This document shows positions 1 through 64,000 of a stretch of DNA of 64,000 bases, in pieces. Source of the stretch: Escherichia coli O157 typing phage 14. The position numbers were made by a program, and so were the translations under genes. The DNA is taken from the sequence record KP869112; one strand, 5' to 3'. Position 1 is the first letter of the stretch, and the number at the start of each line of letters is the position of its first letter. The notes beneath the pieces were generated by a model that saw nothing but the letters and a program-made list of their open reading frames with translations, searched no databases and was not told the DNA's origin.

Positions 1-1
1 T

Positions 2-124
2 GGTGACTCCTTGGCAGAGGAACTTCATGCCAAGAAACAGGCTGAAGATGAAACCAGAAAGAACTATCCTTTGATTGCAGATAGTTCAGTTGAAGATCCG
101 TATTGCGAAAGCTGTGCACTATAA
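2..124 (+). CDS. nrdA: ribonucleotide reductase class I alpha subunit, C-terminal fragment (5' end outside window)
   Basis: Frame open from window edge to TAA 122-124; tail ...SVEDPYCESCAL has the paired-cysteine C-terminus typical of NrdA; directly upstream of nrdB. Confidence 0.5.
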   Translation, partial: GDSLAEELHAKKQAEDETRKNYPLIADSSVEDPYCESCAL

Positions 125-131
125 TTTTAAA

Positions 132-149
132 GGGGCTTCGGCCCCATTT
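132..149 (+). terminator. hairpin GGGGC-TTCG-GCCCC followed by ATTTT between nrdA and nrdB (attenuator or weak terminator)
   Basis: Perfect 5 bp GC stem with TTCG tetraloop and short T tract seen in sequence. Confidence 0.3.
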
Positions 150-162
150 TAGAGGTAGAATA

Positions 163-1251
163 ATGGCTGTATTTAATGCTGAGAACACCGCTCATAAAAC
201 TGGTGACTATCCGCTGTTTCTGGGACAGCAAATGGGTATGTACGACTCTATCAACAAAAAATATCCACAACTGTTCGAACTGTACAAAAAACAAAAAGAA
301 CAAGACTGGGCAGAGGATGAAGTGGATTTGTCGCAATCTATTTCAGATTTTGTAACATGCTCAAAGTCAACTTATGACGTGATGGTGCAGACCTTGATGT
401 GGCAATGGGAGGCTGATAGCGTTGCGGCAAGATCAATCATCTGCCTCTTTTCACCATTCATCACTAATAGTGAGCTTTTCACTCTATTGATGAAACAGTC
501 AGAGATTGAAGTTCTTCACGCACTAACTTACTCAGAGATTGTTAGACAATGCCTCCCCAATGCCCGTGAGATTATAGAAGAGATTCAGGAAAACCAAAAC
601 GTTCTGAGCAGATCTGGCGTTATTGTAAAATACATGCAAGAGCTTGAGATTATTGGTGCAAAATACCGACTGGATCCTTCTAGTGTTGAAGAAGATATTG
701 TGCGGAAATGCATTCTTAGAGCGCTTTTTGCACTTTTAGCCCTGGAAAGTATTGAGTTTATTGCAAGTTTTGCATGCACTTTCGCAGTAGCTGAACAGGG
801 TATTTTTGTTCAGGTGGCGCAGCTTGTTCAAAAAATCATGCTTGACGAAATGCTACACTCGAAAGGTGATTTTGCCATCATTGATATCCTGCTTAATGAT
901 CCAGCATGGGAGAAAAGCTTCCTTGAGATAAAAGGGGAGTTAAAAGAGATTCTTGATGAAGTACGAACCAAAGAGTACGGTTGGAGTGACTATATTTTCA
1001 GCGAAGGAAGAGCGATTATAGGTCTTAACTCACCGTTGCTTAAAGAATGGGTTGACTATAACTGCTCACCGATTTATGATTACTACGGCATCGACAAAGA
1101 CTTTGTGCCGCCAACAAAGGACCCTCTACCGTTTATGCAGGTGTGGATGAAACCTTCATTGCAACAGACGGCGAACCAAGAAATGTCGAACACTGACTAC
1201 CGCGTCAACACAACTGTTAATGACGCTGAAGAAGAAATTTGGGAGTTTTAA
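163..1251 (+). CDS. nrdB: ribonucleotide reductase class I beta subunit (R2)
   Basis: ATG at 163 preceded by AGAGG; two ExxH iron-ligand motifs (EIEVLH, DEMLH) in the spacing expected for R2; ORF-track start 103 is an upstream extension overlapping the nrdA stop. Confidence 0.8.
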   Translation: MAVFNAENTAHKTGDYPLFLGQQMGMYDSINKKYPQLFELYKKQKEQDWAEDEVDLSQSISDFVTCSKSTYDVMVQTLMWQWEADSVAARSIICLFSPFITNSELFTLLMKQSEIEVLHALTYSEIVRQCLPNAREIIEEIQENQNVLSRSGVIVKYMQELEIIGAKYRLDPSSVEEDIVRKCILRALFALLALESIEFIASFACTFAVAEQGIFVQVAQLVQKIMLDEMLHSKGDFAIIDILLNDPAWEKSFLEIKGELKEILDEVRTKEYGWSDYIFSEGRAIIGLNSPLLKEWVDYNCSPIYDYYGIDKDFVPPTKDPLPFMQVWMKPSLQQTANQEMSNTDYRVNTTVNDAEEEIWEF

Positions 1252-1254
1252 TAC

Positions 1255-1533
1255 ATGAGCTGTGAAAAATCTTTTTTCTTTATTATTTACGGTAAAGATA
1301 ACTGCCCACATTGTGTAAGAGCAAAAGAATTTGCAGTCAGTAAGGGTCTGCCTTTTGTATATAAGACACTTGGCGAGGGTTACACAAAAGAAGAGCTTAT
1401 TGAGAAGTGCAGTCCAATCGTACCCAGAACGTTGCCGCAGATCTTCTTAGAAAGTAATCTTGAAAGTGTCCATATAGGCGGTGCCGACGATTTCATCTCT
1501 TTTGTTAAGAATGGTTTTGGAGAGAAAAAGTGA
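1255..1533 (+). CDS. glutaredoxin-like redoxin (NrdH/NrdC-type hydrogen donor)
   Basis: 92 aa, CPHC active-site motif near N-terminus, thioredoxin-fold length, sits between nrdB and nrdD. Confidence 0.65.
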   Translation: MSCEKSFFFIIYGKDNCPHCVRAKEFAVSKGLPFVYKTLGEGYTKEELIEKCSPIVPRTLPQIFLESNLESVHIGGADDFISFVKNGFGEKK

Positions 1534-3653
1534 AAGTTGTAAAACGGGACGGTAGAGAAGAGGTCTATAACGGAATTAAGGTGATCAAGGCGGCAGAGTC
1601 CGCCTTACTTGAGTCTGGACATACTGAAGAAGAAGCTTACCGGATCGCCTGCGCGGTTAATGAAGTTGTTGCTAACAATCTACCAACCGACCAGTGCACG
1701 ATCTCTGTAAAAAATATCCATATCCTTGTTGAAGACGCTCTTATGGATATGGGTTTAAAATGTGCAGCCAGAGAATACATCCAGTATAGGCAGACAAGAG
1801 ATAATAACAGAGAGGCAGGTGGAAAACTGCTTGCAGATATTAGTGGCTTCTTGGATCGCACTTGTGATGAATTTACAAAAGAAAACGCAAATAAGCCTAC
1901 CAATCATGTACACACTCATCGTGACCTGCTTGCAGGCATCCTTAGCAAACACCTTGCATCAACACAGATCCTGCCAGACCGTGTCTCAGAAGAGCACAAT
2001 AGAGGCTTCATCCATGTGCATGATCTTGACTACTTGATCAGTCCGTTAACAAACTGTTGTTTGGTAAATTATCCAGATATGTTGGAAAACGGATTCAACA
2101 TTGGTAACGCCCATGTCAGTAAGCCTAAGTCAATAGGGGTTGCAACAACAATCCTTAGCCAAATCTCTAGTGCAGTAGCTAGTGCTCAATATGGGGGTCA
2201 GACTATGAGCCATATTGATCATTATCTGGCACAGTATGCTGAAGCGACCTATGAGAAGAACCTTAAATTTTGCCAGGAACATTGGTTGCCAGATGCTGAG
2301 ACTGTTGCAATGCAAATGACAGATAAAGACGTATTTGACAGCATGCAGACTTTGCTCTATCAAATCAATACGTTAACTTCTGTCAACGGGCAAACTCCAT
2401 TCATCACATTAAGTTTAGGACTGGATACCTCGGTCTTTGGTAGAATGATTACCAAAAATTACTTGAAAGTCCACAAAATGGGTCTTGGTGAAGAACGTAT
2501 CACACCTGTGTTCCCTAAAGTGCTATTCTTCCTAGAAGAGGGTGTCAACATGAACCCTGGAGATCCTAACTATGATTTGAAACGATTAGCTCTGGAATGC
2601 TCTGCAGAGCGGATTTATCCTGACTTTGTTTCTGTTCCACTAAATCGTAAAGTGACAGGCTCGACAGATGGTAAAGTAACGAGCATGGGTTGCCGGAGTT
2701 TTCTTAGCAAATATAATGACTTGGAAACAGGCGAGGAGAAATACCTTGGCAGATTTAACTTAGGCGTTGTTAGCCTTAACCTACCAATGATTGCGGCAAA
2801 AGCTAAAACGGAAGGTGTTGATTTCTTTGCAGTTCTTGACGAATACCTGGATCTTGCATACGAGGCTCACCTTGTAAGGGTTAACCGTCTAAAAGGAACA
2901 AAGGCAGGGCAGAACCCTATCATGTGGTGTGAAGGCGCTCTTGCTCGCCTGGATCCTGAAGAGAGTATTGATAAACTCTTCTATGACGGGTACGCTTCCA
3001 TCAGTATTGGGTATATTGGTGTGTATGAAACCTGTCAGATTTTGGGCAGGGAGGGTGACAAGGCTTTAGCTCTTGGAATACTTCAGCACATGAGAGATGC
3101 TTGTGAGCGATACAAGAAGGAAAGTAGACTAGCGTTTAGCTTGTACGGCACCCCTTCTGAGAGTCTATGCTATAAAGCTGCAACCTGTCTGGATCGTGAA
3201 TATCCCGAAGTGTTGAAGCACGAGCATGAATATCTCACCAACAGTTTCCATCAGCCAGTATGGATCAATAGCTCTCCTTTTGATAAGTGGGAGTATGAGG
3301 AAGGTTTTGCTATGATCTCCTCTGGTGGCAACATCGGATATGTAGAGACACCAAATCTGAAAAACAACTTAGATGCTTTAGAGGCTCTTGTTGACTTCGG
3401 GTATAAACACATTATGTATTTTGGTATTAACCAACCTGTGGATAAATGTCTCAAGTGTGGTTTCTCTGGTGAGTTTAGTGCAACAGCTAAAGGCTTTGTA
3501 TGCCCAGAGTGTGGAAACCATGAAGAGGGAACGATCAGTGTAATTCGACGTGTGTCTGGATACCTTTCCAGTCCTAACTCCCGTCCTTATAATAAAGGTA
3601 AGCAAGCGGAAGTTATCGAGCGAGTTAAGCACTATGGAAGTTGTAGTTGCTGA
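1530..3653 (+). CDS. nrdD: anaerobic ribonucleoside-triphosphate reductase (class III)
   Basis: 707 aa; N-terminal ATP-cone (VVKRDGREEVYNGIKV); C-terminal zinc ribbon CLKCG...CPECG; glycyl radical motif RRVSGYL near C-terminus; GTG start overlapping upstream stop. Confidence 0.9.
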   Translation: MKVVKRDGREEVYNGIKVIKAAESALLESGHTEEEAYRIACAVNEVVANNLPTDQCTISVKNIHILVEDALMDMGLKCAAREYIQYRQTRDNNREAGGKLLADISGFLDRTCDEFTKENANKPTNHVHTHRDLLAGILSKHLASTQILPDRVSEEHNRGFIHVHDLDYLISPLTNCCLVNYPDMLENGFNIGNAHVSKPKSIGVATTILSQISSAVASAQYGGQTMSHIDHYLAQYAEATYEKNLKFCQEHWLPDAETVAMQMTDKDVFDSMQTLLYQINTLTSVNGQTPFITLSLGLDTSVFGRMITKNYLKVHKMGLGEERITPVFPKVLFFLEEGVNMNPGDPNYDLKRLALECSAERIYPDFVSVPLNRKVTGSTDGKVTSMGCRSFLSKYNDLETGEEKYLGRFNLGVVSLNLPMIAAKAKTEGVDFFAVLDEYLDLAYEAHLVRVNRLKGTKAGQNPIMWCEGALARLDPEESIDKLFYDGYASISIGYIGVYETCQILGREGDKALALGILQHMRDACERYKKESRLAFSLYGTPSESLCYKAATCLDREYPEVLKHEHEYLTNSFHQPVWINSSPFDKWEYEEGFAMISSGGNIGYVETPNLKNNLDALEALVDFGYKHIMYFGINQPVDKCLKCGFSGEFSATAKGFVCPECGNHEEGTISVIRRVSGYLSSPNSRPYNKGKQAEVIERVKHYGSCSC

Positions 3654-3719
3654 TACTTGACAAAAGCCACAAGGATGTGGCACCCTTAGTTCAAAGACGA
3701 GAACTAAGAGGATTCAGCA

Positions 3720-4880
3720 GTGAGAAAACTTACAACCGAAGATTTTATAGAGGGGGCGAAAGCAGTTCATGGTGATAAATATGATTATTCCAAAGTCAAA
3801 TATGTGGGTGCACACACCAAGGTTGTAATTATATGCCCTGAGCATGGAGAATTTAAGAAAACTCTTGGAGATCACCTCCGTAAAAAACAGGGTTGCCCAA
3901 AATGTCAGATTGAAGCAGAAAGAGCGGCTTCTGCTGAAAAATTTAAAGCGGAGGCCGAGGCTAAGTATAATTATAAATATGATTACTCTAAGGTAGAGTA
4001 TGTAAATGCTAAAACTAAAGTTGTGATTGTTTGTCCTGTTCACGGCGAGTTTGAGCAAAAGCCTTATAACCATCTCCGCGAGGGGGGTTGCCGTAAGTGT
4101 GGAGGGACTGAGAGAAAGACTACTGAAGAGTGGATCGCTGAGGCAAAAGCGCTTCATGGCGATAAGTATGATTACTCTCTTGTAAATTATAAAACCTGTA
4201 ATGATAAAGTGGAGATAATCTGTAATACATGTGGTGCTCACTTCCCACAAAGACCTCATGACCATGCACCAAGTGGAAACGGTTGCCCCGAGTGCGGGAA
4301 GAAGAAGGTGGCCGAGGTTAGTAGGAAGACGCAGAGAAAGAAAGCATCTGAGGTAGCTAAAAGGTTTGAGGCAAGAGCCAGAGCTATCCATAAAGATAAA
4401 TACGATTATTCCAGGGTGGAATATGTTAATAGGGAGACAGAGGTCACTATCATCTGTCCGATTCACGGGGAGTTCACACAAAAACCGTTTGTCCACATCA
4501 ACCAAAAAGCTGGCTGTCAAAAATGTGCTAAAGTCGGCTTCTTATCTCATGAACATGGTAGCCTTTATATCATGGTTGACGATCTGGAAGTACCAACTAT
4601 GATGAAAATTGGTGTGAGTGTCCGGGTAGATGAACGAAGAAAAGATGTGTTAAAAAGAGCTAAAAAAGCTGGTGCTAGATTCTCTGATCTACATGTTATA
4701 AAAACTTGGGAAGGAACAACAGACGACATGCAAACTTTAGAAAAAGCTATGCACCAAGCCTTGAGCCAATACAAAATCAACTTCACAGAGAAGTTTGATG
4801 GCTGTCGAGAGTTCTTCTACTACAGACCGGAGGTATTCGAGCTAGTAGAAGAACATTTGAAGAAATTTGCTAATAAATAA
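3720..4880 (+). CDS. homing-endonuclease-like protein: four tandem zinc-ribbon repeats plus C-terminal T5orf172/GIY-YIG-like domain
   Basis: Four ~60 aa repeats KYDYSxVxY...IICPxHGEFxQxPxxH...GCxxC; C-terminus SLYIMVDD...KIGVS...GCREFFY resembles T5orf172; inserted between nrdD and nrdG; GTG start with AAGAGGA RBS. Confidence 0.6.
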   Translation: MRKLTTEDFIEGAKAVHGDKYDYSKVKYVGAHTKVVIICPEHGEFKKTLGDHLRKKQGCPKCQIEAERAASAEKFKAEAEAKYNYKYDYSKVEYVNAKTKVVIVCPVHGEFEQKPYNHLREGGCRKCGGTERKTTEEWIAEAKALHGDKYDYSLVNYKTCNDKVEIICNTCGAHFPQRPHDHAPSGNGCPECGKKKVAEVSRKTQRKKASEVAKRFEARARAIHKDKYDYSRVEYVNRETEVTIICPIHGEFTQKPFVHINQKAGCQKCAKVGFLSHEHGSLYIMVDDLEVPTMMKIGVSVRVDERRKDVLKRAKKAGARFSDLHVIKTWEGTTDDMQTLEKAMHQALSQYKINFTEKFDGCREFFYYRPEVFELVEEHLKKFANK

Positions 4881-4941
4881 TAACACACAAAGGGCCAGCT
4901 TTATTCTAGCCCTTCAGTCCGTTGTAAATTAAGGAGTTGTT

Positions 4942-5067
4942 ATGTCATCTGGTGGCTTTAAAGTAAAAATTTGTAAACACTGCGGTTGTAAGTGCAACCT
5001 TCGTTGGTGCAAGTCACTAGACGATTTTATTTGGCATTGCCCTAAATGTGATGCGGAGTATCTATGA
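4942..5067 (+). CDS. small zinc-ribbon protein (41 aa)
   Basis: AAGGAG RBS 7 nt before ATG; CxxC...CxxC; stop overlaps nrdG start (ATGA). Confidence 0.4.
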   Translation: MSSGGFKVKICKHCGCKCNLRWCKSLDDFIWHCPKCDAEYL

Positions 5068-5537
5068 ACATTGTCGGATACACAGAAATATCTTACACCG
5101 AAGGGCCAGGTATTAGAACTGCCTTGTGGGTATCTGGGTGCCCACACGCTTGCCCTGGTTGCTTTAATCAGGCATTTTGGTCAAAAGATAAGGGGAGGGA
5201 GTTCACTGAAGAAGATTTGCAAAAAATCTTGTCAGATTTAGATAACCCGTCTGTGTGCGGTATCTCTCTGCTGGGTGGAGAACCCTTAGCCTACTATAAT
5301 GAGCCAGATATTATTAGCCTGATGGAGAAAATTAAGGAAAAATTTGGTGACAAGAAAACTATTCTTGTATATACTGGGTTCACATTTGATCATATCTCTA
5401 GTGATGTTCTTAAACTGGCTGATATCATCATTGACGGTAAGTATGTAAAAGATTTACCAACCAAGAAACCGTTCCGAGGTAGCGATAACCAAAGAATGTT
5501 TAAAAAAGTAGCAGGCGGTTGGGTTCAGGTAGACTAG
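5064..5537 (+). CDS. nrdG: anaerobic ribonucleotide reductase activating protein (radical SAM)
   Basis: 157 aa; CPHACPGC cluster (CxxxCxxC) near N-terminus; adjacent to nrdD. Confidence 0.85.
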   Translation: MNIVGYTEISYTEGPGIRTALWVSGCPHACPGCFNQAFWSKDKGREFTEEDLQKILSDLDNPSVCGISLLGGEPLAYYNEPDIISLMEKIKEKFGDKKTILVYTGFTFDHISSDVLKLADIIIDGKYVKDLPTKKPFRGSDNQRMFKKVAGGWVQVD

Positions 5538-5540
5538 TTG

Positions 5541-5570
5541 TTGACAAAGCTTTGTTTAGATAGGTATAAT
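5541..5570 (+). promoter_or_regulatory. sigma70-like promoter (TTGACA, 18 nt spacer, TATAAT)
   Basis: Perfect -35 and -10 hexamers upstream of the 5602 and 5712 genes. Confidence 0.5.
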
Positions 5571-5601
5571 TATCGTAAAATGAAAGCAGAGGAGGTGCCA
5601 A

Positions 5602-5715
5602 ATGGCTAAAAAAGCCTTGAAGAAGGCGTACAAAAAAGAGATTGCGCTTGAGCTTAAGAAAAAACACAAGCGTGAAAAGAAATATCATGAGGATGAAGAG
5701 GGGGTGCAACAGTGA
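5602..5715 (+). CDS. small highly basic protein (37 aa)
   Basis: GAGGAGG RBS before ATG; lysine-rich MAKKALKKAYKK...; below ORF-track size cutoff. Confidence 0.4.
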   Translation: MAKKALKKAYKKEIALELKKKHKREKKYHEDEEGVQQ

Positions 5716-6062
5716 CACAAGAACGTATCGATTTGGCTAATAAGTTTGTAGATCTCATTTTGCCACGGTTAGTTACTCAACATGCAGACGCTATTTCTAC
5801 TAATCTTGATGGCTTACGCCTAATGCTGAATCGCACAGATGATCCTCGTATTCGAGCTGATTTAGAAGCCTCTGCCAACAAACTGGAAAAGTTCTTGCAA
5901 GTAGATACGCAAGAAGCCTTACACAAGATTATGGTGGAAGGTTTCTCTAAAGAATTTACCATTAAAGAGCTTAAGGAGCTGATCCACCAAGAAGAGATGA
6001 ATATCCGAGTTCAGGCTGTTGCAAGCAGCATGGAAGCGGCTATTGAAAAACTGTTGCAGTAA
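5712..6062 (+). CDS. hypothetical protein
   Basis: ORF-track ORF, GTG start overlapping upstream stop; no recognisable motif. Confidence 0.45.
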   Translation: MTQERIDLANKFVDLILPRLVTQHADAISTNLDGLRLMLNRTDDPRIRADLEASANKLEKFLQVDTQEALHKIMVEGFSKEFTIKELKELIHQEEMNIRVQAVASSMEAAIEKLLQ

Positions 6063-6100
6063 AAGTACTTGGCACATCTCAATCTGAAAGGAGTCCCAAC

Positions 6101-6889
6101 ATGGGTCGAGCTAAAGAAACAAAACGCATGCGTGATGAAGCTAGAGAGGCTCGCAAATCTGATCGCCTGCGTAAGGCTGCTGAGAAATTTGCTGACGAAC
6201 GAGAGCACACCGCTCCAGCTCTCCGACCAATGAATAAAAAGCAGCAAAAGTATCTTGATTATCTAGGGTCACGTAAGATTATTATTGTAAACGGTGTGTT
6301 TGGATCCGGTAAGACATTCATGGCATCTGCATATGCAGGTGATCTTCTGCGTAAGAATGAGATTGATAAGATCATTGTTGCACGTCCTTATGTACAGACC
6401 GGAAAATCAAGCGGATACAAACCGGGAACGTCAATGCAGAAGCTTTGGCCTTACCTTCGTAGTATGATGGACACTATTTGTCGTCGTGTTGGCAAAGGTG
6501 CTTTTGCCGCAATGCTGGGAGATGGTCAGAACAGCCGTATCGAGATTTGTGAAGTTGAAAGCATTCGTGGTCGTAGTTTCGATGAGCGATGCTTTGTCCT
6601 GATTGACGAGGCACAGCAAACTAACCCTGAAGAAATGTTGTCAATTATTACAAGGATCTCTGATCAGGCCACCCTTGTAATTATGGGTGATAATAGTCAA
6701 CGTGACATCCCTGGTAAATCTGGCCTTGCATGGGTGACGGATTTCTTTACTCGTCATCCAGATCCTGAGGTTGGAATGATCAGCTTTGATAGTCCAGACG
6801 ATGTCGTTCGTTCCGGGTTGGGCCGTCAGATTGCTCTCAATCTTATAGAGGATCGTGCAAATCATATTTGGACCCCTGTTTCCGAGTAA
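6101..6889 (+). CDS. phoH: PhoH-like ATPase
   Basis: Walker A GVFGSGKT, Walker B VLIDEAQ, GDNSQRD motif; RBS AAAGGAG. Confidence 0.8.
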   Translation: MGRAKETKRMRDEAREARKSDRLRKAAEKFADEREHTAPALRPMNKKQQKYLDYLGSRKIIIVNGVFGSGKTFMASAYAGDLLRKNEIDKIIVARPYVQTGKSSGYKPGTSMQKLWPYLRSMMDTICRRVGKGAFAAMLGDGQNSRIEICEVESIRGRSFDERCFVLIDEAQQTNPEEMLSIITRISDQATLVIMGDNSQRDIPGKSGLAWVTDFFTRHPDPEVGMISFDSPDDVVRSGLGRQIALNLIEDRANHIWTPVSE

Positions 6890-6894
6890 TACAG

Positions 6895-6920
6895 AAGGGT
6901 GGTTATTCCACCCTTAAATA
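6895..6920 (+). terminator. stable hairpin AAGGGTGG-TTAT-CCACCCTT after phoH (weak terminator, no strong U tract)
   Basis: 8 bp inverted repeat seen immediately after stop. Confidence 0.3.
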
Positions 6921-6933
6921 TCTAAAACAGTTG

Positions 6934-6962
6934 TTGACAAACAGGTAAGCTTTAGATATTAT
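6934..6962 (+). promoter_or_regulatory. sigma70-like promoter (TTGACA, 17 nt, TATTAT)
   Basis: Hexamers at 6934-6939 and 6957-6962 upstream of gene at 6993. Confidence 0.45.
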
Positions 6963-6992
6963 TATCGGACAAGACAAGTAGAAGGAGATAGT

Positions 6993-7304
6993 ATGGCTAC
7001 AATACAAGAAAGACTGAATAAAATATACTGCCTGTTTGTCTATAAAGGCGAGACAATTTTGGCAAATAAAGGATACAAGAATGTGTGGATCAAGGACAGT
7101 GGTGGTAATATAATCAACTTAGCGTTGCTACGTGAGCGCCGACACAGATTCTTTATCGAGTCTCGGATTATTGAAAGCAGCACCTGCTACAGAACCGGCG
7201 ATAAAGTAATTGTTGACAATGATACGTGGTATGTGGTAGACTGGCAATCATTGAGCTGTGATGCTTCTGACAATCGTAAGTATTCCCTAGTGATTGCTAA
7301 ATAA
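6993..7304 (+). CDS. hypothetical protein
   Basis: RBS GAAGGAG before ATG; no recognisable motif. Confidence 0.5.
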   Translation: MATIQERLNKIYCLFVYKGETILANKGYKNVWIKDSGGNIINLALLRERRHRFFIESRIIESSTCYRTGDKVIVDNDTWYVVDWQSLSCDASDNRKYSLVIAK

Positions 7305-7364
7305 AGGTAAATGTGAATCAGGTTTAAATAAATAGCTTTCAACTTCCAATATTAAGGATTTCTC

Positions 7365-8414
7365 ATGAATTTAACACCTCGCAGCACCATGGTACACGGC
7401 ATGAAAGAAAAACAGAACGGTTTCGAACCTATGAGTAATAAAATGTTTGGTATGCCGGGTGGTATTATGGAAACATACAGCTACCCAACACCTGTTGTTG
7501 ACCACGTTCTTTATATCGACGATTTGGAAGACTTACAAGATCATATGTCTCGTCTGCAGACGATCCGTATGGCTCAGCCGGAAGAAAGCATTCGGGTGAT
7601 CATCAATAGCCCTGGGGGTTGCGTGCACATTGCAATGGCTTATCTGCAGGCATTCCGCGAGTCTCAGGCAAGCGTTGTTGCACATGCTGAAGGGATGTGC
7701 TGCTCTGCTGGAACAATCTTATGGCTTGGTTGTAAAGAACGTACTGTGGCTCCGGACACAGAATTTATGTTCCACTACTATCAAGGTGGCACTTATGGTA
7801 ACGGTGTGAACATGAATACTCAGGTCAGCTACTGGAAAAAACGTTTTGAACGCCTGATCGAAAAATACTACGGTGGGGTGCTGACAGAAGATGAGATCGC
7901 ATCCATCACAGCTGGTGGCGAAGTGTGGTTGGACGGAGAAGAGCTGGCAGCACGCACTGGAGCTATTATTCTGGATGAAGGCAACATACAACGCATCCAG
8001 AACGGACAAAAACCGAAAAAGCTTCTGGCAAAAGGTGATGAAGAGGGCGTGTTAGGTGAAGCAGGTCTTCCGGAGATTCACCAGTGCACATCTTTAGATG
8101 AGTTAGTTCATGCTGTTGAATCTGCAAAAGCGGGTGGTTCGAAAGGTGATGTTCACACTGTGTTCCTGAATCTGCAGATGGAAAGTGGCGAGACCGTCCG
8201 AATTGCCCTGGGTGAGATTACTTCAGAAGATCTGCAGAGATTCTCTGTCGTTGAACTTCAGGATATTCTGTCTCAATTGAAGACTACTCTGAACGGCGGT
8301 GAAGAGGTTAAGGTGAAAGATAAGACTCGCAAGCGTCTGGTGGATAATATTATTAAAACAGCAAAAGAGCTCAATGAAAAAATCCTGGGCGCAGGAATTG
8401 TCGAAGAAGTTTAA
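7365..8414 (+). CDS. ClpP/S14-family serine protease-like protein with ~140 aa C-terminal extension
   Basis: INSPGG motif, candidate catalytic Ser in GMCCSAGT and His in FMFHYYQGG, matching ClpP fold order; RBS AAGGA. Confidence 0.7.
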   Translation: MNLTPRSTMVHGMKEKQNGFEPMSNKMFGMPGGIMETYSYPTPVVDHVLYIDDLEDLQDHMSRLQTIRMAQPEESIRVIINSPGGCVHIAMAYLQAFRESQASVVAHAEGMCCSAGTILWLGCKERTVAPDTEFMFHYYQGGTYGNGVNMNTQVSYWKKRFERLIEKYYGGVLTEDEIASITAGGEVWLDGEELAARTGAIILDEGNIQRIQNGQKPKKLLAKGDEEGVLGEAGLPEIHQCTSLDELVHAVESAKAGGSKGDVHTVFLNLQMESGETVRIALGEITSEDLQRFSVVELQDILSQLKTTLNGGEEVKVKDKTRKRLVDNIIKTAKELNEKILGAGIVEEV

Positions 8415-8426
8415 ACATTAATTCTA

Positions 8427-8450
8427 AAGCCCTCTTCGGAGGGCTTTTAT
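8427..8450 (+). terminator. intrinsic terminator AAGCCCTC-TTCG-GAGGGCTT + TTAT
   Basis: 8 bp stem with TTCG loop and T tract right after the 7365 gene. Confidence 0.6.
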
Positions 8451-8465
8451 GATCTGGAGATTTGC

Positions 8466-8999
8466 ATGACTTGTGCTAGAAAACCTGATGAACAACGTAA
8501 CGCCTACGATGAGTATGTGACACCGGAGTGGTGTGCAGAAGGGCTGTATGACCTTATTCCGTTCCCAGAAGACTGGACCTACTTAGAGCCTTGCAGGAAT
8601 AGTGCCTCAGGTGTGTTCTACTCCCGTATGCCGTTAGGATCTGCATGGGGAGAAATCCAAGAAGGTGTTGACTATCTGAATACAGAATACAACCATGTTG
8701 ACTGTATTATCACCAACCCACCATACAGCTTGGCTCGTGAGTTTGTAGACAAGGCGTTGAAAGATGCTGACGTAGTTATTATGCTTTTACGTCTTAATTT
8801 TCTGGAAAGCAAAGCCAGATTTGAATGGTGGCTTGATAATGCACCTACCACTGTGATCACAATATCTAAGCGTCCGTCATTTCAATCAAATGGCAGAACT
8901 GACGGGCAAGCATATGCATATTTTGTGTGGGATAAGAAAAACCGTTTAGGCTTGCCGCCATTTATGTGGTTGGCACCCCCAGAGGTAGACCTGAAATGA
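8466..8999 (+). CDS. DNA N6-adenine methyltransferase, phage Dam-like
   Basis: 177 aa; YVTPEW and catalytic NPPYS motifs in the order typical of small phage Dam enzymes. Confidence 0.65.
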   Translation: MTCARKPDEQRNAYDEYVTPEWCAEGLYDLIPFPEDWTYLEPCRNSASGVFYSRMPLGSAWGEIQEGVDYLNTEYNHVDCIITNPPYSLAREFVDKALKDADVVIMLLRLNFLESKARFEWWLDNAPTTVITISKRPSFQSNGRTDGQAYAYFVWDKKNRLGLPPFMWLAPPEVDLK

Positions 9000-9280
9000 A
9001 AATGAGTGCTAAGGACAAATTACACCAGTTAGCGCTAAAATGTCCTGTAACGCTCCCTGACGAGCTTAACTCCATTTATGATGCGATTGTAGGGGAGATA
9101 CAAAATAAAGCGTTAGCAGGCTTTCTGGGATGCGGATTTTCGATAAATCTACCCTCGCATCTCTCAGATTACTTCCCGCATATTGTTGGGGATTTGAGGG
9201 CAGGAGGTCTGCAGGTAGATGTTGTTGGCATCTCTCCAGAGAAAAATAATACGGTTGCCTACTTGACAGTAACCTGGTAG
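8996..9280 (+). CDS. hypothetical protein
   Basis: ATG overlapping upstream stop, GAGG RBS; ORF-track start 8966 likely an extension. Confidence 0.45.
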   Translation: MKMSAKDKLHQLALKCPVTLPDELNSIYDAIVGEIQNKALAGFLGCGFSINLPSHLSDYFPHIVGDLRAGGLQVDVVGISPEKNNTVAYLTVTW

Positions 9281-9314
9281 TAGTGTATTGTTGTTCTCAA
9301 CAAGGGGGTCATTT

Positions 9315-9554
9315 ATGTACAAGTCATTTTCAATTTACTCAAGACAGGCGAAACACTACACAGAGATCCTGATTACTCAGAAAAAATCTGTAGAAGGTGA
9401 GTGGGAATATCACCATAAAATGTTGCGTCCAGATTGGGTTTTTGATAGACTTATTGCCATGATCCCTCTTGGGGAAGTATACCCTCTGACAGGTGGGAGG
9501 GATGCTTGGGATTTAATTGATTACATAGATTCATTTAAGGAGCCCAGTGTATGA
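9315..9554 (+). CDS. hypothetical protein
   Basis: ATG with AAGGGGG RBS; ORF-track start 9288 likely an extension. Confidence 0.45.
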   Translation: MYKSFSIYSRQAKHYTEILITQKKSVEGEWEYHHKMLRPDWVFDRLIAMIPLGEVYPLTGGRDAWDLIDYIDSFKEPSV

Positions 9555-9949
9555 AGATTGAGATCACTAAAGAAGGTAAGAAAGTGTCTGGAGACTATGC
9601 AACAGTAATTCGAGATTTAATGTTTGAAACCACCAAGTTCGGCACATCTAAAGTTGGTCAAACTGTTAGTGTGCAAGGCAATATCACCACAGGGGAGAAG
9701 ATAATCATTGTAATCAAAGGGCAGGATCCTGTGGAAGGAACAGTGGGCCGAGGAGGATACCTGTGCATTTCTGAAGAGCCACGTATGCTGGTGGCTGACC
9801 ACACTACAGGTGGGAAACGTGTGTGCGAGGCGAATGAGGTAATGATTATTCAACCTGTTGATCCAGATGATCCAGCAACTTGGGTGGTAGGAAATGAAAT
9901 CTTCTCCTTAGAAGAGTTATCCTTCCCAGCCCCACGCTCTGTTCAGTAA
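9551..9949 (+). CDS. small acidic protein, MKIEI-type paralog family
   Basis: AAGGAG RBS; N-terminus MKIEIT and acidic C-terminus shared with other family members. Confidence 0.5.
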   Translation: MKIEITKEGKKVSGDYATVIRDLMFETTKFGTSKVGQTVSVQGNITTGEKIIIVIKGQDPVEGTVGRGGYLCISEEPRMLVADHTTGGKRVCEANEVMIIQPVDPDDPATWVVGNEIFSLEELSFPAPRSVQ

Positions 9950-9988
9950 TAATTTATCTTACCATGGACGGTAGAAGCAGGAGGTAGC

Positions 9989-10222
9989 ATGAAAGTTAAA
10001 TTTCTTACAGATTTAGGGTACCCTTCCTTGGTTGACTGCATTGGTAAAATTGTGGAAGCAAAACGGCTATCTGCAAACGATAATGTTGTCATGGTTAAGG
10101 GAAAAGATTTATTAGCTGCAGGTGCAGAGTCTGGCAGGATCTCTCCTGACTATACATATTACTTATCTTTAAGTAATCTACCAGAACGAGGCGGCAAAGG
10201 CCTTGAAGTTGTGGAGGAGTGA
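9989..10222 (+). CDS. small acidic protein, MKVK...EVVEE paralog family
   Basis: GGAGG RBS; MKVKFL N-terminus, ends LEVVEE. Confidence 0.5.
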   Translation: MKVKFLTDLGYPSLVDCIGKIVEAKRLSANDNVVMVKGKDLLAAGAESGRISPDYTYYLSLSNLPERGGKGLEVVEE

Positions 10223-10227
10223 CAGGT

Positions 10228-10764
10228 ATGCTTCTGATTAACTGGGAAGACCTCTATGGGGACAAAGACCCTGTTGCGTTTGTTGATCGTAGATGGAGAT
10301 ACACTGAAGAACAACTGGCTGCAAAAAATTTAACTGCGAAACGCAGAAAGATCATCCAGTGCAAGTACAAATACGCACAATTTGCTGCAAAAGTGTCTCC
10401 ACAAATCGAGAGTTTTGTACTTAAATTGTATGACGAATACCTCAAGTTCAAATTGGATTTTGTACAGGTGTACCGTGCACAGGTACGCCCAGATACCAAC
10501 ATATGTAGATGGAAGGTTGTTTGTGACGGTAAAGATTTGCCGCTCAGCTTGACAATTGAGTGGCGTTATGGGTATCATGAGTGTGGTCTGTATGATATTT
10601 GGGATGTCATTGTAGATCCTGCTAAGTACCTGAACACAGAGGAGCTGGAATATATCAATAAGGTTATTCTCGATATGTTTTTCAGATACACCCGTGAAAA
10701 CTCTGAGAAAGAACGGGATGATTTTCTTGACACCATCAGCAACCATCTGCAGTATACAATTTAA
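10228..10764 (+). CDS. hypothetical protein
   Basis: ATG with GGAGGAG RBS; ORF-track start 10219 is a short extension. Confidence 0.5.
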   Translation: MLLINWEDLYGDKDPVAFVDRRWRYTEEQLAAKNLTAKRRKIIQCKYKYAQFAAKVSPQIESFVLKLYDEYLKFKLDFVQVYRAQVRPDTNICRWKVVCDGKDLPLSLTIEWRYGYHECGLYDIWDVIVDPAKYLNTEELEYINKVILDMFFRYTRENSEKERDDFLDTISNHLQYTI

Positions 10765-10782
10765 CCTACAAAGGGAGGGCTA

Positions 10783-11019
10783 ATGAGTATAAATGTTGTG
10801 CTAATAGGCTACCTGGTAATAGCCGTTATAACAGCGGTATTCTTGACAGGTATATGCATCGTGTCTAGACGAAAGGTGAAGTTTGATGATTTTATCACCA
10901 TCATCACTGCTGCACCTTTTTGGCCTATTGTTATCTTCATCGTAATAATGTGCCTAGTTGATTACTACAAGAATATTCGTAAGGAGAAAAAGGAGAGTAG
11001 GGATGGAGACCGCACCTAA
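10783..11019 (+). CDS. small membrane protein
   Basis: AAGGGAGGG RBS; two hydrophobic helices followed by basic tail. Confidence 0.45.
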   Translation: MSINVVLIGYLVIAVITAVFLTGICIVSRRKVKFDDFITIITAAPFWPIVIFIVIMCLVDYYKNIRKEKKESRDGDRT

Positions 11020-11132
11020 AGCTGTTTATACTGTTCTTAAAGAGATTGCGTTCTACGCAGATCTTAGCCAGGCACCTTTATGGGAAAAGAGCATGTATTT
11101 AAAATGGTGCGTTAATTTAGGGAGACCTTCCA

Positions 11133-11621
11133 GTGTTTCAAGCCATGTTTATTGAGATGCTATCTGGGGTATTGTTACTGGTAGCCATCTTAGGTGGTGC
11201 AGTTCTGATGTATAACTATCTTGAAAAAGGAGAAATTTTAACAAAATCTGGAAAGATAACTTTGATACCTCTTGATAGTAAAGGTAAAGACCCGTCACGA
11301 CTTGTTATAGATGATTACGTTACAGGTGTGACGTTCGAGGTCTCTGTGGAGAGGTTAATACGCAGAGCTGGCGGCCCTTATGACCGAAGAGAGTATGTTT
11401 TCGATTCCGTTACAGAGATGGGGGAGCATCCGTCTTTAATGTTCAGGATGGTAATCAGGGATATGAGGTCATCTATAGATAGGATCGTAAAGGACATTAA
11501 GGAACCTTTTAGGGTAAAAGTTAAGAAGTTTTTTGATTCTAAGATTAACATACTTGCTGTTGTGCTAGGCGTAATTCAACTTCTGTTAATTTTGCACTAT
11601 TTTGAACTGTTGTTTAAGTAG
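11133..11621 (+). CDS. membrane protein
   Basis: GTG start with AGGGAG RBS; N-terminal and C-terminal hydrophobic segments. Confidence 0.45.
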   Translation: MFQAMFIEMLSGVLLLVAILGGAVLMYNYLEKGEILTKSGKITLIPLDSKGKDPSRLVIDDYVTGVTFEVSVERLIRRAGGPYDRREYVFDSVTEMGEHPSLMFRMVIRDMRSSIDRIVKDIKEPFRVKVKKFFDSKINILAVVLGVIQLLLILHYFELLFK

Positions 11622-11681
11622 TGTGCAACAAGGCACAAAGGATGTGCCATAATTAAACAAATTAAGAAAGAGGTAGAGAGA

Positions 11682-12029
11682 ATGTCAAAGATTAAATCGA
11701 TATTAATGTGGGTAGCTGTTGTGGCTTTTGTAGGATACTGGACTTGGGAAACTGAATTAAAAGATATCGGATATACCAGTCTTGAGAGCAAGGCATGCAT
11801 TGGCATAACCGATGCATTCAGGCAAAATGCTATGGATCACGAATGTGTCGATGCAGATATAGATGAGAAACTATCTAAGGACAAGGATTTTTACCATGGT
11901 CATGCCTTGCTTGATAGTGGTGACACTGTAGAATTCTGGTCGTGGTTCCGTGAAGATGGAACAATAAAGACAGCAGTAAAGATTTCCAACAAAGAGTTAA
12001 TGCTGTTGCAGCAGAAGGAGGCTCAATGA
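11682..12029 (+). CDS. hypothetical protein with N-terminal transmembrane segment
   Basis: RBS AAGAAAGAGG; hydrophobic N-terminus. Confidence 0.5.
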   Translation: MSKIKSILMWVAVVAFVGYWTWETELKDIGYTSLESKACIGITDAFRQNAMDHECVDADIDEKLSKDKDFYHGHALLDSGDTVEFWSWFREDGTIKTAVKISNKELMLLQQKEAQ

Positions 12030-12313
12030 TCTGGATATCTTATACTGATGGCACCATGCTGTATACTGCAGGTACCAGATATGAAGTTCAGGAGAACGAT
12101 AAAAAATTTATCGTAAGAACATTTGACAAGGACGACAACCTTTTGCTAGAATTGACTTACAAGGTTGGAGAGGTATCCAATATCCAATTGGATTGTGGTC
12201 ATAAAGATAATCCACTCAAAAAACCTGGAATAGGCAAGGCTTCAGAAGAACGTTTGTCTCGTATTGCAGAAAGCGTTTCTCCCCAAAAATCCAAGAAGAG
12301 GATTAGAAAATGA
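12026..12313 (+). CDS. hypothetical protein
   Basis: ATGA overlap with upstream gene; no motif. Confidence 0.5.
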   Translation: MIWISYTDGTMLYTAGTRYEVQENDKKFIVRTFDKDDNLLLELTYKVGEVSNIQLDCGHKDNPLKKPGIGKASEERLSRIAESVSPQKSKKRIRK

Positions 12314-12510
12314 GTGACAAAATTCTTAAATTTAATACCTACTATGAGAATGATTTGAACGATCTGTATTATATAGTGCGTAGCGAAAACCCAAATGTAG
12401 TTCTGTTTTGCCGAGAACCTTTCAAAAAAGAGGAGATTGAATCTACCATGAATGTGGATCAGATTTCACACCTGCTGCTCCTTGGATCATTAAAAGAGGC
12501 AGTATTCTAA
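12310..12510 (+). CDS. hypothetical protein
   Basis: ATGA overlap with upstream gene; no motif. Confidence 0.45.
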   Translation: MSDKILKFNTYYENDLNDLYYIVRSENPNVVLFCREPFKKEEIESTMNVDQISHLLLLGSLKEAVF

Positions 12511-12529
12511 ACCAGGGTGGAGGGTTTTT

Positions 12530-12715
12530 ATGAAGCATTATTGTCTGTCTGGTAGATTGGGTGCAGATTGTGATTGGGTTTTCTTAAAACTTGTCAGCAT
12601 TCGAGAGTCCATCTCAGAAGAAGAGCAAGAAAGTGAGCTGATGTCATGGATCAACCATTACGGTAACACTTTTCGGCATGTTAAGGTAGAAGAGTTGCCA
12701 AGCGAGGCTGATTGA
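12530..12715 (+). CDS. hypothetical protein
   Basis: RBS GGTGGAGGG; no motif. Confidence 0.4.
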   Translation: MKHYCLSGRLGADCDWVFLKLVSIRESISEEEQESELMSWINHYGNTFRHVKVEELPSEAD

Positions 12716-12717
12716 CT

Positions 12718-12807
12718 ATGATTGCATCAATATTAACGTTTATGGGTGGCGTGGCATTCGGATTCATTGTTTGCCTGTTTATAGTGATTATGTCTATGCG
12801 AGGCTGA
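12718..12807 (+). CDS. small hydrophobic peptide (29 aa)
   Basis: ATG right after upstream stop; single predicted TM helix; below ORF-track cutoff. Confidence 0.3.
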   Translation: MIASILTFMGGVAFGFIVCLFIVIMSMRG

Positions 12808-12810
12808 ATT

Positions 12811-13107
12811 ATGAAACTTTTTGAGTGGTTTAAAAAGTTTAAATATAAAGCTGTAGCCATCGTGCCGTGGTCCATTCAGTGGGTTGATGAAGGTGGTCTA
12901 CCAATACCTGGTGACAAAGATACTGGGTACTGGATTATGATGGAGAACGGGTTTGGAAAGCGAAAGTATACGTGCACAAACTCTACTCGATCTGCGCTTA
13001 ATAGAGTGCCTGGTTACAAACTTATGGTTGTGTGGAAAATGTCAGGCGTGCCTCCAGCTAATGCTCAATTTCTTACTGACAATCCGACCACGGTAGAGGG
13101 AGATTGA
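12811..13107 (+). CDS. hypothetical protein
   Basis: ORF-track ORF in operon-like packing; no motif. Confidence 0.5.
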   Translation: MKLFEWFKKFKYKAVAIVPWSIQWVDEGGLPIPGDKDTGYWIMMENGFGKRKYTCTNSTRSALNRVPGYKLMVVWKMSGVPPANAQFLTDNPTTVEGD

Positions 13108-13391
13108 TAATGAAAAAGATTAACAGTGGTGAAGTTGAGTTTAAACTTGTCGGGAAAGGCACTTACTGGGAAGTTCGTCAAAAGGTATATTTGTTCGGTC
13201 TTATTCCCTATTGGTCTAAATTCTACTGGGGAGCTAACGAGTGGGGAAGATACGCCACCAAATCAATGGCACTTATTGGTATAGCAGAGTACATTGCAGC
13301 CAGAGATAGGGTTGGAGACACTTATTACTATACTGCGGACGATATTCGTAACAGTGTTTACGTCCCACAACCACCTGATGGAGACCGTTGA
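13104..13391 (+). CDS. hypothetical protein
   Basis: Overlapping start/stop; no motif. Confidence 0.5.
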   Translation: MIMKKINSGEVEFKLVGKGTYWEVRQKVYLFGLIPYWSKFYWGANEWGRYATKSMALIGIAEYIAARDRVGDTYYYTADDIRNSVYVPQPPDGDR

Positions 13392-13615
13392 TGAAAGTTA
13401 AAGTTTTAGATTCAAGCTTCTATATTGGTCAGGAGCCTTTAGTAGGAAAAGTGTTTACTGCTGTCCCTAACGAAGATTACCCTGACCTTTTAAAAATAAA
13501 AGGAGCAGATCTTATTGCCGCTGGTGCATCTCAGGAATGCTTTGACAGTCAGTGGACCTACAACTTTGCCCTAGGTGAGGATGTAGAGGTAGTGGAGGAC
13601 GATCATGAAGGTTAA
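13388..13615 (+). CDS. small acidic protein, MKVK paralog family (cassette copy 1, gene a)
   Basis: MKVKVL N-terminus, ends EVVEDD; paralog of 15477-15740. Confidence 0.5.
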   Translation: MMKVKVLDSSFYIGQEPLVGKVFTAVPNEDYPDLLKIKGADLIAAGASQECFDSQWTYNFALGEDVEVVEDDHEG

Positions 13616-13859
13616 AATTCTTGATTCTAACGTCTACTTGGGACAATCCTTCCTGAATGGAAAGGTCGTTCCTGCGGTATACTTTGAAGGGTTGCCGTGG
13701 GATGATCCTGTGCGGCAACATCACAGTTATGTAGGCCACAACGTGGTGTTTATCTTGGGATCAGACCTGATCACCGCTGGTGCACCTGAATATTATTTCG
13801 GGGAAGAGTCCTACTATGCCTTTGGGGTAGGGTCAGATGCAGATATTGTAGAGCTGTGA
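13605..13859 (+). CDS. small acidic protein, MKVK paralog family (cassette copy 1, gene b)
   Basis: MKVKIL N-terminus; AFGVGSDADIVEL tail matches AFVVGSDVEVIEE of 15745-16077. Confidence 0.5.
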   Translation: MKVKILDSNVYLGQSFLNGKVVPAVYFEGLPWDDPVRQHHSYVGHNVVFILGSDLITAGAPEYYFGEESYYAFGVGSDADIVEL

Positions 13860-13871
13860 TGGGTAACCGTT

Positions 13872-14270
13872 GTGAAAAATAAACTGTTTAAAGTTACAAT
13901 GAAAATTCGCGGGGCTTGGAGCGTAAAGCAAGGGCGTATTCCAGAATTTGAGAAAGACTTCTACGTAGTCTCCACCTCGGAGGAGGCTGCATGCTGGCAG
14001 GCTGGCTATGCCTATGCAAGAACCTGGTACGAAGGATACCAGACTGGGGGCTATGACGGAGAAATTATCAGCAAGGGTGTAGAAGAAATTAATGTGTTGA
14101 CAAGTGAAAAAGTTTTTGTTATAGTGCATCCAGATTCCAGAGTGAAGCATTACTGGAATGCCAGAACAAAAACTTGGACACCGTTTGCAGATTCTGCTAC
14201 GCCACTTTTAAACCAGAAAGCTCTTGACTCTGCCCCAAGTTATGGGGTTGTTGAAGAAAAGCTAAACTGA
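13872..14270 (+). CDS. hypothetical protein (cassette copy 1, gene c)
   Basis: HPDSRVKHYWNARTKTWTPF matches HPHSNIAYYWDVLNNEWTPDL of 16077-16472. Confidence 0.5.
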   Translation: MKNKLFKVTMKIRGAWSVKQGRIPEFEKDFYVVSTSEEAACWQAGYAYARTWYEGYQTGGYDGEIISKGVEEINVLTSEKVFVIVHPDSRVKHYWNARTKTWTPFADSATPLLNQKALDSAPSYGVVEEKLN

Positions 14271-14287
14271 AACAGTGAGGTGTCACC

Positions 14288-14578
14288 ATGATGGATTTAA
14301 TTCTAAATATTGATAACGCAGGAGAGTTTAAAGACGAGGGTGTAACAAGCATGGACAAACCCTGCTCTGCTAAGGTTGACTCAAAATGGACCTACAAGTT
14401 TGACGGAGAGATCTTCGCAAATGATGAGAAGGTTGTAGATGCTGCAGCCATTTTAAACGCTCTAGGGTACGACCCTGTGAATTCTTTGATCAAGGATCCT
14501 GTTGAGTTTGCAGAGTATGTTCGAAAAATGGCAGATCTTGCTGTGGATATTTTAAAAACTATCGACAACAAGCTGTAA
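14288..14578 (+). CDS. hypothetical acidic protein
   Basis: RBS GTGAGG; no motif. Confidence 0.5.
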   Translation: MMDLILNIDNAGEFKDEGVTSMDKPCSAKVDSKWTYKFDGEIFANDEKVVDAAAILNALGYDPVNSLIKDPVEFAEYVRKMADLAVDILKTIDNKL

Positions 14579-14584
14579 AAACTG

Positions 14585-14613
14585 TTGACACAACGCTTCA
14601 GATTTAGTATCAT
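14585..14613 (+). promoter_or_regulatory. sigma70-like promoter (TTGACA, 17 nt, TATCAT)
   Basis: Upstream of hpf-like gene. Confidence 0.35.
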
Positions 14614-14660
14614 TGTTTTCAAAGATGGTTTGGTTCCCTCTTCTTTAAAAGGAACACGTT

Positions 14661-14978
14661 ATGCAAATTGAAATCACTGGCAACGTAGAAATCACTGAAG
14701 GTATGGTGTCTTTCATTTCCCACAAAATGTCTAAGCTGGAGCGTTTGCACCCCTCTGCCAACTATGCACGTGTGAGTGTAAAAGTTGAAAATGATCACCA
14801 GGAAGTTATGGCGCTCATTTTTGACAATTCTGGAAAAGAAGTTATTGCCAAGGCTAAAGGTAGTGATGCTTACGAGGCAACTGACCGTATGGTAGATGTT
14901 GCAGCACGTCAGCTGGCTAAATGCGGTGGAAAGAAAGGTAAGGGGAAAGGCAAAGTAAAGATTGACTTTGGAGAATGA
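14661..14978 (+). CDS. hpf: ribosome hibernation promoting factor / RaiA (YfiA) family protein
   Basis: N-terminus MQIEITGNVEITEGM... and ...AYEATDRMVDVAARQLAK closely track bacterial HPF (MQLNITG..VEITEAL ... ARQL); lysine-rich tail. Confidence 0.75.
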   Translation: MQIEITGNVEITEGMVSFISHKMSKLERLHPSANYARVSVKVENDHQEVMALIFDNSGKEVIAKAKGSDAYEATDRMVDVAARQLAKCGGKKGKGKGKVKIDFGE

Positions 14979-15115
14979 GGTGCTACAATGGGCGTGATTA
15001 AGAAACTAGTCCCAAATGTAGAGATTGCATGCTTTGAAATTATGTTTGCAATCGCAGTTGTAGTTAATGTGTTAGGTTACGGCTATTAATATCAAATAAT
15101 TGAGGAGACCTCTAA

Positions 15116-15385
15116 ATGAAAATTAAATTATTCAAAACTGAGCTGGCAGACAAAAACTGTGGACTGGTTGAAGGCATGATTGTCGAAGCACAACCAGTTG
15201 ACTATATGAAGGTGGTTCGTGATGCCCTGGGTGAAGGTTTTGATCTGATGGAGCCAGCTCTGCGAGAAGATGTTATCGAGATGGCTAAAAAGCACACACC
15301 TGAAGGAATGGTGGTGTTTGTTGCACCAGGTAACGGAGAAGAGTTGATTGTAACTCCGGATGTGTATGAGATTGTAGAGGAATAA
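15116..15385 (+). CDS. small acidic protein, MKIK...EIVEE paralog family
   Basis: RBS GAGGAGA; ends YEIVEE. Confidence 0.5.
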   Translation: MKIKLFKTELADKNCGLVEGMIVEAQPVDYMKVVRDALGEGFDLMEPALREDVIEMAKKHTPEGMVVFVAPGNGEELIVTPDVYEIVEE

Positions 15386-15476
15386 TCCTGCTTGGATTAG
15401 CATACTTCCTCGACAAGGAAGGTTTGTAATTATTTGTGGGAAAGGAATCCCAATCTCTTACCATAGGTGATACTAT

Positions 15477-15740
15477 ATGATTGTTTATTTTAAAACTTCA
15501 GGTGGATACCCTGATTCTCAAAGCTTGATCGGAAAAACGTGCACAGCATACTCACCTCTTGATGAGGAGGTAGGCGATATTCTACGAAATATGTATCGGA
15601 TTGATCCCCAAGAAGCCTTTGATCAAAACCTTGTATTTGTCAAGGGCTCAGACATGAAGTCTTTGGGAGCATTCCCTGAAGCAGATGATGATGCCGTTTA
15701 TTCGTTCATGACCCCTTTTGAAGCTATGGTTGTCGGGTGA
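15477..15740 (+). CDS. small acidic protein (cassette copy 2, gene a)
   Basis: Paralog of 13388-13615 (GYP...LIGK..TA...KGSD motifs). Confidence 0.5.
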   Translation: MIVYFKTSGGYPDSQSLIGKTCTAYSPLDEEVGDILRNMYRIDPQEAFDQNLVFVKGSDMKSLGAFPEADDDAVYSFMTPFEAMVVG

Positions 15741-15744
15741 TAAT

Positions 15745-16077
15745 ATGAAAGTACGCTTTATTGGTGAAACAATTCCTGTGCATCTCCGGTCGCCTGAGGA
15801 TTCTGCAGATCTTGCATCTCAGAAAGCGAGAGGCTATGATAAGAAAGTAACCTCAACCGGTGTAGTGCTTGAGGCTACTAGTCTACCTGACCCTGCTGCA
15901 TTCTTTAATCATTATGGGTACTATTTCAGCAATCTTATGAATATCGGTGAGCTTGTGTTTATTAGTGGTGGAGAGATTGTTAGCAAGCTTGGCGGCGATC
16001 CGGATGTCTTTCATGAAACCTGTCCTTTTGCATTTGTGGTAGGTTCAGATGTGGAAGTTATTGAGGAGGTGCGGTAA
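15745..16077 (+). CDS. small acidic protein, MKVR paralog family (cassette copy 2, gene b)
   Basis: ATG with GGGTGA RBS; ends VGSDVEVIEEVR. Confidence 0.5.
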   Translation: MKVRFIGETIPVHLRSPEDSADLASQKARGYDKKVTSTGVVLEATSLPDPAAFFNHYGYYFSNLMNIGELVFISGGEIVSKLGGDPDVFHETCPFAFVVGSDVEVIEEVR

Positions 16078-16472
16078 TGGTAAGCCTATACCGTGTTGAG
16101 TATAGCTCAGATACTGTATACAACGTAAGAAGCAAAGATCGCAGCAACAGAGTGCAAGAAATGTATGTTCTTGCCGACAGTCCGTTATCTGCAGCGTTCA
16201 AGGCAGGGGCTCTTGCATCTCGTTGGAAATTTGAAGGCGGATCTTTCTATGAAGAAACCCTTGAAGATTCTGTTGTTATTTCTTCTGTAGAGGTTTCAGA
16301 TGACTACGAAGGGAAAAAGTTCGTAATGCGGCACCCACACAGCAACATTGCGTACTACTGGGATGTTCTGAACAACGAGTGGACCCCAGATCTTCAGAAG
16401 GCCACTGTGCTAACACCGTTTTTGGCAGATAAGTTCCCACCAGAAGGTAATTTATCCGCACTGTTTCAGTAA
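16077..16472 (+). CDS. hypothetical protein (cassette copy 2, gene c)
   Basis: RBS GAGGAGG; paralog of 13872-14270. Confidence 0.5.
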   Translation: MVSLYRVEYSSDTVYNVRSKDRSNRVQEMYVLADSPLSAAFKAGALASRWKFEGGSFYEETLEDSVVISSVEVSDDYEGKKFVMRHPHSNIAYYWDVLNNEWTPDLQKATVLTPFLADKFPPEGNLSALFQ

Positions 16473-16490
16473 TTTTCTTGCACACAGGTG

Positions 16491-16519
16491 TTGACAACAC
16501 CAACCCTGTGTGAAATAAT
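16491..16519 (+). promoter_or_regulatory. sigma70-like promoter (TTGACA, 17 nt, AATAAT)
   Basis: Upstream of 16552 gene. Confidence 0.4.
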
Positions 16520-16551
16520 ACCTTCATCTTAACAAGACGGGAGACTGATTG

Positions 16552-16809
16552 ATGAAGATTAAACTGAAAAACCTTGAAATGGCAGAGATTCAGGATGGTG
16601 TTGATTTCCGCTCTAAAGATGGTGACATCTTAGAGGTAAATCTTCCAACCTACGAGCTGATTAAAGGTTTTGGCAACGTTCAGGAAGAGGATATTCCAGA
16701 AATTCTTATGATGTTGATTCTTGACGGAACTGTGTTTGTAGGTGAAGGTGAGAACGCTATTGCAATCCCAGGCCATTTTTATGAAGTAGTTGACGAAGAG
16801 GTGCTGTAA
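16552..16809 (+). CDS. small acidic protein, MKIK...EVVDEEVL paralog family
   Basis: RBS GGGAGA. Confidence 0.5.
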   Translation: MKIKLKNLEMAEIQDGVDFRSKDGDILEVNLPTYELIKGFGNVQEEDIPEILMMLILDGTVFVGEGENAIAIPGHFYEVVDEEVL

Positions 16810-17160
16810 ATGAAAGTAGAAATTACTGGTTTTGATGTTAGTGTGGTTCCGGAAGATATTTTAGCTAACTTACCGGAAGGTTTTGGTAACGGTGTTGTGG
16901 TGGATGCTGTTCCTCCTACCAAAGACATTCTGCTGCAGTATGGTGTAGCAGAGGAAGATGTCGATAAAGTTCTTACAATGATGGCAATCGATCGTGTTGT
17001 CGTTGTTAAAGGTCTCGATAATTTTGAGAGTGATCCTCTGATTATTCGCGGAGATGACTACAAAATCATCGATAATGAAGGCCAAGAGTTCTATGAGCCT
17101 TGTGCAGAAGATATTCTTAACTTATTACTGGAAGCAGGCACCGAAGAGGAGGACGAATAA
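16810..17160 (+). CDS. small acidic protein, MKVEI paralog family
   Basis: ATGA-type overlap; very acidic C-terminus. Confidence 0.5.
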   Translation: MKVEITGFDVSVVPEDILANLPEGFGNGVVVDAVPPTKDILLQYGVAEEDVDKVLTMMAIDRVVVVKGLDNFESDPLIIRGDDYKIIDNEGQEFYEPCAEDILNLLLEAGTEEEDE

Positions 17161-17489
17161 TGAAGATTGACCAGTTACTGAAGGCTCGTGCAGAAAAAGC
17201 GTACACCATTAAGCTGACCAACCTGGTTCCTACTTGTCATCCGGATGTAGGTTGGCCCGAAGGTCTGGTAGAGGGAACTGTAACAGCTGCATACCTTCCT
17301 AACATCAAGTACCTTATGGAGATCTTAGAGATGGATGAGGAAACTGCAGAACAGTTCCAGTTAGATATGAAACAGAGTGGGACTCTGGTTATTCACGGGT
17401 GGTATAATACTAAAGATGCAGAAGACCCTCTGGTAACTTCTAATCTGGCATATGAAATCTTAGGGCCTTTGAACCTGGAGGAAGACTAA
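17160..17489 (+). CDS. small acidic protein
   Basis: Overlapping start; no motif. Confidence 0.5.
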   Translation: MKIDQLLKARAEKAYTIKLTNLVPTCHPDVGWPEGLVEGTVTAAYLPNIKYLMEILEMDEETAEQFQLDMKQSGTLVIHGWYNTKDAEDPLVTSNLAYEILGPLNLEED

Positions 17490-17776
17490 TGAAAGATCTG
17501 GTTAAGATTAAGATTAAAGATACCAATGGAGAACTCAGCCATTTTGGAATTAATGATGGTGACGAGCTGATCGCACACCTGCCTACTAAGGAGGTTGTAA
17601 GCAAAGCAGTTGCAGGAGAAGAAGCTGCAATGCAGGCTGCAGGTGTGGATGAAAACTATGTAGCTATGTGCATGTGCCGAGATCAGGTTGTTCTGTATAA
17701 AGCGTATCGACCAAACGGAGCCACGGAGTGGCTTGTATTCCGACCCGAAGGATATGAAATCTTAGAGGCACTATGA
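17489..17776 (+). CDS. small acidic protein
   Basis: Overlapping start; no motif. Confidence 0.5.
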   Translation: MKDLVKIKIKDTNGELSHFGINDGDELIAHLPTKEVVSKAVAGEEAAMQAAGVDENYVAMCMCRDQVVLYKAYRPNGATEWLVFRPEGYEILEAL

Positions 17777-17865
17777 TAAATCTTGCCAAGGTTGCAACGG
17801 CACTGCTAATTATTTGCTGGTCAGTAACCTTAACACTGTGTCTTGTATTTCAGTGAGGTGCTTGT

Positions 17866-18129
17866 ATGAACATCCTGATGTGGGTTATAGCAGTGGCGTT
17901 TGTTGCATGTTTTTGCTGCTGGGTTGCGGTGAGGATTTCTGTAGCTACCCTTCGGAAGTTGGGGTTCTCAGAATGGGATATTAATATCCTTTCTTTTCGC
18001 AATGAAACAATCTCAGCCGCCCTGCTTTGTAAGAAATTCAAGTGGGAACCTTGTGAGGTCATGAGCTATCTAAGAACAGGCGATATCCCTGAAAGATTTA
18101 AAAAAGTTCTTGACGGCAAGGATAAATGA
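17866..18129 (+). CDS. small membrane protein
   Basis: RBS GTGAGG; hydrophobic N-terminal helix. Confidence 0.45.
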   Translation: MNILMWVIAVAFVACFCCWVAVRISVATLRKLGFSEWDINILSFRNETISAALLCKKFKWEPCEVMSYLRTGDIPERFKKVLDGKDK

Positions 18130-18284
18130 CAGTATAGTGACTAACAAGAGGTGAGGAGTGACTGATTTTACTGAAGCTTTAATGATGGCCTTGTCTGTTT
18201 TAGCGCTATCGGTGTGTTTTGGGGCGTTATTCACATCTCTGGTTAAAGTTTTACATACAATATTATTACCCAAGGAGCGCAGTA

Positions 18285-18536
18285 ATGACGAAGATTGACT
18301 TGAATGCTGGCGATCATGTTGTTGTCAAATGCATTGGAGATTATCTTGGATTCACAATCGGCAATACTTACGAGGCGGTAGTGGCGAAGGTTTATCATGA
18401 TAAAGTCCTCAGTCTTGTATTTGACTGCGATGATGATGGGGATGACCGATACGTCTGTGAGGTGCTGGCACGAGACGATAGTGAAGACCAGAAATTTCTG
18501 GTTATTGAACTGAACGGTATTTTTGTAGAACGTTAA
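18285..18536 (+). CDS. hypothetical protein
   Basis: ATG with AAGGAG RBS; ORF-track start 18219 is an extension. Confidence 0.5.
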   Translation: MTKIDLNAGDHVVVKCIGDYLGFTIGNTYEAVVAKVYHDKVLSLVFDCDDDGDDRYVCEVLARDDSEDQKFLVIELNGIFVER

Positions 18537-18564
18537 TTTAAAACAACATAAGGAGACTCTTACT

Positions 18565-18870
18565 ATGGCTAAATCTAAAGTTGAACTGTTCACCTCTCTT
18601 CCTTCTGACACTGCAGAGCGTGATCGCCTTCGCAAAACAATCGAAGAACTGGTGGAACTCCAACTTCAGATTAAAGATCTGAAAGATGCCATTAAGGATA
18701 TCATTCTTGTTGAGAAGCAGGATCATTTGTATTCTCCTAAATTCATCAAATCTCTGGTGGCTACCGAGTTCGATATTCGATATGAGGCTGAAAAACGTCG
18801 AGCTAAAATCGAAGAAGAGGTTGAGCACATGTCTGAGGCAGACATTCTGTTCAAACGCTCTGTAGAATAA
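18565..18870 (+). CDS. hypothetical protein (coiled-coil-like)
   Basis: RBS AAGGAGA. Confidence 0.5.
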   Translation: MAKSKVELFTSLPSDTAERDRLRKTIEELVELQLQIKDLKDAIKDIILVEKQDHLYSPKFIKSLVATEFDIRYEAEKRRAKIEEEVEHMSEADILFKRSVE

Positions 18871-18876
18871 TGACAA

Positions 18877-18905
18877 AGAGGGGGGGCTTAGGCCCCTCTT
18901 TTTAC
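18877..18905 (+). terminator. intrinsic terminator AGAGGGGGGGC-TTAG-GCCCCTCT + TTTTT
   Basis: Strong GC stem plus T run immediately after stop of 18565 gene. Confidence 0.7.
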
Positions 18906-18926
18906 TATCTATGAAGGAGATTTGAG

Positions 18927-19259
18927 ATGGGCATGCCGATCACTGTAAAAGAATTGAATGAACGTGATGCAGGTGGTCTATGGCCTGCACGAAAAATCCG
19001 TTGCATCCGTATGAAAGAGAACCTTGAACATCTTGAGCAACAGAAACGGATTGAGGTTGGTGATATTTTCGAAGTATTTTATTCTGATCGCCGTAACTGG
19101 GAAACCATTCAACCTTCCGGTCTTGTTCTTGCTAAGCTTGACACTGGAGAAGTGATTGTTCCTGGGTTGGATATTGTCTTCGAAATTATCCAGGAGTGGG
19201 ATCCGGACAAGATTAGATACGAAGAGTTATTCGGTAAAGGTATTATCAAACCTGTGTGA
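18927..19259 (+). CDS. hypothetical protein
   Basis: RBS GAAGGAGA. Confidence 0.5.
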   Translation: MGMPITVKELNERDAGGLWPARKIRCIRMKENLEHLEQQKRIEVGDIFEVFYSDRRNWETIQPSGLVLAKLDTGEVIVPGLDIVFEIIQEWDPDKIRYEELFGKGIIKPV

Positions 19260-19267
19260 GGTGGATT

Positions 19268-19567
19268 ATGTCTACAAAGGCGGCTAAATACTCCTACATA
19301 CCATCAACCTCTGCAGAGGTAGACTTTAGTTTCGATGTGTTTCCACTGTTTGAGGTGGTTCTGGCATACCCAACAATACTATCTACTCCTGAGTCACTTG
19401 TGCCTGTTAAGTTGCAGAACGCTATGCATTCTATGCACTACAACAATAAATGTAGGCACAGATGGTGTCAGGACGAGGAAAAAGATCTGGATAGTTTGAG
19501 AGATTTTGACAATCACCTTTTGACACCTTTCAGCTACTCCAACCTTGATAAGCCCTCATGGGTATAG
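19268..19567 (+). CDS. hypothetical protein
   Basis: ATG with GAGGTGG RBS; ORF-track start 19256 is a short extension. Confidence 0.5.
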   Translation: MSTKAAKYSYIPSTSAEVDFSFDVFPLFEVVLAYPTILSTPESLVPVKLQNAMHSMHYNNKCRHRWCQDEEKDLDSLRDFDNHLLTPFSYSNLDKPSWV

Positions 19568-19592
19568 CAAAATATCAAATTTAAGACACCTA

Positions 19593-19620
19593 GGACGCTC
19601 TGTGGCGTCCTTTTCTTTAT
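19593..19620 (+). terminator. intrinsic terminator GGACGC-TCTGTG-GCGTCC + TTTTCTTTAT
   Basis: 6 bp stem and T-rich tail after 19268 gene. Confidence 0.65.
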
Positions 19621-19780
19621 CTGGTGCACGATTGCATACCTTTGACAGATAATCTCATTACAGAGCGTTTAAGAGCTTCCTACAAACAAATCTCTCTTTC
19701 GAGCGTAGCGAGAACGCACGTCCGTTTTGACCCAAATCACCATACGCTCGGATTTTAACCAAACCCTCGCGGCGTTTCTA

Positions 19781-19809
19781 TTGACACATTACCGCTCCAG
19801 TGATAATAT
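19781..19809 (+). promoter_or_regulatory. sigma70-like promoter (TTGACA, 17 nt, TAATAT)
   Basis: Upstream of small peptide gene at 19842. Confidence 0.5.
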
Positions 19810-19841
19810 CCACACATAGTTTGTAGAATATGGGGTACACT

Positions 19842-19931
19842 ATGAGAACATTGTCCGAAGTTTTGGTGGTGATCCTGATGATCATTACGTCCATAGCGGC
19901 TGTTGCCGGAATACTCACGGGTGGAACATGA
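19842..19931 (+). CDS. small hydrophobic peptide (29 aa)
   Basis: ATG 33 nt downstream of promoter -10; single TM helix; stop overlaps next ATG. Confidence 0.35.
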   Translation: MRTLSEVLVVILMIITSIAAVAGILTGGT

Positions 19932-20140
19932 TAAACACACATGCATCTGAAGAGACATCCAAAGGAGTGACTATATGTCCCTTGGCTGAGCCAGTGAAAG
20001 AGGAAAACTTCGATTCTGAAGATTCTCCATCTTCGCTCCAGGTAGATCCTGAGGCTGATGACCTAACGTGGGAAGACATCGTAGATATCTGGTTCTCTAT
20101 TATGCCTGAGCACGAAGAGTTCAGGGGTGGTAGACTATGA
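19928..20140 (+). CDS. small acidic protein
   Basis: ATGA overlap with upstream peptide gene. Confidence 0.4.
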   Translation: MINTHASEETSKGVTICPLAEPVKEENFDSEDSPSSLQVDPEADDLTWEDIVDIWFSIMPEHEEFRGGRL

Positions 20141-20261
20141 AGCACCGAGCCCACACAGGTTCCTCATGCTAAAGCATGGCCTGAAGAGGCAAACGTGCAT
20201 AATTCCTGTACATTGGGACGTATAAAACCCTGTTCACATTCTCATTTCCAGAGGAGATTTC

Positions 20262-20477
20262 ATGAAGATAGAAATATTTGGTGGAGCTGACAATACTCGT
20301 GGCCTGATTTACCTTGAATTCGATGAATCATACCTGCCAGAGGTGTTAAATATGGACTCTGTTGCTGATGCTTTGGGAGTAAGTCCTAAAGATCTCTACT
20401 CTGGTGCTGAGATTGATGGTTGGGAGGAGACCATGAACATTGATTTCAGTGAAGTAGGTGATGAACCACTGGACTGA
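20262..20477 (+). CDS. small acidic protein, MKIEI paralog family
   Basis: RBS GAGGAGA; MKIEIFGG N-terminus. Confidence 0.5.
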   Translation: MKIEIFGGADNTRGLIYLEFDESYLPEVLNMDSVADALGVSPKDLYSGAEIDGWEETMNIDFSEVGDEPLD

Positions 20478-22085
20478 CACACAATTAGCTACCCGGCTAA
20501 AGTGCTGGGAGCACCTATAACACATCTTTCAACTAAATTTCCTACCACCACAATCACTTACCTCCCACACATGACTGTTTGCTTGTTTAGTGAGCAGTCA
20601 TGCCTTGACATTCTTGCCTATCCTGATAAAATTAAGTTCTTCTCTTTTCTTTTACCGAGTAATTCGGGTTTTCTGTTCTCTTCGGTTTGAAGGGGTATGG
20701 AGATACACCTGAGTGAACAGGGTGAACAACCGAACCATTGGCTATGGCATTAGCATGGCGAAGCGGACGGGTGACGAAAGAGGGGCCGGAGGACACCAGT
20801 CACTGCCATATGATATATAGGTGATAACCTGAAGAGTCTGAATAAGTGTTTAAGTACCAGTCAGAGGAAAAGGTGAATGGTAGCCGAAGGGGGAGGGGGG
20901 TTTCTTGTATCTTTAATTTGTATATTATGTATACACTTGTAAACCAACACCATCTGAATTTGCTTACCACACAAAGCGGATAGAGACAAATATTACCTAT
21001 TAAACTTGAATTATTTATAGAAAATACCACAACACCACTTAAGTCTTTGATTTTACACATAAATCCTACAGATATTCACCCTCCATATTTAACATACTTG
21101 TAACATATCTATACCCAACCTGTCTGATCAACTCACCCAACTACATCCTCCATATTTCCCCTGTCTGTACTACCCCTGCCCAGCCGGGAGTCCCGTCATA
21201 TCTGGCTTTCCAGCAAATATCACACCCACAAATATCATTGCCTGAAGAGGGTTTCATCCCATAATACATGCCTTACCTGAAGAGCGCTTCATACACCACG
21301 TAAATTTTTTAATTGACCTGCAATTTTCCCGTCATGACCCCCTGCCCCGCCAGAGAGGTTGACTTTTCCCACACAGACCTGAAGAGCCAGCCAGAAATAT
21401 CTGAACAGGTCCAGTTATACCACGATTTTGACCTGACCGACAGGAGTGCCTCCCTGTCAGGAGCCGGTAGCGACTGGAGTGCTGCCAGGCGGACGAAATG
21501 GGAATACTTCTCATTCTTATAATAATTCTCAAATATCGAGGCAGTGAGGCAAATTAATAGGTGAGGCCGTTCACACAGTGGCACAACATTTGCAACCTAT
21601 CTTGTGGGGTGAATGAGAATACCTATCATTGTGAGAATAGTTATCATTACGGGCAATTTAACATAATACCCATTATGCGCACCACTGGCGATACATACAG
21701 GGGTTGATAACATGAGTTACTGTTTACGCACATAACAATTATATTTCTTACTATTTGTGTGGGATATAGTTAGCAGCCGATAGATTAGATATTGACCTGT
21801 AGACTTCCAACCGTCTAGACGTCTAAACGCCCACACAACAAGGCTTATACATACATCACTGAATGTAAACAGGACCGCAAAAATGCTACCATACAAGCTT
21901 GTAAATTTTTCATGCAGCACTTGACAAAGAGGAGGAAAACTTGTCTGACACACTGGGCACAACATAACATACTGCAGCACAATATGACACAATAACGACT
22001 GTTATTATTTCATGTTTCACTGTTCACGTATAGATTGTTCCCGCATAGACTGTTTACGCCTGGATAGTTCACGCATAGATGATAA

Positions 22086-22317
22086 GCCATGCCATTCGTT
22101 TGCATGACAATAATTAACTTGTTTACAATAGATGACATAATATAAAAGCAGGGCAACTATTAGAAGATCATAGTTGCCTTGCTTGTTATGTCATGATTAA
22201 CTAAATACAAGGCAACTATGATCTGATTAATAGATTGCAGACAAACTATCACGGGGGTGATTGTTACTGCTTTTATATTATGTCGCGACTCCGTCGCGCC
22301 ATGCCATTCGTTTGCAT
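22086..22317. repeat. repeat cluster: 20 bp direct repeat GCCATGCCATTCGTTTGCAT (x2), inverted repeat CATAATATAAAAGCAG/CTGCTTTTATATTATG, ATAGTTGCC motif x3
   Basis: Exact repeats read in sequence within the gene-free region. Confidence 0.6.
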
Positions 22318-22930
22318 AGTTGCCTTATTGTTACAGATAAAATAATTGTATTGTTAATTATTTCTTATCTTTCTATTAGTCATCTAATGATTTCAGTTAG
22401 TATAGTAACGTACAGTAAACATTAGACGACTAAAGATTTCTCTGCTTATAATAACCTAACGTGACAATTCCGGACTGTTTACGAAAAATGTTGACACCTG
22501 AGCTGATTTATGTTATGCAGTTTACACGAATAATTATTTTATGCAGGTATTGACTATTCTGTTATTCTATGGTTGGAATAAATACTTAGCAGGCTATAGA
22601 ATGGTGAGCGTACGTAAATTCTAAGATCTGGCGGCTATAGTTATGCCCGATTTTTCACGTAGAAAACGCTTTTATGAGTGTGTAAGTGTATGACTTATAA
22701 AGATTTTTAGTTGTTGACAAGATACTGAAGATGTGCATCAGGTTAAATTTTGTGCAATAGCGGCATTACGTGCAATTTTGGAAGGAAAAACGTGTAAAAA
22801 ATGGCGCTGCTACCACACAATGAAAGATTATGCAATAGCTATTTTACATGTATGTTTGTACAGTGGTGGTAATTGATGGCTTGTCGATTATTCCACTTGC
22901 CAGGCTGGGCCGTTTGTGGTAGGGGAAATA

Positions 22931-22963
22931 CAGACAAAAAGAAAGGGGCCTTTTAAAGCCCCT
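22931..22963 (-). terminator. intrinsic terminator for leftward block (AGGGGC stem, U tract on minus strand)
   Basis: Hairpin AGGGGC/GCCCCT followed on the minus strand by TTTCTTTTTGTCTG, just 3' of the 22982 gene stop. Confidence 0.55.
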
Positions 22964-22981
22964 GATAGTTTAGTTAATAAA

Positions 22982-23401
22982 TTATAATGATTCGTATATT
23001 TCAAAAATCCGATTTGCCAGGTCGTTACGGTACCGGAATTTTTCTTCACGTTTGATCATTAGATCTTTGAAGCCGTATTCTTTAAGCACTTCATTAACTT
23101 TATAGCGGCATACCCTCATATTGTCTTGCGCGTCACCGATAAACTTGTTGCTATGGTGCATGGCTTTAATTTCTTCTTCCAGGACCAGGGCAACTATGCG
23201 GACCGGATCAAGCTGATAGGCGGTAACATCCATGCGGCATTGTAAACGGCTTTTTACGTCTGCCACCGGGTATACTGCAACCTCTTCCCCGTCAACATTG
23301 ACAATAATTAGTTTACCATCGATTTCGAATCCTTTCGCCGCCGGACCGTGACAAAAAGCGTTATCAAAGCTATATGCCGGATTATTAGATTTGATGTTCA
23401 T
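22982..23401 (-). CDS. hypothetical protein
   Basis: RBS AAGAGG before ATG. Confidence 0.5.
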   Translation of the reverse strand: MNIKSNNPAYSFDNAFCHGPAAKGFEIDGKLIIVNVDGEEVAVYPVADVKSRLQCRMDVTAYQLDPVRIVALVLEEEIKAMHHSNKFIGDAQDNMRVCRYKVNEVLKEYGFKDLMIKREEKFRYRNDLANRIFEIYESL

Positions 23402-23548
23402 GGTGTTTTTACCTCTTAGTTAATTTTCTTACAACTTCCCTTCAAAAAAGAATATAGCAAAACTGCCGATCCTTGTCAACCAAGGATAGCATAATTTTTA
23501 TGTGATCAAGGGGCTTTATTGCCCCCTCTGATCGTGCAACTTGTTGTA

Positions 23549-23812
23549 TTATTTGTTGCTCATCCAGTTTTCCCAGGCTGCCTGATAATCTGCCTCACTG
23601 CGGCGGATCTCTTCTTGCTCTTCAAGTCGGATCTCTTCTTCCAGGTACCCCAAGATGTCAGCCTTTTTGGTCTGGCGTAGCATCCAGTCATCTTTTTTGC
23701 GGGTAAAGATCTTATAAGCTTTCTCGCAAACCTCTTTTTTGCTACCTTTTTGGACTTCAAGAATTCTGTAGGCCATGTACTGAACTAATTTAAGCTGATC
23801 CAGACGTTTCAT
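23549..23812 (-). CDS. hypothetical protein
   Basis: RBS AAAGAGGAAA before ATG. Confidence 0.5.
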   Translation of the reverse strand: MKRLDQLKLVQYMAYRILEVQKGSKKEVCEKAYKIFTRKKDDWMLRQTKKADILGYLEEEIRLEEQEEIRRSEADYQAAWENWMSNK

Positions 23813-23889
23813 GATGTTTCCTCTTTATGTGGTTCGTTTTGATTAGTTGATAATACAGCAGTTCGCAGATCAGTCTTTAGCAATTCATG

Positions 23890-24108
23890 CTATTTACTCA
23901 CAAGGGTGTCGAAAACAAATTTTTCTTTATTGTCTAAACTCACGTATCCGATTCGACCACGCAAGCCGCAAGTAGTGCCGTACTCGTAACCATTAAGGCC
24001 TTTAACCTTCCAATCCGTACCCATTAAAACCGCATTATATTCCTGACCAACTACAAAAGCGCCCCCAGTCGATTCAATGCAAACAACTTTAATTTTACGG
24101 GTTGTCAT
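23890..24108 (-). CDS. hypothetical protein
   Basis: RBS AAAGAGAGAAAG before ATG. Confidence 0.5.
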   Translation of the reverse strand: MTTRKIKVVCIESTGGAFVVGQEYNAVLMGTDWKVKGLNGYEYGTTCGLRGRIGYVSLDNKEKFVFDTLVSK

Positions 24109-24168
24109 TTTCTTTCTCTCTTTGTGTGGTTCTGATTAGTGGGCCTTTTGGCCCGTGTCATTATCTTA

Positions 24169-24441
24169 TTACTTGCGGCGGCAGAATTCAAGCGTTTTTA
24201 ATTGATAATCTTCCTCAGCCTGGAGTACGACCGCCTCGATCATTTCGTTGGCATTGTTAAAGCCATAACCTTTAGCGAACTCATCCGCGCCACCTTCGTG
24301 ATCATGTTCTGCGTTCATCGCTTCCACAAAATGGAATTCCAAATTGTTGAGGTAGGGGCTTGATGTTCCGTCCTCTTTTTCGATGAGATCCCAAATAGCA
24401 TTAAAACGTGATTCGACTTCTTGATTAATCCAGCTTGACAT
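24169..24441 (-). CDS. hypothetical acidic protein
   Basis: RBS AGAGAGGAAAAC before ATG. Confidence 0.5.
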   Translation of the reverse strand: MSSWINQEVESRFNAIWDLIEKEDGTSSPYLNNLEFHFVEAMNAEHDHEGGADEFAKGYGFNNANEMIEAVVLQAEEDYQLKTLEFCRRK

Positions 24442-24547
24442 AATGTTTTCCTCTCTTCTGGTTGTTGTGTGGGCACTTTTGCCCCTTCAAGATAAATGTT
24501 ACCCCACCCCCTGGCAGATGTCAACGGTTTTTATAGTTCTTATATGA

Positions 24548-24593
24548 CAGGCACCCCCGGTGATTGTCTCCCCCCGTCGCCAGGTGCCTGCCG
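24548..24593 (-). repeat. copy 1 of conserved GGCAGGCACC...GACGGGGGGAGACAATCACCGGGG element (minus orientation), with flanking 8 bp stem
   Basis: Reverse complement nearly identical to 33654-33690. Confidence 0.6.
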
Positions 24594-24600
24594 TGGAATA

Positions 24601-24629
24601 AGTATAACAAAAAACAGGACCATTGCAAG
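24601..24629 (-). promoter_or_regulatory. candidate sigma70-like promoter (CTTGCA, 17 nt, TATACT) upstream of the conserved element
   Basis: Hexamers on minus strand. Confidence 0.35.
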
Positions 24630-24652
24630 CCCTGTTTTGTAGTTTATAAATA

Positions 24653-24844
24653 TTATATTTTTTCGCCTATGTAGTCCGGTCGGTTTTTCTCTGTCATGCG
24701 CTTTAGCAATTCTTGAATAATCCATATTGCGGTCAATGTCTCATCTTCACGCTTTGAGTCAACATAATCAGGATCGTTTATAACCTTTGTTTGATTATGA
24801 TATCTCAATACCGCCAACACTTTTACAGCTTCATCAGTGGTCAT
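24653..24844 (-). CDS. hypothetical protein
   Basis: ORF-track ORF; weak RBS. Confidence 0.4.
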   Translation of the reverse strand: MTTDEAVKVLAVLRYHNQTKVINDPDYVDSKREDETLTAIWIIQELLKRMTEKNRPDYIGEKI

Positions 24845-24989
24845 TATCGCACCTAAAACAATGAGTTAATATATAACACCAGATCGCTGACCACTAGAAT
24901 AACACTGATCAGCACATACCTAACCATAAGGGGAAAGAGCGCCAATATTGCCACCACAATCCCCAAGGTGATGATTATCTTTTTCATGG

Positions 24990-25274
24990 TTAACGGTTCA
25001 CGTAAGTTTTCCCGTTCACGGTTATGGGCAGATCCTCCAGGTCTGGGTCTTCCTTAAGGTCGCGAGCAAGCTCACCGCACCGGATACCCTCGAATCCGTA
25101 GTACTCTGTTGTACCGTCATTAAAAGTTTTAGCGGCAAGGCATAAGCGATAAGTAACCCCGATTTGATTGACGGCATGGATATCCGTTAGATCAACCTCT
25201 TTTGCCAGCTCTTTAGCCATTACAGGCGCATTAAGTCCAACAACCAGGGCAACCACTGCGATCATCTTTTTCAT
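24990..25274 (-). CDS. secreted/periplasmic small protein (signal peptide)
   Basis: N-terminus MKKMIAVVALVVGLNAPVMA looks like a cleavable signal peptide; RBS AAAGAGGA. Confidence 0.5.
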   Translation of the reverse strand: MKKMIAVVALVVGLNAPVMAKELAKEVDLTDIHAVNQIGVTYRLCLAAKTFNDGTTEYYGFEGIRCGELARDLKEDPDLEDLPITVNGKTYVNR

Positions 25275-25365
25275 TGTGTCTATCCTCTTTCTGCTACGTT
25301 TAAGGCGGCGGTAACCGCCTGTTTATGCTTTGTTGGTTAATTTTCAGGTATCTGTATAAATTAAA

Positions 25366-25581
25366 CTATGCTGTACGCTCAACTATAACAACGGTTTGGG
25401 GGATCTCACCTTCCACCACTAGTAAGGCCTTTTTCTGCGTGATGGATATCTTTACCCGTTGCAGCGTGGCGGTGAAGTCTTTCATTTCGTCACGTGGTGT
25501 TTTAGTGCAATGCCAGATCTCAGGCTTACCTATTTGCAAGCCGCGTAAAAATTCTGTTTTACCTGTCTTATTCGTGATCAT
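25366..25581 (-). CDS. hypothetical protein
   Basis: ATG with AAGGTGA RBS; ORF-track start 25590 is an extension. Confidence 0.45.
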   Translation of the reverse strand: MITNKTGKTEFLRGLQIGKPEIWHCTKTPRDEMKDFTATLQRVKISITQKKALLVVEGEIPQTVVIVERTA

Positions 25582-25591
25582 TTTATTCACC

Positions 25592-25696
25592 TTAACCGAT
25601 ACCGTGGGAAGATAGGATCATGTTAGCCATAGTTGCAACCACTCCAACCGATAATGCCAGGCCAACTACTACAACCGTGAAAATTTTCTCTAACAT
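25592..25696 (-). CDS. small hydrophobic peptide (34 aa)
   Basis: RBS GAGGG before ATG; single TM helix; below ORF-track cutoff. Confidence 0.35.
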   Translation of the reverse strand: MLEKIFTVVVVGLALSVGVVATMANMILSSHGIG

Positions 25697-25748
25697 GATT
25701 CTACCCTCATTAATGGGCGTTGCCTTATTGCCCCGCCCTACGAAATAC

Positions 25749-25776
25749 ATTCTACCCGATTTGTAATTGTTGTCAA
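25749..25776 (-). promoter_or_regulatory. candidate sigma70-like promoter (TTGACA, 16 nt, TAGAAT) on minus strand
   Basis: Hexamers on minus strand upstream of the 25696 peptide gene. Confidence 0.4.
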
Positions 25777-25782
25777 ACTATT

Positions 25783-25962
25783 TTAACGATAATCATCATA
25801 TGCTTTATTTACCTGGCGAATATAACATTCAAAAGCCAGATCAATAGATTTATATTCACGAATATACTCACCATAGGAAACCACATACATTTCTATAGCT
25901 TCCTCATATGCGAGGAGAATAGAATCTAAGCCTACGATCTCAGTCTTTGCAATAATAGCCAT
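25783..25962 (-). CDS. hypothetical protein (59 aa)
   Basis: RBS AAAGAGGATAAA before ATG; below ORF-track cutoff. Confidence 0.4.
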   Translation of the reverse strand: MAIIAKTEIVGLDSILLAYEEAIEMYVVSYGEYIREYKSIDLAFECYIRQVNKAYDDYR

Positions 25963-26038
25963 GATTTTTATCCTCTTTGTGGTTGGTGGGGCTTGTTGCC
26001 CCCCTTTGATTTATATATTACAGTCTTATATGGTCATG

Positions 26039-26272
26039 TCAACTATTTTCAAAAAATTTTTCTGCTGTGATATTTTTCCCGGTCGGATTCGCTACTTTCA
26101 AAATTTTATCATGTACTGGACGCCCAAAAGAATAAGATCCGTATACAGTAAACCAATAATCGCCGTCAGGCTGTACTATTACCGCCGCATATGGTACGCC
26201 TTTTTCGTTTTTGCTGACAAAATAGATCACATTGCCATTAATAGCCTCAGCGCGTTTAATTTGTTCCATCAT
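26039..26272 (-). CDS. hypothetical protein
   Basis: RBS AAAGAGAGG; preceded by GGGGCC-hairpin. Confidence 0.5.
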   Translation of the reverse strand: MMEQIKRAEAINGNVIYFVSKNEKGVPYAAVIVQPDGDYWFTVYGSYSFGRPVHDKILKVANPTGKNITAEKFFENS

Positions 26273-26326
26273 GATGATTTACCTCTCTTTATTTTCATAA
26301 TTGGGGCCTTTTCGGCCCCGCCAGGT

Positions 26327-26611
26327 TTATTTATTGATAGCGTGCAGCGGGAAAGGTACGCCAGGTTGATAGATAACTTTTACAACCTCATCAGGGCAAA
26401 AGAAATTGCAGAATTCCCCCTGATAAGCCTCATCCTCTTTCAATTCTTCATCAACATACTCAAAAAAGTAGTCAACACTTGGATAATCTTGCCCTGGGTT
26501 ATAGTCAACCATTGTCAGGACCAGTTCAAGATCGTTGCGTAGGATATGCATACCCGCTTTTAAGTATTTTGCTTCCATTTCTACTACATCGCCAGCGGTA
26601 ACAATAGCCAT
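26327..26611 (-). CDS. hypothetical acidic protein
   Basis: RBS AGGAG before ATG. Confidence 0.5.
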   Translation of the reverse strand: MAIVTAGDVVEMEAKYLKAGMHILRNDLELVLTMVDYNPGQDYPSVDYFFEYVDEELKEDEAYQGEFCNFFCPDEVVKVIYQPGVPFPLHAINK

Positions 26612-26813
26612 GGTTTTAACTCCTATCTATCCGGTTAATGATTGGGGGGCCTCCCCCCTGACACGTCCTATTATCCATATTGTAGGGCTTGATGCAAGTA
26701 CTTCTTTAAAAAATTTTTAAGCGCCTTGGGGCCGCTGTAACGCTAAAATAATAAAGGCCATGCAACCGCATAGCCTTTATGTGATTATATCACTGCAGGA
26801 CCTGCTAGAGGCC

Positions 26814-27164
26814 TTATTTTGCATTCTTGCCTGTATTGCCGCCACGGTACCAGCGTTTGCGGTGAAAATGGTAATAATCACCCTCGGCATTAAACATCAG
26901 ATGATTTTCAATAACCAGCTTACGAAGGTGGGCCGGATCTTGTTCCATTCTTGCCAGATTCCGGCGGCTGTTACGTAAGCGTATAAATTCCATATTCAGG
27001 CCGTTGATTGCAGCATGGATGTCAAAGTAACCACCTTTGAGACGTTCACGCATGGCGTTAAGCTCAACACAATATACAGATTTCTCACAAATCAAGGTAT
27101 TAGCTAGGGCGCGGACCTGGGCAAGGGGGTTAAGCTCATTAAGGTAATATAGTTTGACTTTCAT
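26814..27164 (-). CDS. hypothetical protein
   Basis: ORF-track ORF. Confidence 0.45.
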   Translation of the reverse strand: MKVKLYYLNELNPLAQVRALANTLICEKSVYCVELNAMRERLKGGYFDIHAAINGLNMEFIRLRNSRRNLARMEQDPAHLRKLVIENHLMFNAEGDYYHFHRKRWYRGGNTGKNAK

Positions 27165-27181
27165 AAAATCGCCTGCTGAAA

Positions 27182-27490
27182 TTAGTTTGAGAAAACATCG
27201 TTCACAATAGCGATCACAATGCCGCCCACCTTGTCACGGTCAACAATGCACAAATCACCATGGATCATGCGGTAGTCTGGATGATCTTTCACAGAATAGT
27301 CAATAAGTGTTTTCTTGTCGTCCAGCTTCGTAACTTCCATTCTCATAACGATATGAGAATCATCAAAGGCATTATTCCGAAAAGTCATAGCCTGACCGCC
27401 AGGGCACCCGGTGATCTCCACTTCCACACCATCTACGATCTGACCATCAAAGAAATAAAGATTATTAGCCTGGATAAACATGTCTATCAC
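27182..27490 (-). CDS. hypothetical protein
   Basis: RBS AAGGAGTGA before ATG. Confidence 0.5.
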   Translation of the reverse strand: MIDMFIQANNLYFFDGQIVDGVEVEITGCPGGQAMTFRNNAFDDSHIVMRMEVTKLDDKKTLIDYSVKDHPDYRMIHGDLCIVDRDKVGGIVIAIVNDVFSN

Positions 27491-27527
27491 TCCTTGTTAA
27501 CTGCGTGGTATTTTAACAGGGTTTAAA

Positions 27528-27572
27528 TTTACTTTATTGATGGCCCTGGAGTCAAGGCCATCTAAAAATAAA
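27528..27572. repeat. 45 bp conserved intergenic repeat, copy 1 (TTTACTTTATTGATGGCCCTGGAGTCAAGGCCATCTAAAAATAAA)
   Basis: Near-identical to copies at 31399 and 32019; 7 bp hairpin GATGGCC/GGCCATC; lies immediately 3' of the stop codon of a minus-strand gene. Confidence 0.65.
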
Positions 27573-27574
27573 TT

Positions 27575-27775
27575 TTACAGGCCTACAATCTCTTTGATTC
27601 GTTTAACCGCTGCCTCAGCGCCTTGGGGGTAAAAATTATGGTAACCAATCACGCGAGTGATACTAATCGCCGTTTGATGATCTTCATAGTCGCCCTTGAA
27701 GATTTCTTGACCGTCAATCAGCACGGCAATTTTTTCTTCTTTTTTGAAGTTAATAACGCGGATATTGTTGCTCAT
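27575..27775 (-). CDS. hypothetical protein
   Basis: RBS GAAAGGAGAAAC. Confidence 0.5.
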   Translation of the reverse strand: MSNNIRVINFKKEEKIAVLIDGQEIFKGDYEDHQTAISITRVIGYHNFYPQGAEAAVKRIKEIVGL

Positions 27776-27914
27776 TTTGTTTCTCCTTTCTGGTTTTTGT
27801 GTTGGTGGGGATGTTTCCCCGTTGATTGTTATTATCCATATTGCGGACCAGATTGCAACACCCTGGAAGAAAAATTTTTTGAAAAAGTTAAGCCCCCCAT
27901 GATCGGGGGCGTTA

Positions 27915-28034
27915 TCAGTTACTTATAGCAATAAAGTACATTCCTACCCCTAACAATATTTCAAGGGCGATGATCTCAAGCCATACCATAACCTGGCGCA
28001 CCTTATCGGTGCGGGGCTTATCCTTGGTTGTCAT
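27915..28034 (-). CDS. small membrane peptide (39 aa, MTT start)
   Basis: RBS GGAGGAAAGGGGGAG before ATG; hydrophobic C-terminal half. Confidence 0.4.
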   Translation of the reverse strand: MTTKDKPRTDKVRQVMVWLEIIALEILLGVGMYFIAISN

Positions 28035-28276
28035 CGTCTCCCCCTTTCCTCCTGGTAGTAGTGACGTAGTTTACAATGGCCCCCAGGAGTACCATCACCA
28101 CGCACATCATAAGAAAAATTATCTCTGTCGTTGTTCGATCCATTGTTATAAAATTCCTCAAGATCAGGCCTGAAAATAAAGCGTTCGTTATTGAATCCAT
28201 CACGCCAGGCGGCTGGCTTCAAATCTTCATTAAAGGGATTAATTAACGTGGTATTATTTAAACGGCTGGCCCACAT
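28031..28276 (-). CDS. hypothetical protein
   Basis: RBS GAGAGGAATAG before ATG; overlaps alternative ORF 28018-28203 in another frame, so call is uncertain. Confidence 0.35.
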   Translation of the reverse strand: MWASRLNNTTLINPFNEDLKPAAWRDGFNNERFIFRPDLEEFYNNGSNNDRDNFSYDVRGDGTPGGHCKLRHYYQEERGRR

Positions 28277-28625
28277 ATTTTCTATTCCTCTCAAATAGGC
28301 GATCCGCCTCAGTTAAACATATCTCATGGGCTTGATCTCTGGTTTTAGCCTCATCAAAAACTTGTTGTGCCAGGCTGCAGCGCAAGGAGACCGGAAGATC
28401 ACTATAATAGGCGTTAACAAAAGTTTGGGCGTCATACAGGTCGGAAAATACTTTACCCTTCTTATTATTATCCTTGTCAACAATTGCAAGGATAACTAGT
28501 ACAATGGTTGCAACCACCCCCAAGAAAATAGATATAATAAACCATAAAAAGGCGGATCTACCCATCTTGCCAGCTATCCAGGCGTTGAACAAGGCAACTA
28601 CTACAGCCAAAATAATAAATTCCAT
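28254..28625 (-). CDS. membrane protein
   Basis: ATG with AAAGAGG RBS at internal Met; two TM helices; ORF-track start 28763 is an extension. Confidence 0.5.
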   Translation of the reverse strand: MEFIILAVVVALFNAWIAGKMGRSAFLWFIISIFLGVVATIVLVILAIVDKDNNKKGKVFSDLYDAQTFVNAYYSDLPVSLRCSLAQQVFDEAKTRDQAHEICLTEADRLFERNRKYVGQPFK

Positions 28626-28692
28626 TCTATGTACCTCTTTTGCAGTTCTGTTTAACAATAAGGCGGCAAATATGCCGCCGCCTGTTACCTGA

Positions 28693-29073
28693 TTAAAAAC
28701 TATCGCCGTAAATCTTCCCGCTTTCTGCCCACACCACCACGCGGGGCATACTATCCCACACATCTTGTTTTAGATTGAGCGCGTGCAATTCTTCGATGGT
28801 GCCCATACCGGGCACGGGCTGATTGTATACTGCAAAACGACCACCCGCATAATCATAGGCTAGAATTAAATCACACTGGATCATCTTTTTGATCATGGCA
28901 TTAAGCATGGCGTTAGCCGCATACTGATCACGTTTTAAAGGCAACTCTTTGATTAGTTTGCGATAGTTTTCGATATGGTCGCACACTGTTTCACGCGGAA
29001 GATCTTTCATATCCTCGCGAAAGGTAACCAGGTTAAACATAACGGTGTAAATAGCTTTGGTAGTGTTTTTCAT
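28693..29073 (-). CDS. hypothetical protein
   Basis: RBS AAAGAGGAAAAC. Confidence 0.5.
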   Translation of the reverse strand: MKNTTKAIYTVMFNLVTFREDMKDLPRETVCDHIENYRKLIKELPLKRDQYAANAMLNAMIKKMIQCDLILAYDYAGGRFAVYNQPVPGMGTIEELHALNLKQDVWDSMPRVVVWAESGKIYGDSF

Positions 29074-29162
29074 GATGTTTTCCTCTTTGTTTTGTGTGGG
29101 GGCAAACGTCTTGCCCCTTGAGTTTTAATATAGCAGGTTTTTAGGTTATTGCAACACTTTAT

Positions 29163-29786
29163 TTATGAAAAAGTCATCTCGCCATATTCATCCACATCAA
29201 ACCGCCAATCATTGGCCTCGATAAGGCCGATCAGGTTTTCGGTGGTGAATTGTTCAAGATAGGCTTGCTCCAGGTCTACGTAAACCTTGCGGGATAACTC
29301 CCGTACCGTCTCGGTGATCAGCTCTTCCAGCTCTTCAACTTTATCCTCTTGCTTGGTGGTCAGGTCTAGCCAATTGGTATCGATGCACCCGCCTATTGTG
29401 TTTTCGTGATGATAATGGCTAAACGGGATACGTTCAACGCTGGCTGACAGTTCGCCATCATGCATTGTGCCGAACAAGTGTCTAATTAAGCGGAATTTTG
29501 TAAGCGCTTTAACCTTACGCAAGAATTTTTCTAAGTTTACATTTTCAGCGCTAATTGATGCGCCGTCGCCTTGACACCAAAAGCCGGACCAATGTATTTC
29601 GGTATCTTCAAGGCCATACTCTGGAAAAACATATTCTTTATAGTACTCAATTACACTTTCTGCAAAAAAGTTATCCCCGCTGTGTTCTTCTCTTTCGCGG
29701 ACCATTTCAACAGCTTTTTCTTTTTGTTCGTCGGTCAGCACGTCGAAAGATAAATTGTAACCTGTAGTAATGTTAACGGTGGTCAT
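29163..29786 (-). CDS. hypothetical acidic protein
   Basis: RBS AATAGGAGAAAAT; no confident motif. Confidence 0.5.
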   Translation of the reverse strand: MTTVNITTGYNLSFDVLTDEQKEKAVEMVREREEHSGDNFFAESVIEYYKEYVFPEYGLEDTEIHWSGFWCQGDGASISAENVNLEKFLRKVKALTKFRLIRHLFGTMHDGELSASVERIPFSHYHHENTIGGCIDTNWLDLTTKQEDKVEELEELITETVRELSRKVYVDLEQAYLEQFTTENLIGLIEANDWRFDVDEYGEMTFS

Positions 29787-29820
29787 GATATTTTCTCCTA
29801 TTTTCTTTGTTAGTGGCGGG

Positions 29821-30094
29821 NNNNNNNNNNNNNNNNNNNNNNNNNNNNNNNNNNNNNNNNNNNNNNNNNNNNNNNNNNNNNNNNNNNNNNNNNNNNNNNN
29901 NNNNNNNNNNNNNNNNNNNNNNNNNNNNNNNNNNNNNNNNNNNNNNNNNNNNNNNNNNNNNNNNNNNNNNNNNNNNNNNNNNNNNNNNNNNNNNNNNNNN
30001 NNNNNNNNNNNNNNNNNNNNNNNNNNNNNNNNNNNNNNNNNNNNNNNNNNNNNNNNNNNNNNNNNNNNNNNNNNNNNNNNNNNNNNNNNNNNNN
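29821..30094. other. assembly gap (run of N)
   Basis: 274 consecutive n characters. Confidence 1.
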
Positions 30095-30247
30095 TTTAAT
30101 CACTGGACGGCCTTGCCAGTGCCCTTGGAGAAAGCGCGCTTTAACTTTATCGGTGGAACTATCACGCCACCAAACGGCTTTATTATTGCAGTAGTAAAAA
30201 TTATTCAGGACAACATCGACTTTATCAAAATTTTTTAATTTACGCAT
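30095..30247 (-). CDS. hypothetical protein, 3' end lost in assembly gap
   Basis: RBS GGAAGGAG before ATG at 30247; ORF runs into N gap. Confidence 0.4.
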
Positions 30248-30282
30248 GGCGTTTACTCCTTCCTTCTTGCTTTGATGTGGTT

Positions 30283-30311
30283 AGTATATCCGGACTATCC
30301 CAAGGTGTCAA
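30283..30311 (-). promoter_or_regulatory. sigma70-like promoter on minus strand (TTGACA, 17 nt, TATACT)
   Basis: Hexamers on minus strand ~35 nt upstream of the 30247 start. Confidence 0.5.
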
Positions 30312-30492
30312 GCTTTAAATAGAATCACTGTCAATAATATTTTTAACGCCATAAAACGGCCCTAGACGCTGTTTTCAGGTTAAGAAAGGGGATTGCATAG
30401 GTAGGGGCCTTTATGGCGCTTGTAGGGCCAACCAGGGGCGCTATCGGCGGGATAGAAATAAAAAGCCCCGCACAATGGCGGGGCGTTGGTTG

Positions 30493-30690
30493 CTATTTGT
30501 CTTTGTGGCGGTATCGTTCCGCCTGTCGTTCACGTTCCAAAAGCAGGCCCGGTAATTTGCGATCATAGTGATTTCTCCAGATCTTCCCGAACCTTTTCGG
30601 TTTATTCGGTTTATTGTTACGCTGGCGGCGTTCCGGCAGCTCTTCGGAATCGTGGGGGCGCTTTACAATTTTTTCGAAATTAATTTTCAT
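30493..30690 (-). CDS. small basic protein
   Basis: ATG with AAGGGGG RBS; arginine/lysine-rich. Confidence 0.4.
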   Translation of the reverse strand: MKINFEKIVKRPHDSEELPERRQRNNKPNKPKRFGKIWRNHYDRKLPGLLLERERQAERYRHKDK

Positions 30691-31033
30691 AAACGCCCCC
30701 TTTACTGATCTCAATATTTGCCTGAATCGCCCGGATACGACGTTTTATAGTCTCCTGATCCTTGCAATCATATCCCCAAAAGTCTACGATTTTTGCGCCG
30801 CCAGCCTTTAAGCGGTATAATGTTTCTTGCATCTTGTAAGCTGGGATCGGTCTCGGTGTTACCTGGTCCCCTTTCTCATCCTTGTACTTGATAATGTAGT
30901 CTTCATTGTCGTTGAATACCCAAAATGGGTATTCTGTAAGCGCGTTGCTCTCTTTTTCGTTTTTGGATTGGATCTTGTTTACAATTAAAGCCGTAGCAAT
31001 AGCGCCAATAATAAAACTTGCCCCGCTGATCAT
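30680..31033 (-). CDS. membrane-anchored protein
   Basis: ATG with AAAGGAGAAAG RBS; N-terminal TM helix. Confidence 0.45.
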   Translation of the reverse strand: MISGASFIIGAIATALIVNKIQSKNEKESNALTEYPFWVFNDNEDYIIKYKDEKGDQVTPRPIPAYKMQETLYRLKAGGAKIVDFWGYDCKDQETIKRRIRAIQANIEISKGGVYEN

Positions 31034-31109
31034 GTTACTTTCTCCTTTCATTGTGCTGATAAACTATCTTTATAGATGGCCCTGCTACCAGGACCACCGA
31101 AAAAACAGT

Positions 31110-31355
31110 TTATTTGACGATACCGACAAAACAGATCCCGCCTTCCCCTATATAGGCAACATCGGTAATTTTATAATTTGTCAAGATCCGCGTGTTCAGA
31201 TCATTAATAAAATCGGTCATCGCGTTGGTGTAGTTGTCTTCCGTGTCTAAGGCATAATCCCAGGTGTAAACCTTTTTACGTCCGAAGCCTTTTACCATGA
31301 TACGGGCGCTTTTGGTGTTGGTAGGGGCATAATATTTGGTGATTAGTGCTGCCAT
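31110..31355 (-). CDS. hypothetical protein
   Basis: RBS AGAGGAG. Confidence 0.5.
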   Translation of the reverse strand: MAALITKYYAPTNTKSARIMVKGFGRKKVYTWDYALDTEDNYTNAMTDFINDLNTRILTNYKITDVAYIGEGGICFVGIVK

Positions 31356-31398
31356 GGTTTTAACTCCTCTGAATTAGTTCAGTGTTAACAGTATAAAG

Positions 31399-31442
31399 TT
31401 TACTTTATTGATGGCCCTGAAGTCAAGGCCATCTAAAAATAA
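31399..31442. repeat. 45 bp conserved intergenic repeat, copy 2
   Basis: Near-identical to 27528 and 32019 copies; directly abuts stop of 31445 gene. Confidence 0.65.
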
Positions 31443-31444
31443 TC

Positions 31445-31786
31445 TTACTCGTTTTCTTCCAGCTCTGCAAGCTCTTCTTTTGCTTCTTCTAACTCTGTCT
31501 GTAGTTCCTGGTATTCTTCATCGTCCTCAATATCCAGGCTGTCGATGTAGTCGCTAAATCCGCAGCGGTAAGCGATAGGATCTAGCTCCTCGAGGATACG
31601 CGACGGAAGAAAAGAAATGTTTCCGATCATAATTTCGCCGTAGATCTCGTCTAACCATTCATCATAGTTTTCGTCGTACTTGTCCTCGTCGATTTCAAAG
31701 TTATCGATCTTATTCTCAAGGTCTGCGATCTGTTTTTTCAGCGCGGCGATCTGCATGGCTTTTTCTGCGGCGGTCATAGTAGTCAT
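31445..31786 (-). CDS. hypothetical acidic coiled-coil protein
   Basis: RBS AAAAGGAGAAAAAC. Confidence 0.5.
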   Translation of the reverse strand: MTTMTAAEKAMQIAALKKQIADLENKIDNFEIDEDKYDENYDEWLDEIYGEIMIGNISFLPSRILEELDPIAYRCGFSDYIDSLDIEDDEEYQELQTELEEAKEELAELEENE

Positions 31787-31865
31787 GGTGTTTTTCTCCT
31801 TTTGTGTGTTCTGGGAAGTTTTCCCGTCTATGTGTTTAGTATACTGATCTAAGTTAGCTTGTCAA

Positions 31866-31985
31866 TTAAAAGTTTAAGAAAAATTTTGCGATACCGTTGG
31901 CGCTACCCATCAACATTTGCGCCAGGATGTAACCAATGATGCAAACGATAATAGTTACCTTTGTGTGCTGGCGTGTAGTACTCAT
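31866..31985 (-). CDS. small hydrophobic peptide (39 aa)
   Basis: RBS AAGGGGG before ATG; TM helix. Confidence 0.4.
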   Translation of the reverse strand: MSTTRQHTKVTIIVCIIGYILAQMLMGSANGIAKFFLNF

Positions 31986-32018
31986 CTTTAAGCCCCCTTT
32001 CCGCTCAACTGTGGTTAG

Positions 32019-32063
32019 TTTACTTTATTGATGGCCCTGAAGTCAAGGCCATCTAAAAATAAA
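32019..32063. repeat. 45 bp conserved intergenic repeat, copy 3
   Basis: Near-identical to copies 1 and 2; directly abuts stop of 32065 gene. Confidence 0.65.
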
Positions 32064-32064
32064 C

Positions 32065-32469
32065 TCAGTAAGTTTTCAGTACTTTACCGTCCAACCTGTC
32101 AAGCTGGATCTCGATAGCTGCAGAAAACCTATTGTAAACCACATCGCCCATAGAATCCAACCAGTCTATGACATTATACACTTGCTCTTTGTTCTTGCAG
32201 GTCCGGATCCGTTTCATGATGTAAGCCGGATCAATATTGGTACTCTCGTTGGTGTTCCCCTGTACCTGGTTTGCCGTATTAGTTACATCTTTAATGGCCT
32301 TTACCACCACCTGGAATGGCTTTAAGGTGCCTTTTGCGTTCATCTCACGCGCTTTTGCGGCGCGGTTGTTATATGTTACACAACGGCGGCAAATGTTGAC
32401 CAAATGCATATCAATAATTTTTTCATCGTTTGCCAGTTCGTTCATGATGCGGCGTACGTTCTTATTCAT
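32065..32469 (-). CDS. hypothetical protein
   Basis: RBS AAAGGAAAAAG. Confidence 0.5.
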   Translation of the reverse strand: MNKNVRRIMNELANDEKIIDMHLVNICRRCVTYNNRAAKAREMNAKGTLKPFQVVVKAIKDVTNTANQVQGNTNESTNIDPAYIMKRIRTCKNKEQVYNVIDWLDSMGDVVYNRFSAAIEIQLDRLDGKVLKTY

Positions 32470-32552
32470 GATCTTTTTCCTTTGTGTTGGCGGGAAACAT
32501 TCCCGCCTTTTGTGCCTAGTTTACTTTAATTTTGCAGCGTGTCAATAATTTT

Positions 32553-32951
32553 TTATTCATGGGCGCATGTTACAATGTGCTTTTTATAGCCCAGGTGGTC
32601 AGCAAGTGCCGACAAAAACTCTTCTTCGTAGATCCAGCCGTCGGCAGTGATCCCCATAGCATTTAATGCGCTCTCAAGTGCTGCGTTAGCTTTATCATAA
32701 CCGTGACCGCTCGCCTTGCCGCCAGTATAGCCGTACTTATTGTTCTTGTTGTCGTGTATCCAAAAAACGCAGTAGTAAGTGTTCCCGCTGGCGGCGGCAT
32801 AATACCGGATCTCAGCTACTTCGTGCAAATTATTGTCATCGTCCAGGCCCACCAGATTATAAGCCTTGTAAAATCCACGATCACGGCGGCAGTTCTTGAC
32901 ATCAGAAAAAGAAAAGTCTGCATTATCAAAATTAAAGGTAGTGGTTTTCAT
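32553..32951 (-). CDS. hypothetical protein
   Basis: ORF-track ORF with purine-rich upstream region. Confidence 0.5.
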   Translation of the reverse strand: MKTTTFNFDNADFSFSDVKNCRRDRGFYKAYNLVGLDDDNNLHEVAEIRYYAAASGNTYYCVFWIHDNKNNKYGYTGGKASGHGYDKANAALESALNAMGITADGWIYEEEFLSALADHLGYKKHIVTCAHE

Positions 32952-33015
32952 GATTTTATCCTCTTAGTGTCTTTTGTGCTTTTAGTGTATTTGGTGTCGG
33001 ACTATATGTCAATAC

Positions 33016-33213
33016 TTATTTTTTATTAAACCAGTGGTTGATCTGACCTTTTGTCAGGGCGCAACGATTAAGCTGTTGCAGGGTATAGCTATGACCGCGA
33101 CGAAATTTATAAAGGCCTTGCCCGTTGTTGATGGTTACATCCACCCGGCAAATCACTTGATTGGTGACCACCTGGCGAGTGTTGCGACGTACTTTGATCC
33201 CGTATGCGTTCAT
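33016..33213 (-). CDS. hypothetical basic protein
   Basis: ATG with AAAGAGGATAAA RBS; ORF-track start 33291 is a TTG lying inside the promoter -35. Confidence 0.45.
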   Translation of the reverse strand: MNAYGIKVRRNTRQVVTNQVICRVDVTINNGQGLYKFRRGHSYTLQQLNRCALTKGQINHWFNKK

Positions 33214-33262
33214 AAATTTATCCTCTTTACTGGTTAGTGCGGTGTTGTTCACCTTGTAGGGT

Positions 33263-33291
33263 AATAATACCATGATTAACCTTGTTGTCAA
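33263..33291 (-). promoter_or_regulatory. sigma70-like promoter on minus strand (TTGACA, 17 nt, ATTATT)
   Basis: Hexamers on minus strand at the head of the 23-33 kb small-gene block. Confidence 0.5.
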
Positions 33292-33557
33292 CGACTATTT
33301 TAAATTATTTTTATGATAGAATCCACCTGCCGCCCCCGCCAGGTTAACCACCATTTTTTCGTACTCTTCTTTATGTTCCAACGCTCCCGCCATAGCCTTT
33401 TCAACCAGGGCGATAGCCTCAGCGTCATTAATCGCTACATTTTCCAGGGGATCATATTACCTTTCATTTTTGTACCTCCTCTCCAGTTGTTGCCTACCCT
33501 ATAGCATAGCCCTACCAGGTTTGCAAGCTTTCACTCTCCCCTGCCAGGCTGGCCCCG

Positions 33558-33600
33558 CCAGGTCCTGGCAGTGGGCGCACCTGGTTATAATTTTTTTTTT
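33558..33600 (+). terminator. hairpin (CCAGGT/ACCTGG and CTGCCAGG/CCTGGCAG) followed by T10 run
   Basis: Inverted repeats and ten consecutive T seen in sequence. Confidence 0.35.
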
Positions 33601-33607
33601 GAAAGGT

Positions 33608-33636
33608 GTTGACAGCGGCCCCGCCAGGTGGCACAA
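33608..33636 (+). promoter_or_regulatory. candidate promoter (TTGACA, 17 nt, TGgCACAAT)
   Basis: Perfect -35, TG-extended weak -10, immediately upstream of conserved element copy 2. Confidence 0.35.
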
Positions 33637-33653
33637 TATACCTATCGAAAGGA

Positions 33654-33690
33654 CGGCAGGCACCGGTGACGGGGGAGACAACCACCGGGG
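33654..33690 (+). ncRNA. candidate small RNA / regulatory element, copy 2 (CGGCAGGCACCGGTGACGGGGGAGACAACCACCGGGG)
   Basis: Promoter-proximal, no ORF, paralogous to 24548 and 33791 elements. Confidence 0.25.
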
Positions 33691-33754
33691 ATGGGCGCTG
33701 CATAAAATGAGAACGGTTATCATTATCATTTAAAAATTTATGCAAAAAATCCTT

Positions 33755-33783
33755 GCTTTCTTTGTCCTGTGTGATACTATAAT
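33755..33783 (+). promoter_or_regulatory. candidate promoter with perfect TATAAT -10 and weak -35
   Basis: TATAAT at 33778-33783 upstream of element copy 3. Confidence 0.3.
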
Positions 33784-33790
33784 AACAAGC

Positions 33791-33830
33791 CGGGGCAACA
33801 GGGGCCGGGAGACAATCACCGGGCCTGCCC
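33791..33830 (+). ncRNA. candidate small RNA / regulatory element, copy 3 (diverged)
   Basis: Shares GGGAGACAATCACCGGG core and downstream GAGAATGATTATCATT block with copy 2. Confidence 0.2.
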
Positions 33831-33959
33831 GTTATTCTGCAAACGAGAATGATTATCATTCAAAATTCTAAATGAGAACTCCTCACATTTAATAAATTTA
33901 ATTAGCATGCTAATTACCCTCCGTAACAATTTCCTATAAAACAGTATCCCATAAAATAT

Positions 33960-34440
33960 TCCCATATAGAAATTTTAAAAATCCATTTCTGAAAACGAAA
34001 AATCGATTTCGTCCCCAAAAATTTCAGGTCGAGATCCGGAACGATTTCCAGAAAATCCGATTCAGAAAACGAAAAACAGATCGAGTACTGAGAAATTTAT
34101 CGAGAAAAATTTTCAGAAAATCCAAGCCCTGAAATGAAAAGTAGATCGAGTACCTGGAAAGCTGCACCGCAACTTCAAGATAGTGGTTAGATTGTTACCA
34201 TAGAAGGTCAAGGGTAAGTGGAGGAAGTTCTGGTAGAGGGAGGTTAGCATGTGTGGGAAATCTATAATGGTGGCCTGGAATATGGTGCAAACGATAGGAT
34301 GAGTTATTCAGCTTGTCGCGCCTACTCTGAAAAATCCATTTTAGTTTTCGATCCATTTTCTGATTTTCTAAGAATTTTAAAATATCCAGCCTGGTGAAAT
34401 ATCAAAAGGAGGAAATCCATTTTAGAAATCCCCCTTATAC
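33960..34440. repeat. AT-rich repeat tract: AAATCCATTTT (x4), TTCAGAAAACGAAAAA-like (x2), GATCGAGTAC (x2), CAGAAAATCC (x2)
   Basis: Short direct repeats read in a ~0.5 kb ORF-free stretch. Confidence 0.5.
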
Positions 34441-34465
34441 TTGATATGCCAGGAATTTTCAAGTA

Positions 34466-34795
34466 TCAGTTGTCTTTGTTTTTAGGTTTGTACATGCGCA
34501 GAGGTATGGTCTTTGTAACATTCCATTTCCTCAACCCTTCCCAGCTCCAGTTGTGGGCGTGGTATCCGGTTATGCATGCACTACTGGGGTGATCGTAAGC
34601 ATAAGAGAACGCTAAGCGCACCAGGTGGGGCCAGTCCTTCCATGGTTGTGGACCGTAAGCTTTTCTCCAACACCGACACAAACTAAATGTCTCAAGGATA
34701 GGAAGGATAACAAACCCATACACTGTCACCAAAATAGCCAGCGCAATGATTGTCAGGAATACATACCCTGCAGTTGAAACGATGATCTCTGTCAT
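34466..34795 (-). CDS. membrane protein
   Basis: RBS AAAGGGGA; N-terminal TM helices. Confidence 0.5.
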   Translation of the reverse strand: MTEIIVSTAGYVFLTIIALAILVTVYGFVILPILETFSLCRCWRKAYGPQPWKDWPHLVRLAFSYAYDHPSSACITGYHAHNWSWEGLRKWNVTKTIPLRMYKPKNKDN

Positions 34796-34995
34796 TTGTC
34801 GTCCCCTTTCTTACGAATATAGATGTGAGAGCCTGCCTGTATATAAATTTCTCGACCATCCTCTGCAAAGATATGAAATACACGATCACCTTCGTACTCG
34901 ATACGAGATATCTTCATAATGGTCTTTCCACCTGGGATACGGATCTCGTCTCCCACAGCGATGTTCCATGCAGATTTAAGCTTAAACATCTGCAC
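34792..34995 (-). CDS. hypothetical protein
   Basis: RBS AAAGGAGGG. Confidence 0.5.
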   Translation of the reverse strand: MQMFKLKSAWNIAVGDEIRIPGGKTIMKISRIEYEGDRVFHIFAEDGREIYIQAGSHIYIRKKGDDK

Positions 34996-35227
34996 CCTCC
35001 TTTGGGAACTTAAACTCTGGCATAGCCATATACGCTACAACAGGGTTGTGATCAAAGTAGAACTGACCGTTAATTATCCCGGTTTTGTCCACATAGTTAC
35101 CAGATCCTGCAAGAACAACCTCGCAAGCTCCGAAATCCACCTTGCCATTCTCATCTGCCATGGCTACAATATACTTTCCTAGAGGCATGTTTTTAACGCC
35201 GTCTACAAATGTCCACCCTTTGTTCAT
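34982..35227 (-). CDS. hypothetical protein
   Basis: RBS GCAGGAGATAAAG. Confidence 0.5.
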   Translation of the reverse strand: MNKGWTFVDGVKNMPLGKYIVAMADENGKVDFGACEVVLAGSGNYVDKTGIINGQFYFDHNPVVAYMAMPEFKFPKEGADV

Positions 35228-35248
35228 AACTTTATCTCCTGCATTCTC

Positions 35249-35581
35249 TTAAGGTAACCAGTAAACAATCTCACCTTTCAGCTTCATGTCGTTTCCAACA
35301 TAAATTTGCCAGCCATCCATCTTAGCAACTGTAGGCCCAAAGTCATCCGCACCTCTTACCTCTTTCCAGGCTCCGTAGTCAGGTTGCCAGATATAGAATC
35401 CACCTTCTTTGTCCCATGCTCCGTACACTACGTTTAACAGGTTTCCCATTGCAACAATGGTGGGCCGTGGGAATAATACATCTACAGATGCGCCACAATT
35501 TCGGGTATCTTTTAAGTTGCAATCCCAAAAGATGTCTGCCAGTGTGGCAGCGATAGCTTTACGTCTTTCTAATGTTACCAT
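35249..35581 (-). CDS. hypothetical protein
   Basis: ORF-track ORF; moderate RBS. Confidence 0.5.
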   Translation of the reverse strand: MVTLERRKAIAATLADIFWDCNLKDTRNCGASVDVLFPRPTIVAMGNLLNVVYGAWDKEGGFYIWQPDYGAWKEVRGADDFGPTVAKMDGWQIYVGNDMKLKGEIVYWLP

Positions 35582-35590
35582 ATATCATAC

Positions 35591-35782
35591 TCACTTGTTG
35601 TTAATAAGTTCTAAAACTTTCTGTCTTACTTTGTCAAGGTCTGTTGATTCAAAAACTGTACGATATCCCCAACTTTGCCCATAGGAGTGACTGCAATCCC
35701 CGTAGCACCATTGCTCAATTTGATAGTATTCAAGGAACGGGTGCTGTCTAACTATGATACCATCCCGGTTAAAAATTACCAT
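35591..35782 (-). CDS. hypothetical protein
   Basis: ORF-track ORF. Confidence 0.45.
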   Translation of the reverse strand: MVIFNRDGIIVRQHPFLEYYQIEQWCYGDCSHSYGQSWGYRTVFESTDLDKVRQKVLELINNK

Positions 35783-35845
35783 AATACATCACTCTCTGTT
35801 AGTTTATGCGTATATTATACACTGCAGTTTTCAGATGTCAACCTC

Positions 35846-36040
35846 TTACAGATTGCTCCAGTACAATCGGCATTTACATTTTGGGCAATGAGGTTCTTTT
35901 ATGTAATAACCGTCAGTCTTTGGAACACTTTTTGGTGCAGTTTTAAGATTGTACCTGGTAAAACATCGGAAGCAGGTTACCTCTCCCACCTGTTGATCGT
36001 TGATCCACTCACCGGAGTAAAGTTCTTTCTTGTTTCTCAT
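35846..36040 (-). CDS. small zinc-ribbon protein
   Basis: ATG with GGGAGAG RBS; CxxC...CxxC; ORF-track start 36097 is an extension. Confidence 0.45.
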   Translation of the reverse strand: MRNKKELYSGEWINDQQVGEVTCFRCFTRYNLKTAPKSVPKTDGYYIKEPHCPKCKCRLYWSNL

Positions 36041-36291
36041 AATTCTCTCCCAAATCCTCTGCAATCTTATACCAAAATCTCCAGCCAGAAAGCACACGGG
36101 AACACTTTGAGGATTGAATCTTTACCTGGTTCAGCAGTTCTTTTTCCGTAGGGTAGGTAGAAATACCCTCCTGCAGATTCGAACACAGCCCCTTCGGTTG
36201 TATCTATCACAGCTAGAATTAAGATTTTAGTCTCCACAGTGCTCTCCTCTCTTAGTTGTCGTGGAAACTATATCACCTCAGAAGATGGCCG

Positions 36292-36750
36292 TCAACACTT
36301 TTTGTACTCCACCACGACAATATCTATGTCGAAAGTGGCAAGGTTAATAACGTCCTCTACGTGTTCCCACTTCAAACCGCCTATGCCGCACCCGATCTTA
36401 GGGATGTAGAATGGTAAAGTCGATCCGCTGAATACTTCATTGACTAGCTCAAAGCCTTTCAGGATTGAGAAATACTCAGCATTAGGTCCTGGGTAGAACT
36501 GGGTATATAGATTGATTCCGTAGACAATACCTATCGGAGATAAGTGCTCCCATCGGGAGAACGCACCCAGTTTACTTAGGCAACCGTATCTAGTCTCTTT
36601 GTCGGCTGACAGTGCTTGAGGAAACTCACGGGCAATCTGTTTTGCTATACCCTTGCCCATTGTGTGGAAGCAGTTACAACCGTGGATCAGGTGACCAGCA
36701 CCGCTCTTAAAAAGGGAGATTAAATCTCCCTCTACAGTATCAATAATCAC
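36292..36750 (-). CDS. macro domain protein (ADP-ribose binding/processing)
   Basis: GTG start with GAGGAG RBS; VIIDTVEGDLISL...AGHLIHGCNCFHTMGKGIAKQI and FYIPKIGCGIGGL match macro-domain glycine-rich motifs; ORF-track start 36831 overlaps upstream gene. Confidence 0.65.
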   Translation of the reverse strand: MIIDTVEGDLISLFKSGAGHLIHGCNCFHTMGKGIAKQIAREFPQALSADKETRYGCLSKLGAFSRWEHLSPIGIVYGINLYTQFYPGPNAEYFSILKGFELVNEVFSGSTLPFYIPKIGCGIGGLKWEHVEDVINLATFDIDIVVVEYKKC

Positions 36751-37165
36751 GGTAAGCCAGCTCCTCTTCCGCAATTTCAAAAAACTCAGTCCAGCACTGT
36801 GGCATATTGGAGTTACCGAAGTGGCTTTCATAGTAAAGGTTCTTACCGCTAGGAAGGTAGAAATCTGTTACCTCATAAAATCCACAATCGTCGCACTCAC
36901 CTTCTTCAAACTTGGCCTTAACCTTAATACCGAGGAAGGTGAAAAGTTTATGGACATCTTCAGTTTCGAACTCCCAGGGAATGTTGTTTTCCGCATCGGT
37001 GTAGAACTGGATCAGCAGACCATTGTCCAGTTTACCAAAATACTCTGTGAAGTAACTTCCTTCCCAGAAATCTTTATGACAAATAATATCCATGCGTTTG
37101 CCCATAATAATGGTGTGAGCGTTTTGGGCATCGTCACGAATCAGTTTTGGCATTTCATAGATCAT
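36740..37165 (-). CDS. hypothetical protein
   Basis: RBS GGAGAA. Confidence 0.5.
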   Translation of the reverse strand: MIYEMPKLIRDDAQNAHTIIMGKRMDIICHKDFWEGSYFTEYFGKLDNGLLIQFYTDAENNIPWEFETEDVHKLFTFLGIKVKAKFEEGECDDCGFYEVTDFYLPSGKNLYYESHFGNSNMPQCWTEFFEIAEEELAYRDY

Positions 37166-37233
37166 CTTAGTTCTCCGGGTTCAACAGGTGGTGGCGCTAC
37201 AGGAAGATCATAAAACATAGCTATCACAGTCTC

Positions 37234-37431
37234 TTACACAGGAATTGCTTCAAACAGGCCGTTATCTATACCGTCCTTCAGATAGAGATTATATTCTATG
37301 TCGGTATCTGTGTAAAGGGCAGCATCCAGCATTCTATCTGTGAGTCCATCCATTGGGTGGAGAAACCACCACCCACGCCAGTCAAAGTAACAGCCTGGTG
37401 CATCTTCTCTTACACGGATTCGATAAATCAT
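37234..37431 (-). CDS. hypothetical protein
   Basis: RBS CAGGAGG. Confidence 0.45.
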   Translation of the reverse strand: MIYRIRVREDAPGCYFDWRGWWFLHPMDGLTDRMLDAALYTDTDIEYNLYLKDGIDNGLFEAIPV

Positions 37432-37502
37432 GGGCAGTGGCCTCCTGTCAGTTATACATCCCAGTTTTCTTCGTTCATCACGTCCTCCCGTTCTATGAAG
37501 TT

Positions 37503-37531
37503 ATAATTGCACACCTTTCAACCTGTGTCAA
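37503..37531 (-). promoter_or_regulatory. candidate promoter on minus strand (TTGACA, 17 nt, AATTAT)
   Basis: Hexamers on minus strand. Confidence 0.3.
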
Positions 37532-37944
37532 CAGAAAACTTCAACAAATTCTTCCACAGTTTTAATGTCGTGGGAAAAAGGTTTACGGCTATAACGGGCA
37601 ATAGCACTATCAACCACCGCCCGGTACTCTAAATCTTCAGAGTATTTCATGAAGCATTGTAGCGTCTCTGGACAGATAGCTAAATAGCTCCACCACCCCT
37701 CTTCAGATTGGTAGTCGAATCCCATACTCTCCAACCATGAAGCGTACACACCTGCACCCTCTAGCCAGTGGGTATTTTCATCAAGAAATTTATTCACCGA
37801 CATGTGTGCTTCCAGGCACTCGTCAAGCTCTTTTCCGTTAACCAGCCATGCACTGACTGTGGCGCATCCGAGGTCTACAGATTGAGTTGACAGGTTATAT
37901 TGGTCATAGTTCTCAGGTTTAACAATGATATCTTCTAATGTCAT
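37528..37944 (-). CDS. hypothetical protein
   Basis: RBS TAAGGAGA. Confidence 0.5.
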   Translation of the reverse strand: MTLEDIIVKPENYDQYNLSTQSVDLGCATVSAWLVNGKELDECLEAHMSVNKFLDENTHWLEGAGVYASWLESMGFDYQSEEGWWSYLAICPETLQCFMKYSEDLEYRAVVDSAIARYSRKPFSHDIKTVEEFVEVFC

Positions 37945-37962
37945 TTTTCAGATCTCCTTATA

Positions 37963-37991
37963 CAAAAATGCCCCACCCTTTCGGGCAGGGC
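37963..37991 (-). terminator. intrinsic terminator (GCCCTGCCC-GAAA-GGGTGGGGC + UUUUUG on minus strand)
   Basis: Hairpin with GAAA tetraloop and U tract 3' of the 38007 gene; identical hairpin recurs at 48099. Confidence 0.65.
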
Positions 37992-38006
37992 TATGTTAAC
38001 TAGATG

Positions 38007-39233
38007 TTAAAACGGTATGTCATCATCAAAGGCGTACTGTGCTGGATTCTGATCCATCGGGTCATCTTCCTCATCATTTACAGGAGGAGCGTCTACAGTG
38101 TTTTGCTGTGGAGCTGCTTCCTGTTTGGCAGCCTGAGGTTCTTGATGGTCAGTTGACCCAGCACCGTTCTTGATCCAATCGTACAACGGCTCAGCCAGAT
38201 TAGTCAAGACATCTTTTGCTTCTGCAGTAATTGCCACTGCAAAATCATCAACTTTCGTTTTCTTGTCAATACGGCGACAAGCGTTCAACACCGCATTACC
38301 GACACTGGCACCTACTTCATCTTCAGTTCGGTTGGTGGCTTGAGCATACTCTTTCTTAAGCTCAATAGTGACTACGTGTAGTGTTTTAGCCACTCCTAGT
38401 GGGTCGTCTACCTTAAACCCGCGATCCAGGATGATTTGCAACGCATTGATGCTATGCCCCGTTTCCACACCGATAGGGTCGTAAGAGGATTTACGCTTGC
38501 CACCAGAGCCTTGAGTGCCGTTCTCTGCCTTAGGAGGATAGGCCTTGAAACCACTGATAATGTTTCCGGTGTCTTTGTCAACAATGGCTGCAACACGACC
38601 ACCTACCACCAGGTCTTTAAGCTGCTCATCAGTTACAACCATAGCACCTTCGCCAATCTTGTGGTCATTAACAGTAACCACGTTGCCAACAATCTGAGTC
38701 ACATCACCATAGATGCGTAAAACGTCCTGATTGGCATTCTGCTGAGGTTTCTGCTTCTGGCCTTGTGATTGTGCACCTTGTTGCTGTTTTTGCTGCTGAG
38801 TCGCTGCTGGAGCCTCTCCTGCACCCAGCTTAACCATCTTAGCCAGTGAGCCCTTGTAATAGGTCTTACCGTTATGCTCGTTTGCCTTCAAAGGGATATT
38901 TACGATCCATCCTGGCGTTACGGTTTCCCACTTGTCATCAATCTTAACAGAGACAGAGTCTTGATGACCTGGTTTAAGCAGCTTATCACCCATGCTGATC
39001 CAGACTTCTTCACCACCTTGAAGCAGGTTATCAGAGGAATCCAGTTCAGAAATCAGTAAAGAGATGGTGTGGCTGGATTCAATTTTCTTACCTTGCCACA
39101 CAGTGGTTTTAATACCTGTTGTAGGATCAGCACCTTTGATAGGCTTGATGCTAACACGTTTAATCATGCCGTGAGCCAGTAAAACAGTTTCACGCGGATT
39201 CATTGGGTTAGCGAATTGTTGAATAACGCTCAT
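38007..39233 (-). CDS. putative ssDNA-binding protein (SSB-like acidic C-terminal tail)
   Basis: C-terminus ends DDDIPF, the hallmark tail of bacterial SSB; Gln/Gly-rich linker; RBS AAGGAGA; N-terminal fold not verified. Confidence 0.45.
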   Translation of the reverse strand: MSVIQQFANPMNPRETVLLAHGMIKRVSIKPIKGADPTTGIKTTVWQGKKIESSHTISLLISELDSSDNLLQGGEEVWISMGDKLLKPGHQDSVSVKIDDKWETVTPGWIVNIPLKANEHNGKTYYKGSLAKMVKLGAGEAPAATQQQKQQQGAQSQGQKQKPQQNANQDVLRIYGDVTQIVGNVVTVNDHKIGEGAMVVTDEQLKDLVVGGRVAAIVDKDTGNIISGFKAYPPKAENGTQGSGGKRKSSYDPIGVETGHSINALQIILDRGFKVDDPLGVAKTLHVVTIELKKEYAQATNRTEDEVGASVGNAVLNACRRIDKKTKVDDFAVAITAEAKDVLTNLAEPLYDWIKNGAGSTDHQEPQAAKQEAAPQQNTVDAPPVNDEEDDPMDQNPAQYAFDDDIPF

Positions 39234-39598
39234 TATTTGTCTCCTTGTTCTTCGTTAGTGCTTGCCGTGTGTGCGAACCCTGCTTGAATTAATTTGTCCT
39301 GAACTTGAGCCAACAGGCCCATTGCAAAACTTGTGGTCCCAGAGAGGGCCATCAGCATATCCCGTTGTTGAGCTACCCAACCTAAGGCATAGTCCAAACG
39401 ACGATATTTTTCTTCTTCACGCAAAGCTTGGAATAATTGTTCAGCCTCTGGCTGTTGTGTGAGCTCCTGAAGTCTTCCCATGAAAGAAGAAAGCACTAGC
39501 AGAAGAGACACTTGATCTTTACTTAACCCTAAGAAAAATTCTTGAGGTTGTTCTTGCTCGTTCATCGCAACCGACGCTTGATCGTTCATTTGTTCCAT
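39233..39598 (-). CDS. hypothetical protein
   Basis: RBS CGGAGA. Confidence 0.5.
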   Translation of the reverse strand: MEQMNDQASVAMNEQEQPQEFFLGLSKDQVSLLLVLSSFMGRLQELTQQPEAEQLFQALREEEKYRRLDYALGWVAQQRDMLMALSGTTSFAMGLLAQVQDKLIQAGFAHTASTNEEQGDK

Positions 39599-39681
39599 TA
39601 TGGAATCTCCGATTTTATTTGAACAACATAGAAGGAGACACTATTTTAGCATCCCCTTCTGTAAATTACAATAGGTATTTG

Positions 39682-39927
39682 TTAGCCAATCACTTCGAAA
39701 GTTCCCCAATTCCCGTCCAGCAGGCAGGTGATCGGATCTCCATCGTCGTCAAAGATTTCAAAGTTTTCAGCATCCAGGATGTGGCCCTCGAACACAATAC
39801 TCTCGTCGCCACCACCAGAAATAACAGCGTATTCCTTACCTTGAGTCAAGTTTTGACACCCTTTGCCACCAAAACCTACTTCCACACAACGTACTTTCTG
39901 TCCTGCGCGAGCAACTACTTCAGCCAT
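39682..39927 (-). CDS. hypothetical protein
   Basis: RBS CAGGAGA. Confidence 0.5.
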   Translation of the reverse strand: MAEVVARAGQKVRCVEVGFGGKGCQNLTQGKEYAVISGGGDESIVFEGHILDAENFEIFDDDGDPITCLLDGNWGTFEVIG

Positions 39928-39944
39928 CTTAAGGTCTCCTGATA

Positions 39945-40247
39945 TTAATCGTCAAGTTCAAAATAGATTTTAACAGCTTCATCAAAGATTGGAATCCCGA
40001 TGTTGTTGATAAGCTGCCAAACTACCATATCTTTACCTGGGTCTGGGAGAATGTCAACCTTTCTCCATGCGCTGTATATCCAGTTCGGACCACCTTCTGC
40101 ACTAACTGGCAGATTTTCACCAGCCTCCTGCAGATACTTATACAGCAAAAGATATTCTGGATACTCTAGAACACTGTCCTCTGTAGTGTATAGCAGTTCA
40201 CGGTATACTTTTAAGAACCCTGCGGGGGTGATGTTTTCAGTCTTCAT
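39945..40247 (-). CDS. hypothetical protein
   Basis: ATG with AGGAGAGG RBS; ORF-track start 40265 is an extension. Confidence 0.45.
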   Translation of the reverse strand: MKTENITPAGFLKVYRELLYTTEDSVLEYPEYLLLYKYLQEAGENLPVSAEGGPNWIYSAWRKVDILPDPGKDMVVWQLINNIGIPIFDEAVKIYFELDD

Positions 40248-40626
40248 TTGCTGCCTCTCCTGCATTCATCAGATCTGCCATAGCGTCACCAACGAAGAGA
40301 ACAACCACATCGTTGACAGCGTCAGTATCATCTTTGTTGACGTTGCTGAATTTAGGACACACAGCAATGATCATATAGACACCGTTACCCACCTGAACTG
40401 TCCGTGTGGTGCACATCATGGCGGTATTTGTGCCTTCTTTGAAGGCGAAGCCTTGAAGACGCTCCTCTAAAGTGTTACCGGTAGATTTCAGAAGCGCCAG
40501 CTCGTCCAAGGCATAGATGATGTCTCCGGAAGTTAGTGTTGCCTTGCCATCAGACACCATAATCACTCCATCAGCACCGTCAAGCTTAGAGGCTTCAAAG
40601 ATATCAATATCCCAAATATTTTTCAT
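40237..40626 (-). CDS. hypothetical protein
   Basis: ATG with GAGGAAG RBS. Confidence 0.5.
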   Translation of the reverse strand: MKNIWDIDIFEASKLDGADGVIMVSDGKATLTSGDIIYALDELALLKSTGNTLEERLQGFAFKEGTNTAMMCTTRTVQVGNGVYMIIAVCPKFSNVNKDDTDAVNDVVVLFVGDAMADLMNAGEAANED

Positions 40627-40886
40627 CACGCTTCCTCGTCGTCTAAGGAGTTGAAGATTTCACCGAAGTATTCTAAGACTTCTAGCTCCCGTGTGGTGCA
40701 GAAAACACAGTCACCGTTGTCATCCTCGATAACGGCCTCTTTACCCAGAATATCTACTTCAAGTTCATCGTTCAACAGGACGGCCCCTGTGTAAACTTTG
40801 TCAGCTGTGCAGTCCCGAAAAGCAAAGTCCTTCTCCAGATAGTCTGGCTTAACCTTGGCTTTAATTCGTTGGTATTGTTTGGTCAT
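40626..40886 (-). CDS. hypothetical protein (paralog of 40950-41204)
   Basis: ATG with AAAGGGGA RBS; FRDCT / DDNGDCVFCT motifs shared with neighbour. Confidence 0.45.
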   Translation of the reverse strand: MTKQYQRIKAKVKPDYLEKDFAFRDCTADKVYTGAVLLNDELEVDILGKEAVIEDDNGDCVFCTTRELEVLEYFGEIFNSLDDEEA

Positions 40887-40938
40887 TGCTGTGGTCCCCT
40901 TTCGTTTTGATAGGGCCATTATATTAGGCCCTATCACT

Positions 40939-40967
40939 GTTGTCAAGTATTAATGTTCAGGTTTTAC
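40939..40967 (-). promoter_or_regulatory. sigma70-like promoter on minus strand (TTGACA, 17 nt, TATAAT)
   Basis: Perfect hexamers on minus strand; -10 lies in loop of 9 bp hairpin GATAGGGCC/GGCCCTATC. Confidence 0.5.
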
Positions 40968-41204
40968 AAAAACGACTTCATTAACAGTGCACCAGACAGA
41001 GTCTCCTTCATCATCTTTAAAGGTAAGGCACTGTGCCGAGTTTTCCAGCTCATCGATCTCTTCTTGTGATAAAGGGGCCCCTTCTTCCAGAAGGGCTTTT
41101 ACCAGAGGGTTCTCACAAAACTCTGCTTCATAAATTGCACCGACTGTGCAATCTTTAAAAGCTCGGTCATTTGCAACGCATTCTGGCTTCAAAGTAATTT
41201 TCAT
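40950..41204 (-). CDS. hypothetical protein (paralog of 40626-40886)
   Basis: RBS AAGGAGA. Confidence 0.5.
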   Translation of the reverse strand: MKITLKPECVANDRAFKDCTVGAIYEAEFCENPLVKALLEEGAPLSQEEIDELENSAQCLTFKDDEGDSVWCTVNEVVFVKPEH

Positions 41205-41280
41205 CTTGGCAGTCTCCTTAGTTATTTAAAAATCAACGCTCTGTTTGTGTGAAGCATCTTATATCTAATCTTACTTCTTG

Positions 41281-41652
41281 TCAATGGCTATTTTCAATCA
41301 GCCACACAGGGTCGAGGTAAATTTGTTGGCGTGTTGCCCAATGACAAACTTCATTGTACATCTGAATCTCTTTGTCCGTCAGTTCACGAATAGGCTCATC
41401 TATACCCTCATTTTTGTGGTAATCCCAGTCGGCATCGATTTCCCACAACCATGACTTGTTGTCACCACGCTTACGCACACAGAAGTCACCAGGACGGCCT
41501 GCCAGTGCATTTAAGAACTCGTTCTCCGCTCGCTCCTGGAGAATACTAAGGAGCAAAACGTTGGAGCATGACCGTAAAATATGCTTCAGCTCACAATCAT
41601 CAATCTCAACTTCAATACGTTGTTTGACTGTGTGGGTACCTTTTACTAACAT
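41281..41652 (-). CDS. hypothetical protein
   Basis: ATG with AGAGGAGG RBS. Confidence 0.5.
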   Translation of the reverse strand: MLVKGTHTVKQRIEVEIDDCELKHILRSCSNVLLLSILQERAENEFLNALAGRPGDFCVRKRGDNKSWLWEIDADWDYHKNEGIDEPIRELTDKEIQMYNEVCHWATRQQIYLDPVWLIENSH

Positions 41653-41662
41653 CCTACCTCCT

Positions 41663-41857
41663 CTAAACGAACTCTGCAAGAGTTGTGTTGTTCACTGCAC
41701 CGCAGTAAATGGAATATCCCAGCCCATTATAGTGTAAAAACCACGGCGTGCCGAAATTATCTTTCACGTAGACATCGCCGTTGTTTGTAAAGGGCCAATA
41801 TTCTTCACCAAGGGTAAAATACCTATTCATACCCTCAGCCAGATACTTTACTTTCAT
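41663..41857 (-). CDS. hypothetical protein (paralog of 41854-42081)
   Basis: Shared ...WF..H...G.Y.IYG...LA.FV pattern. Confidence 0.5.
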   Translation of the reverse strand: MKVKYLAEGMNRYFTLGEEYWPFTNNGDVYVKDNFGTPWFLHYNGLGYSIYCGAVNNTTLAEFV

Positions 41858-42081
41858 AGGCCCTCTTCAACAGCTACAAACTTGGCAAGCAGGCTGGTTC
41901 CGTAGATATGATACTCACCGTTTGCCAGATGGGAGATAAACCAGGCAATCCCTTCCTCGTCTTTAATCATCTTGTTTGCACGATTTTTATCGTAATAAAC
42001 CTCGTAGGTCTCTCCTTCTTTAAAGAAGGACAGGTCTGTCATCTTTTCTTCTACAAAAGTAGCTTTAACCAAAGTTGTCAT
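41854..42081 (-). CDS. hypothetical protein
   Basis: RBS AAGAAGGAGA. Confidence 0.5.
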   Translation of the reverse strand: MTTLVKATFVEEKMTDLSFFKEGETYEVYYDKNRANKMIKDEEGIAWFISHLANGEYHIYGTSLLAKFVAVEEGL

Positions 42082-42362
42082 TGATCGGTCTCCTTCTTGT
42101 TAAGTCTGAATACTGCAATAATAGCATTCCCAAGGTGCAGTGTCAAGTCATTTCCAAGATACCACAGCATCCCACGGTCATCTTTAATGAAAGGGTAACA
42201 ATCTGGTGCCTTCCAGACATTGTACACTTTCCCAACCTGAAAGAAATCAGGACCTGTTGGGATTTTGGTGCCAGGCCACACTTGAGATACCTGAACACAC
42301 TCCACCTGCATAATAACAGGAATGGTCATGGATGTAAATGTTTTTGTTGGCTCTACTACCAT
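42078..42362 (-). CDS. hypothetical protein
   Basis: ATG with AAAGAGGAGA RBS; ORF-track start 42452 would overlap the polymerase gene. Confidence 0.45.
   Translation of the reverse strand: MVVEPTKTFTSMTIPVIMQVECVQVSQVWPGTKIPTGPDFFQVGKVYNVWKAPDCYPFIKDDRGMLWYLGNDLTLHLGNAIIAVFRLNKKETDQ
42118..42146 (-). promoter_or_regulatory. candidate internal promoter on minus strand (TTGACA, 17 nt, TATTAT)
   Basis: Hexamers on minus strand ~40 nt upstream of 42081 start. Confidence 0.4.
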
Positions 42363-42411
42363 AAAAGTCTCCTCTTTGCTCAACAGCACCTCCCTGTGCT
42401 GATAGTTTACA

Positions 42412-45189
42412 TTAGTGACAATCACCCCAGTTACGACCACACAAGTATTCACCTGTGATCTGGAACGGGACTCCCATCATTTTAGAAGCTTGCCAGAAGC
42501 AATGCACCACCATTTCACCTACAGGGCTCCAGATAAGTTCAAGCTTTCCGTCATCGTTCAGGATAGGATCGTACACCGTGTTTCCGTCTCTGTCAACCAC
42601 TTCGTTTCCGTCCTCATCCTTGCGTGCCTTTTTGTACTTATGACCGTCGAACACATGAAGTTTGGCCTCCTGCTCTGCCTTAAATGCTTCCAGTTCTTCA
42701 ATTGTGTCGAAGGTGTACACAGTCTTATACTTCGGTGTGTCAGGCACTTGAAGCTGATATTCGTCATGGTAATAGATAATACGACGGACACCTTCATCGT
42801 ACCACCCACGCTTCACCATTTGGTGGTGCATGAGTATCCCAACTAAGTCACACAGCGATGCACCACCATTCTGTTGGTATGCATTAAGTAAAGAGTGTTT
42901 AGATCGGGTCCAGATAGCATGACCATCAAAAGAGTAGATAAACTTCTTACCTGTTGCTTCCCAGAATTTCTCCAGATCCTCTTTGCGCCCCTTAAGACCA
43001 GGGTTGGCATCCCAGAGTGCATCGATTACCCTTTGTCCCAACTCTGGAGAGATGTCCAGCATATCTGCAACTTTATCTTTTTGTGCCCCGTACATAACCC
43101 CATACGTGATAGGTTTACCGTCGTTACGAGACACCTCTCTGCCTGCTACTTTTGTATATGCCTCAGCATTGTTTTGGTGTGCGTCCCCGTTACTTACAAC
43201 ATCATAATACAAGCCGTTGTCGAACTCAAAGGCACCCCAAGCCCCGATAAGCTGCTCTAAGTTGGACCCGTCAATACCGATCTCAAAGTATCCAGGAGGA
43301 ACACCCCACAAGCTACGCATCTCCTTACCCATAACCACTTTAGGAGAGGGTTTAGGCATGTTTGCACAAATGCTGTGTTTCTGTCTGGAAGTGTTTGTTA
43401 ATCCGGAGCTTTTAGCAGGAAGCTTATGGTCAATCTTCAAGCGTGGGTGATTAAGAAGACCAGTATCAACCTTATCCTCCTTGATTGGATCAAGGACCGA
43501 TCTGCGGTTTCGCAATGATAACCACAAGACGATATCCTTAGCCATCTCTCCGTTCAATTTTTCAAGATTCGGACATAGGTGTCCAAACGTATCTTTCAGT
43601 TGCGGAGAAGTAATAAGTGCCCTAGCTTTTCTACGTATTTTCCCGAATACTTCCTTTTTAATCCTTTCGGAGTTAGGAAAGCTTCGGAACTTGTGCACTG
43701 TTGTCTGAAACTTAGCATCAGTTTTGTTCCAGAAGTTGATAATTAGGTCACAATACTCTGACTCTAAAAGCTCGTCCATGTATGCATATACTCGTGCATC
43801 AACATCTGCATCAGGTAGAGCTTTCTTCTTGCTGTCTTTAGTTACATCCTTAGTTCTCCACATTGTCGGAAGCCAACCAGCACTGATCAGGTATCGCTTA
43901 ATGTCGTCCTGATTGCTGATTTTCATAGGTATCTTGCAGTCCGGCATTCGCTTCTGCTGTAGATCACTTATTGCCTGATCCATCAGCTCTTTAGGTAAAG
44001 GTTGTGGTGTGGAAGTGCCCTTAATATAGCCTCTCAAGAAATCAGCCATCTTATCAGGGTCTTTGCAGCCCATCTCTTCACACCATTTTATCCCCATCTT
44101 ACTGACATCTCCTGTGGAGGTAAATGCTCGCTTAGGCTGGGCTTTGAACTCTAAAGCGCTCATGTCTACAGGATAGCCAAGCTTATCTTTTAACCATTTC
44201 CAACCATTATTGGAGATTGTCCCATCTTGGTTAAACGGCTTTTCAGGGAACTTGGGCCGCTGAGACATTGACAGCTCTTTTAAAGGTAGTTGTGGTTCAA
44301 CACGATCAGCTATTTCTTTCATCCACGCATCACAACGGTCACGTAAAGCAATAGCTCCATCTATGTCAAAATACACACCCTGACGGGCCTGCAGCTCCAT
44401 CAGGAAGTGCTGCAGCATGCCTCGGCGTAGTGCGTTCTTCCAGGTGATCTTCTTGAACCCTTTCGGCTTCTCTTTGGCAGGATCGTACATAAAGTTCTGC
44501 ATGTCAGATTTGCCGTAGAATACACCTTTTGATTCCGCTACCAGCTCTTTCCAGAGCAGCTCCTGGATGATAACGTCCTCGAATACACGATCCACATACT
44601 TCCACAATGGAAGATCGCGCCAGTCATCAATTTGAACTTTCTGGTTACCAAGGGCGTAGCCCCATGCCATAAGGCCGTGAGGACCAACAGGCTGCATTTT
44701 CTTAGTAACCGGGTTGAATACGGAGTCCGGACAACCTTTTGGTAAAGGGCGATCAGGCCACAAGATTCGGCTCATCGCCAACGTATCAAACAGGTTAACC
44801 TGGTGGTCGTTGATAGTCCCCATACATTTAGGATCACGGAACATATCAAAATGAATACCGGATAATCTCTCCATCAGCATAAAGTCATAACTGTAGCAGT
44901 TATGGCAGTTCAAAGCTGTTGGTGACCAGTCGGAATTTCCTGTAAGCCAACCTTCCAACTCCGAAAAATCTGCTATGCGAACTTCAAAATCCTTATAAAG
45001 AGTTTTCTTTGCCAGAATAAAGTTCTTGGCCTTCTCTATATCCTCCTCGGAGTAGTGTGTGCGGTCATTCAGAGGAAGGAACAGCATAAAACGGTTCTTA
45101 TTCAGCTCTTTAAACAGGCCGCAGTGATAATAAAGATCTGGGTCTTCCAGCAAACCGGATGACTCAAAATCGAACGACCACATGCTCAT
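42412..45189 (-). CDS. DNA polymerase, family A (Pol I-like) with 3'-5' exonuclease domain
   Basis: 925 aa; N-terminal exo motif FDFESSG; motif B KPITYGVMYGAQ; motif C YYHDEYQL; RBS AAGGAGAA. Confidence 0.9.
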   Translation of the reverse strand: MSMWSFDFESSGLLEDPDLYYHCGLFKELNKNRFMLFLPLNDRTHYSEEDIEKAKNFILAKKTLYKDFEVRIADFSELEGWLTGNSDWSPTALNCHNCYSYDFMLMERLSGIHFDMFRDPKCMGTINDHQVNLFDTLAMSRILWPDRPLPKGCPDSVFNPVTKKMQPVGPHGLMAWGYALGNQKVQIDDWRDLPLWKYVDRVFEDVIIQELLWKELVAESKGVFYGKSDMQNFMYDPAKEKPKGFKKITWKNALRRGMLQHFLMELQARQGVYFDIDGAIALRDRCDAWMKEIADRVEPQLPLKELSMSQRPKFPEKPFNQDGTISNNGWKWLKDKLGYPVDMSALEFKAQPKRAFTSTGDVSKMGIKWCEEMGCKDPDKMADFLRGYIKGTSTPQPLPKELMDQAISDLQQKRMPDCKIPMKISNQDDIKRYLISAGWLPTMWRTKDVTKDSKKKALPDADVDARVYAYMDELLESEYCDLIINFWNKTDAKFQTTVHKFRSFPNSERIKKEVFGKIRRKARALITSPQLKDTFGHLCPNLEKLNGEMAKDIVLWLSLRNRRSVLDPIKEDKVDTGLLNHPRLKIDHKLPAKSSGLTNTSRQKHSICANMPKPSPKVVMGKEMRSLWGVPPGYFEIGIDGSNLEQLIGAWGAFEFDNGLYYDVVSNGDAHQNNAEAYTKVAGREVSRNDGKPITYGVMYGAQKDKVADMLDISPELGQRVIDALWDANPGLKGRKEDLEKFWEATGKKFIYSFDGHAIWTRSKHSLLNAYQQNGGASLCDLVGILMHHQMVKRGWYDEGVRRIIYYHDEYQLQVPDTPKYKTVYTFDTIEELEAFKAEQEAKLHVFDGHKYKKARKDEDGNEVVDRDGNTVYDPILNDDGKLELIWSPVGEMVVHCFWQASKMMGVPFQITGEYLCGRNWGDCH

Positions 45190-45247
45190 ATACAGTTCTC
45201 CTTAAAGGGGAGGCAGTTGTACTACCCCTCCCACTCTTTGTTAAACA

Positions 45248-47326
45248 TTAAAAAGGTGTTTCATCATCCTCAAAACCAGGAACATGGTCAGAGGACGGAT
45301 CATCGTACTGGAGGTCTTCCTGCGTGTCAACAGGCTTAACAGTAGGAGTTACAACCTTATCAGCCACAACCTTGCCCATAGGTGTTTCTACAACTGCATG
45401 CTCCTGATCCTCAAACATAGCCTGAGGTCTCCAAACAACCTCCCCACCTTCTCCATCTGTAAACATTTGCATTTCTTTGTCCCAGTACCAATTACTGGCA
45501 TCATGGAACTTACCTGTATGTGGGTCCATAACCAAAGTGTCTGCAATACCCAATGTTTTTGCTGGACGGTTTTTAAGACCTACTAAACGGACACGCCCAC
45601 GAGAACGATCCACCATTTCTTCGGCCTCGACACCTATGACTACCCAACTCAACTGTTCAAGCCCAGCCGATCCTCGCAAATTCTCTTTTCGCACAGGATA
45701 CCAGAAAGGTAACGGGTTACCATCCTTGTCTTTAGGAGGCACAATCTCTGTACGTTTGAGGTGAGCGATCACCAAGATAAACACATTAAACTGCTTACAA
45801 AACGCAGCCAGTTGGGTCATAGCTATGTCCAGTTCTTTTCGCTCATCCTTAACATTAAGACCTGAAATTACCATGGACAGGTGATCCAGCACAATATAAC
45901 GACAATGGTACAGGCAAACCATTTGCTTAAGCTTGGTAATCAACTCGTCCACCGGAATAGATCCGAAATGTTTGAACACTTTGATTTTTCCAGCTTTTGC
46001 CCATGATTGGTGAATCTCTGCGTGTTCTTGATCAGTTAAAAACTGGCTAGGATCTTCAACAAACTCTTTAACATCAAACCCTAACTGGTTTGCATACAAG
46101 GAGTTAATTGCTTCCTCTGGGTCCTCCTCAAGATGGATCATGCATAGACGATCATCCTCTTCGTAGTCATCGGCCTTCGGGCATGTCGGGTCCATCAAGT
46201 ATCTTGCAATACAATGTTCCAGTTTTTTAGCTACAGTTGTTTTACCGCCCCCTGATGGCCCTGTAAGCATTACGAGTGTCCCTTTGTGCAAGCCTTTTAG
46301 CATTTTTTGCAGTTTTGGGAACTCTGCACTGATATCTACCCCGTTGGAAGTCTTTTTCCGCAAAGACTCGATAGAGAAGTCTTCTAAATCCGACACAGCA
46401 TCAGGCACATATTTAACAGGGTGCCGGAACATGTTGACAATATCTTCCAGCTTTTTAGCCTTCAGCATGTCTCGGATATCTTTTACACCGTCAGGGTCAT
46501 TTACTTCACCAGGGTATTCTACGTGGTAAACGTTATCAGCCATCAAAAATGCTGCGATATTGTGCGTGGCCTCAACACCTTTAATGACGTGTTTTTGCTT
46601 CTCTACCTCGTTAGCTGCATCGTTATCCATTGCCAGCACAACTGTTCCATAGCTACGGATAAACTTCTCATTGTTTGCAAAAGTATCTACTGCGTTTGCA
46701 CATCCACAGTTAATTCCAACAAAAGGCAGGCAGGGTTTTCCTGCCAGATCACCACCGTTGATAACTGCGTCGATCCCGTCCTGGACCTCTTTAGCCCACT
46801 GCTTCACCTTTGCCGGGGCTTTAGCGTTGGTGAGAATCCCTTTTACTTGTATCTGATATGCAGCCTGCCATGCTGCAATAACATCACCTTCTCCCTCACA
46901 AACGTTAATCTGCTTACGGTTGTTGGAAGATGCACACAGCTTTTGACCAAACATCTGGGAGTTGGCCTTTACGATGCCAACAACGGAGAAATGGCCCCTT
47001 TGCTCTTTAGGAATAGTCCAGTCACGCTTTTTGAAACCAGACAGATTTCCATAGCGGTCGTAATATGGGAAATATGTTGCAGTGACTGTCACACCGTCTT
47101 CTTGGGACAATGCTGATCGCACACCAAAATATTGTGCAGCCATAAGACCGATATTTTGTTGTGGGACAGGGACAATTTTAGTATTTTCTAAAACAGTCTC
47201 TACAGTTTCAACTTCTTTTTCATCACGATAGTCTCGTTTCACACTTCCCCCACTTTTATACTTAGTTGCTTTCGGGTTTGGCTCACCGAAACGGTTGTAT
47301 GCAGATGCCATAAATTTACTTCCCAT
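45248..47326 (-). CDS. DNA primase-helicase (TOPRIM primase fused to DnaB-like helicase, T7 gp4-like)
   Basis: TOPRIM motifs CEGEGD and MDNDAANE; helicase Walker A LTGPSGGGKTT and Walker B IVLDHLS. Confidence 0.85.
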   Translation of the reverse strand: MGSKFMASAYNRFGEPNPKATKYKSGGSVKRDYRDEKEVETVETVLENTKIVPVPQQNIGLMAAQYFGVRSALSQEDGVTVTATYFPYYDRYGNLSGFKKRDWTIPKEQRGHFSVVGIVKANSQMFGQKLCASSNNRKQINVCEGEGDVIAAWQAAYQIQVKGILTNAKAPAKVKQWAKEVQDGIDAVINGGDLAGKPCLPFVGINCGCANAVDTFANNEKFIRSYGTVVLAMDNDAANEVEKQKHVIKGVEATHNIAAFLMADNVYHVEYPGEVNDPDGVKDIRDMLKAKKLEDIVNMFRHPVKYVPDAVSDLEDFSIESLRKKTSNGVDISAEFPKLQKMLKGLHKGTLVMLTGPSGGGKTTVAKKLEHCIARYLMDPTCPKADDYEEDDRLCMIHLEEDPEEAINSLYANQLGFDVKEFVEDPSQFLTDQEHAEIHQSWAKAGKIKVFKHFGSIPVDELITKLKQMVCLYHCRYIVLDHLSMVISGLNVKDERKELDIAMTQLAAFCKQFNVFILVIAHLKRTEIVPPKDKDGNPLPFWYPVRKENLRGSAGLEQLSWVVIGVEAEEMVDRSRGRVRLVGLKNRPAKTLGIADTLVMDPHTGKFHDASNWYWDKEMQMFTDGEGGEVVWRPQAMFEDQEHAVVETPMGKVVADKVVTPTVKPVDTQEDLQYDDPSSDHVPGFEDDETPF

Positions 47327-48080
47327 TAATTCTGCTCCTTACTACAGGCTCGTTTGCTAAGAATACGGCTTTTGCCCAGCCACGTGGTGTGAGGCTTCGG
47401 ATCATCTTCGTTCTTGCACTCTTTCCACCCAGCTTGGCGTGTTGCATGGAATACCCGCTAACCGCGTCAACTATTTGCGGGACAGGTTTTGTGGCCGGGA
47501 TTATAAATCCATTACCTATCCAGCCGCAAGTTATTTTTGGATAGGCATCACGTGGAGCTATAAATTCAGGAAACCAAGGGTTTACATCATCCTCCGGTAA
47601 ATACCCGCCATAGTCAGAAGGATGAAAACGGTAATCAGGTTTGCGCCACAGTGTGGACATAACACCAACAGGATTCTCTACATGCCACGGGCAATCGTAA
47701 ATCTCTCCCAGCTCTTCCGCAACCCGAGCATCCTTTACAGCATTAATTTGGATCATGGGGTCCTTAGCCAGCTTTTTCTTAAAATGTGCAGCACCTGATA
47801 CCGCTAAATGCGTGCACGGAGGAAATGCAAGAATAAAGTCTGGGGCTGGGTACATGCAAAAAGTTTCCTGAGGGAACCATGGGTCAATCCAATAATCCAC
47901 ATAGTGGATGTTGGGATGATCGGTTATCACCTCTGCATAACTGCCGTGATCAGCACCTTCTGCATTGAAGCATAGGCACAGGTACCCAGCTTTTGCCCAG
48001 TCAATGACTGCACCACCAGACCCGTCAAATAGACTCCACACAACACCTTTGTGGTGGTGTTCTTTGTAGATAAATTTCAA
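47316..48080 (-). CDS. putative DNA cytosine-C5 methyltransferase-like protein
   Basis: FDGSGG (motif I-like), FPPCTHLAVSG (Pro-Cys motif IV-like), HVENPVG (motif VI-like) in canonical order; TTG start with AGGAGA RBS; ORF-track start 48110 lies inside a terminator hairpin. Confidence 0.35.
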   Translation of the reverse strand: MKFIYKEHHHKGVVWSLFDGSGGAVIDWAKAGYLCLCFNAEGADHGSYAEVITDHPNIHYVDYWIDPWFPQETFCMYPAPDFILAFPPCTHLAVSGAAHFKKKLAKDPMIQINAVKDARVAEELGEIYDCPWHVENPVGVMSTLWRKPDYRFHPSDYGGYLPEDDVNPWFPEFIAPRDAYPKITCGWIGNGFIIPATKPVPQIVDAVSGYSMQHAKLGGKSARTKMIRSLTPRGWAKAVFLANEPVVRSRINGK

Positions 48081-48098
48081 TTTGCTGTCTCCTAATGC

Positions 48099-48125
48099 AA
48101 AAAGCCCCACCCTTTCGGGCAGGGC
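48099..48125 (-). terminator. intrinsic terminator (same GCCCTGCCC-GAAA-GGGTGGGGC hairpin as 37963)
   Basis: Identical hairpin plus U tract 3' of the 48132 gene. Confidence 0.65.
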
Positions 48126-48131
48126 CTAGTG

Positions 48132-48614
48132 TTAAACCCGGATACCTATTGTATACTCGGTGGATACCAATGTCAAATCTAAATTTAAAATTTCTTGCAT
48201 CTCATAGTATGCGTCCAGGGTGAGATACATTTCCCCATCCTTTTCTACATACTTGTCCAAGTGCTTGAGGCATTTCGGATAACTATCGAGTGCAGCTTTC
48301 AGACACTCAAACTCTGTGCTGTTGATGAGTCCTTCCATCTTGGCTACCCGTTCTGGGGTAACGATAGCACTGTAGTGAGATTTAGCTTCCTGAATGCAAT
48401 GGGTCCAAGCATCAACTTTCTCTTCGAAAAGTCCGAAGAATTTCTTTTTGGTGAGCTTCAGATTCTTTAAGTGCTTAAGCACTCGGTTGCCGATCACAGC
48501 CACATCACGAAACTTAAGGATCACTTTGTCGATATCCTCGCGGCCTATTTTCACAAAGCAAGCCTCACACATTTCAGGAGCTGCGTAACCTACTTTCCAC
48601 ATAAAATCTGACAT
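48132..48614 (-). CDS. hypothetical protein
   Basis: RBS TAAGGAGA. Confidence 0.5.
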   Translation of the reverse strand: MSDFMWKVGYAAPEMCEACFVKIGREDIDKVILKFRDVAVIGNRVLKHLKNLKLTKKKFFGLFEEKVDAWTHCIQEAKSHYSAIVTPERVAKMEGLINSTEFECLKAALDSYPKCLKHLDKYVEKDGEMYLTLDAYYEMQEILNLDLTLVSTEYTIGIRV

Positions 48615-48626
48615 AACACTATCTCC

Positions 48627-49025
48627 TTATTCTTCCTGAAAAGCAACGATATCATATGAACTTGCAGACGATCCTGGTGAAGAATGACTCCAGTCTAGGT
48701 CATCAGAGTAGTCAGCGTACTGTGCACCACTACGTAGTTTATATTTTACCCACTTACCTGGTGCAGGGTTTTCACCACCTTCCCATACTTCCCAGCCTTC
48801 TGGCAGGCCGTCCTGGGGATAGTCATCCACCTCACTAATAATCTTAGGGTTTGGCACCAAGATCCCTGCAGGCTCTTCCTTACGGATAAGTGTCCACACA
48901 ACGTAGGTGTCTGAGCAGGCGCATGATAGCAAAGTATATCCACTATTCAGAACTTCTGCAAGCTCTTTTTCAGCATCTTCCAATTTGGTTAAGTGGTATT
49001 GGATAACCTTCACACCTGTAATCAT
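48627..49025 (-). CDS. hypothetical protein
   Basis: RBS GGGAGG. Confidence 0.5.
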   Translation of the reverse strand: MITGVKVIQYHLTKLEDAEKELAEVLNSGYTLLSCACSDTYVVWTLIRKEEPAGILVPNPKIISEVDDYPQDGLPEGWEVWEGGENPAPGKWVKYKLRSGAQYADYSDDLDWSHSSPGSSASSYDIVAFQEE

Positions 49026-49330
49026 CAGAAACCTCCCACTTCTTCAGCAAATGCAGCTGCTGTCGTCGCTGCATCCAGATAGGACTCTAGTTCACGGGCT
49101 GCACGTTTGTAAATTGAGTGTCGCAAATCGTTTGGCAGTTGGTGGAAGTCCACCTCTTCACCGTTGTGGTAAACATGCACATCGGTGATTTGTCTAAATC
49201 CGTAACAGTCAACATCAGAATCCCGGCACTCCGGATCTGGCAACTGAACAACTGCCTGAGCTTCCACAGTAAACATATCGTCAAGTTCGAAATCGATTTC
49301 AAAAGTGTATGGTTTATAACGTTTCATCAT
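49025..49330 (-). CDS. hypothetical protein
   Basis: ORF-track ORF. Confidence 0.45.
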   Translation of the reverse strand: MMKRYKPYTFEIDFELDDMFTVEAQAVVQLPDPECRDSDVDCYGFRQITDVHVYHNGEEVDFHQLPNDLRHSIYKRAARELESYLDAATTAAAFAEEVGGF

Positions 49331-49343
49331 TTGATTGTACTCT

Positions 49344-50668
49344 TTATTGATCAGAATTATCTTTCGTAATTAAGGTCTGGGTAAGTTTGTAATAGCGGAA
49401 GCCACCGCCACCTTGCCAGCTTGCAGACTTAGAAATACCACCTTGATCTTCACCATCAATCACTTTTTGCAAGCGAGGGATAATATGGGTATGACAATGA
49501 TCACCCAGTTCGATCAAGATCCAACGTCTTTTCATCTTGTGGGCTACAGCAGCAGTAGTTCCCGAACCGCCGAATGAATCCAATACCAAATCACCTTCTC
49601 GCGTACACATTTCGAGAATCCGCTTCAAAAGCGCTTCTGGTTTTTTCCATTTTTGAAACTAACGCCGCCTTCATTTGCTATTCCATTCCAACTAATGTCT
49701 GTCCAAACATCAGTTATTAGTTCCGCAGGTCGCATCTCACCGTCAATTTCCAAAAGCCTGTTGGAGTAAAAGACCATTTGCCTACCATTTGCGATATAAA
49801 ATCCTTCAACATCCTCATTCGGATGTACATAAACCTTATCCCTATCTTTCTTTGACTTCTCGATAGTTTCTTTTCTCTTTATTTTAGCGCCACCACCAAT
49901 TGCAACAGATTGAAATACACGTTCTGCATTATCAATTGCGAATTGTGCTAATTCATCATCGAATGTGTCAGGCAGTTTTTTCTTAGCTTCTTTTGCATCT
50001 TTATAGCCATTGGCCTTTGCAAACGCATCGGCAATACCGCACCACGTCCAATTTTTATAATGGTCATCCGGGTTTAATAGGTATTTGTTATATCCTGTAT
50101 CATACCCTTTAGGTATATAGATTTTGTTAAGCGGTTTCTGGGTGCGATCTTTTGCATATACAAGCAAAAAGTTTGCTGTGGAGAAAACTGTGGCTCCTGT
50201 TGCCTTAAATCCCGAAGGGAAATTTGTGGTCATCGATATGGTATTTAACTGATTTGCACGACCAAAAATCTCGTCCATCAAAACTTTTAAATACGCCATT
50301 TCGCAATCATCTAAGTGAACGAATATTACCCCATCATCACTTAGAAGATTACGAATTATTTCTAACCTATCCCTCATTAAGCCCAGCCAAACGGAATGCT
50401 CCAGGCTATCATCGTAGTGCTCAAAAGCCCTCCCGGTATTGAATGGTGGGTCTATGTAAACACACTTCACTTTGCCTGCATACTCTTGCTCTAGCGCCTT
50501 CAATGCTAATAAGTTATCTCCAAAAATCAGTTTATTATCAAAAATATCGTTTTCGGTCACTTTCTGGCTGTGGTAAGACTTGCTAGAATCTTCTAACAAA
50601 ATGTGCTGCTCTAACTTTTTGCGCTCGTTTTTACCTATCCAGGTAAGTTCTAATTTGGTTTTACTCAT
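49344..50668 (-). pseudogene. beta-class DNA N6-adenine/N4-cytosine methyltransferase split by a frameshift
   Basis: Upstream ORF (49625-50668) carries DPPF (VYIDPPFNTG); downstream ORF (49344-49628) carries AdoMet motif FGGSGTT; reading frames overlap across 49628-49658 around a homopolymer (GGAAAAAACC on coding strand). Confidence 0.55.
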
Positions 50669-50726
50669 CGTTTGGTGCTCTCCTTAGTTTTTGTGGGGAG
50701 GAGTGCCTCCCCTTTATACTCACATC

Positions 50727-51071
50727 TTACTGCTCAAGGTCTTCAGAGTCAAGCTCAAAAAGAATCAAACTGTGCATGCCTGCAGAGAGATCAACACACC
50801 CTGCAACAATAAGGGTTTGATAGTAAGGTTCAGCACCCTCAATGTCTTCGTTAAAATCCACAACAAGGTAGTCACCTTTGTTAAAGGTGTATTTGTCCGA
50901 TGTAAACGCAAAACCTGCCCAGTCCCCTACTGCAGGATCTTTATCAGTCACCTTTGTTAGCAGTAGATCTTTTTCACGAGATCTTTTAGTAAAATCGTGA
51001 ATCACAACATCCTTCTCTTCAGGAGTTGGATTGCCGCACACGTAGTTAACGATATTTCTCCACAAACTCAT
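50727..51071 (-). CDS. hypothetical protein
   Basis: RBS AGAGGGGGA; start overlaps helicase stop. Confidence 0.45.
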   Translation of the reverse strand: MSLWRNIVNYVCGNPTPEEKDVVIHDFTKRSREKDLLLTKVTDKDPAVGDWAGFAFTSDKYTFNKGDYLVVDFNEDIEGAEPYYQTLIVAGCVDLSAGMHSLILFELDSEDLEQ

Positions 51072-52438
51072 ACGTCCCCCTCTTCTGCTCTGGTTTCAAA
51101 ATCTTTCCTGACAATTTTGTCTAAGTCAGGGAATGTTGTATTGTAAAACTCTACGACTCGCGGGTCAACAATAATGTCAACCTCTCTTAGTGGACGCAAC
51201 AAGTTTATTCCTTGTATTGTCTTAACTCTACTCAAAGCGACATACGTCATCCCAGGAGAGAAAGCTCCGTTCTTTCCAAGGTCTAGGTTGTAACAATCTA
51301 GTGTAAGTCCTTGACTTTTATGAGATGTTACGGCGTACCCAGATTTCAGAGGAAGTTGCTTGTATGACCCAATCACTACCCTCTCTATAAACTTCTCCAT
51401 CTTCCTTTCTGCAATGTTGTATCTCTGAGATGGCTTATACTCGTTATTCTCCCACAACCTCTGCTCTATGTCAACCTGTGTTCCATCTTCAAGCTCTACC
51501 ACCACCGCCTTGTTCTTAAATTTAACAATTGTAGCACGTGTTCCGTTAACATAATAAGGTACTTTGTGCGTCGGGTCAACATCGTTGGCGGTTATCATAA
51601 CTTTCATGCCAATTTTCAACTTCATCTCCTGCTCAACTGGCAGGGTGGAGGGAAACTTACCCTTCATTTCACCAGTGTATACCTTCTCTGGGGCGTTGAT
51701 GGCATCATAGAACCTTCTGTTCACTTCCTCTGCTTGTTTGTTGGTGGCGCAAATTGTGAGAGCGTCTGTTGGTACACCTCCTTTGTAACAGCGAGCATTA
51801 AGTTCTGCTACAACCTCTTTTATGCGACGACCCTCACGAACACAGTTGAGCATTGTAGCAAATCGAACAGACTCCTGTCGGAACTGATCTATTAGGGCTA
51901 TGTTGTGGAGGTCAAGCTCTTTCCAAGATTCGGTATAGCAACACAGGTCCGTATGGTAGAAGTTGAAGTAGGCTTCCTTCTCCATAGAAGAGACAACAGG
52001 AGGTGCCTGGTAAAAATCGCCAAACAATATGACCTGTATGCCTCCGAAAGGTTTGTCATTTTTTCGAAGGAAGCGGAGTTTCCTATCCATCTCTATAAAC
52101 TTATCAGCACGGATCATAGAGATTTCATCGATAATTAGGATGGTAAATGCCTTGCTTTTCAAAGGCTTTGCTGTTTTTGCCCTTATTGCGGTCCAGTCCG
52201 ACTCCATGCTCACACCTGCTGCAAGATCGAAGGTTCGGTGTGCTGTTGCTCCATTAACGTTTAAAGCGGCTACCCCTGTCGGGGCAACCGTTATGCAAGA
52301 GTCTCCATACATTGACTGGATCATGTTGATGAGGTACGTCTTCCCACAACCTGCGGGTCCTGAAACGAAGACATTCTCACCGCTCATGATTGCAACGAGG
52401 GCAGCATCTGTGCCTACATCATACTGCCCTTTTTCCAT
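51068..52438 (-). CDS. Dda/Pif1/RecD-like SF1 DNA helicase
   Basis: Walker A GPAGCGKT, Walker B LIIDEISMI, C-terminal SHKSQGLT motif; RBS GAGGAGG. Confidence 0.8.
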   Translation of the reverse strand: MEKGQYDVGTDAALVAIMSGENVFVSGPAGCGKTYLINMIQSMYGDSCITVAPTGVAALNVNGATAHRTFDLAAGVSMESDWTAIRAKTAKPLKSKAFTILIIDEISMIRADKFIEMDRKLRFLRKNDKPFGGIQVILFGDFYQAPPVVSSMEKEAYFNFYHTDLCCYTESWKELDLHNIALIDQFRQESVRFATMLNCVREGRRIKEVVAELNARCYKGGVPTDALTICATNKQAEEVNRRFYDAINAPEKVYTGEMKGKFPSTLPVEQEMKLKIGMKVMITANDVDPTHKVPYYVNGTRATIVKFKNKAVVVELEDGTQVDIEQRLWENNEYKPSQRYNIAERKMEKFIERVVIGSYKQLPLKSGYAVTSHKSQGLTLDCYNLDLGKNGAFSPGMTYVALSRVKTIQGINLLRPLREVDIIVDPRVVEFYNTTFPDLDKIVRKDFETRAEEGDV

Positions 52439-53643
52439 TACGCCTCCTCGTAAAGAATGTCGATAGTGTTACCGTCACGATCAACTACATATTCAATAGG
52501 GTCTCCATCTTTGCGTGCTTCCGGAGCTACCACAATCTCATAGCGGCATGCACGGCACTTAGCGCTATTGTGTTGGTATGGCACACTAACCACATCTGCA
52601 GGATCAACCATAACAGTCATTACAGTGCCGTAGCTCTTTGCATACTCTTTGCTGGCGCAGTGTAAGCCATAGGAGCACGCAGCTTCCGGATCATCCTCTA
52701 CAAAGTTACGAGGCATGGATACAAAAGCACCCTGGTATTGTGGAACTTTACCACTGTGCCAATCCACCCACTTGCTGCCGTTAAACTGAACCCCTTTGTA
52801 GCAAATTATTCGACCATCTTCTGCAATCTGGATATCGTTGGCCTGCATAAAATCGTAGAGCATGTTTACAGATTTTGCAGAAGGATTGCGTAGCAGGCGA
52901 ACGAGGAATTTCACATAGCGGTCATCCAGCGTTCCGTCTGCATAATCTTTCTCAATTTTCTTTGCAATGGTGGATCGCATCTCTACACCGTAGTAGTAGA
53001 GCTTACCATCTTTCATGATCAGGTTGTCTGCAAGTGTGGTGAACTCATTCTTGCGTTCCAGCCAGACAAGGATTTCACCAATTGCCTCATCATATTCCTG
53101 AACAGAGATATGGTCGAAGACTTTCTGGTAAACTTCCTCACTTTCGCTGCGGCGAATTTCAAAAATGCCTTCGTTGCAGGTGATCTGGAGGAGTTCCCCA
53201 CAAATAACTACCAAAGGCTCGATGCTTCGAGTCTGTTGCTGAGACACACTGCTCACCACCTCCAGCACCGGATCTTTGACTTCTACTAAAGGTTCTTCTG
53301 ACTTGATTGCTACCCCAGTGAACCCCACACCGTGAACAACACACAGTGGGTATACCACGCCCCAACGTTTAACGGAACCTTCGCCTAAATCTAAGATCAT
53401 AGCGTACTTACCGTTATCTTCCAGACCGTATCGAAATAAACGGGCCTCTTCGCGGGTTTCAAAATCCTCACGGGTGTAGCAGACGCTGTCACGGTCAGGA
53501 TCGAACAACTCTGGGGCACCAACTGCCAGTGTCCAGGTTGTGTCGCCTTTCTCAATGGCACATGTGAAACCCTTCTTCTCAAGTTCTGCACGGCGGTCTC
53601 GTGCTTCTTTACGGGTTTTGAAATGTTCGTAGATGAAAATCAT
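52438..53643 (-). CDS. rIIB: rIIB-like protein
   Basis: Immediately downstream of rIIA-like gene; C-terminal blocks LYDFMQANDIQIAEDG, CSYGLHCASKEY, VDPADVVSVPYQHNSAKCRACRYEIV match the remembered T4 rIIB C-terminus. Confidence 0.65.
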   Translation of the reverse strand: MIFIYEHFKTRKEARDRRAELEKKGFTCAIEKGDTTWTLAVGAPELFDPDRDSVCYTREDFETREEARLFRYGLEDNGKYAMILDLGEGSVKRWGVVYPLCVVHGVGFTGVAIKSEEPLVEVKDPVLEVVSSVSQQQTRSIEPLVVICGELLQITCNEGIFEIRRSESEEVYQKVFDHISVQEYDEAIGEILVWLERKNEFTTLADNLIMKDGKLYYYGVEMRSTIAKKIEKDYADGTLDDRYVKFLVRLLRNPSAKSVNMLYDFMQANDIQIAEDGRIICYKGVQFNGSKWVDWHSGKVPQYQGAFVSMPRNFVEDDPEAACSYGLHCASKEYAKSYGTVMTVMVDPADVVSVPYQHNSAKCRACRYEIVVAPEARKDGDPIEYVVDRDGNTIDILYEEA

Positions 53644-53653
53644 CTTGGTCTCC

Positions 53654-55636
53654 TTATTTGATGTTATTCTTTGTATCGATCAGTTCACGGTATTCAATCA
53701 TAGCAGGAGTGTCCCAATATTTCAAGCCCACATGCTTCAAAAGTGGATATTTCTTTTCCAATCTTGCAATATAGGCCTTCCCGCACTTAACCCGGTTGGC
53801 GATTAAGATTTTGGCACGATGATTTAGCTCACTGTGCTTCCACGCGGTGTTACCTTCCCACTTGTGGAAATGTGGCCGATAATTTCCAAAATCCTGCATG
53901 GGGATAATTTTCCCTAATTGTCTATACAGGCTGTCATATGAAGTTTCATTTGCTGCGCGAGTCAGTAAGAATTTCCAAGCATCCTCTTTCAACAAATGTT
54001 CCACATTCTTCTCTGTAACATACTGGCAATCAGGATCAGTCCAAAGCAGACGAGATTCTGATACCAGGTACAGATCTTCACCTTCAGGAATCTGGAGTGC
54101 AGCACGCACACGGTCATAATTTTGCTGGTAGATGTTACTCATCTGGCCCAGCCAGCAGCTTCCCCGTTGGATATCCCCCTCATAAGGGATGCAATGCTTA
54201 ATCTTCTTGAACTCTGCCTTCGTGAGGCGCTCACGATGGAAGTAGCCATCCTCTCTAAGCTTCTTAACCCAGTAGCCTGGCTCGTAACGAGTTTTGGTTT
54301 CACCTTTCTTCGCAGGTCGGCGTGGAAGCTCCGATAACAATTTGACCGTATCTGCAAAGAACGGATGGTGTGCCGCCTCTTTAAACTCTTTCACCAGATC
54401 CTTGTTCCGGCAATAGAAAACGTTGCGTCCGGTGATCTCGCTTAAGTAGTTACACTTATTCCGGTTATATTTGCCGTCTCCGTCGTTAAATACAAGGTAT
54501 ACACCTCGTAAGAACTCCGACTTTCCGTAACGAGCATAGCCTATGCGGCCTTTATTTAAGCCGCCAGCGAAAATTTCACAATCGCCTAAGTCGCCAAGCC
54601 CTGTTTCTTCCCAACGGTTCCACATAAAGTTTTTGCCGAAGATGTGTCCGAACACTCCACTGTTCTTCATCATCTCACGTGCTTCTGAGGATGTTTTTGC
54701 TGTCTCCAATTCCGCAACAACTTCTGCCCCACGAAGACGTATACCTTCTTTGACAAAGGCCTCCAGGCGATCCTGGAATCCACCATCGTCGTGCCCCTCT
54801 ATGGTCCATTCGCGCCCAGGGTTAATATTGCAATCCCCGATAGGGATCTCTACACAGATTGCAGGGTAGTCTGTCAATGTTTCCAGAAACTTAGAGCGGT
54901 AAGGTTGGTGTCCCATCACCACACGGCTCTCATCAGAGCTGGTATAACCTTTCAGGATGGTCATTTTCCAACCATCTTTCTCGTAGTGATACTGCGCCTC
55001 AACCTTGTCACCTTCCAGCATCTTACTGGTCATAGGGTCGGTAACGGTAAACGGAAACTTTGCATAGCGTAGGCATGACGCAATAGCAGTGCGATATTTC
55101 AGAACATGCTCTTTCTTAACATGGAACTGAACTTTTACCCCGTTGTGCTCTTCAGTCTTCCGCTCGCGGATCTTGGTAACGTTTGGGATACCCTGATCCA
55201 AGAACAACAGATATGTGCTTTCAACACCGTTGTGCACACTGATCACATCGAAAGTGTCCACCATGCTGAACGGGGCCTTTGAACCTACACCTTTATTACC
55301 TACCAGAGCGTTGCTGTTGCGCTTGGTTGACTCCCCGAGGTTCATGAAAGTGTTGCGGACCATCTCTTCCGACATGCCCAATCCAACGTCCTGCACAAAG
55401 AAGTATGGTTCAAGGTCTGTAGGAGAGTGAATGATGATCGGTACATCACCCCGTCCAGACTCAACATGGGAGTCCACAGCATTGAAGATTGGTTCACGGC
55501 AGCTTGCCAGCACCTTATCTTCGTAAATCCCTTTAATGATTAGCCCAAAAGTCTCTTTGTTCAGAGAAATTGAGCCCCTGGTGACCTCCATATTTCCGGT
55601 TAGTACTGCTTTAGTTTCATTACTGTTTACAATCAT
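53654..55636 (-). CDS. rIIA: rIIA-like protein (N-terminal GHKL-type ATPase fold)
   Basis: Bergerat-fold motifs EPIFNAVDSH, VQDVGLGMS, GNKGVGSKAPFSMVDTF matching remembered T4 rIIA motifs; 660 aa. Confidence 0.7.
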   Translation of the reverse strand: MIVNSNETKAVLTGNMEVTRGSISLNKETFGLIIKGIYEDKVLASCREPIFNAVDSHVESGRGDVPIIIHSPTDLEPYFFVQDVGLGMSEEMVRNTFMNLGESTKRNSNALVGNKGVGSKAPFSMVDTFDVISVHNGVESTYLLFLDQGIPNVTKIRERKTEEHNGVKVQFHVKKEHVLKYRTAIASCLRYAKFPFTVTDPMTSKMLEGDKVEAQYHYEKDGWKMTILKGYTSSDESRVVMGHQPYRSKFLETLTDYPAICVEIPIGDCNINPGREWTIEGHDDGGFQDRLEAFVKEGIRLRGAEVVAELETAKTSSEAREMMKNSGVFGHIFGKNFMWNRWEETGLGDLGDCEIFAGGLNKGRIGYARYGKSEFLRGVYLVFNDGDGKYNRNKCNYLSEITGRNVFYCRNKDLVKEFKEAAHHPFFADTVKLLSELPRRPAKKGETKTRYEPGYWVKKLREDGYFHRERLTKAEFKKIKHCIPYEGDIQRGSCWLGQMSNIYQQNYDRVRAALQIPEGEDLYLVSESRLLWTDPDCQYVTEKNVEHLLKEDAWKFLLTRAANETSYDSLYRQLGKIIPMQDFGNYRPHFHKWEGNTAWKHSELNHRAKILIANRVKCGKAYIARLEKKYPLLKHVGLKYWDTPAMIEYRELIDTKNNIK

Positions 55637-56133
55637 TTATTGCGCTCCTTGTAGTAGATATGACTCCCGAATTGAGCTGTCCTCTGCATCTTTTTTGCCC
55701 ATTTCGGTCGTACTTTGGTTGTATGGTAGTGTGTTGCTCCACCTGTTATGTCCATAGCCATGTATGCAACATGGTTGTTATTATAGACCTTTAGAAGCAT
55801 CTTTGCAAGACTTTTAGCGTGATCCCATGAATCTTTTTCTGTCACCTTAAAAGTTTTGCCGTGGTTTGTCCACGAAAACTGGTTAGGTTGGTAGACAATC
55901 TTTCTTATAGTGTCTGGGTATTTGGGGTGAGATTTCCTGTTTAGTGTGGCAAACCCTGATGCCAGCATACCCATCGTGCCATCCCCTCTAGCCTCCCTGT
56001 AGATATTGCATGCCAGAATGTTTTCCTTAGTAGCTGAGGGCTTGCAAGTATGATATACTTTTTGTTTTGGTGCTGCAACAACAGGCAGCGATAAAAATGC
56101 GCTCAAAATAATAGCAAAGATCTTAATTTTCAC
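55633..56133 (-). CDS. secreted cell-wall hydrolase, SleB/Hydrolase_2-like
   Basis: GTG start with GGAG RBS; signal-peptide-like MKIKIFAIILSAFLSLPVVAAP; NIYREARGDG...ATLNR...IVYQPNQFS pattern typical of SleB-family hydrolases. Confidence 0.55.
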   Translation of the reverse strand: MKIKIFAIILSAFLSLPVVAAPKQKVYHTCKPSATKENILACNIYREARGDGTMGMLASGFATLNRKSHPKYPDTIRKIVYQPNQFSWTNHGKTFKVTEKDSWDHAKSLAKMLLKVYNNNHVAYMAMDITGGATHYHTTKVRPKWAKKMQRTAQFGSHIYYKERNK

Positions 56134-56142
56134 AATAACTCC

Positions 56143-56169
56143 AAATAGAAAATCCCCGCCGAAGCGGGG
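56143..56169 (-). terminator. intrinsic terminator (CCCCGC-TTCG-GCGGGG + AUUUUCUAUUU on minus strand)
   Basis: Hairpin and U tract 3' of the 56183 gene. Confidence 0.6.
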
Positions 56170-56182
56170 GAGGTCTTAGAAA

Positions 56183-56563
56183 TTAATCGTAGTGTGCCAA
56201 AATCTCTCCATCGTTGCAAGTTCCCTCTACAAAGTTATGAAGATTCATGCACTCATCTTGATAGAAGAATTTACCGCTTTTCAGCCGTAAGCCAAACAAC
56301 TCCGCATCTCCACGATGGCAAGCCTCTACAAGTTCATAGATTTCATACGGCAACTCTCCGTCGTCATGGAAGAACCCAGCCTTATCGTTGACATAGATGA
56401 AGAAATAATCACTGCTGTCGCAAGCGTCCAATATTTTAAACCAGATTTCATCTACATCTTTTTCTCGGATATCGATCACGCAAGTGGAGCTGCATTCGTA
56501 CTCCTTCTCCGGCTCCTCGGTCAATACCACCAGGTAGTTTCCCCGCTTACCTACTTTAGCCAT
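56183..56563 (-). CDS. hypothetical acidic protein
   Basis: RBS TAAGGAGG. Confidence 0.5.
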   Translation of the reverse strand: MAKVGKRGNYLVVLTEEPEKEYECSSTCVIDIREKDVDEIWFKILDACDSSDYFFIYVNDKAGFFHDDGELPYEIYELVEACHRGDAELFGLRLKSGKFFYQDECMNLHNFVEGTCNDGEILAHYD

Positions 56564-56572
56564 ACAACCTCC

Positions 56573-57757
56573 TTAAGCTTTAGCCAAAATGGCGCTAAAC
56601 TCTTCACCAAACTCTTTTACAATCTTCATCAGGTTTGGGTATGCTTTGATCAGCTGAGCAACGATCTTGTCACGACCTTTACCGATAAGCAAGGCATTTC
56701 CTAAGGCATTAGGTTTCATCATCGCCATAAAGACTGAAAATACAAAATCTCGGTTCTCGTCCTTGAAGTTTTCCCAAAGGAAATCGAGAAAGTTTGCCAC
56801 ACAGCTAACAAGATCTTCGTCGGAGATACTTGCATTTTCCATCATATTACGAATAGCGATGCAACCTTCAGATCCAAGAATCCACAAGATGTCTGGCTGT
56901 TTAGGACCTACGTATTCTTTGCAACCTCCTGCCATAATCCGACCGATTTCCGGTAAGTTGCGTTTCTTGGTGTGGTAAGTCCAGATCTCTACCGCTGCAG
57001 TGTGACCAATAGCACCTTGCAGAAGAACACGGGCCATAGCGTCAGAAATAATACCGCTGTCAAAATCGTGCAAGATATCAGATGCAGCAACCCAAGATCG
57101 CGGTGTGGCAAAAGATGGACAATTAATCTCAGCCATGGCCTCATAATTATCGATAGCTGATGGAACTCTTTTCAGATATCCAATTACAGAGGAGTGCACC
57201 CCATTAAGGAATGCGTAGTCCTCAATAAACACCTCTGCATTGCTTGTAACCTCTACAATGATAAAACGGTTAGCCAGAGGGGCTTCGAGCGCCGAAAGAA
57301 CCGCACCATCTGTAGAACGGTTACCAGCAGCCACAAAAACAGAACCCTTAGGGAATGCATAGGTACCGCACTTGTGGTCAAGCATAATTTGCATTGCAAC
57401 CTTTTGCAGGTAGTTATCTGCATGAGTGAGCTCATCCAGAAAGATAATTCCGCTCCAGTCAGGATCCGCAGGCCAAAATTCTGGAATTGCAAACACTGTA
57501 CGTGTAGTTCCATCCGCTTCTACAGGGATAGGTAGCCCAGATAAGTCGGCAGGATCTTTATCTGACAGTCGCACGTCAACAAGGTTGTCATCTCGCTCAC
57601 CGAACATATTATCAGCGATCTGCTTCATCACCTGGCTTTTACCCACACCCATTGGTCCCAAAATTAGGACAGATCGGCTATGACGTTGGGCAAACTGAAT
57701 AATAGCTGGCAACTCACGGACAGTGATTTGACCACTTTCGAATACGTTTCTTGACAT
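56573..57757 (-). CDS. MoxR-like AAA+ ATPase
   Basis: Walker A GPMGVGKS, Walker B IIFLDELTHAD, single AAA module of ~390 aa; RBS GTAGAGGA. Confidence 0.7.
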   Translation of the reverse strand: MSRNVFESGQITVRELPAIIQFAQRHSRSVLILGPMGVGKSQVMKQIADNMFGERDDNLVDVRLSDKDPADLSGLPIPVEADGTTRTVFAIPEFWPADPDWSGIIFLDELTHADNYLQKVAMQIMLDHKCGTYAFPKGSVFVAAGNRSTDGAVLSALEAPLANRFIIVEVTSNAEVFIEDYAFLNGVHSSVIGYLKRVPSAIDNYEAMAEINCPSFATPRSWVAASDILHDFDSGIISDAMARVLLQGAIGHTAAVEIWTYHTKKRNLPEIGRIMAGGCKEYVGPKQPDILWILGSEGCIAIRNMMENASISDEDLVSCVANFLDFLWENFKDENRDFVFSVFMAMMKPNALGNALLIGKGRDKIVAQLIKAYPNLMKIVKEFGEEFSAILAKA

Positions 57758-58026
57758 TAGTAAAAGTCCTCTACTTGTGTGTAAGTGTTTTCAAAGTTTT
57801 CCAAAACAGATATCACATCGGATCTGTCAATATCATACGTGACTCTCCAGTTGTACGCAACCCTTTCTGCTGTTGCCTCTTCTGGCGCTAGTCGTCTGCT
57901 GGCATAAAAGAGTGTTGGAGTACACTTTCTTGCTTGCCCTCTAACTTTCCCATAATAATATCTGTGAATATCTTTGTCAAAATTTAACTCTTTTTCTGCA
58001 CGAAGTTCATATTGCTGGTATAACAT
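57757..58026 (-). CDS. hypothetical protein
   Basis: RBS TAAGGAG. Confidence 0.5.
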   Translation of the reverse strand: MLYQQYELRAEKELNFDKDIHRYYYGKVRGQARKCTPTLFYASRRLAPEEATAERVAYNWRVTYDIDRSDVISVLENFENTYTQVEDFY

Positions 58027-58070
58027 CTCTACTACTCCTTAAGCAGCATCCTTGCCGCCATTCCTGCCCA

Positions 58071-58451
58071 CTAAAATGCAGTCCGAATCCAGACAAGGTT
58101 CTTATCTGCCCAATCATAGAGGCAAGTCATTGCACTATTGAATTGCTCACACGGAGGATAATCTTCTTCCATCTGACGCATAGCAGAGCCTTGTGGGTAA
58201 AGCTCCCGTGCTGCAAACCACGCGTCGTAGTCATCAACGGTGTCGAAGTAGTATACAACATCCTCCAACTCAGGATCGAACTTTGAACTATCAGGATCCA
58301 GTTGTTCAGGGAACTTGGAGCGTAACTTGCCAGCCACAATACTTGCCAACTCGCTAACATGCTTATTGTCCCACTCCACTAGCTTCCCGTCTTCAGTGAT
58401 GCGTCCTAACCACTGATCATGAAGGTCAACTGTTGTCTTCCACAGGGCCAT
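58071..58451 (-). CDS. hypothetical protein
   Basis: RBS GAAGAGGTGG. Confidence 0.5.
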   Translation of the reverse strand: MALWKTTVDLHDQWLGRITEDGKLVEWDNKHVSELASIVAGKLRSKFPEQLDPDSSKFDPELEDVVYYFDTVDDYDAWFAARELYPQGSAMRQMEEDYPPCEQFNSAMTCLYDWADKNLVWIRTAF

Positions 58452-58453
58452 TA

Positions 58454-58711
58454 TCAGTCCACCTCTTCTTCTCGTTGTAGTTCAAGATACCCGTAGGTCT
58501 GGACATCTTCAAGGGTGTGGAACTCCCCATCTGCCGCTAATGCACGAACAACTTGGCACAAAACCTTATGAGGAACTTCATCCAGACCAAGATTCAGTGC
58601 AGGGAACACCTTATCTAAGTCAACAAAATAAATGAACTGTAGCTCACCAGCTTCAAAAGGTGTATCTTCAATAAACATCTTCTCGGCATTAGTCAAGATC
58701 TGCACTTTCAT
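58454..58711 (-). CDS. hypothetical acidic protein
   Basis: Start overlaps upstream stop. Confidence 0.5.
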   Translation of the reverse strand: MKVQILTNAEKMFIEDTPFEAGELQFIYFVDLDKVFPALNLGLDEVPHKVLCQVVRALAADGEFHTLEDVQTYGYLELQREEEVD

Positions 58712-59067
58712 TATTCTACCTCCTCTTCTTTTTCTTCGGCATTAGTTTCATGGCTACCCCACTCTGGAGTTTCCACCTCGATAGTAAACTCACGCACTAC
58801 ACGGTAATTGCCCATGAAGCGCTCCACTTCGTCAAGGCTTATGGAGAAGCCATTGGCAACCAGGTCTGCAGCACCCTCTTCTACCAGGTAGTCCAGATTG
58901 GCTTCCAGAGCTTCAGGTTCAAACCCTGTCAATGCAATCAGATAACCTTTCCCTTCATCAGGGAGGACAATACAGCCCAACTGATTTTCTTTAAAAAGGC
59001 AGTGACCATCATTATTGATTGGGTGTTCATTGCAGTAAATAGCTGCACGATAAGTAACTTTAGACAT
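58711..59067 (-). CDS. hypothetical acidic protein
   Basis: ATG with TAAGGAGA RBS; ORF-track start 59088 has no RBS. Confidence 0.5.
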   Translation of the reverse strand: MSKVTYRAAIYCNEHPINNDGHCLFKENQLGCIVLPDEGKGYLIALTGFEPEALEANLDYLVEEGAADLVANGFSISLDEVERFMGNYRVVREFTIEVETPEWGSHETNAEEKEEEVE

Positions 59068-59080
59068 CGGTAAGGTCTCC

Positions 59081-59353
59081 TTAGGCAATTGTCATTTTAC
59101 ATTCTTGAAATTTTAACACAAGACGGTGATTGTGTCTAGTGTCTAAAAAGATTTTTTCAACCATCAGGTACACGGTATAACCGTCCATCTTGTTGACAAC
59201 AAAATCTCCAGGGTAAGGGAGAGTGTCCCCTGGGCTGGGAAAACATAACCCGCTCAGAAAGGCATCGTCAGTGGTGGACTTAATAGATTTCCACACACTG
59301 TCTGCCTGAACATGCTCACCGACGTAATATACATTACCACATGCCTTCATCAT
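59081..59353 (-). CDS. hypothetical protein
   Basis: ATG with GGGGA RBS. Confidence 0.45.
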   Translation of the reverse strand: MMKACGNVYYVGEHVQADSVWKSIKSTTDDAFLSGLCFPSPGDTLPYPGDFVVNKMDGYTVYLMVEKIFLDTRHNHRLVLKFQECKMTIA

Positions 59354-59355
59354 AG

Positions 59356-60255
59356 TCAAATCCCCGCATAAATTAAACTTGTATCAGTATACTTCTTTAA
59401 CGGGTAAATATCCTGTCCGTAAATGTAGTCATTAAACACCTCATCTACCCAAAGACTGCATTTATACCCCATCATTTCTAAAACGCCCATCTCTTCATCA
59501 GTGAATTTATCACCACTCTTGCAGGATGTCAATACCTCATTTTGTACTCTTGCCAGTTCAAAAATGTTGTTAGCAATGTCACTATTAACGATCAGGTATT
59601 CACCCAAAGGGTGTGCGGCATTAAAGATGCACAGTGGGAGGTTGACGTAATAGTCCCCAGGTGTATAGAAATTGTTGAGGTCCTTCACCAGAACATTCTT
59701 ATCAGTCACTTCATTTATAACATCGTGCATATCGCACATCTTTATATGCTTGAGGATTCCATCTCCCATCACAAAATAAAAACTTGCTGAGATACTCTCG
59801 GCATAGATCTTACTGGACCCGTTGTAGTTGTATTTTACGCGAATACTCACGGGAGTTTTTCCTGTCGCGTTAGCCATCATCCAAAGGAACGGAAGTTCAA
59901 ACTTCTCTTCTGAGGAAACAAAAGGTGAAGTTGCCAGAGATCGGAAACCTCCAGAAAAGTTGAAAGTCACAGAACCGCTCCGGCGGTATGATACCGCGTA
60001 TTCTACTTTTATATCGACATACCCGTTGGAATAGGTGTGTCCTTCATTATCTAAATATGTCCACTTATCAGACCCAGATACCAATCTACGCTCAATAACC
60101 TTCATCACTATAGGAATTAGTGGGTTGGTACAAACCGCTTTTGAAGTAGCTTTAGCATCTAAAGCCTCGTAAATTGCAGAAAGGATGTCTCCAGCTGAGA
60201 GATTGGTTGTTATATCCTGTTGCCACCGAGTACTAAAACTGTTAAGATTTGCCAT
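59356..60255 (-). CDS. hypothetical protein
   Basis: RBS TAGGAG. Confidence 0.5.
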   Translation of the reverse strand: MANLNSFSTRWQQDITTNLSAGDILSAIYEALDAKATSKAVCTNPLIPIVMKVIERRLVSGSDKWTYLDNEGHTYSNGYVDIKVEYAVSYRRSGSVTFNFSGGFRSLATSPFVSSEEKFELPFLWMMANATGKTPVSIRVKYNYNGSSKIYAESISASFYFVMGDGILKHIKMCDMHDVINEVTDKNVLVKDLNNFYTPGDYYVNLPLCIFNAAHPLGEYLIVNSDIANNIFELARVQNEVLTSCKSGDKFTDEEMGVLEMMGYKCSLWVDEVFNDYIYGQDIYPLKKYTDTSLIYAGI

Positions 60256-60319
60256 GAGTGAGTGCTCCTATGTTGGTTTTCTTTTGAATGGGTGCACTAT
60301 ATCGGAGATTTAGAGTAAA

Positions 60320-60342
60320 GTCAACACGTTTTTGATGTTGAC
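60320..60342. promoter_or_regulatory. operator-like inverted repeat GTCAACA-N9-TGTTGAC overlapping promoter -35
   Basis: 7 bp perfect arms in divergent intergenic region. Confidence 0.35.
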
Positions 60343-60366
60343 ATCTGTTGAGACAATTGATACGAT
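60338..60366 (+). promoter_or_regulatory. sigma70-like promoter (TTGACA, 17 nt, TACGAT)
   Basis: Hexamers upstream of 60398 gene. Confidence 0.4.
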
Positions 60367-60397
60367 TTCTTCACTTACAGAGCACGAGAGACAACTC

Positions 60398-61375
60398 ATG
60401 AATCTTGAAAAATATTATACACCAGAAGAGTTAGAGCGCTTGCTCAAAAAATATAGACGCAAACAGAATAACGCACGGAAACGAGATATAGAGTTCGACC
60501 TGTCGTGGGAAGAATACCTCCTATTTGGTAAAAAACTTTTAGGGGAGGGGGTATGCGACTACACCCTTATACCTTTCGACATGCACACAGATGAGAACGG
60601 ACTGGGAAATCCTTTCTACCCATCTTTGGAGCGTATAGATGATGAAGGTCCTTACGCAATTGACAATTGTTGTGTGGTAGGGTTGAGGTGCAATGCTCTG
60701 AAAGACTGTCTGGTAGATAAAAAGACTGCAATCCTGATTAAAGACAAAACTGATCGAAAAATTGTCCAGCAGATGATGCTCCACCTGAGCGAAGAGCGTA
60801 TGGAGAAATTGAAAGGTGATTATACTTTTGAAGATTTCATCTTGCAATACGGGACAGAAGAAGATAAACTAGCACTATTTGACGAAGAGGAAGAAGATAT
60901 GTCACCGATGCAGGATTTTAAAAATTTCATGGCTGATCGTGCAGCCAACAAACACATTTCAGACATCGTAAACGAGACTGTGACAGAAGAAATTGAAGAA
61001 CAGACCTCTGAAGAAGAAAAAGAGCCTCAGGAGGTTGAAGAGGAGATTGCAGAAGAGGTTCCTGCACTGCCTGATGATGTTGAGATTGCTAAGGCTTACA
61101 CTTTCTATTGTCAAACGTTCTACGATGCAGGTATGAAAGTTGATCTGTCGTTCAGCCAATTTAAGAGTTCGTATATTCGCAAATGCTGTGCTTTAACTGG
61201 TGAACGTCTCGGAGCTGGACTTAAACCACTGTTGGTGACCGACTGGAATAAAGGTTTCACTAAAGGAAACTTTATGGTAGTATCTCCAATTATGGAGAAA
61301 GCTATGACAGATCTTATGAAGACCACCCGCATGACAATGACCGAGTTGGCAGGTATTTTCAAACACGTTAAATAA
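60398..61375 (+). CDS. hypothetical acidic protein
   Basis: ATG with GAGAGA RBS downstream of promoter; ORF-track start 60332 would lie upstream of the promoter. Confidence 0.5.
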   Translation: MNLEKYYTPEELERLLKKYRRKQNNARKRDIEFDLSWEEYLLFGKKLLGEGVCDYTLIPFDMHTDENGLGNPFYPSLERIDDEGPYAIDNCCVVGLRCNALKDCLVDKKTAILIKDKTDRKIVQQMMLHLSEERMEKLKGDYTFEDFILQYGTEEDKLALFDEEEEDMSPMQDFKNFMADRAANKHISDIVNETVTEEIEEQTSEEEKEPQEVEEEIAEEVPALPDDVEIAKAYTFYCQTFYDAGMKVDLSFSQFKSSYIRKCCALTGERLGAGLKPLLVTDWNKGFTKGNFMVVSPIMEKAMTDLMKTTRMTMTELAGIFKHVK

Positions 61376-61380
61376 TGACA

Positions 61381-61395
61381 GGGGCCAATGGCCCC
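61381..61395 (+). terminator. hairpin GGGGCC-AAT-GGCCCC followed by TTCTGGAGTTTT (attenuator-like)
   Basis: 6 bp GC stem between 60398 gene and 61409 gene. Confidence 0.3.
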
Positions 61396-61408
61396 TTCTG
61401 GAGTTTTA

Positions 61409-62869
61409 ATGGATAGCAGAAGTTCAGAAATCATTGCCTCACAGAAAGATGATGCCCTGAGAATGTTGCAGGCTGCACGTATGTATCTCCTTGAAAAGCT
61501 GCCGTTTTATGGCACACTACTGTCAGGGTTGCAGTTCGTAGAAAACCACACATGGTGCTCCACCATGGCAACCGACCATAAACGCATCTATTACAGTCCT
61601 GAGTTCATTATGGGATTGGCTGATGAACGCAAGGCTATTCTTAAGGCTTCTCTAACTGACGAGCAGTTTGAGATGGCTGAAGTTTTCTATTCCCCAAAAT
61701 CTGTGAAAGAGGTGGCCTTCCTTCTGTCACATGAGGTGGGACATATTATCTGTGATCACCTGGTCCGTGGTAAAAGCTTTGAGCCGGAACTGTTCAATAT
61801 TGCTTGTGATCACGTTATCAACACAGGTCTTGTGGTTGACTTTAGCAAGCCCCCTTGTGTTTTCTTCCCGAAGGGGAAAAGCACTACGTTCGTGAAAGGT
61901 AAGCCTTTTGGATTCTTAGCCAGCTGCTACTGCGACATGAAGTTTCATGGATGGATTGCTGAGAACGTCTATGCAGTTCTTGATAAGCAAAGAGATCAGA
62001 ATAACGGTAAAAGTAAGAGCGGTAAAGGTGAGAACTCTCAAGGAGATAAGCGACAAACCGATGATCACATGAGTGGTAACGGTGGCACCAGTGATGATCT
62101 TGGAAAGGCTATGGGGTATGATCAGCCACAACCTGTAATCAGTCAATCTGATAAAGATCAGGCCATGCAGGACTCTGGCGATATGCTGGAGGCAGCAATG
62201 CAAGCTTCCGGAGGCCGTTGCCCTGAGGCGGTTCGTGAGTTTGTCAAGAATAGAGGTAAGCCTGTAATCAATTATATAGACATCATCAAGCAACGCATGT
62301 TGTCTAAACGAAAGGCTGAACTGACCTACAGAAAACCTGGTCGCCGATCTGGGTCTTTGACCAGCACAATGCGAAAAGTTGGGGCTATAAACAAGAACCA
62401 GCACGTTATTGTTCCTGGTCGTAATCCGGAAAACACCATAGATATTGTGGTAGCTTTAGACGTTTCTGGCTCGATCTCTCAAAGAACTTTAAAGAAAATG
62501 TTCAATGAAATCACCGGATTGTGCAATCTGTATAAAGAGTTTAAGGTTACAATGTTCTGTTGGTCAACCGAGATTGGAGAGGTCAAAGTATACACTCGCG
62601 GCAACATAGACGAGATGATCAACTATGAGGTCCACTCAACATGGGGCACAACAGCTGCTTGCGTGTTCGAGTATCTGGATGCCAACATACCAAATGCAAA
62701 AGATGTCATCGTCCTGACCGACCTATACTTTGAGCATAACTTTGAACAAAAGGCTGTTGACAACAAGTGGAAAAAGTACGATACTTTATGGGTTCTCACC
62801 GAAGGGTATAATAAAAATTATATCCCGAGCTTTGGGAAAACTGTGGAATTAATCGAGTACGCCAAGTAA
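61409..62869 (+). CDS. VWA-domain protein with N-terminal HExxH metallopeptidase-like region
   Basis: HEVGHIICDH zinc-binding-like motif in N-terminal half; MIDAS motif VVALDVSGSIS in C-terminal half; ATG with GGAG RBS. Confidence 0.65.
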   Translation: MDSRSSEIIASQKDDALRMLQAARMYLLEKLPFYGTLLSGLQFVENHTWCSTMATDHKRIYYSPEFIMGLADERKAILKASLTDEQFEMAEVFYSPKSVKEVAFLLSHEVGHIICDHLVRGKSFEPELFNIACDHVINTGLVVDFSKPPCVFFPKGKSTTFVKGKPFGFLASCYCDMKFHGWIAENVYAVLDKQRDQNNGKSKSGKGENSQGDKRQTDDHMSGNGGTSDDLGKAMGYDQPQPVISQSDKDQAMQDSGDMLEAAMQASGGRCPEAVREFVKNRGKPVINYIDIIKQRMLSKRKAELTYRKPGRRSGSLTSTMRKVGAINKNQHVIVPGRNPENTIDIVVALDVSGSISQRTLKKMFNEITGLCNLYKEFKVTMFCWSTEIGEVKVYTRGNIDEMINYEVHSTWGTTAACVFEYLDANIPNAKDVIVLTDLYFEHNFEQKAVDNKWKKYDTLWVLTEGYNKNYIPSFGKTVELIEYAK

Positions 62870-62884
62870 GAGAGGATGTTATTT

Positions 62885-63142
62885 ATGGCAACAGAGGTAG
62901 TAATCAAAGCTGAACGCCCAGTTAAAAAAGCTATCAACACGTTCCCTGTAGGAACAATTGTGAGCATGATCACAGAGTCAGGCCGTATATCTACACTGCT
63001 GATTGTGAAATCTGCATGTTCTTCTTGTGTGTGGGCTTACGATCTGGACGAGAAAGAACTAAAAGATTTTGTTGGGGAGCTGAAAGCAACCGAGCTCGAT
63101 GCTCGTATCGAAGTATTTGGTGAAACTATGGAGGAGGAGTAA
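62885..63142 (+). CDS. hypothetical protein
   Basis: ATG 9 nt after AGAGAGG. Confidence 0.5.
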   Translation: MATEVVIKAERPVKKAINTFPVGTIVSMITESGRISTLLIVKSACSSCVWAYDLDEKELKDFVGELKATELDARIEVFGETMEEE

Positions 63143-63405
63143 TGACCACGAAAATCACTATTGCAGAACCGAAAGCTAACACGCAACCTATCGAAAAATT
63201 TAAATGTGGTGAGGTGGTAACATTTACACCAGACAATGAAGATGCTAAGATTTTCGCCATGGTCACAGCTGAGTGGATGTGCGACAATACCACACAGGTT
63301 CTGCGTTTTGACACCTATCTTACCGATGAAATCAGGAACGACAAGATCGTGACTGGTGTTGATACTGAGATTGTTTTCTACAAGAGCTTTTTAGAGGGTT
63401 TCTAA
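63142..63405 (+). CDS. hypothetical protein
   Basis: ATGA overlap with upstream gene. Confidence 0.5.
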   Translation: MTTKITIAEPKANTQPIEKFKCGEVVTFTPDNEDAKIFAMVTAEWMCDNTTQVLRFDTYLTDEIRNDKIVTGVDTEIVFYKSFLEGF

Positions 63406-63406
63406 T

Positions 63407-63640
63407 ATGGCGAAAATTCGTAAATTATCCAACAATCAGGTTGTGAAAGACTTTGAATCTGGAGAGATTCTATATGTTCGTGATGCAGATGACGAAGGTG
63501 AAGATCTTGTTATGTTGGTGGGGCACGCTGAGGACGGATGCATCCAAGCTGTTTTTCTTGAAACAGCTATGGTGCACTGGATAGAGCTGGACTTGAAAGC
63601 ACGAAAACCTAAAGCAGAAATCCTGATTTACGAAGATTAA
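63407..63640 (+). CDS. hypothetical acidic protein
   Basis: Tight packing after upstream gene. Confidence 0.5.
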   Translation: MAKIRKLSNNQVVKDFESGEILYVRDADDEGEDLVMLVGHAEDGCIQAVFLETAMVHWIELDLKARKPKAEILIYED

Positions 63641-63655
63641 CAAAAAGGAGATAGC

Positions 63656-64000
63656 CGTGTTGAGCAAGCGTGAATGCGACAGCATTAGCCTGAATTCTTA
63701 TAAGAAACAATGGTTTGGGGTAGAAGTTTGCCGACTGCGGCTAGGCTCCTACCTGAACTTCGTTTATTATGAGAGCGATAGTCGTATCGTTTCTTATGAA
63801 GTGTTCTACACTAAGAACACCTTCGAACTGCGCCGTAAAGTGGAGGGTGGGAGAACTACCCCCCAGAATAATTGGGAAACTATCCTACCTACAGATGTTA
63901 TAGGAAGTCCCCTGAATGTATCTGAAGATGAAAATCTTATGGTTCATGCTATGATGGGACTTGACAGCTTAGAGCTGGCGATCTATGATATGTCCATCGA
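63656..64000 (+). CDS. hypothetical protein, 3' end outside window
   Basis: GTG with AAAAGGAGA RBS; frame open to window end; absent from ORF track because no stop within window. Confidence 0.4.

Follow-up and report, generated by a model that had tools for sequence, protein, structure and literature searches.

Organization of the gap between the convergent gene blocks

The analysed window, 64,000 nucleotides of sequence record KP869112, comes from a Vequintavirus (rV5-like) coliphage. Two gene blocks converge on a gap within it: the last plus-strand gene ends at 20477 and the first minus-strand gene (139 aa) ends at 22982, which bears out the limits drawn in an initial annotation of the sequence. 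The gap sequence was found in 119-121 (~120) Vequintavirus records. In the rV5 paper (2013) it was drawn as a "non-coding" box between rV5 genes 163 and 164, and no function was proposed for it. The features recognized in the gap are as follows.

20478-22981, non-coding: gap between the convergent gene blocks
20570-20603, plus strand: stem-loop (CATGACTG ... CAGTCATG) directly 3' of a 71-aa gene, read from the sequence
20605-20632, plus strand: predicted sigma-70-type promoter with an extended -10 element (TTGACA-16-TGaTAAAAT), 11/12 consensus match
20640-20903, plus strand: ultra-conserved block ('RNA-A' candidate), pi 0-0.02, below the flanking genes
20920-21487, plus strand: putative right-end arm, C-rich on the plus strand to ~21420, GC skew down to -0.42
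21488-21945, no strand: putative direct terminal repeat (DTR) of 458 bp, one copy in the present assembly
21946-22080, plus strand: hypervariable spacer and 15-nt tandem array (core cTGTTyACGc; array at 22019-22078), just inside the putative left end
22086-22317, no strand: inverted-repeat module bounded by an exact 20-nt direct repeat (outer arms 22134-22151 / 22267-22284; inner arms 22165-22181 / 22208-22224)
22320-22450, no strand: AT-rich stretch, G+C ~0.33
22577-22800, no strand: conserved island (GCGnCTATAGTTATnCCCGATTTTTCA ... TTATAAAGATTTnTAGTTGTTGACA ... ATGTGCATCA), 65% identical to the sister clade, with long invariant runs
22944-22963, no strand: bidirectional intrinsic terminator closing the leftward gene block

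As had been noted from the sequence at the outset, the gap holds no credible ORF: the longest reaches at most 91 aa, the larger ones are not kept open in relatives, and 21993-22981 is the longest stretch within the 64-kb window without an ORF of at least 60 aa. The sole small ORF open in all relatives (21141-21269, minus strand), which is annotated in some of them, was rejected as a hidden gene, as 1-nt and 3-nt indels shift its frame both within the genus and in the sister clade. Since no ORF is both long and conserved, a hidden protein gene was rejected for the gap as a whole. Coding genes at the equivalent position in homologous phages, which the initial annotation had regarded as the evidence that would count against it, were not found; relatives are unannotated here or carry inconsistent tiny ORFs. 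A search of Rfam 15 (E up to 1) returned only two sub-threshold matches, both on the terminator hairpin, and ARAGORN detected no tRNA or tmRNA within the window. An IMG/VR search with the flanking proteins yielded three loci only, one of them non-syntenic.

The small ORFs annotated here in some relatives are what speaks for the suggestion, also made at the outset, that the gap consists of decayed genes, i.e. coding remnants drifting neutrally. However, the called ORFs vary between records, reading frames are not preserved and indels ignore them. Sequence conservation comes in blocks, where pi approaches 0 (0-0.02 versus 0.05-0.08 in the flanking genes), and the architecture persists in a clade of just 65-77% identity and, as far as motifs are concerned, in another genus. 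Gene decay is thus rejected as extremely improbable.

The plus strand of the gap had been described as C-rich and G-poor. This holds for ~20920-21420 only (GC skew -0.2 to -0.42), whereas 20600-20900 and 22400-23000 are G-rich on the same strand. According to the rV5 authors, skew changes merely track the direction of transcription.

A probable terminal repeat within the gap

The segment 21488-21945 is 95% identical to the 459-bp repeat of phage Gotham (MT682716). The Gotham record begins and ends with the same 459 bp, and its ends, when joined, align collinearly with positions 20200-22967 of the window. The Gotham repeats were recognized by its authors from sequence coverage, which was twofold over ~0.5 kb (PMC7471380), and the relevant passage on EdH4 and HdK5 gives 458-bp terminal redundancies for both (PMC6563267). 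The repeats of these three vequintaviruses are 95-97% identical to the segment, and their boundaries correspond to 21488 and 21945.

Among the matches listed, the repeat stands at both record ends in YN3, HdK5, EdH4, Gotham and ECP2309, the records of bov11CS3 and bov25_3 begin at the equivalent of 21488, and that of Pr121LW begins at the equivalent of 21945. Eight GenBank records among these matches begin exactly at one of the two DTR boundaries. The boundaries were put at identical nucleotides by at least three groups, although shared record starts may partly reflect re-orientation of genomes to a reference by their authors. They also coincide with changes in conservation: sister-clade similarity begins at 21487, and conservation within the genus collapses at ~21950. 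In the record of I29 there is no clean end-to-end junction, and a messy partial duplication of 21111-21702 is present instead.

The initial annotation had listed a packaging site, next to a recombination site, among the candidate functions. The placing of the 458-bp repeat of close relatives at 21488-21945, where independent records begin or end exactly, supports the packaging site. Judging from these comparisons, it is very likely that the gene-free region represents the two ends of a linear genome, which the assembly shows collapsed into one junction. The left physical end would open with GGCGGACG... and the right one would close with ...GGAAAACTTGTC; these ends are deduced from relatives 95-97% identical in the repeat.

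The gap might also be the pac site of a headful, circularly permuted phage, at which packaging series begin, with imprecise ends and no fixed repeat. Published data that conflict with a fixed repeat point in this direction: PhageTerm assigned circular permutation or headful packaging to other Vequintavirus isolates (PMC8407724; PMC13211470), and restriction data led to a description of PVP-SE1 and phiTE, two members of the subfamily, as circularly permuted with terminal redundancy (PMC3475682). Nevertheless, the agreement of the groups on the same nucleotides, the identical copies at the ends of the Gotham record and a twofold coverage limited to ~0.5 kb in Gotham and in Klebsiella phage KPP-1 make headful packaging from this site highly improbable. 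A headful phage has a terminal redundancy of several percent and no fixed boundaries, and transposase-based libraries are known to hide termini from PhageTerm.

Within the repeat, the palindrome CGTCTAGACG had been placed at 21806-21815. It sits at 21812-21821 and is not conserved, Gotham having CGTCCAGACG. The sequence AGACGTCT at 21811-21818 resembles a MetJ box but lies in a poorly conserved stretch (pi 0.126), and this reading was set aside, as was a Fur-box reading of the GAGAATAnnTATCATT repeats, which is based on resemblance too.

The putative right arm: a predicted promoter and an ultra-conserved block

In the sister clade another stem (ACCTAC ... GTAGGT) takes the place of the stem-loop 20570-20603; compensatory change thus keeps the pairing. 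The predicted promoter next to it points toward the terminal repeat, ~850 nt downstream, and is retained in the sister clade as TTGCAA-17-TGcTATAAT. The ultra-conserved block that follows contains a pyrimidine leader, a terminator-like hairpin (20655-20667) with a T-run, an invariant core GAGTGAACAGnGTGAACAnCCGAA at 20711-20734 and, at its end, G5AG6 (20889-20900), after which comes TTTCTT. It is 68-77% identical in the sister clade, with indels of 1, 2, 5 and 19 nt, which indicates that it is non-coding.

One reading of this part is a non-coding RNA locus, in which the promoter would drive a ~260-nt structured, trans-regulating RNA (20640-20903) unrelated to packaging. It would explain that part of the gap which is conserved best. 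In its favour, the promoter is kept in two clades, the conservation of the block exceeds that of the neighbouring genes and its indels exclude coding. Some of its pairs are compensatory, albeit few (e.g. AUGGCA/UGCCAU versus AUCGCA/UGCGAU), yet this covariation comes from two clades only and is partly alignment slippage, and with a z-score of -1.1 the fold energy of the block does not surpass that of shuffled sequences. An 11-nt stretch of the invariant core is the complement of part of the leader of the 71-aa gene (20713-20723 versus 20227-20237), and the comparison against Gotham gave two 11-nt inverted matches at these positions; the target, however, is absent upstream of the homologous gene in L006, one sister-clade member. 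The terminator-like hairpin lies only ~15-40 nt past the predicted start, the block has no match in Rfam, and homologues were not found in other genera (an nhmmer profile had no match in A5-4, W70, phiTE, a phapecoctavirus locus or T7). Moreover, such a locus would cover ~0.3 kb of the 2.5-kb region. A search at the level of titles and abstracts found no transcriptome of this phage group. We regard the RNA locus as possible, though unlikely; the signs of RNA structure in the block are weak.

It may also be speculated that 20640-20903 is a new phage RNA made by the host RNA polymerase toward the right end. At its G5AG6-U-rich 3' end, transcription would stall or stop in an R-loop or G-quadruplex, from which DNA synthesis through the terminal repeat would be primed. 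Such an element would be the sigma-70-dependent equivalent of T7 phiOR and would resemble the mitochondrial CSBII primer site. We consider this improbable. If it were true, the transcript would couple transcription to repeat duplication or to the initiation of replication close to the end.

Further toward the repeat, the direct repeats reported earlier were recovered: CCTCCATATTT occurs twice (21080 and 21147) and CCTGAAGAG three times (21241, 21276 and 21378), with additional copies of the latter, at 20828 and 20180, that had been overlooked. Five of the seven exact copies of CCTGAAGAG in the window lie at these positions, all on the plus strand. The right-end arm also contains CAAATATC at 21214 and 21229, as well as two islands conserved in the sister clade (20996-21115 and 21150-21257).

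The putative left arm: tandem array, inverted repeats and an AT-rich stretch

Left-arm sequences start with a hypervariable region (21946-22080, pi 0.3-0.4). The iterons of TGTT(C/T) type described here are real and correspond to the 15-nt tandem array, the copy number of which ranges from ~2 to ~10 among phages 90% identical overall. At the array position, and in place of the array, the sister clade has 2-3 perfect DnaA boxes (TTATCCACA), which are kept in three of its members amid variable flanks.

The exact 20-nt direct repeat was confirmed at 22086-22105 and 22298-22317, and the inverted repeat between its copies, reported as 16 bp, exists with a length of 18 nt. Taken together, the repeats of the initial annotation are mostly real, the exceptions being the position of the palindrome and the length of this inverted repeat. 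The segment 22150-22325 is strongly conserved (pi 0.01-0.03). The arrangement of inverted repeats is kept in the sister clade and in KPP-1 with different arm sequences, and the record of FV3 is without exactly the stretch between the 20-nt direct repeats. The G+C content is 0.33-0.34 across 22000-22600, i.e. an AT-rich element adjoins the array, and the sister clade has a longer AT-rich stretch at the equivalent of 22320-22450. In the conserved island (22577-22800) no convincing -10 hexamer follows TTGACA. The stem of the terminator is kept through compensatory changes in the sister clade (GGGGCC/GGCCCC versus GGCCGC/GCGGCC).

The initial annotation had also mentioned a replication origin. A lytic origin would occupy 21950-22450, where iterons or DnaA boxes, inverted repeats and an AT-rich unwinding stretch would nucleate initiation, perhaps primed by transcripts from nearby promoters. 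The order of a tandem array, perfect inverted repeats and a stretch with a G+C content of 0.33 fits this reading; tandem short repeats also adjoin an AT-rich stretch in the origins of plasmids, in P1 oriR and in oriC. The perfect boxes of the sister clade resemble DnaA-box-type origins. On the other hand, the gap of the window has no DnaA box even at one mismatch, and the number of repeats is unstable, drifting among near-identical phages. The whole inverted-repeat module is missing from the FV3 record, and the rV5 authors linked skew changes to the direction of transcription only. As both gene blocks are transcribed toward the region, forks leaving it would meet transcription head-on. Such an origin could coexist with termini, as do the end-proximal secondary origins of T7, whose annotation has promoters close to both ends; these promoters are associated with origins. 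We find a lytic origin somewhat less plausible than the RNA locus, and rather doubtful.

Several other candidates were rejected. The pseudo-ToxI of phiTE (a type III antitoxin mimic) is not a syntenic locus, as it lies among same-strand genes by the tRNAs and the terminase gene rather than in a convergent gap, and ToxI-like tandem repeats of ~36 nt do not fit the 15-nt period of the repeats in the window. A hammerhead-like reading of CUGAAGAG was dropped because it lacks the GAAA core that such a ribozyme requires and Rfam gave no match.

Comparison with the T7 junction and with related phages

In T7, the sequence of which we checked, CCTAAAG arrays directly follow the left copy of an exact 160-bp repeat and precede its right copy, at which the promoter phiOR is directed. 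The gap of the window resembles the T7/T3 junction (SRL/SRR arrays, phiOL/phiOR) in that a short exact terminal repeat lies inside a non-coding junction, short-repeat arrays adjoin it on both sides, and a right-arm promoter, here a predicted one, is aimed at the repeat with no long gene behind it. The order is promoter, CCTGAAGAG copies, repeat, 15-nt array, inverted-repeat module, AT-rich stretch and terminator. A right-arm motif also resembles that of T7 (ACCTGAAGAG here and GCCTAAAGAG in the sister clade versus ACCTAAAGA in T7), which may be due to chance. Unlike T7, a 40-kb podovirus, the phage studied here is a 137-kb myovirus. Its promoter is of the host sigma-70 type instead of a phage RNA polymerase promoter, and its two arms differ in their motifs, whereas in T7 a single motif occurs on either side of the repeat and within it. 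The arms also extend over ~1 kb and include an inverted-repeat module.

A more distant relative, Klebsiella phage KPP-1 (Mydovirus, Vequintavirinae), has a 514-bp repeat, and twofold coverage and PhageTerm identified it as T7-type (PMC9862379). As in the window, this repeat lies in a gene-poor gap between convergent blocks. The two phages share TTGTAAATTT...CTTGACAAnGAG 46 nt before the right end, GRCGGAC at the left end, AAATATC motifs upstream of the repeat and ~45 nt inside it, and AATGAGAAT pairs within the repeat. The left arm of KPP-1 has a perfect 21-nt inverted repeat followed by ...GTCGC...CGCGCC, like the window. In contrast, nucleotide similarity is limited to short islands (best E = 1e-4), 20640-20903 has no counterpart in KPP-1 and the gap is shorter (~1.8 kb). 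The Septuagintavirus phages A5-4 and W70 possess a similar convergent gap with almost no nucleotide similarity (in A5-4, one 35-nt match, E = 0.005), and termini are not mentioned in the paper on them.

The anatomy of the gap is, overall, ordinary and largely known, and the terminal repeat of Vequintavirus has already been published for close relatives. The papers on the repeats give them one sentence each, in which neither the link between the repeat and the non-coding box nor the flanking modules appear.

Proposed packaging mechanism and its implications

Based on our observations, we suggest that virion DNA would start at 21488 and end at 21945 after one full genome length, so that each end would carry 21488-21945 as a direct terminal repeat of 458 bp. 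The segment 20478-21487 would then be the non-coding arm of the right end and 21946-22981 that of the left end. By analogy with T7-type phages, replication would produce concatemers with a single repeat copy between genome units, and the terminase would cut at fixed positions after recognizing conserved sequences at the two boundaries of the repeat or close to them. Staggered nicking and strand-displacement synthesis would duplicate the repeat, giving two copies per packaged genome, and after injection the repeats may permit end-to-end recombination, again as in T7-type phages. The predicted end-directed promoter would act in cis at this junction, together with the inverted-repeat module and the repeated motifs.

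Vequintaviruses have been widely isolated and serve in cocktails for therapy and biocontrol. In GenBank, most of the ~120 records for them are permuted at arbitrary points, and circular permutation is stated for many. Recognition of the non-coding box as the true ends would provide a natural start coordinate for these genomes and explain why assemblies break or duplicate in this region. It would also bear on the packaging mode, and hence on the assessment of the risk of generalised transduction in therapy, and show where cis-acting packaging signals need to be kept in engineered phages. Finally, it would offer a second system for studying the flanking arrays, and would extend the T7-style junction, with its repeat, flanking arrays and end-directed promoter, to a large myovirus.

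The gap between the convergent gene blocks

The gap (20478-22981) does lie between convergent blocks: the final plus-strand gene (71 aa) stops at 20477 and the first minus-strand gene of the leftward block (139 aa) ends at 22982. The initial annotation had also found no ORF with a credible start or RBS there, which holds in that none is both long and conserved. The sole small ORF open in all relatives (21141-21269, minus strand) is shifted in frame by 1-nt and 3-nt indels within the genus and broken in a sister clade known from metagenomes (locus L006 and eight more loci, only 65-77% identical), yet the underlying DNA is conserved. No tRNA, tmRNA or Rfam family was found in the gap.

Features of the gap and its left border (window positions)
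20640-20903: conserved block ('RNA-A' candidate)
21488-21945: position of the terminal repeat, one copy in the window assembly
22019-22078: 15-nt tandem array
22086-22317: inverted-repeat module, bounded by exact 20-nt direct repeats (22086-22105 and 22298-22317)
22944-22963: bidirectional terminator beyond the end of the 139-aa gene
22985-23401, minus strand: 139-aa gene, adjoining the left arm (21946-22981)

Region 20300-23100, used as a nucleotide query, hit 121 phage records (90-95% identity), almost all from Escherichia phages in the rV5-like genus Vequintavirus (Vequintavirinae). Nineteen records titled 'Campylobacter phage', 88-92% identical to the region, are classified as Vequintavirus, and at least one is marked UNVERIFIED; they are probably mislabelled or contaminant assemblies. 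In relatives the gap is unannotated or filled with small ORFs that are inconsistent between records. In the rV5 genome paper a grey box labelled "non-coding", which "contained no ORFs", is drawn between the convergent units that end at genes 163 and 164; no function was proposed for it (PMC3606486).

Genome ends of relatives map into the gap

Several GenBank records break at recurring positions inside the gap. In Gotham (MT682716) a repeat_region is annotated at 1-459 and 136567-137025, the two copies being identical, and the genome ends, once joined, are collinear with window 20200-22967; the repeat is therefore placed at 21488-21945. Two papers agree on its presence: the Gotham authors contrast their repeat with phages lacking a twofold-coverage region (PMC7471380), and Korf et al. 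describe "short terminal redundancies of 458 bp" in two vequintaviruses, EdH4 and HdK5 (PMC6563267). With 21488-21945 as query, the matches listed include YN3, HdK5, EdH4, Gotham and ECP2309, with the repeat at both record ends from nucleotide 1, bov11CS3 and bov25_3, which start at the exact equivalent of 21488, and Pr121LW, which starts at the equivalent of 21945 in reverse orientation. Both boundaries coincide with a change in conservation: sister-clade similarity begins at 21487, and within-genus conservation collapses about 5 nt past 21945. The analysis shows that the region is non-coding and that close relatives have their terminal repeat at the equivalent of 21488-21945, with reproducible boundaries marked by conserved sequence. 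Among the options raised initially (origin, packaging or recombination site, decayed genes), a packaging site was the right one.

Headful packaging, called by some PhageTerm runs on Vequintavirus isolates (PMC8407724; PMC13211470), does not fit the identical boundaries obtained by several groups or a twofold coverage limited to 0.5 kb. The I29 record (locus L010, 3401-4512) carries, beside the terminal repeat, a partial duplication of window 21111-21702 with a 59-nt inverted piece, which probably arose as an artefact when the genome ends were assembled.

Conservation and repeats

Window 18000-25500 was aligned with 14 relatives and diversity (pi) was calculated per 25 nt. Along the gap diversity is blockwise: 20575-20900 is almost invariant (pi 0-0.02 vs about 0.05-0.08 in the flanking genes), 21000-21050, 21175-21225 and 22150-22325 are also strongly conserved, and 20925-20975, about 21325, 21400-21460 and 21950-22075 are hypervariable and indel-rich. 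The sister clade retains the element order, with six conserved islands. Such a pattern is not neutral decay, and decayed genes are ruled out because of it.

The initial observation was largely correct. The short repeats are real; CCTGAAGAG occurs four times in the gap and a fifth time at 20180, always on the plus strand, these being five of the seven exact copies in 64 kb. The inverted repeat measures 18 nt rather than 16, and the palindrome lies at 21812-21821 instead of 21806-21815 and is not conserved. The C-rich, G-poor plus strand applies to ~20920-21420 only, both gap ends being G-rich on that strand.

The conserved block of the right arm

The block at 20640-20903 is the most conserved sequence of the neighbourhood, and the predicted promoter ahead of it is kept in both clades. 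Coding is excluded because of indels of 1, 2, 5 and 19 nt, and a few base pairs are compensatory. Evidence that the block encodes a structured RNA is weak: fold energy showed no improvement over shuffled sequence, and the apparent covariation comes from two clades only and is in part alignment slippage. A terminator-like hairpin lies close to the predicted transcript start, and a search for homologues of the block in other genera found none. The block may give rise to a transcript directed at the genome end, as T7 phiOR does, or to a regulatory RNA, or may act in packaging as a signal at the DNA level.

It closes with G5AG6 followed by a T-rich run (20889-20903); the sister-clade counterpart reads G5-6 UA G5, and G-run lengths vary by one base between records. 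G5AG6 plus TTT resembles human mitochondrial CSBII, which forms the R-loop primer; the resemblance is taken as a lead only. The invariant core 20713-20723 (GUGAACAGGGU) has 11-nt complementarity to 20227-20237 (ACCCUGUUCAC), a site some 25 nt ahead of the 71-aa gene's start codon. Gotham contains both 11-mers as well, and the TGTTCAC of the core recurs in the 15-nt array; the complementarity could have arisen by chance, since 64 kb is expected to contain about four 11-mer matches of this kind.

Several sister-clade members are ~0.7-1.2 kb longer between this block and the next island. In L006 the insert, between the equivalents of ~20900 and ~20996, holds a 256-aa HNH endonuclease gene (8716-9486, plus in the locus, minus in window orientation; Pfam HNH_3, E = 1.6e-18) with a good ribosome-binding site, which looks like a free-standing homing endonuclease inserted into the terminal non-coding arm.

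The left arm

Just after the repeat, the 15-nt-period array ranges from ~2 to ~10 copies among phages 90% identical overall. In the sister clade it is replaced, at the equivalent of ~21950-22080, by 2-3 perfect DnaA boxes (GTTATCCACA) in direct orientation, kept in three members with varying flanks. An origin function in 21950-22450 might exist alongside the termini. A search found no DnaA boxes in the window's gap.

Features in related loci
L006 (sister clade), 4534-4573, reverse strand: DnaA boxes
L026 (sister clade), 3027-3054: DnaA boxes
L035 (sister clade), 1788-1815: DnaA boxes
Equivalents of window ~22133 and ~22185 (alignment of relatives), and L026: hairpin insertions
L018 (Septuagintavirus A5-4), 6420-8571: gene-poor gap
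L019 (Septuagintavirus W70), 6111-8646: gene-poor gap

In the FV3 record (L014) one of the two 20-nt direct repeats is missing together with everything between them (equivalent to 22106-22297), as expected from recombination between the repeats or from assembly collapse; if the record is correct, the inverted-repeat module is dispensable. G+C-rich insertions of 50-80 nt that contain hairpins (e.g. GCCAGGTGACCTTCGGTCACCCCTTCGGGTG) are found in many relatives but not in the window; even close relatives differ in having them, a pattern like that of small mobile or terminator-like cassettes.

The neighbouring 139-aa gene, in whose product a Pfam search found no domain, is about 90% identical in phAPEC8-like phages (phapecoctavirus records) of another subfamily. 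Its homologues lie within ~0.1-6 kb of a record end in ESCO13, ECO340P2, BI-EHEC, ESCO5, phAPEC8 and tuntematon; one member of this group has a 328-bp terminal repeat (PMC6563267).

Parallels with other phages and a proposed packaging model

In KPP-1, a Klebsiella Mydovirus of the same subfamily, the direct terminal repeat is 514 bp long (116316-116829) and was mapped by twofold coverage and PhageTerm as T7-type (PMC9862379). In its record this repeat sits inside a gene-poor gap (plus block ending at 115981, minus block starting at 117757). Only short islands resemble the window at the nucleotide level, and they lie at matching places. In both phages TTGTAAATTT...CTTGACAAnGAG starts 46 nt short of the repeat's right end, AAATATC(A) is present in two copies upstream of the repeat and in one copy 42-45 nt within it, the repeat includes paired AATGAGAAT motifs, and the left arm has a perfect inverted repeat, then ...GTCGC...CGCGCC. 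At their left ends the repeats have GGCGGACG and GACGGACA. In Septuagintavirus genomes, too, convergent blocks at the corresponding place are separated by a gene-poor gap, 2.2-2.5 kb long, whose sequence has almost nothing in common with that of the window (a single 35-nt match, in A5-4). The genes of W70 are numbered from within its gap (W70_1, W70_251), and a 185-nt stretch of the A5-4 gap contains four DnaA boxes with one mismatch each.

In T7 the terminal repeat is exact and 160 bp long, as checked on the sequence, with CCTAAAG copies at 13-nt spacing directly after the left copy (175-338), more of them ahead of the right copy (39621-39706), and promoter phiOR (39229) directed at the latter. 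By analogy, the window junction follows the same logic: a predicted conserved sigma-70-type promoter (20605-20632) is directed at the repeat and CCTGAAGAG copies (GCCTAAAGAG in the sister clade) lie ahead of it, and the array just after the repeat has a different motif and a 15-nt period.

In T7-type phages each concatemer junction carries one repeat, the terminase cuts at its boundaries and the repeat is duplicated. On this model, concatemers of the window phage would contain one copy per junction, terminase would cut at both boundaries, and staggered nicks with displacement synthesis would duplicate the repeat. Candidate recognition sequences are the conserved boundary blocks 21488-21545 and 21900-21950, plus the AAATATC motifs.

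The core finding, that a short terminal repeat exists in Vequintavirus, had already been published for close relatives. Added here are the link between this repeat and the long-known non-coding box, the anatomy of both arms, and the parallel with T7 and KPP-1.

Follow-up and report, generated by a model that had tools for sequence, protein, structure and literature searches.

σ70 promoters paired with downstream hairpins and A/C-rich leaders recur among small early genes of an rV5-like coliphage

We analyzed a 64,000-nt stretch of Escherichia coli O157 typing phage 14 (record KP869112), referred to as the window, which represents an rV5-like coliphage (Vequintavirus; 93–96% identity to rV5). 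An earlier note had listed eight GC hairpins ahead of small leftward genes, and all eight are present on the minus strand, in mRNA sense, with a start codon 19–32 nt after the hairpin in seven of them, the exception being the hairpin that begins at 23527. Further hairpins of the same type lie at 31825–31813, 26658–26644, 25738–25715 and 50712–50695 and before the gene starting at 29786; two more, without promoters, lie at 25320–25303 and 28683–28661. What identifies the element, and had previously been missed, is a fixed distance from a σ70 promoter: ten or eleven hairpins start 8–12 nt after a −10 hexamer. Stems measure 5–8 bp and loops 3–8 nt, and after the hairpin come a 6–20 nt linker rich in A and C but poor in U and G, a Shine–Dalgarno (SD) sequence and the ATG. 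Promoter, 5′ hairpin, A/C leader and ribosome-binding site form a compact control cassette common to about ten early genes.

All of these cassettes read on the minus strand, and the gap quoted for each separates the −10 element from the hairpin. The cassette of gene 32469–32065 (32467..32545) combines −35 TTGACA (32545–32540), −10 TAAACT (32523–32518) and, after a 10-nt gap, hairpin GGCGGGAATGTTTCCCGCC (32507–32489) with leader AACACAAAGGAAAAAGATC and ATG 32469; its fold reaches −14.6 kcal/mol (z = −4.3), and the hairpin is labeled a terminator in the HdK5 GenBank record. Gene 31786–31445, whose promoter is annotated in its orthologous form as P192 in the rV5 record, is preceded (31784..31865) by −35 TTGACA (31865–31860), −10 TATACT (31843–31838), a 12-nt gap, hairpin GGGAAAACTTCCC (31825–31813) and an A/C-rich leader up to ATG 31786 (fold z = −1.7). 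At gene 29786–29163 (29784..29820) the 3′ arm CCCGCC, leader ACTAACAAAGAAAATAGGAG and ATG 29786 are the only legible parts, because Ns at 29821–30094 hide the promoter and 5′ arm; in relatives the site reads TATACT-taaacacaca-GGCGGGAAAACTTCCCGCC and the whole hairpin is visible. Two cassettes share −35 TTGCAA: that of gene 29073–28693 (29071..29154; −35 at 29154–29149) has −10 TATATT (29132–29127), a 9-nt gap, hairpin GGGGCAAGACGTTTGCCCC (29117–29099), leader CACACAAAACAAAGAGGAAAACATC and ATG 29073 (fold z = −2.7), and that of gene 27775–27575 (27773..27858; −35 at 27858–27853) has −10 GATAAT (27836–27831), a 10-nt gap, hairpin GGGGAAACATCCCC (27820–27807), leader ACCAACACAAAAACCAGAAAGGAG and ATG 27775. 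Upstream of gene 26611–26327 (26609..26697) we found −35 TTGCAT (26697–26692), −10 GATAAT (26675–26670), an 11-nt gap, hairpin GGGGGGAGGCCCCCC (26658–26644) and ATG 26611, with a fold z of just −0.1.

The remaining cassettes follow the same plan. Gene 25962–25783 (25960..26042) has −35 TTGACA (26042–26037), −10 TAATAT (26020–26015), a 12-nt gap, hairpin GGGGCAACAAGCCCC (26002–25988), which the HdK5 record again labels a terminator, leader ACCAACCACAAAGAGGATAAAAATC and ATG 25962 (fold z = −3.3). For gene 25696–25592 (25694..25776), −35 TTGACA (25776–25771) and −10 TAGAAT (25754–25749) are followed after 10 nt by an interrupted hairpin, GGGCGGGGCAATAAGGCAACGCCC (25738–25715), and ATG 25696 (fold z = −3.8); three relatives (L013, L003 and L017) carry another promoter and hairpin pair in its place. 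The promoter of gene 24441–24169 (24439..24524), annotated P168 in the rV5 record, consists of −35 TTGACA (24524–24519) and −10 TAACAT (24501–24496), with hairpin GGGCAAAAGTGCCC (24484–24471) after a 10-nt gap, leader ACACAACAACCAGAAGAGAGG and ATG 24441; in phage PDX (L016) the hairpin here is a copy of the 29117 hairpin. At gene 24108–23890 (24106..24191), −35 TTGAAT (24191–24186) overlaps the 3′ end of the preceding gene, and −10 TAAGAT (24168–24163), an 8-nt gap, hairpin GGGCCAAAAGGCCC (24154–24141), a leader ending in AACCACACAAAGAGAG and ATG 24108 complete the unit (fold z = −4.3). The sole cassette of this type outside 23–33 kb (50666..50752) has −35 TTGACT (50752–50747), −10 TAAGAT (50729–50724), an 11-nt gap, hairpin GGGGAGGCACTCCTCCCC (50712–50695), leader ACAAAAACTAAGGAG and ATG 50668 (fold z = −2.7).

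Three minus-strand hairpins depart from the pattern. Hairpin GGGGCCGAAAAGGCCCC (26303..26319) lies 30 nt before ATG 26272, and no recognizable promoter was found upstream of it (promoter score 3.1); it is kept in relatives, and its phi92 homologue is a promoter plus hairpin. Hairpin AGGCGGTTACCGCCGCCT (25303..25320), 28 nt before ATG 25274, has no promoter that we could find at the usual distance, and its stem is GGCGG/CCGCC in the window versus GGGCG/CGCCC in tuntematon and phAPEC8. Because these similar hairpins (26319, 25320) lack promoters, the structure does not in every case go with a primary 5′ end. The third, AGGGGGCAATAAAGCCCCTT (23508..23527), was among the eight listed earlier but differs in kind. 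Placed as a terminator would be, it comes after a stop codon and ahead of a promoter (23479–23451), with 106 nt separating it from the ATG; that promoter has no hairpin downstream.

We surveyed promoter-to-hairpin spacing in five genomes (the window, the close relative IMG/VR contig L004, tuntematon, phAPEC8 and phi92). Across them, 47 sense-strand hairpins start 6–14 nt after the −10 of a strong predicted promoter, with a mode of 10–11 nt, versus 3 on the antisense strands, and no sense-strand hairpin in these genomes starts at 0–5 or 15–19 nt. The window alone holds 6 hairpins at promoter spacing versus 1.2 expected, and the spacing is found in phAPEC8, tuntematon, phi92 and PVP-SE1 as well. 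Strongly structured start regions (minimum free energy of at most −8.8 kcal/mol) follow 7 of 26 intergenic promoters versus 3.7% of random 30-mers (P = 4 × 10−5); averaged over all intergenic promoters, downstream folding energy does not fall below that of controls (P = 0.4), and it is a distinct subset that carries the structure signal. The description of the hairpins as systematic holds for about 10 of the 17 promoters in 23–33 kb but not for the other 7, and nearly all promoters in 33–60 kb are likewise without one, a single promoter there having the hairpin cassette. Since many promoters lack a hairpin, early expression in itself does not require one.

Assuming a start site 7 nt after the −10, the hairpins would begin at about +3 to +7 of the transcript, within a predicted 5′ UTR of 42–52 nt whose unpaired 5′ overhang is 2–6 nt. 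The minimum-energy fold contains the hairpin in all ten predicted 5′ UTRs, nine of which fold better than their own shuffles (z = −1.7 to −4.3). The SD is open in nine of ten predicted folds; that of the 26611 gene is partly paired in the minimum-energy fold and open in the centroid. As for the leader, the proposed ACCACA(C)AAAGAGGA is a loose consensus and not a fixed motif (4 sites matched the strict pattern versus 1 expected), but the compositional bias behind it is real: linkers contain 58% A, 28% C, 9% T and 5% G versus 32/20/25/23 in the block, and A + C at positions −32..−14 is 0.80 versus 0.55 in other genes (P = 5 × 10−6). Leaders are about 8% T and contain 1 RNWUU site versus 6.3 expected.

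Comparison with 10–13 orthologues showed that none of 48 −35 sites, 8% of −10 sites and 27% of spacer sites vary, while variable sites make up 20% of stems, 38% of linkers and 59% of loops. The hairpin is kept, at −5 kcal/mol or lower, in 82 of 83 distinct orthologous variants, and one pair of the 26658–26644 stem appears as GC (n = 6), GU (n = 2) and AU (n = 1). Stem mismatches that would indicate which strand matters, G·U versus C·A, number about 3 versus 2–3. Paralogous cassettes carry differing stems, and in three of them loops are even flipped to the reverse complement; therefore, sequence does not matter. Sequence independence has also been reported for 5′ stabilizers in the ompA/papA work as cited in PMC3997798.

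We give roughly an even chance to the reading that the hairpin is a 5′-terminal stem-loop mRNA stabilizer, joined to a leader that is unstructured, poor in RNase E sites and favorable to translation, and packaged as a shuffling cassette akin to the promoter-early stem-loops (PeSLs) of T4-like phages. The element would run from an AT-rich tract through a host σ70 promoter, a GC-rich stem-loop, an A/C linker and the SD to the ATG, with the hairpin forming the 5′ terminus of mRNAs that start at its own promoter. In that place it would impede RppH and RNase E's 5′-end sensor, in the manner of the ompA and papA 5′ stem-loops, because both enzymes require single-stranded 5′ ends (PMC3997798, PMC2948425). 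RNase E cuts in vivo are marked by a U two nucleotides downstream of cleavage (PMC5222698); the linker, having almost no U, would offer few such sites and, being made of A and C, should be unable to pair with the purine-rich SD. Hairpin and bound ribosome would together cover nearly the whole short 5′ UTR, which may give stable, well-translated early messages. Given the predicted overhang of 2–6 nt, protection may be partial, unless transcription starts 8–9 nt after the −10; the rule of Emory et al. from 1992 reportedly allows an unpaired overhang of no more than 2–4 nt. RppH needs just 2–3 unpaired nucleotides. The stability signal suggested in the earlier note fits this anatomy, with a hairpin at the predicted 5′ end, structure conserved and sequence not, and a U-poor leader, from which we infer the stabilizing effect. 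Our literature search found no published RNA-end or half-life data for rV5-like phages.

A second layer of the proposal is that the cassettes behave like PeSLs, their repeats marking junctions of gene gain, loss and swap between relatives. Gene 24108 is absent from 9 relatives, with flanks that overlap by 17–36 nt within repeated leaders; insertions at the 25696 cassette show overlaps of 22–53 nt, and whole promoter-plus-hairpin units have been exchanged among relatives.

An attenuator or terminator role, in which transcription entering from upstream promoters would be stopped or damped at the hairpin so that each small gene depends mainly on its own promoter, is unlikely. It was proposed by the PeSL authors for their stem-loops, and an RB49/phi1 PeSL stem-loop placed between a promoter and lacZ lowered expression to about the degree seen with a strong terminator (PMC2839356). 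Promoters are dense, 7 of 10 cassettes have no other structure between genes, and annotation software labeled the two HdK5 hairpins terminators. Yet a U-tract is absent from every hairpin, the first 8 nt past the stem on the sense strand being free of T in 7 of 10, and a terminator placed, as this hairpin is, beyond the cassette's start site would also affect the cassette's own transcripts. Genuine T-run terminators occur apart from the hairpins and upstream of promoters (30484, 27910, 26780 and 24638); three cassettes already have a proper one, namely 27910–27892 for the 27775 cassette, 26780–26751 for the 26611 cassette, and 24638. Attenuation also leaves the fixed 8–12 nt distance from the −10 unexplained, and the RB49 stem-loops mostly sit inside the promoter instead. 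The earlier idea of bidirectional terminators fails for related reasons: the hairpins lie downstream of promoters and lack a sense T-tract, and the T-rich opposite-strand flank on which it drew proved weak, with 2–5 T in 8 nt and 5 reached in 3 of 10.

Quite unlikely is a barrier for the upstream message, whereby the hairpin would block 3′-to-5′ exonucleases and stabilize the preceding cistron, as intercistronic stem-loops or REP elements do, and could also mark a processed 5′ end of the downstream cistron. Promoterless hairpins of the same kind between genes (26319–26303, 25320–25303) and the conservation of structure over sequence would suit it, but it predicts neither the fixed distance from the −10 hexamer nor the link with an A/C-rich leader. 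Such a role is compatible with 5′ stabilization and does not exclude it.

We regard as improbable a mainly DNA-level recombination module, its palindromes and repeated leaders kept for PeSL-type shuffling with no RNA hairpin regulation. Indel junctions do fall in repeated leaders and cassettes with overlapping homology, units are swapped, one hairpin was copied from a paralogue, and reverse-complemented loops in three cassettes point to a DNA-level palindrome event. Against this, stems vary from cassette to cassette in one genome and so give little homology for recombination, and the mapped junctions lie in leaders and promoters. Stem sites also change less than those of loops and linkers and include the GC–GU–AU series, and so strict a placement with respect to the promoter suggests that the element acts in expression.

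A phage-protein site, either a DNA operator centered near +12 for an early-shutoff repressor or an RNA hairpin for a regulator or nuclease, is highly improbable: an inverted repeat just downstream of the start site does occupy the classic operator position (lac O1), and GGCGGGAA...TTCCCGCC is common to many stems, but half-sites ranging over GGGGGG, GGGCC, GGGGA and GGCGGGAA, half-site spacing that varies with stems of 5–8 bp and loops of 3–8 nt, and loops that flip orientation are unsuited to a sequence-specific dimer. Translational coupling, also raised earlier, is inapplicable because each gene has its own promoter and lies 54–211 nt beyond the stop codon before it.

The closest known systems are the PeSLs of the T4-like phages RB49/phi1, PST and nt-1 (Arbiol et al. 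2010, PMC2839356; Comeau et al. 2014, PMC4122927). They share with the present cassettes the order of AT-rich tract, near-consensus σ70 promoter, G(n)-loop-C(n) stem-loop, A/C-rich leader, SD and ATG, and are likewise dense among small genes of unknown function, at junctions of gene gain, loss or replacement between close relatives. They differ in host lineage, T4-like phages as opposed to Vequintavirinae and Stephanstirmvirinae, and in dominant position: the RB49 stem-loop mostly occupies the stretch between −35 and −10 or covers the −10 (bins −25 to −15), and so is not in the cassette's own transcript, whereas the present one starts 8–12 nt after the −10 and is transcribed. Their authors read them as terminators or attenuators, whereas the present hairpins have no U-tract. 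Elements of the RB49-type classes are a minority in the window (32053, 31433, 27562, 24638, 40936 and 39660).

The ompA/papA stabilizers resemble the cassettes in that a hairpin whose sequence does not matter stands at the very 5′ end of the message, followed by an efficiently bound ribosome-binding site (Emory, Bouvet, Bricker, Arnold and Belasco, as cited in PMC3997798). The expected action, blocking RppH and 5′-end-dependent RNase E, would be the same. They are single chromosomal genes with longer 5′ UTRs (133 nt in ompA), whereas the present set comprises phage early genes with a minimal 42–52 nt, a predicted overhang of 2–6 nt at or beyond the reported limit, and a presumed stabilizing effect. 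Intrinsic (Rho-independent, including bidirectional) terminators are also short GC-rich intergenic hairpins, and terminator software detects some of ours; the present ones follow a promoter and not a stop codon, with no sense U-tract and a weak antisense T flank. Promoter-coupled terminators (Fletcher et al. 2026 preprint, 10.64898/2026.08.19.745784) draw their −35 from stem-loop DNA, carry the T-tract in the spacer and terminate transcription ~10 bp upstream of the start. They too fuse promoter and stem-loop in one intergenic element between tandem genes, a description that fits 24638–24611 of the window, but the present hairpins differ in lying downstream of the start site. The cassette is a variant of known phage promoter/stem-loop cassettes and not a new kind of element.

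Most GC hairpins of the leftward block belong, with high confidence, to a recurrent minus-strand cassette in which a σ70 promoter is followed by a hairpin at the predicted transcript start, an A/C-rich leader, a Shine-Dalgarno (SD) sequence and an ATG. This block, at about 23-60 kb, is the counterpart of the rV5 transcription unit 'genes 10-1-238-164' (PMC3606486), and its genes are small and carry hypothetical-protein annotations. In a sequence search, the 9.1-kb region matched 247 phage records, and rV5, naswa, HdK5, FFH2 and other Vequintavirus genomes cover it 92-97% at 93-96% identity. An earlier note had listed eight GC hairpins before leftward small genes at 23400-32520; reading the minus strand together with a hairpin scan confirmed all eight and added others at 31825-31813, 26658-26644, 25738-25715 and 50712-50695, as well as a half-masked one before gene 29786 (genes are named by the position of their ATG). 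What that note lacked was the key feature, the σ70 promoter that lies directly upstream of each cassette hairpin. Ten cassettes are fully readable, and the genes they lead encode hypothetical proteins of 34-207 aa in the variable region, each cassette ending in an SD and start codon. One hairpin, at 23527-23508, is unlike the others in that it stands after a stop codon and before a promoter. A 274-nt run of Ns (29821-30094) hides the end of gene 30247 and, for gene 29786, the promoter together with the 5' arm of its hairpin; it may hold about 126 extra bases, since relatives have about 148 nt between the same flanks.

The pattern proved to be real and non-random, but not systematic for every gene: roughly 10 of the 17 promoters in 23-33 kb carry a hairpin, and only one does in 33-60 kb (50752). 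Elsewhere in the window (1-22.9 kb on both strands and 60.3-64 kb on the plus strand) we found no cassette, only weak AU-containing stems within genes, and Rfam returned no match at gathering score across both strands of the entire window. At least four cassettes of this type, among other arrangements, occur in PVP-SE1, which belongs to a third genus. An IMG/VR search with the 207-aa protein yielded only two close relatives, and the comparison relied on annotated GenBank phages.

Spacing between promoter and hairpin is narrowly constrained. In all ten readable cassettes the first paired base lies 8-12 nt past the −10 hexamer, as in TTGACA-16-TAAACT followed after 10 nt by GGCGGGAATGTTTCCCGCC, TTGCAA-16-TATATT followed after 9 nt by GGGGCAAGACGTTTGCCCC, and TTGACA-16-TAATAT followed after 12 nt by GGGGCAACAAGCCCC. 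These are near-consensus σ70 early promoters, scoring 7-15 bits with spacers of 16-17 nt, and the 20 nt upstream of their −35 elements are 78% A+T, compared with 56% (sd 11%) for random 20-mers. Two of them, P192 and P168, are annotated in the rV5 GenBank record, where the annotated sequences continue directly into the hairpins. Across 10-13 orthologues, variable positions made up 0 of 48 in the −35, 8% in the −10 and 27% in the spacer; the cassette promoters are under selection.

We also pooled the sense strands of the window, of an IMG/VR close relative (L004) and of tuntematon, phAPEC8 and phi92, three phages of a subfamily other than the window's, for a total of 178 strong promoter predictions. 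In this pool, 47 hairpins began 6-14 nt past the −10, with a mode at 10-11 nt and none at 0-5 or 15-19 nt, whereas the antisense strands of the same pool held three such hairpins. For the window alone at a strict threshold, six hairpins fell at this spacing against 1.2 expected. Start regions folding at or below −8.8 kcal/mol were found at 7 of 26 intergenic promoters, compared with 3.7% of random 30-mers (P = 4 × 10−5). We used this tail test because the distribution of folding energies is bimodal; averaged over every intergenic promoter, the folding energy of the downstream sequence was not below that of controls (P = 0.4). Early promoters fall into two classes, with and without a hairpin.

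The cassette stems comprise 5-8 mostly G-C pairs with folding energies of −5.5 to −16.8 kcal/mol, and no two of the ten stems in the window genome are alike in sequence. Among orthologues, variable sites amount to 20% in stems, 59% in loops and 38% in linkers. Since MAFFT misaligned short indel-bearing hairpins (29073, 25274), RNAalifold on these alignments was replaced by folding each variant singly, and a hairpin of −5 kcal/mol or lower was retained in 82 of 83 distinct orthologous variants. In RNAalifold analysis of MAFFT alignments, one pair of the 26658 stem is G-C in six variants, G·U in two and A-U in one, while at 27820 the stem is invariant across five loop forms. The promoterless stem at 25320 reads GGCGG/CCGCC in the window; its form in tuntematon and phAPEC8 is GGGCG/CGCCC. 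In three cases the loop is the exact reverse complement of the orthologous loop, above an unchanged stem (TGT/ACA, AAC/GTT and GACGT/ACGTC); these loops belong to orthologues of the hairpins at 32507-32489, 29117-29099 and before gene 29786 (relatives L004, L012 and L014) and probably arose by template switching, as inversions inside perfect palindromes. Neither the sequence nor the orientation of the loop therefore matters. Taken together, the differing stems, compensatory and G·U changes, flipped loops and retained folding amount to conservation of structure rather than sequence, as in an ompA-type stabiliser. A count of G·U against C·A stem mismatches, aimed at the functional strand, gave about 3 against 2-3, very few cases.

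Between hairpin and start codon, the motif originally described as ACCACA(C)AAAGAGGA is a loose consensus whose literal form had four matches in a strict search, whereas its compositional signal is strong. The hairpin-to-SD linker contains 58% A, 28% C, 9% T and 5% G, against 32% A, 20% C, 23% G and 25% T for the block, and A+C content at −32 to −14 reaches 0.80 in cassette genes compared with 0.55 in the 51 remaining genes on that strand (P = 5 × 10−6). In E. coli, leaders rich in A and C are known to enhance translation. If transcription begins on the seventh base past the −10, the 5'UTRs are predicted to span 42-52 nt, with 2-6 unpaired nucleotides ahead of the hairpin, counted from this predicted start site. 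The minimum-energy fold includes the hairpin in all ten predicted 5'UTRs and leaves the SD unpaired in nine; in that of gene 26611 the SD is partly paired in the minimum-energy fold and open in the centroid. Nine of the ten fold better than dinucleotide shuffles (z −1.7 to −4.3), the exception being 26658, because its G6/C6 composition folds in any order. The motif RNWUU occurs once in the 263 nt between hairpins and start codons, against 6.3 expected.

RppH and the 5' sensor of RNase E require an unpaired 5' end, which is the accepted reason that a stem-loop at the 5' end, as in ompA and papA, stabilises a message (PMC3997798, PMC2948425), and a uridine two nucleotides downstream of the cut marks RNase E cleavage in vivo (PMC5222698). 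On this background the cassette may be read as a promoter coupled to a minimal decay-resistant, translation-friendly 5'UTR, a reading that we consider evenly balanced between right and wrong. The terminal hairpin would form a decay-resistant 5' end of the message, and the short linker, lacking U, would be a poor RNase E substrate and, being composed of A and C, should also be unable to pair with the purine-rich SD, while a ribosome on this strong SD would cover most of the remaining 5'UTR. The stability signal proposed in the earlier note stays plausible. This reading of the cassette has three weak points. It uses predicted start sites; the limit for such an overhang reportedly lies at 2-4 nt (Emory et al. 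1992), and the predicted 2-6 nt is at or beyond it; and the similar hairpins at 26319 and 25320 have no promoter.

GenBank annotations of the hairpins disagree. The HdK5 record labels those at 1514-1532 and 7887-7901 'putative transcriptional terminator'. In phAPEC8, those at 556-575, 937-956, 1787-1806 and 3202-3221 are instead labelled 'putative promoter determined with PHIRE' and directly follow σ70 promoters found with MEME, and most other rV5-like records leave the hairpins unannotated. On the sense strand, the first 8 nt after the ten stems hold 0, 0, 0, 0, 0, 3, 0, 3, 0 and 2 T (none in seven of ten), against 5-7 T after the stems of the T-run terminators of the block (30484, 27910, 26780, 24638 and 22963). 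None of the ten has the U-tract of an intrinsic terminator directly after its stem on this strand, which by sequence criteria argues against a canonical terminator. Three cassettes moreover have their own separate terminator upstream of the promoter (27910, 26780 and 24638), in the order terminator, promoter, hairpin, leader, gene. Bidirectional terminators, suggested from T-rich sequence on the opposite strand, seem unlikely for want of the sense U-tract and because antisense T-richness is modest, with 2-5 T in 8 nt and only three of ten reaching 5; this mild enrichment on the plus strand mirrors the A-rich stretch with which the sense transcript begins, and the block contains no plus-strand genes or strong plus-strand promoters that would need termination. 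Translational coupling was discarded, as the genes have their own promoters and gaps of 54-211 nt, and a rut site fails on a linker of only 6-20 nt.

Cassettes are also exchanged between relatives. Gene 24108 is missing from nine of them, with flank alignments that overlap by 17-36 nt within two repeated A/C-rich leaders, and insertions at the 25696 cassette show overlaps of 22-53 nt; indel junctions with 17-53 nt of overlapping homology thus sit in leaders and cassettes. The promoter and hairpin before gene 25696 are swapped for another pair in three relatives, and phage PDX has, at the position of the 24484 hairpin, a copy of the one at 29117.

Several further elements lie on the minus strand. 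A 24-nt hairpin, GATGGCCTTGACTTCAGGGCCATC, recurs in three near-identical copies (32053-32030, 31433-31410 and 27562-27539; none expected) with a degenerate copy at 31098-31075. Its loop holds the −35 TTGACT, with the −10 TAAACT or TAAATT 18 nt on, and TTTATTTTTA precedes it; it constitutes a second, RB49-type class of promoter/stem-loop cassette. The Murica GenBank record appears, by position match only, to label the 31433 and 27562 copies terminators. At 24638-24546, AAAACAGGGCTTGCAATGGTCCTGTTTT followed by TTGTTATACT forms a terminator hairpin; its loop supplies the −35 TTGCAA, and its T-tract doubles as the spacer before a TATACT −10. Within a non-coding gap of 211 nt, it is followed by a 47-nt hairpin at 24592-24546 (−24.6 kcal/mol, z −2.3), perhaps a small RNA or a structured leader. 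In relatives, an insertion of 354 nt falls precisely at the 24638-24546 site. The terminator-like hairpin GCCCTGCCCGAAAGGGTGGGGC with a U-tract appears twice, at 48127-48102 and 37991-37970, each directly upstream of an SD. The stem of the 37991 copy ends 25 nt before ATG 37944, and the 48127 copy, 20 nt past a near-consensus promoter at 48176 (TTGACA-17-TACAAT), could be a promoter-proximal attenuator or an RNA of about 45 nt. Stem-loops across the −10 of strong promoters, as in the RB49 'over the −10' class of promoter early stem-loops (PeSLs), occur at 40936-40908 (TTGACA-17-TATAAT, score 17.1) and 39660-39630 (TTGTAA-17-TAAAAT). A 245-nt intergenic gap (30465-30250) opens with the terminator 30484-30465, continues with C-rich repeats and contains two TTGACA hexamers at a distance of 17 nt, of which the one further downstream pairs with a TATACT −10 (promoter 30311); relative L004 has a 536-nt insertion between the two hexamers. 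Apart from these minus-strand elements, three degenerate 62-nt direct repeats at 33960-34160, spaced by 65-74 nt and bearing AAAAATCCATTT-type submotifs, sit in a 413-nt non-coding stretch (about 33909-34321) and are candidates for an origin, an array of iterons or one of protein-binding sites.

Divergent from the early block, a plus-strand ORF at 60332-61375 encodes 347 aa and corresponds to the Srd-like gp11 of the rV5 paper. Pfam gives no hit for it, whereas in PHROG it matches 'HNH endonuclease' (3e-111), 'decoy of host sigma70' (2e-14) and 'Srd anti-sigma factor' (3e-9). According to PMC4980113, with reference to Qi et al. 2015 and to Ueno and Yonesaki 2004, T4 Srd stimulates RNase E on host mRNA, with phage mRNA stabilised. 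We speculate, and think it improbable, that the cassettes and the Srd-like protein are the two halves of a phage takeover of host RNA decay. A subset of early messages would resist RNase E by way of the 5'-terminal hairpin, U-free leader and strong SD, and boosted RNase E would clear host transcripts while sparing cassette messages. If true, the cassette would be a portable 'RNase E immunity tag', gained by new genes through shuffling.

The rV5-like phages are a group much used in phage therapy and biocontrol, and recognising the cassette fixes likely transcript starts for roughly a dozen early genes that have no known function. It could provide a testable route by which early phage mRNA escapes host RNase E. 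The predicted 5'UTRs, a minimal 42-52 nt made up of hairpin, A/C linker and SD, are moreover a naturally occurring set in which to test rules of 5'-end-dependent decay, and could serve as expression parts.

Our literature searches on rV5-like phages turned up neither a transcript map nor a description of cassettes resembling PeSLs. The promoter-coupled terminator that Fletcher et al. describe (2026 preprint) has stem-loop DNA as the −35, a T-tract in the spacer and a 3' end upstream of the start; the cassette hairpins, which come after the −10, do not have this arrangement, and only the terminator hairpin at 24638-24611 fits it. The nearest described elements are the PeSLs of T4-like phages, which consist of an AT-rich tract, a σ70 promoter, a G(n)-loop-C(n) stem-loop, an SD and an ATG, and which are dense among the small genes of variable regions, where they act as modular shuffling sites (PMC2839356, PMC4122927). 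All of these features, shuffling included, are present in the window cassettes; the position of the stem-loop differs. In RB49, whose genome we took by accession (it was not among the matches listed, 40 of 147 records, in a tblastn search with the 90-aa protein), most stem-loops occupy the spacer or overlap the −10, outside their own transcript, and they were interpreted as terminators. A minority of window elements have this pattern (32053, 31433, 27562, 24638, 40936 and 39660), whereas the dominant class follows the −10 and is predicted to be transcribed. Its stems begin 8-12 nt past that hexamer, at or past the expected start, and are nearest to the rarest PeSL subclass. The cassette does not reveal a new mechanism; it is one more variant among phage regulatory cassettes of an established type, and widens the PeSL idea past T4-like phages to a stem-loop within the message.

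Follow-up and report, generated by a model that had tools for sequence, protein, structure and literature searches.

Location of the repeated element

The window analysed here is a 64,000-nucleotide stretch of Escherichia coli O157 typing phage 14 (KP869112), an rV5-like Vequintavirus. The core 17-mer GGGAGACAAYCACCGGG occurs in it three times without mismatch, at 24556-24572 on the minus strand and at 33673-33689 and 33807-33823 on the plus strand. The chance expectation is 0.14 matches and none of 100 shuffles reached three, so that the threefold repeat reported in the earlier note is real, with positions agreeing to within 1-2 nt. No further match with up to three mismatches was found in the 64 kb, and a scan of the window with an nhmmer profile of the element returned the same three copies and no others. 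With limits that are our own definition, the copies are c1 (24546-24592, minus strand; GGCAGGCACCUGGCGACGGGGGGAGACAAUCACCGGGGGUGCCUGUC), c2 (33655-33702, plus strand) and c3 (33790-33833, plus strand). The 3' end is conserved as GAGACAAWCACCGG-N3-UGCCYGYY, except in c2, the most diverged copy, where UGGGCGCUGCA replaces UGCCYGYY.

Copy c1 lies at what we call the 'b' locus, directly behind a terminator, pointing with the early genes and ahead of a second, ordinary early promoter. The terminator-like hairpin (24611-24638, minus strand; 11-bp stem and T run) ends the upstream early gene (ORF169 of rV5), and its loop contains the -35 of the predicted sigma-70 promoter of c1 (24601-24628, minus strand; TTGCAA-16-TATACT, the -10 being extended by TG). 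Copy c1 itself starts 8 nt past this -10. The canonical early promoter P168 of rV5 (24496-24524, minus strand; TTGACA-17-TAACAT) begins 22 nt downstream of c1 on the same strand, 45 nt separating c1 from its -10, and is predicted to drive ORF168/167, which come next. Hairpin cassettes (repeat family D1) abound in the early region.

The 'a' locus is a non-coding gap of about 1 kb (33429-34465) without a credible gene anywhere, in which c2 and c3 form a tandem pointing against the early genes. As previously proposed, no plus-strand gene follows either copy. The predicted sigma-70 promoter of c2 (33609-33637, plus strand) reads TTGACA-17-CACAAT with TG, and the element starts 17 nt past its -10. 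Copy c3 starts 6 nt after a perfect TATAAT (33778-33783); its predicted promoter (33753-33783, plus strand; TTGCTT-19-TATAAT) has a weak -35 and a long spacer and falls below the rule of the promoter scanner, while in the other genera the orthologous promoters are better, for example CTTGCA-17-TATATT. Both copies are oriented toward an AT-rich iteron-like region (33960-34430) composed of three 62-74-nt units (TGAAAAYGAAAA..GATCGAGTAC, repeat family D2) and repeated AAATCCATTT motifs. A perfect 16-bp palindrome, AATTAGCATGCTAATT (33900-33915), lies downstream of c3 and is conserved in rV5 and in the relative L074. Equivalent GATC-rich repeats of about 70 nt are present in a Klebsiella phage, and ukendt, GAP31 and CR8 have gaps of 0.8-1.3 kb at the corresponding position. 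No intrinsic terminator was found following any window copy on its transcribed strand.

Conservation among related phages

The module of promoter and leader is present in Vequinta-, Seuna-, Certre-, Mydo- and Phapecoctavirus. In all, 33 distinct copies were found across these five genera, which bears out a conserved family, and 250 and 197 records of the phage collection match the two loci. All 33 copies are located just after a sigma-70 -10 and in the same orientation, in agreement with the promoter-proximal placement and the strand given in the earlier note; the distance from -10 to element is 5-10 nt, c2 with 17 nt being the exception. The 'a' cassette is duplicated in tandem in Vequintavirus, c2 being detected only there and c3 corresponding as orthologue to the lone 'a' copy that the other genera have. 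The arrangement of a terminator with a promoter is found upstream of every 'b' copy in other genera too, and the c1 promoter is conserved as TTGTTATACT/TATTCT in those of Phapecocta-, Seuna- and Certrevirus. Conservation of the element extends to genera whose flanks no longer align. Its length is constant at 44-48 nt despite a rearranged 5' half; the 3' half is conserved as sequence and the 5' half drifts. Read as RNA, the element has an asymmetric composition (G 37%, C 28%, A 24.5%, U 10%), with G runs of 4-6 and a modest mean GC skew of 0.14. No homologue of the element was found in E. coli genomes or in 185,579 bacterial species, and the Rfam search yielded no matching family.

Pairing and folding potential

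A hairpin is possible in every copy, as had been suggested. An imperfect hairpin can be closed by pairing of the first ~8 nt of the leader with the conserved UGCCYGYY; within it, a predicted inner stem of CCGG/CUGG with CCGG carries GAGACAAWCA, the conserved loop. The stem described earlier for c1 is real but not 8 bp long: GGCAGGCACC/GGUGCCUGUC forms 10 pairs including one G-U. In c1, c3 and most relatives the helix starts ~0-2 nt from the predicted 5' end; in c2 it starts ~10 nt in. Predicted hairpin energies of the window's copies are -20 to -23 kcal/mol (-23.1 kcal/mol for the 47 nt of c1).

Under the two-helix model 80.5% of cells are paired, compared with 41-50% for slid partners, a control biased in favour of the structure, which was derived from the same sequences. 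The paired percentage was reached by 3 of 500 shuffles and the covariation score by 11 of 500. On the transcribed strand there are 39 G-U and 18 A-C pairs, and in one pair of P1 A stands solely opposite U (GC 12, GU 6, AU 4, AC 0). The search for compensatory changes proposed earlier gave a weak result, both sides having changed in only four pairs, likewise in 225 of 500 shuffles. Folding energy across the family is not unusual: z averages -0.66 and exceeds +1 in several copies, some fold less well than their own shuffles, and the transcribed strand is more stable than its complement in just 18 of 27 copies. RNAalifold on unguided alignments returned almost no structure. A conserved 3' half with a drifting 5' half fits a sequence-specific protein site, on DNA or RNA, as well as a helix.

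Fur-box-like sites

The second block common to c2 and c3 is likewise real (33709-33727 and 33845-33861), and its resemblance to a Fur box strengthens, at the level of sequence, its interpretation as a protein-binding module. The site after c2, GAGAACGGTTATCATTATC (33709-33727), agrees at 16 of 19 positions with GATAATGATAATCATTATC on the reverse strand. The block after c3 (33834-33889) consists of ATTCTGCAAAC, the Fur-box-like palindrome GAGAATGATTATCATTC (33845-33861) and, ~29 nt beyond the palindrome, a degenerate second box (33870-33889). All 16 bases compared are identical between the c3 box and ATAATCATTCTCGTTT of the E. coli K-12 fhuA promoter, which we take to be the fhuA Fur box. Fur-like boxes are enriched in the window, with 14 matches against 3.2 in Markov controls. 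Relatives carry 2-4 of them with a 29-nt period, one to four following the element in most genomes, and the distance from element to box is 10 nt in the 'a' copies of most sampled genera (5 nt for c2, 8 nt in L048) and also in the Seunavirus 'b' copy. No Fur box was found at c1 or at the Phapecoctavirus 'b' copies, and Fur gating is therefore not essential to the element.

In matching the 19-bp consensus at 15-16 positions, the boxes resemble those of iron-regulated enterobacterial promoters (fhuA, iucA), and the TGAGAATGATTATCA form of the E. coli relatives agrees with the 7-1-7 motif TGATAATnATTATCA at 13 of 14 positions. Unlike usual Fur boxes, which cover the -35/-10, these candidates lie ~55-120 bp downstream of the predicted start, in arrays of 2-4 at a 29-bp period and in a virulent phage. 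A Fur site at least 55 bp downstream of the start is an unusual position for Fur repression.

Possible functions of the element

Our leading interpretation is tentative, with a probability of roughly 0.38: early transcripts may carry the element as a cis-acting 5' leader cassette, and a Fur operator may be coupled to it. Transcription of the rV5-like phage from host sigma-70 promoters would yield each copy as the first 44-48 nt of an RNA, and promoter and leader together would form a conserved non-coding regulatory cassette that affects, in cis, the transcript to which it belongs. The hairpin at the 5' terminus may protect or mark the RNA, and some factor may recognise it by the conserved loop and the 3' strand. 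We infer promoter firing, RNA folding, Fur binding and their effect from these features. Weak covariation, ordinary folding energies, the conservation pattern of the 3' half and the unusual position of the Fur sites count against this reading, as do the 'a' copies, which point at no gene.

It is less probable, and on the whole unlikely, that the 3' block GAGACAAWCACCGG-N3-TGCCYGYYATTC, which the Fur boxes adjoin, serves as a double-stranded DNA operator. A phage or host protein bound there, from +20 to +60, would control the promoter of the cassette, the one that follows downstream, or both, hairpin potential being a by-product of G+C-rich dyad symmetry. Such an operator would account for conservation of the 3' rather than the 5' half, for the fixed 10-nt distance to a palindromic DNA site, for unconserved folding stability with weak covariation, and for c1 occupying about -40 to -85 of P168, an activator-type position. 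It would not be expected from the fact that none of the 33 copies lies away from, or inverted relative to, an upstream promoter, from the predominance of G-T among dyad mismatches read on the transcribed strand (39 versus 18 A-C), from the strong strand asymmetry of base composition, or from a distance to the downstream promoter varying from 22 to ~95 nt.

Less probable again is an origin-activating or priming transcript, in which 'a' cassettes would fire into the AT-rich, GATC-rich iterons and start phage replication, the G-rich leader favouring a persistent RNA-DNA hybrid or simply opening the DNA, with 'b' as a second, minor site. Copies c2 and c3 are aimed at iterons and AAATCCATTT motifs rather than a gene, the layout of promoter, iterons and GATC clusters recurs in other genera, and the leader is G-rich and U-poor with its runs of G. 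The T7 primary origin has tandem promoters, and these, with a G-rich non-coding RNA directed into AT-rich repeats, liken the 'a' locus to origin transcripts such as T7 phi1.1A/B, the T4 oriF/oriG R-loops and ColE1 RNA II. The authors describing rV5 could not locate an origin (PMC3606486). The likeness ends with the 'b' copies, which precede a promoter and genes and have no AT-rich repeat region, and with the invariant GAGACAAWCACCGG, whose conservation neither R-loop formation nor priming explains; the GC skew of the leader is modest, no skew switch occurs at 33-35 kb of the window, and the origin is itself only a candidate.

The earlier note had favoured structured transcripts or a binding module. 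Its non-coding, promoter-proximal and family character and the possible hairpin have stood, but discrete small-RNA genes of ~80-100 nt have not: no intrinsic terminator or U tail follows any copy, and c1 runs straight into a promoter and early genes. It is accordingly doubtful that the copies are trans-acting sRNAs whose loop, GAGACAAWCA(CC), would pair with or sequester a host or phage target. Multiple promoter-proximal copies, a single-stranded-looking conserved loop and the stable hairpins of the window would suit such RNAs, and short ones might in principle arise at a Fur roadblock ~10 nt beyond the element. The loop has no second match or complement within the 64-kb window, there is no E. 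coli similarity, and hairpin stability is poor in several genera.

Still more doubtful is a processive antitermination site of nut or put type, at which a nascent hairpin, with or without a small phage protein, would modify RNA polymerase so that it ignores downstream terminators and Rho. The nutL/nutR and putL/putR sites lie right after early promoters at two oppositely oriented loci, and the element resembles lambda/P22 nut boxB and HK022 put in being a short, potentially structured RNA so placed, within an early region rich in D1 hairpin cassettes. For rV5-type copies RNAfold predicts a GACAA pentaloop closed by A-U and G-C pairs, and P22 boxB (GCGCUGACAAAGCGC) has the same loop sequence. 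This pentaloop cannot be closed in the Salmonella, ukendt and L184 types, and the loop is ACAAA in the Klebsiella and GAP31 types. Moreover, the element has no boxA, no N-like partner was identified, the two-hairpin architecture of put is not seen, the phage collection searches gave no sequence similarity to lambdoid phages, and downstream terminators are few or absent, with one downstream of c1 (22963-22944) and none for c2/c3 on their own strand.

A coding sequence or remnant, or a tRNA, is highly improbable: a hypothetical protein is annotated across c2/c3 in rV5 (ORF198, opposite strand) and several relatives, and the reverse frame is open for 92-115 codons in the three Vequintavirus sequences compared, but it starts within the Fur-like palindrome without a ribosome-binding site, aligned lengths in the c2/c3 stretch differ by indels of 1, 2 and 5 nt among Vequintavirus relatives, the Klebsiella Mydovirus frame stops after 7 codons (ATG ATA ATC ATT CTC ATT TGC TGA), and GAP31, CR8 and ukendt have no annotated or open ORF there. 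The frame is not kept across genera, and on this ground the coding reading of c2/c3 was rejected; the comparison excludes coding outside Vequintavirus and upholds the non-coding claim made earlier. One Klebsiella phage record annotates a tRNA at the element locus; ARAGORN detected none there or in the window.

For the cis-acting leader cassette, two further systems offer comparison. T4-type phages such as RB49 reportedly carry PeSLs, promoter-early stem-loop mobile regulatory cassettes (Arbiol et al., 2010). Like these, the element belongs to repeated short cassettes that join an early sigma-70 promoter to a hairpin and are scattered among small early genes, and the 'b' promoter and family D1 carry the -35 within a hairpin loop. 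Unlike PeSLs, whose hairpin is at or upstream of the promoter and which occupy dozens of loci, the element would be part of the transcript, lying downstream of the predicted start; the sequence of its loop is conserved, and it occurs at just two loci. A helix within ~0-2 nt of the predicted 5' end recalls 5'-terminal mRNA stabilisers such as that of the ompA 5' UTR. Stabiliser hairpins need no conserved loop or 3'-strand sequence, and the element differs from them in having both, in the more internal helix of c2 and in its weak stability in several genera. Where Fur boxes follow the cassette, host Fur occupying these sites a short way downstream, at about +57 to +120, would control the extent of elongation by polymerase, and the cassette transcripts would then be tied to the iron state of the host.

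Element copies and their promoter-like sites

The proposal that an element of about 40 bp occurs three times was borne out. Exact matches to its core, GGGAGACAAYCACCGGG, stand at 24556-24572 (-), 33673-33689 (+) and 33807-33823 (+), with a chance expectation of 0.14; no further core site is found in the 64 kb even at up to 3 mismatches, and a profile search of the window returned the same three copies only. With the limits set in this analysis, the copies extend over 24546-24592 on the minus strand (c1) and over 33655-33702 (c2) and 33790-33833 (c3) on the plus strand. The surrounding 11.5 kb share 92-95% identity with rV5-like coliphages (Vequintavirus; naswa, EmilHeitz and rV5), and in rV5 this region makes up the long early unit, whose small genes all lie on the minus strand of the window. 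Inside the early region, G+C falls sharply to 0.22-0.30 at 29600-30200 (elsewhere about 0.42).

The promoter-like sites reported upstream of the copies are genuine, each copy having its own -10. On the plus strand, c2 is preceded by TTGACA-17-CACAAT with TG, and c3 by a perfect TATAAT with a poor -35. On the minus strand, c1 is preceded by TTGCAA-16-TATACT with TG, the -35 lying within the loop of the preceding terminator hairpin. Equally genuine are the stem in c1, described as 8 bp and found to be 10 pairs long, the second block common to c2 and c3, and the lack of a gene downstream of these two copies on the plus strand. Downstream of c1, on its own strand, are the annotated promoter P168 and then ORF168/167. 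CCWGG (Dcm) sites are densely clustered at 33520-33632; GGCCCCGCCAGGT occurs twice in this cluster (~33552 and ~33617), the second time within the c2 promoter spacer, and the P168 spacer also contains GCCAGG (~24510).

Distribution among related phages

In the phage collection, 250 records match the c2/c3 region and 197 match the c1 region, including Phapecoctavirus, Seunavirus, Certrevirus, Mydovirus and unclassified Serratia and Salmonella phages; in these more distant phages only the element and the following block still align. The fetched loci yielded 33 distinct copies, and further ones came from metagenomes, where the matching contigs are rV5-like. Every copy has a sigma-70 -10 just upstream, and the orientation is always identical. 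Two loci can be distinguished. Locus 'a', to which c3 is orthologous, is a non-coding gap of 0.8-1.3 kb within the early gene array, with the element directed against the genes. Locus 'b', to which c1 is orthologous, lies 9-11 kb from 'a', directly after a terminator with a -35 in its loop, and is directed with the genes. The remaining copy, c2, is a tandem extra seen only in Vequintavirus.

No counterpart of the element was found in 5,426 E. coli genomes, and 185,579 bacterial species (one representative genome each) gave a single chance match, inside a gene. A scan of IMG/VR with a 16-mer core gave 120 matches, almost all of them in one unrelated prophage coding gene; the relevant ones were only three viral loci (L048, L063 and L074) and an odd contig, L109. 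In this viral contig (1217 nt), which matches nothing in the phage collection, 22 nt of the core, ACGGGGGAGACAATCACCGGGG, stand in a different context at about 460-500, 20 nt downstream of TATAAT and behind a terminator; because of it, the presence of the core beyond the rV5-like groups is suggested.

Two further observations concern these relatives. A conserved gene of ~62 aa (MESGKVISSETMVTL...VRIVPLPF) is found in Seunavirus and Mydovirus (L125, 14569-14760; L248, 73-258), where it shares the strand of the 'a' cassette and lies some 230 nt upstream; a homologue is absent from the window, whose own 63-codon plus-strand ORF at 33313-33504 is unrelated. Also, ~17-22 'Campylobacter phage' records (MG0656xx) show 89-98% identity to this coliphage region and look like mislabelled or contaminating rV5-like phages.

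Fur-box-like sites in the second block

The second block resembles a Fur box when compared with the 19-bp consensus (GATAATGATAATCATTATC) and with the 7-1-7 motif (TGATAATnATTATCA). The site after c2, GAGAACGGTTATCATTATC (33709-33727), agrees with the 19-bp consensus at 16/19 positions. That after c3, GAGAATGATTATCATTC (33845-33861, match 33844-33863), agrees at 15/19, and at 12/14 with the 7-1-7 motif; it shares ATAATCATTCTCGTTT, 16/16 bases, with the E. coli K-12 fhuA promoter, a stretch which we take to be the fhuA Fur box. The form found in relatives, TGAGAATGATTATCA, reaches 13/14 of the 7-1-7 motif. In the window as a whole, Fur-consensus matches number 14, against 3.2 in Markov controls.

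In most of the genera sampled, the first box lies 10 nt after the element in 'a' copies, the exceptions being 5 nt after c2 and 8 nt in L048, and the boxes are repeated 2-4 times with a period of 29 nt. The 'b' copies of Certrevirus and Seunavirus have a box; c1 in the window and the 'b' copies of Phapecoctavirus have none. A box-pattern scan gave at least 120 matches, spread over many unrelated viral contigs, and the box is therefore a common motif with no specificity for this module. Further Fur-box-like sites, GGGAATACTTCTCATTC, TTATAATAATTCTCA, AATGAGAATACCTATCATT and GTGAGAATAGTTATCATT, form a second cluster at 21480-21670 (boxes at 21509-21660), within the large non-coding region that separates the late from the early unit (about 21.4-22.9 kb); the equivalents of this region in ukendt, GAP31 and CR8 likewise contain boxes, in both orientations. 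Independent public records for several related phages (HdK5, EdH4, Gotham, PD06 and Mt1B1_P17) begin at the equivalent of about 22000 in the same region. Because of these starts, and of the 328-bp terminal repeat reported for a phAPEC8-like phage (PMC6563267), a physical genome end may lie at about 22000, some 2.5 kb from c1.

Two other readings of the boxes were rejected. A leader peptide MRMIIIQxxK* through the box has no ribosome-binding site, takes its start and stop codons from the two boxes themselves, and varies at all positions of the two codons between them. A promoter on the reverse strand (TTGAAT-18-CAGAAT) that overlaps the Fur box, and of which the element would be the leader, has a -10 that varies at key positions (CTGAAT, CGGAAT, CAAAAC) and is set apart by a 30-nt insertion in the Certrevirus 'b' copies; the alternative -10, GATAAT, has no usable -35.

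Anatomy and pairing potential of the element

The 3' part of the element is conserved as GAGACAAWCACCGG-N3-UGCCYGYY-AUUC; the 5' part depends on lineage, yet the overall length stays constant at 44-48 nt. Two helices are possible: P1, between the first ~8 nt and UGCCYGYY, and P2, between an inner CCGG or CUGG and the CCGG after the conserved GAGACAAWCA. In a hand-made, sequence-verified alignment of 27 copies, the P1/P2 model pairs 80.5% of cells, against 41-50% with slid partners; its pairing percentage was reached by 3/500 shuffles and its covariation score by 11/500. The compensatory changes for which the earlier note had proposed to look did not set the model apart, as double changes occur at only four pairs and 225/500 shuffles reach as many. 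G-U pairs outnumber A-C pairs (39 vs 18), and at one P1 pair A is found opposite U only. Unguided RNAalifold gave almost no structure. Folding energies do not stand out (mean z -0.66), and in only 18/27 copies does the transcribed strand fold more stably than its complement. A covariance model from an N-padded alignment lacked sensitivity and contributed nothing further. In the RNA sense, the element is rich in G and poor in U (G 37%, C 28%, A 24.5%, U 10%). Taken together, pairing potential and strand asymmetry favour, short of proof, a role that would be played at the RNA level, on the strand chosen in the earlier note.

A linked switch between 5' CAGG and 3' CCUG/GGUG was rejected (Fisher p = 0.13; recombinant exceptions in the loci L074, L273 and L276). 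In c1 and c3 orthologues (window c1/c3, L063, L074, L273, L276 and L263), the three nucleotides that link CCGG to UGCC switch between GGG and GCC independently of the remainder of the element, which may reflect gene conversion between copies.

Alternative explanations

Conservation of the 3' half of the element at the sequence level only is what a double-stranded DNA operator would account for. This explanation leaves the strict orientation and the strand asymmetry unaccounted for, and is considered rather unlikely.

Somewhat less likely still is a transcript that activates an origin. Downstream of c3 there is a perfect 16-bp palindrome followed by AT-rich iteron-like repeats, and the equivalent place in a Klebsiella phage has ~70-nt GATC-rich repeats. 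Such a transcript would explain why 'a' points at iterons; it would explain neither locus 'b' nor the conserved motif. In a search for an origin, GC skew along the window was found to track gene strand only, with no switch at the element region.

The claim that the copies are small-RNA genes fared worse. Hfq-type sRNA genes have their own promoter and, within about 50-300 nt, an intrinsic terminator that ends in a U tail. Promoters are present, but a terminator-like site on the transcribed strand is absent after every copy: none follows c2/c3 on their strand out to 38.5 kb, and after c1, on its strand, none precedes the one at 22963-22944, where the early unit ends. A near-identical pair AAAA(T/A)GCCCCACCCTTTCGGGCAGGGC at 37965-37991 and 48099-48125 reads as strong terminators on the minus strand. 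Having neither terminators nor targets, a trans-acting sRNA is improbable. Rfam 15 gave 0 matches in the whole window at gathering thresholds, and searches around the copies at E up to 10 gave chance-level matches only, far below threshold. ARAGORN detected no tRNA or tmRNA cloverleaf in the window. One Klebsiella phage record annotates a tRNA-Met on the homologous element site, which would suggest a tRNA origin; ARAGORN finds no tRNA anywhere in that locus, and the annotation is thus an artefact with wrong coordinates. In the Klebsiella record OY978796.1 (phage K45PH128C2), all five annotated tRNA features (5/5) in the stretch are unsupported by ARAGORN, and the tRNA coordinates appear shifted. 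Type III antitoxin mimics (pseudo-ToxI) consist of tandem ~36-nt repeats similar to ToxI; such an array is absent here, the boxes of 29-nt period being palindromic DNA-type sites, and the pseudo-ToxI locus of Certrevirus phiTE is a sequence different from the cassette (PMC3475682). Mimicry of type I-E or I-F CRISPR repeats was dismissed, there being only short G+C-rich coincidences and no repeat hairpin.

Antitermination of the nut or put kind is more doubtful again. The nut sites of lambda and P22 comprise a boxB hairpin with a GNRA-like pentaloop on a regular stem and a neighbouring boxA (CGCUCUUA-like), and act with an N-type arginine-rich protein. For c3, folding predicts a GACAA pentaloop with A-U and G-C as closing pairs, and c1 could adopt the same register, an attractive resemblance to P22 boxB in the rV5 type. 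The resemblance is not conserved; the loop cannot form in the SalR7, ukendt_a and L184 types of element, and the K45 and GAP31 types have it in altered form; no boxA-like sequence stands beside any copy, and there is little to antiterminate. HK022 put has two adjacent stem-loops and acts in cis on RNA polymerase without protein factors; for the element, one composite hairpin only is predicted.

Coding sequence is practically excluded. The rV5 ORF198 is annotated across c2/c3 on the opposite strand, and its frame is open in the three Vequintavirus sequences compared. It is open only within that genus: in a Klebsiella Mydovirus the frame stops after 7 codons, and the other genera have no ORF at the equivalent site. 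Its start sits in a palindrome without a ribosome-binding site, and the aligned lengths of the c2/c3 stretch in close relatives differ by 1, 2 and 5 nt. The earlier view of the copies as non-coding is upheld by this lack of a conserved reading frame, and the 'hypothetical protein' (rV5 ORF198) that many records place across c2/c3 is almost certainly no gene. Nearby, at 33434-33466 (-), a very strong Shine-Dalgarno sequence, GGAGAGGAGG, precedes a 10-codon ORF (MKGNMIPWKM*) directly upstream of the dubious ORF197 (W/R-rich, 42 aa).

A proposed promoter-plus-leader cassette

The best fit is a conserved promoter-plus-leader cassette that would act in cis and is coupled in most genomes to a putative Fur operator, a tentative reading to which we give a probability of about 0.38. 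From sequence we infer its steps, in which the promoter would fire, the RNA fold, Fur bind and an effect follow. As in PeSLs, a repeated early promoter is physically joined to a hairpin: the c1 promoter has its -35 in the loop of the preceding hairpin, an arrangement kept in 'b' copies. Likewise, family D1, four 49-nt hairpin-promoter cassettes of the early region (27526-27574, 31062-31110, 31397-31445 and 32017-32065) with TTGACT in the hairpin loop, reads on the minus strand as GATGGCC-TTGACTTCAG-GGCCATC followed by TAAACT, an early promoter with its -35 in the loop. The cassette differs from PeSLs by the addition of a transcribed G-rich element, which to our knowledge has not been described for them. 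Among the papers searched, none describes the cassette or a transcriptome of these phages; the rV5 genome paper names consensus promoters and a single non-coding box, and no origin (PMC3606486), and the CB7 paper gives the sigma-70 consensus only (PMC7344957).

The cassette is a real, conserved and previously unannotated regulatory cassette of a known kind, the phage promoter-proximal control element; of its features, the Fur-box array is the most interesting and the most open to testing. Phages of the rV5-like and phAPEC8-like groups are widely used in biocontrol and therapy collections. Since it is one of very few non-coding sequences kept from Escherichia to Pectobacterium, Serratia and Proteus phages, the cassette probably marks a key control point. 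A bolder proposal, which we regard as unlikely, is that virulent myophages of enterobacteria, from two subfamilies, possess a cassette dedicated to iron sensing, in which promoter, conserved leader RNA and host Fur operator array would couple early transcription, and perhaps also replication from the adjacent iterons, to the iron state of the host. Alternatively, the arrays of amplifying genomes would titrate Fur and so derepress host iron uptake, feeding the iron-dependent nucleotide metabolism of the phage. On this view, the leader would represent a novel class of cis-regulatory phage RNA, recognised by some factor. If the Fur boxes are functional, these phages would provide a clear case of a strictly lytic phage wired into the host iron regulon.
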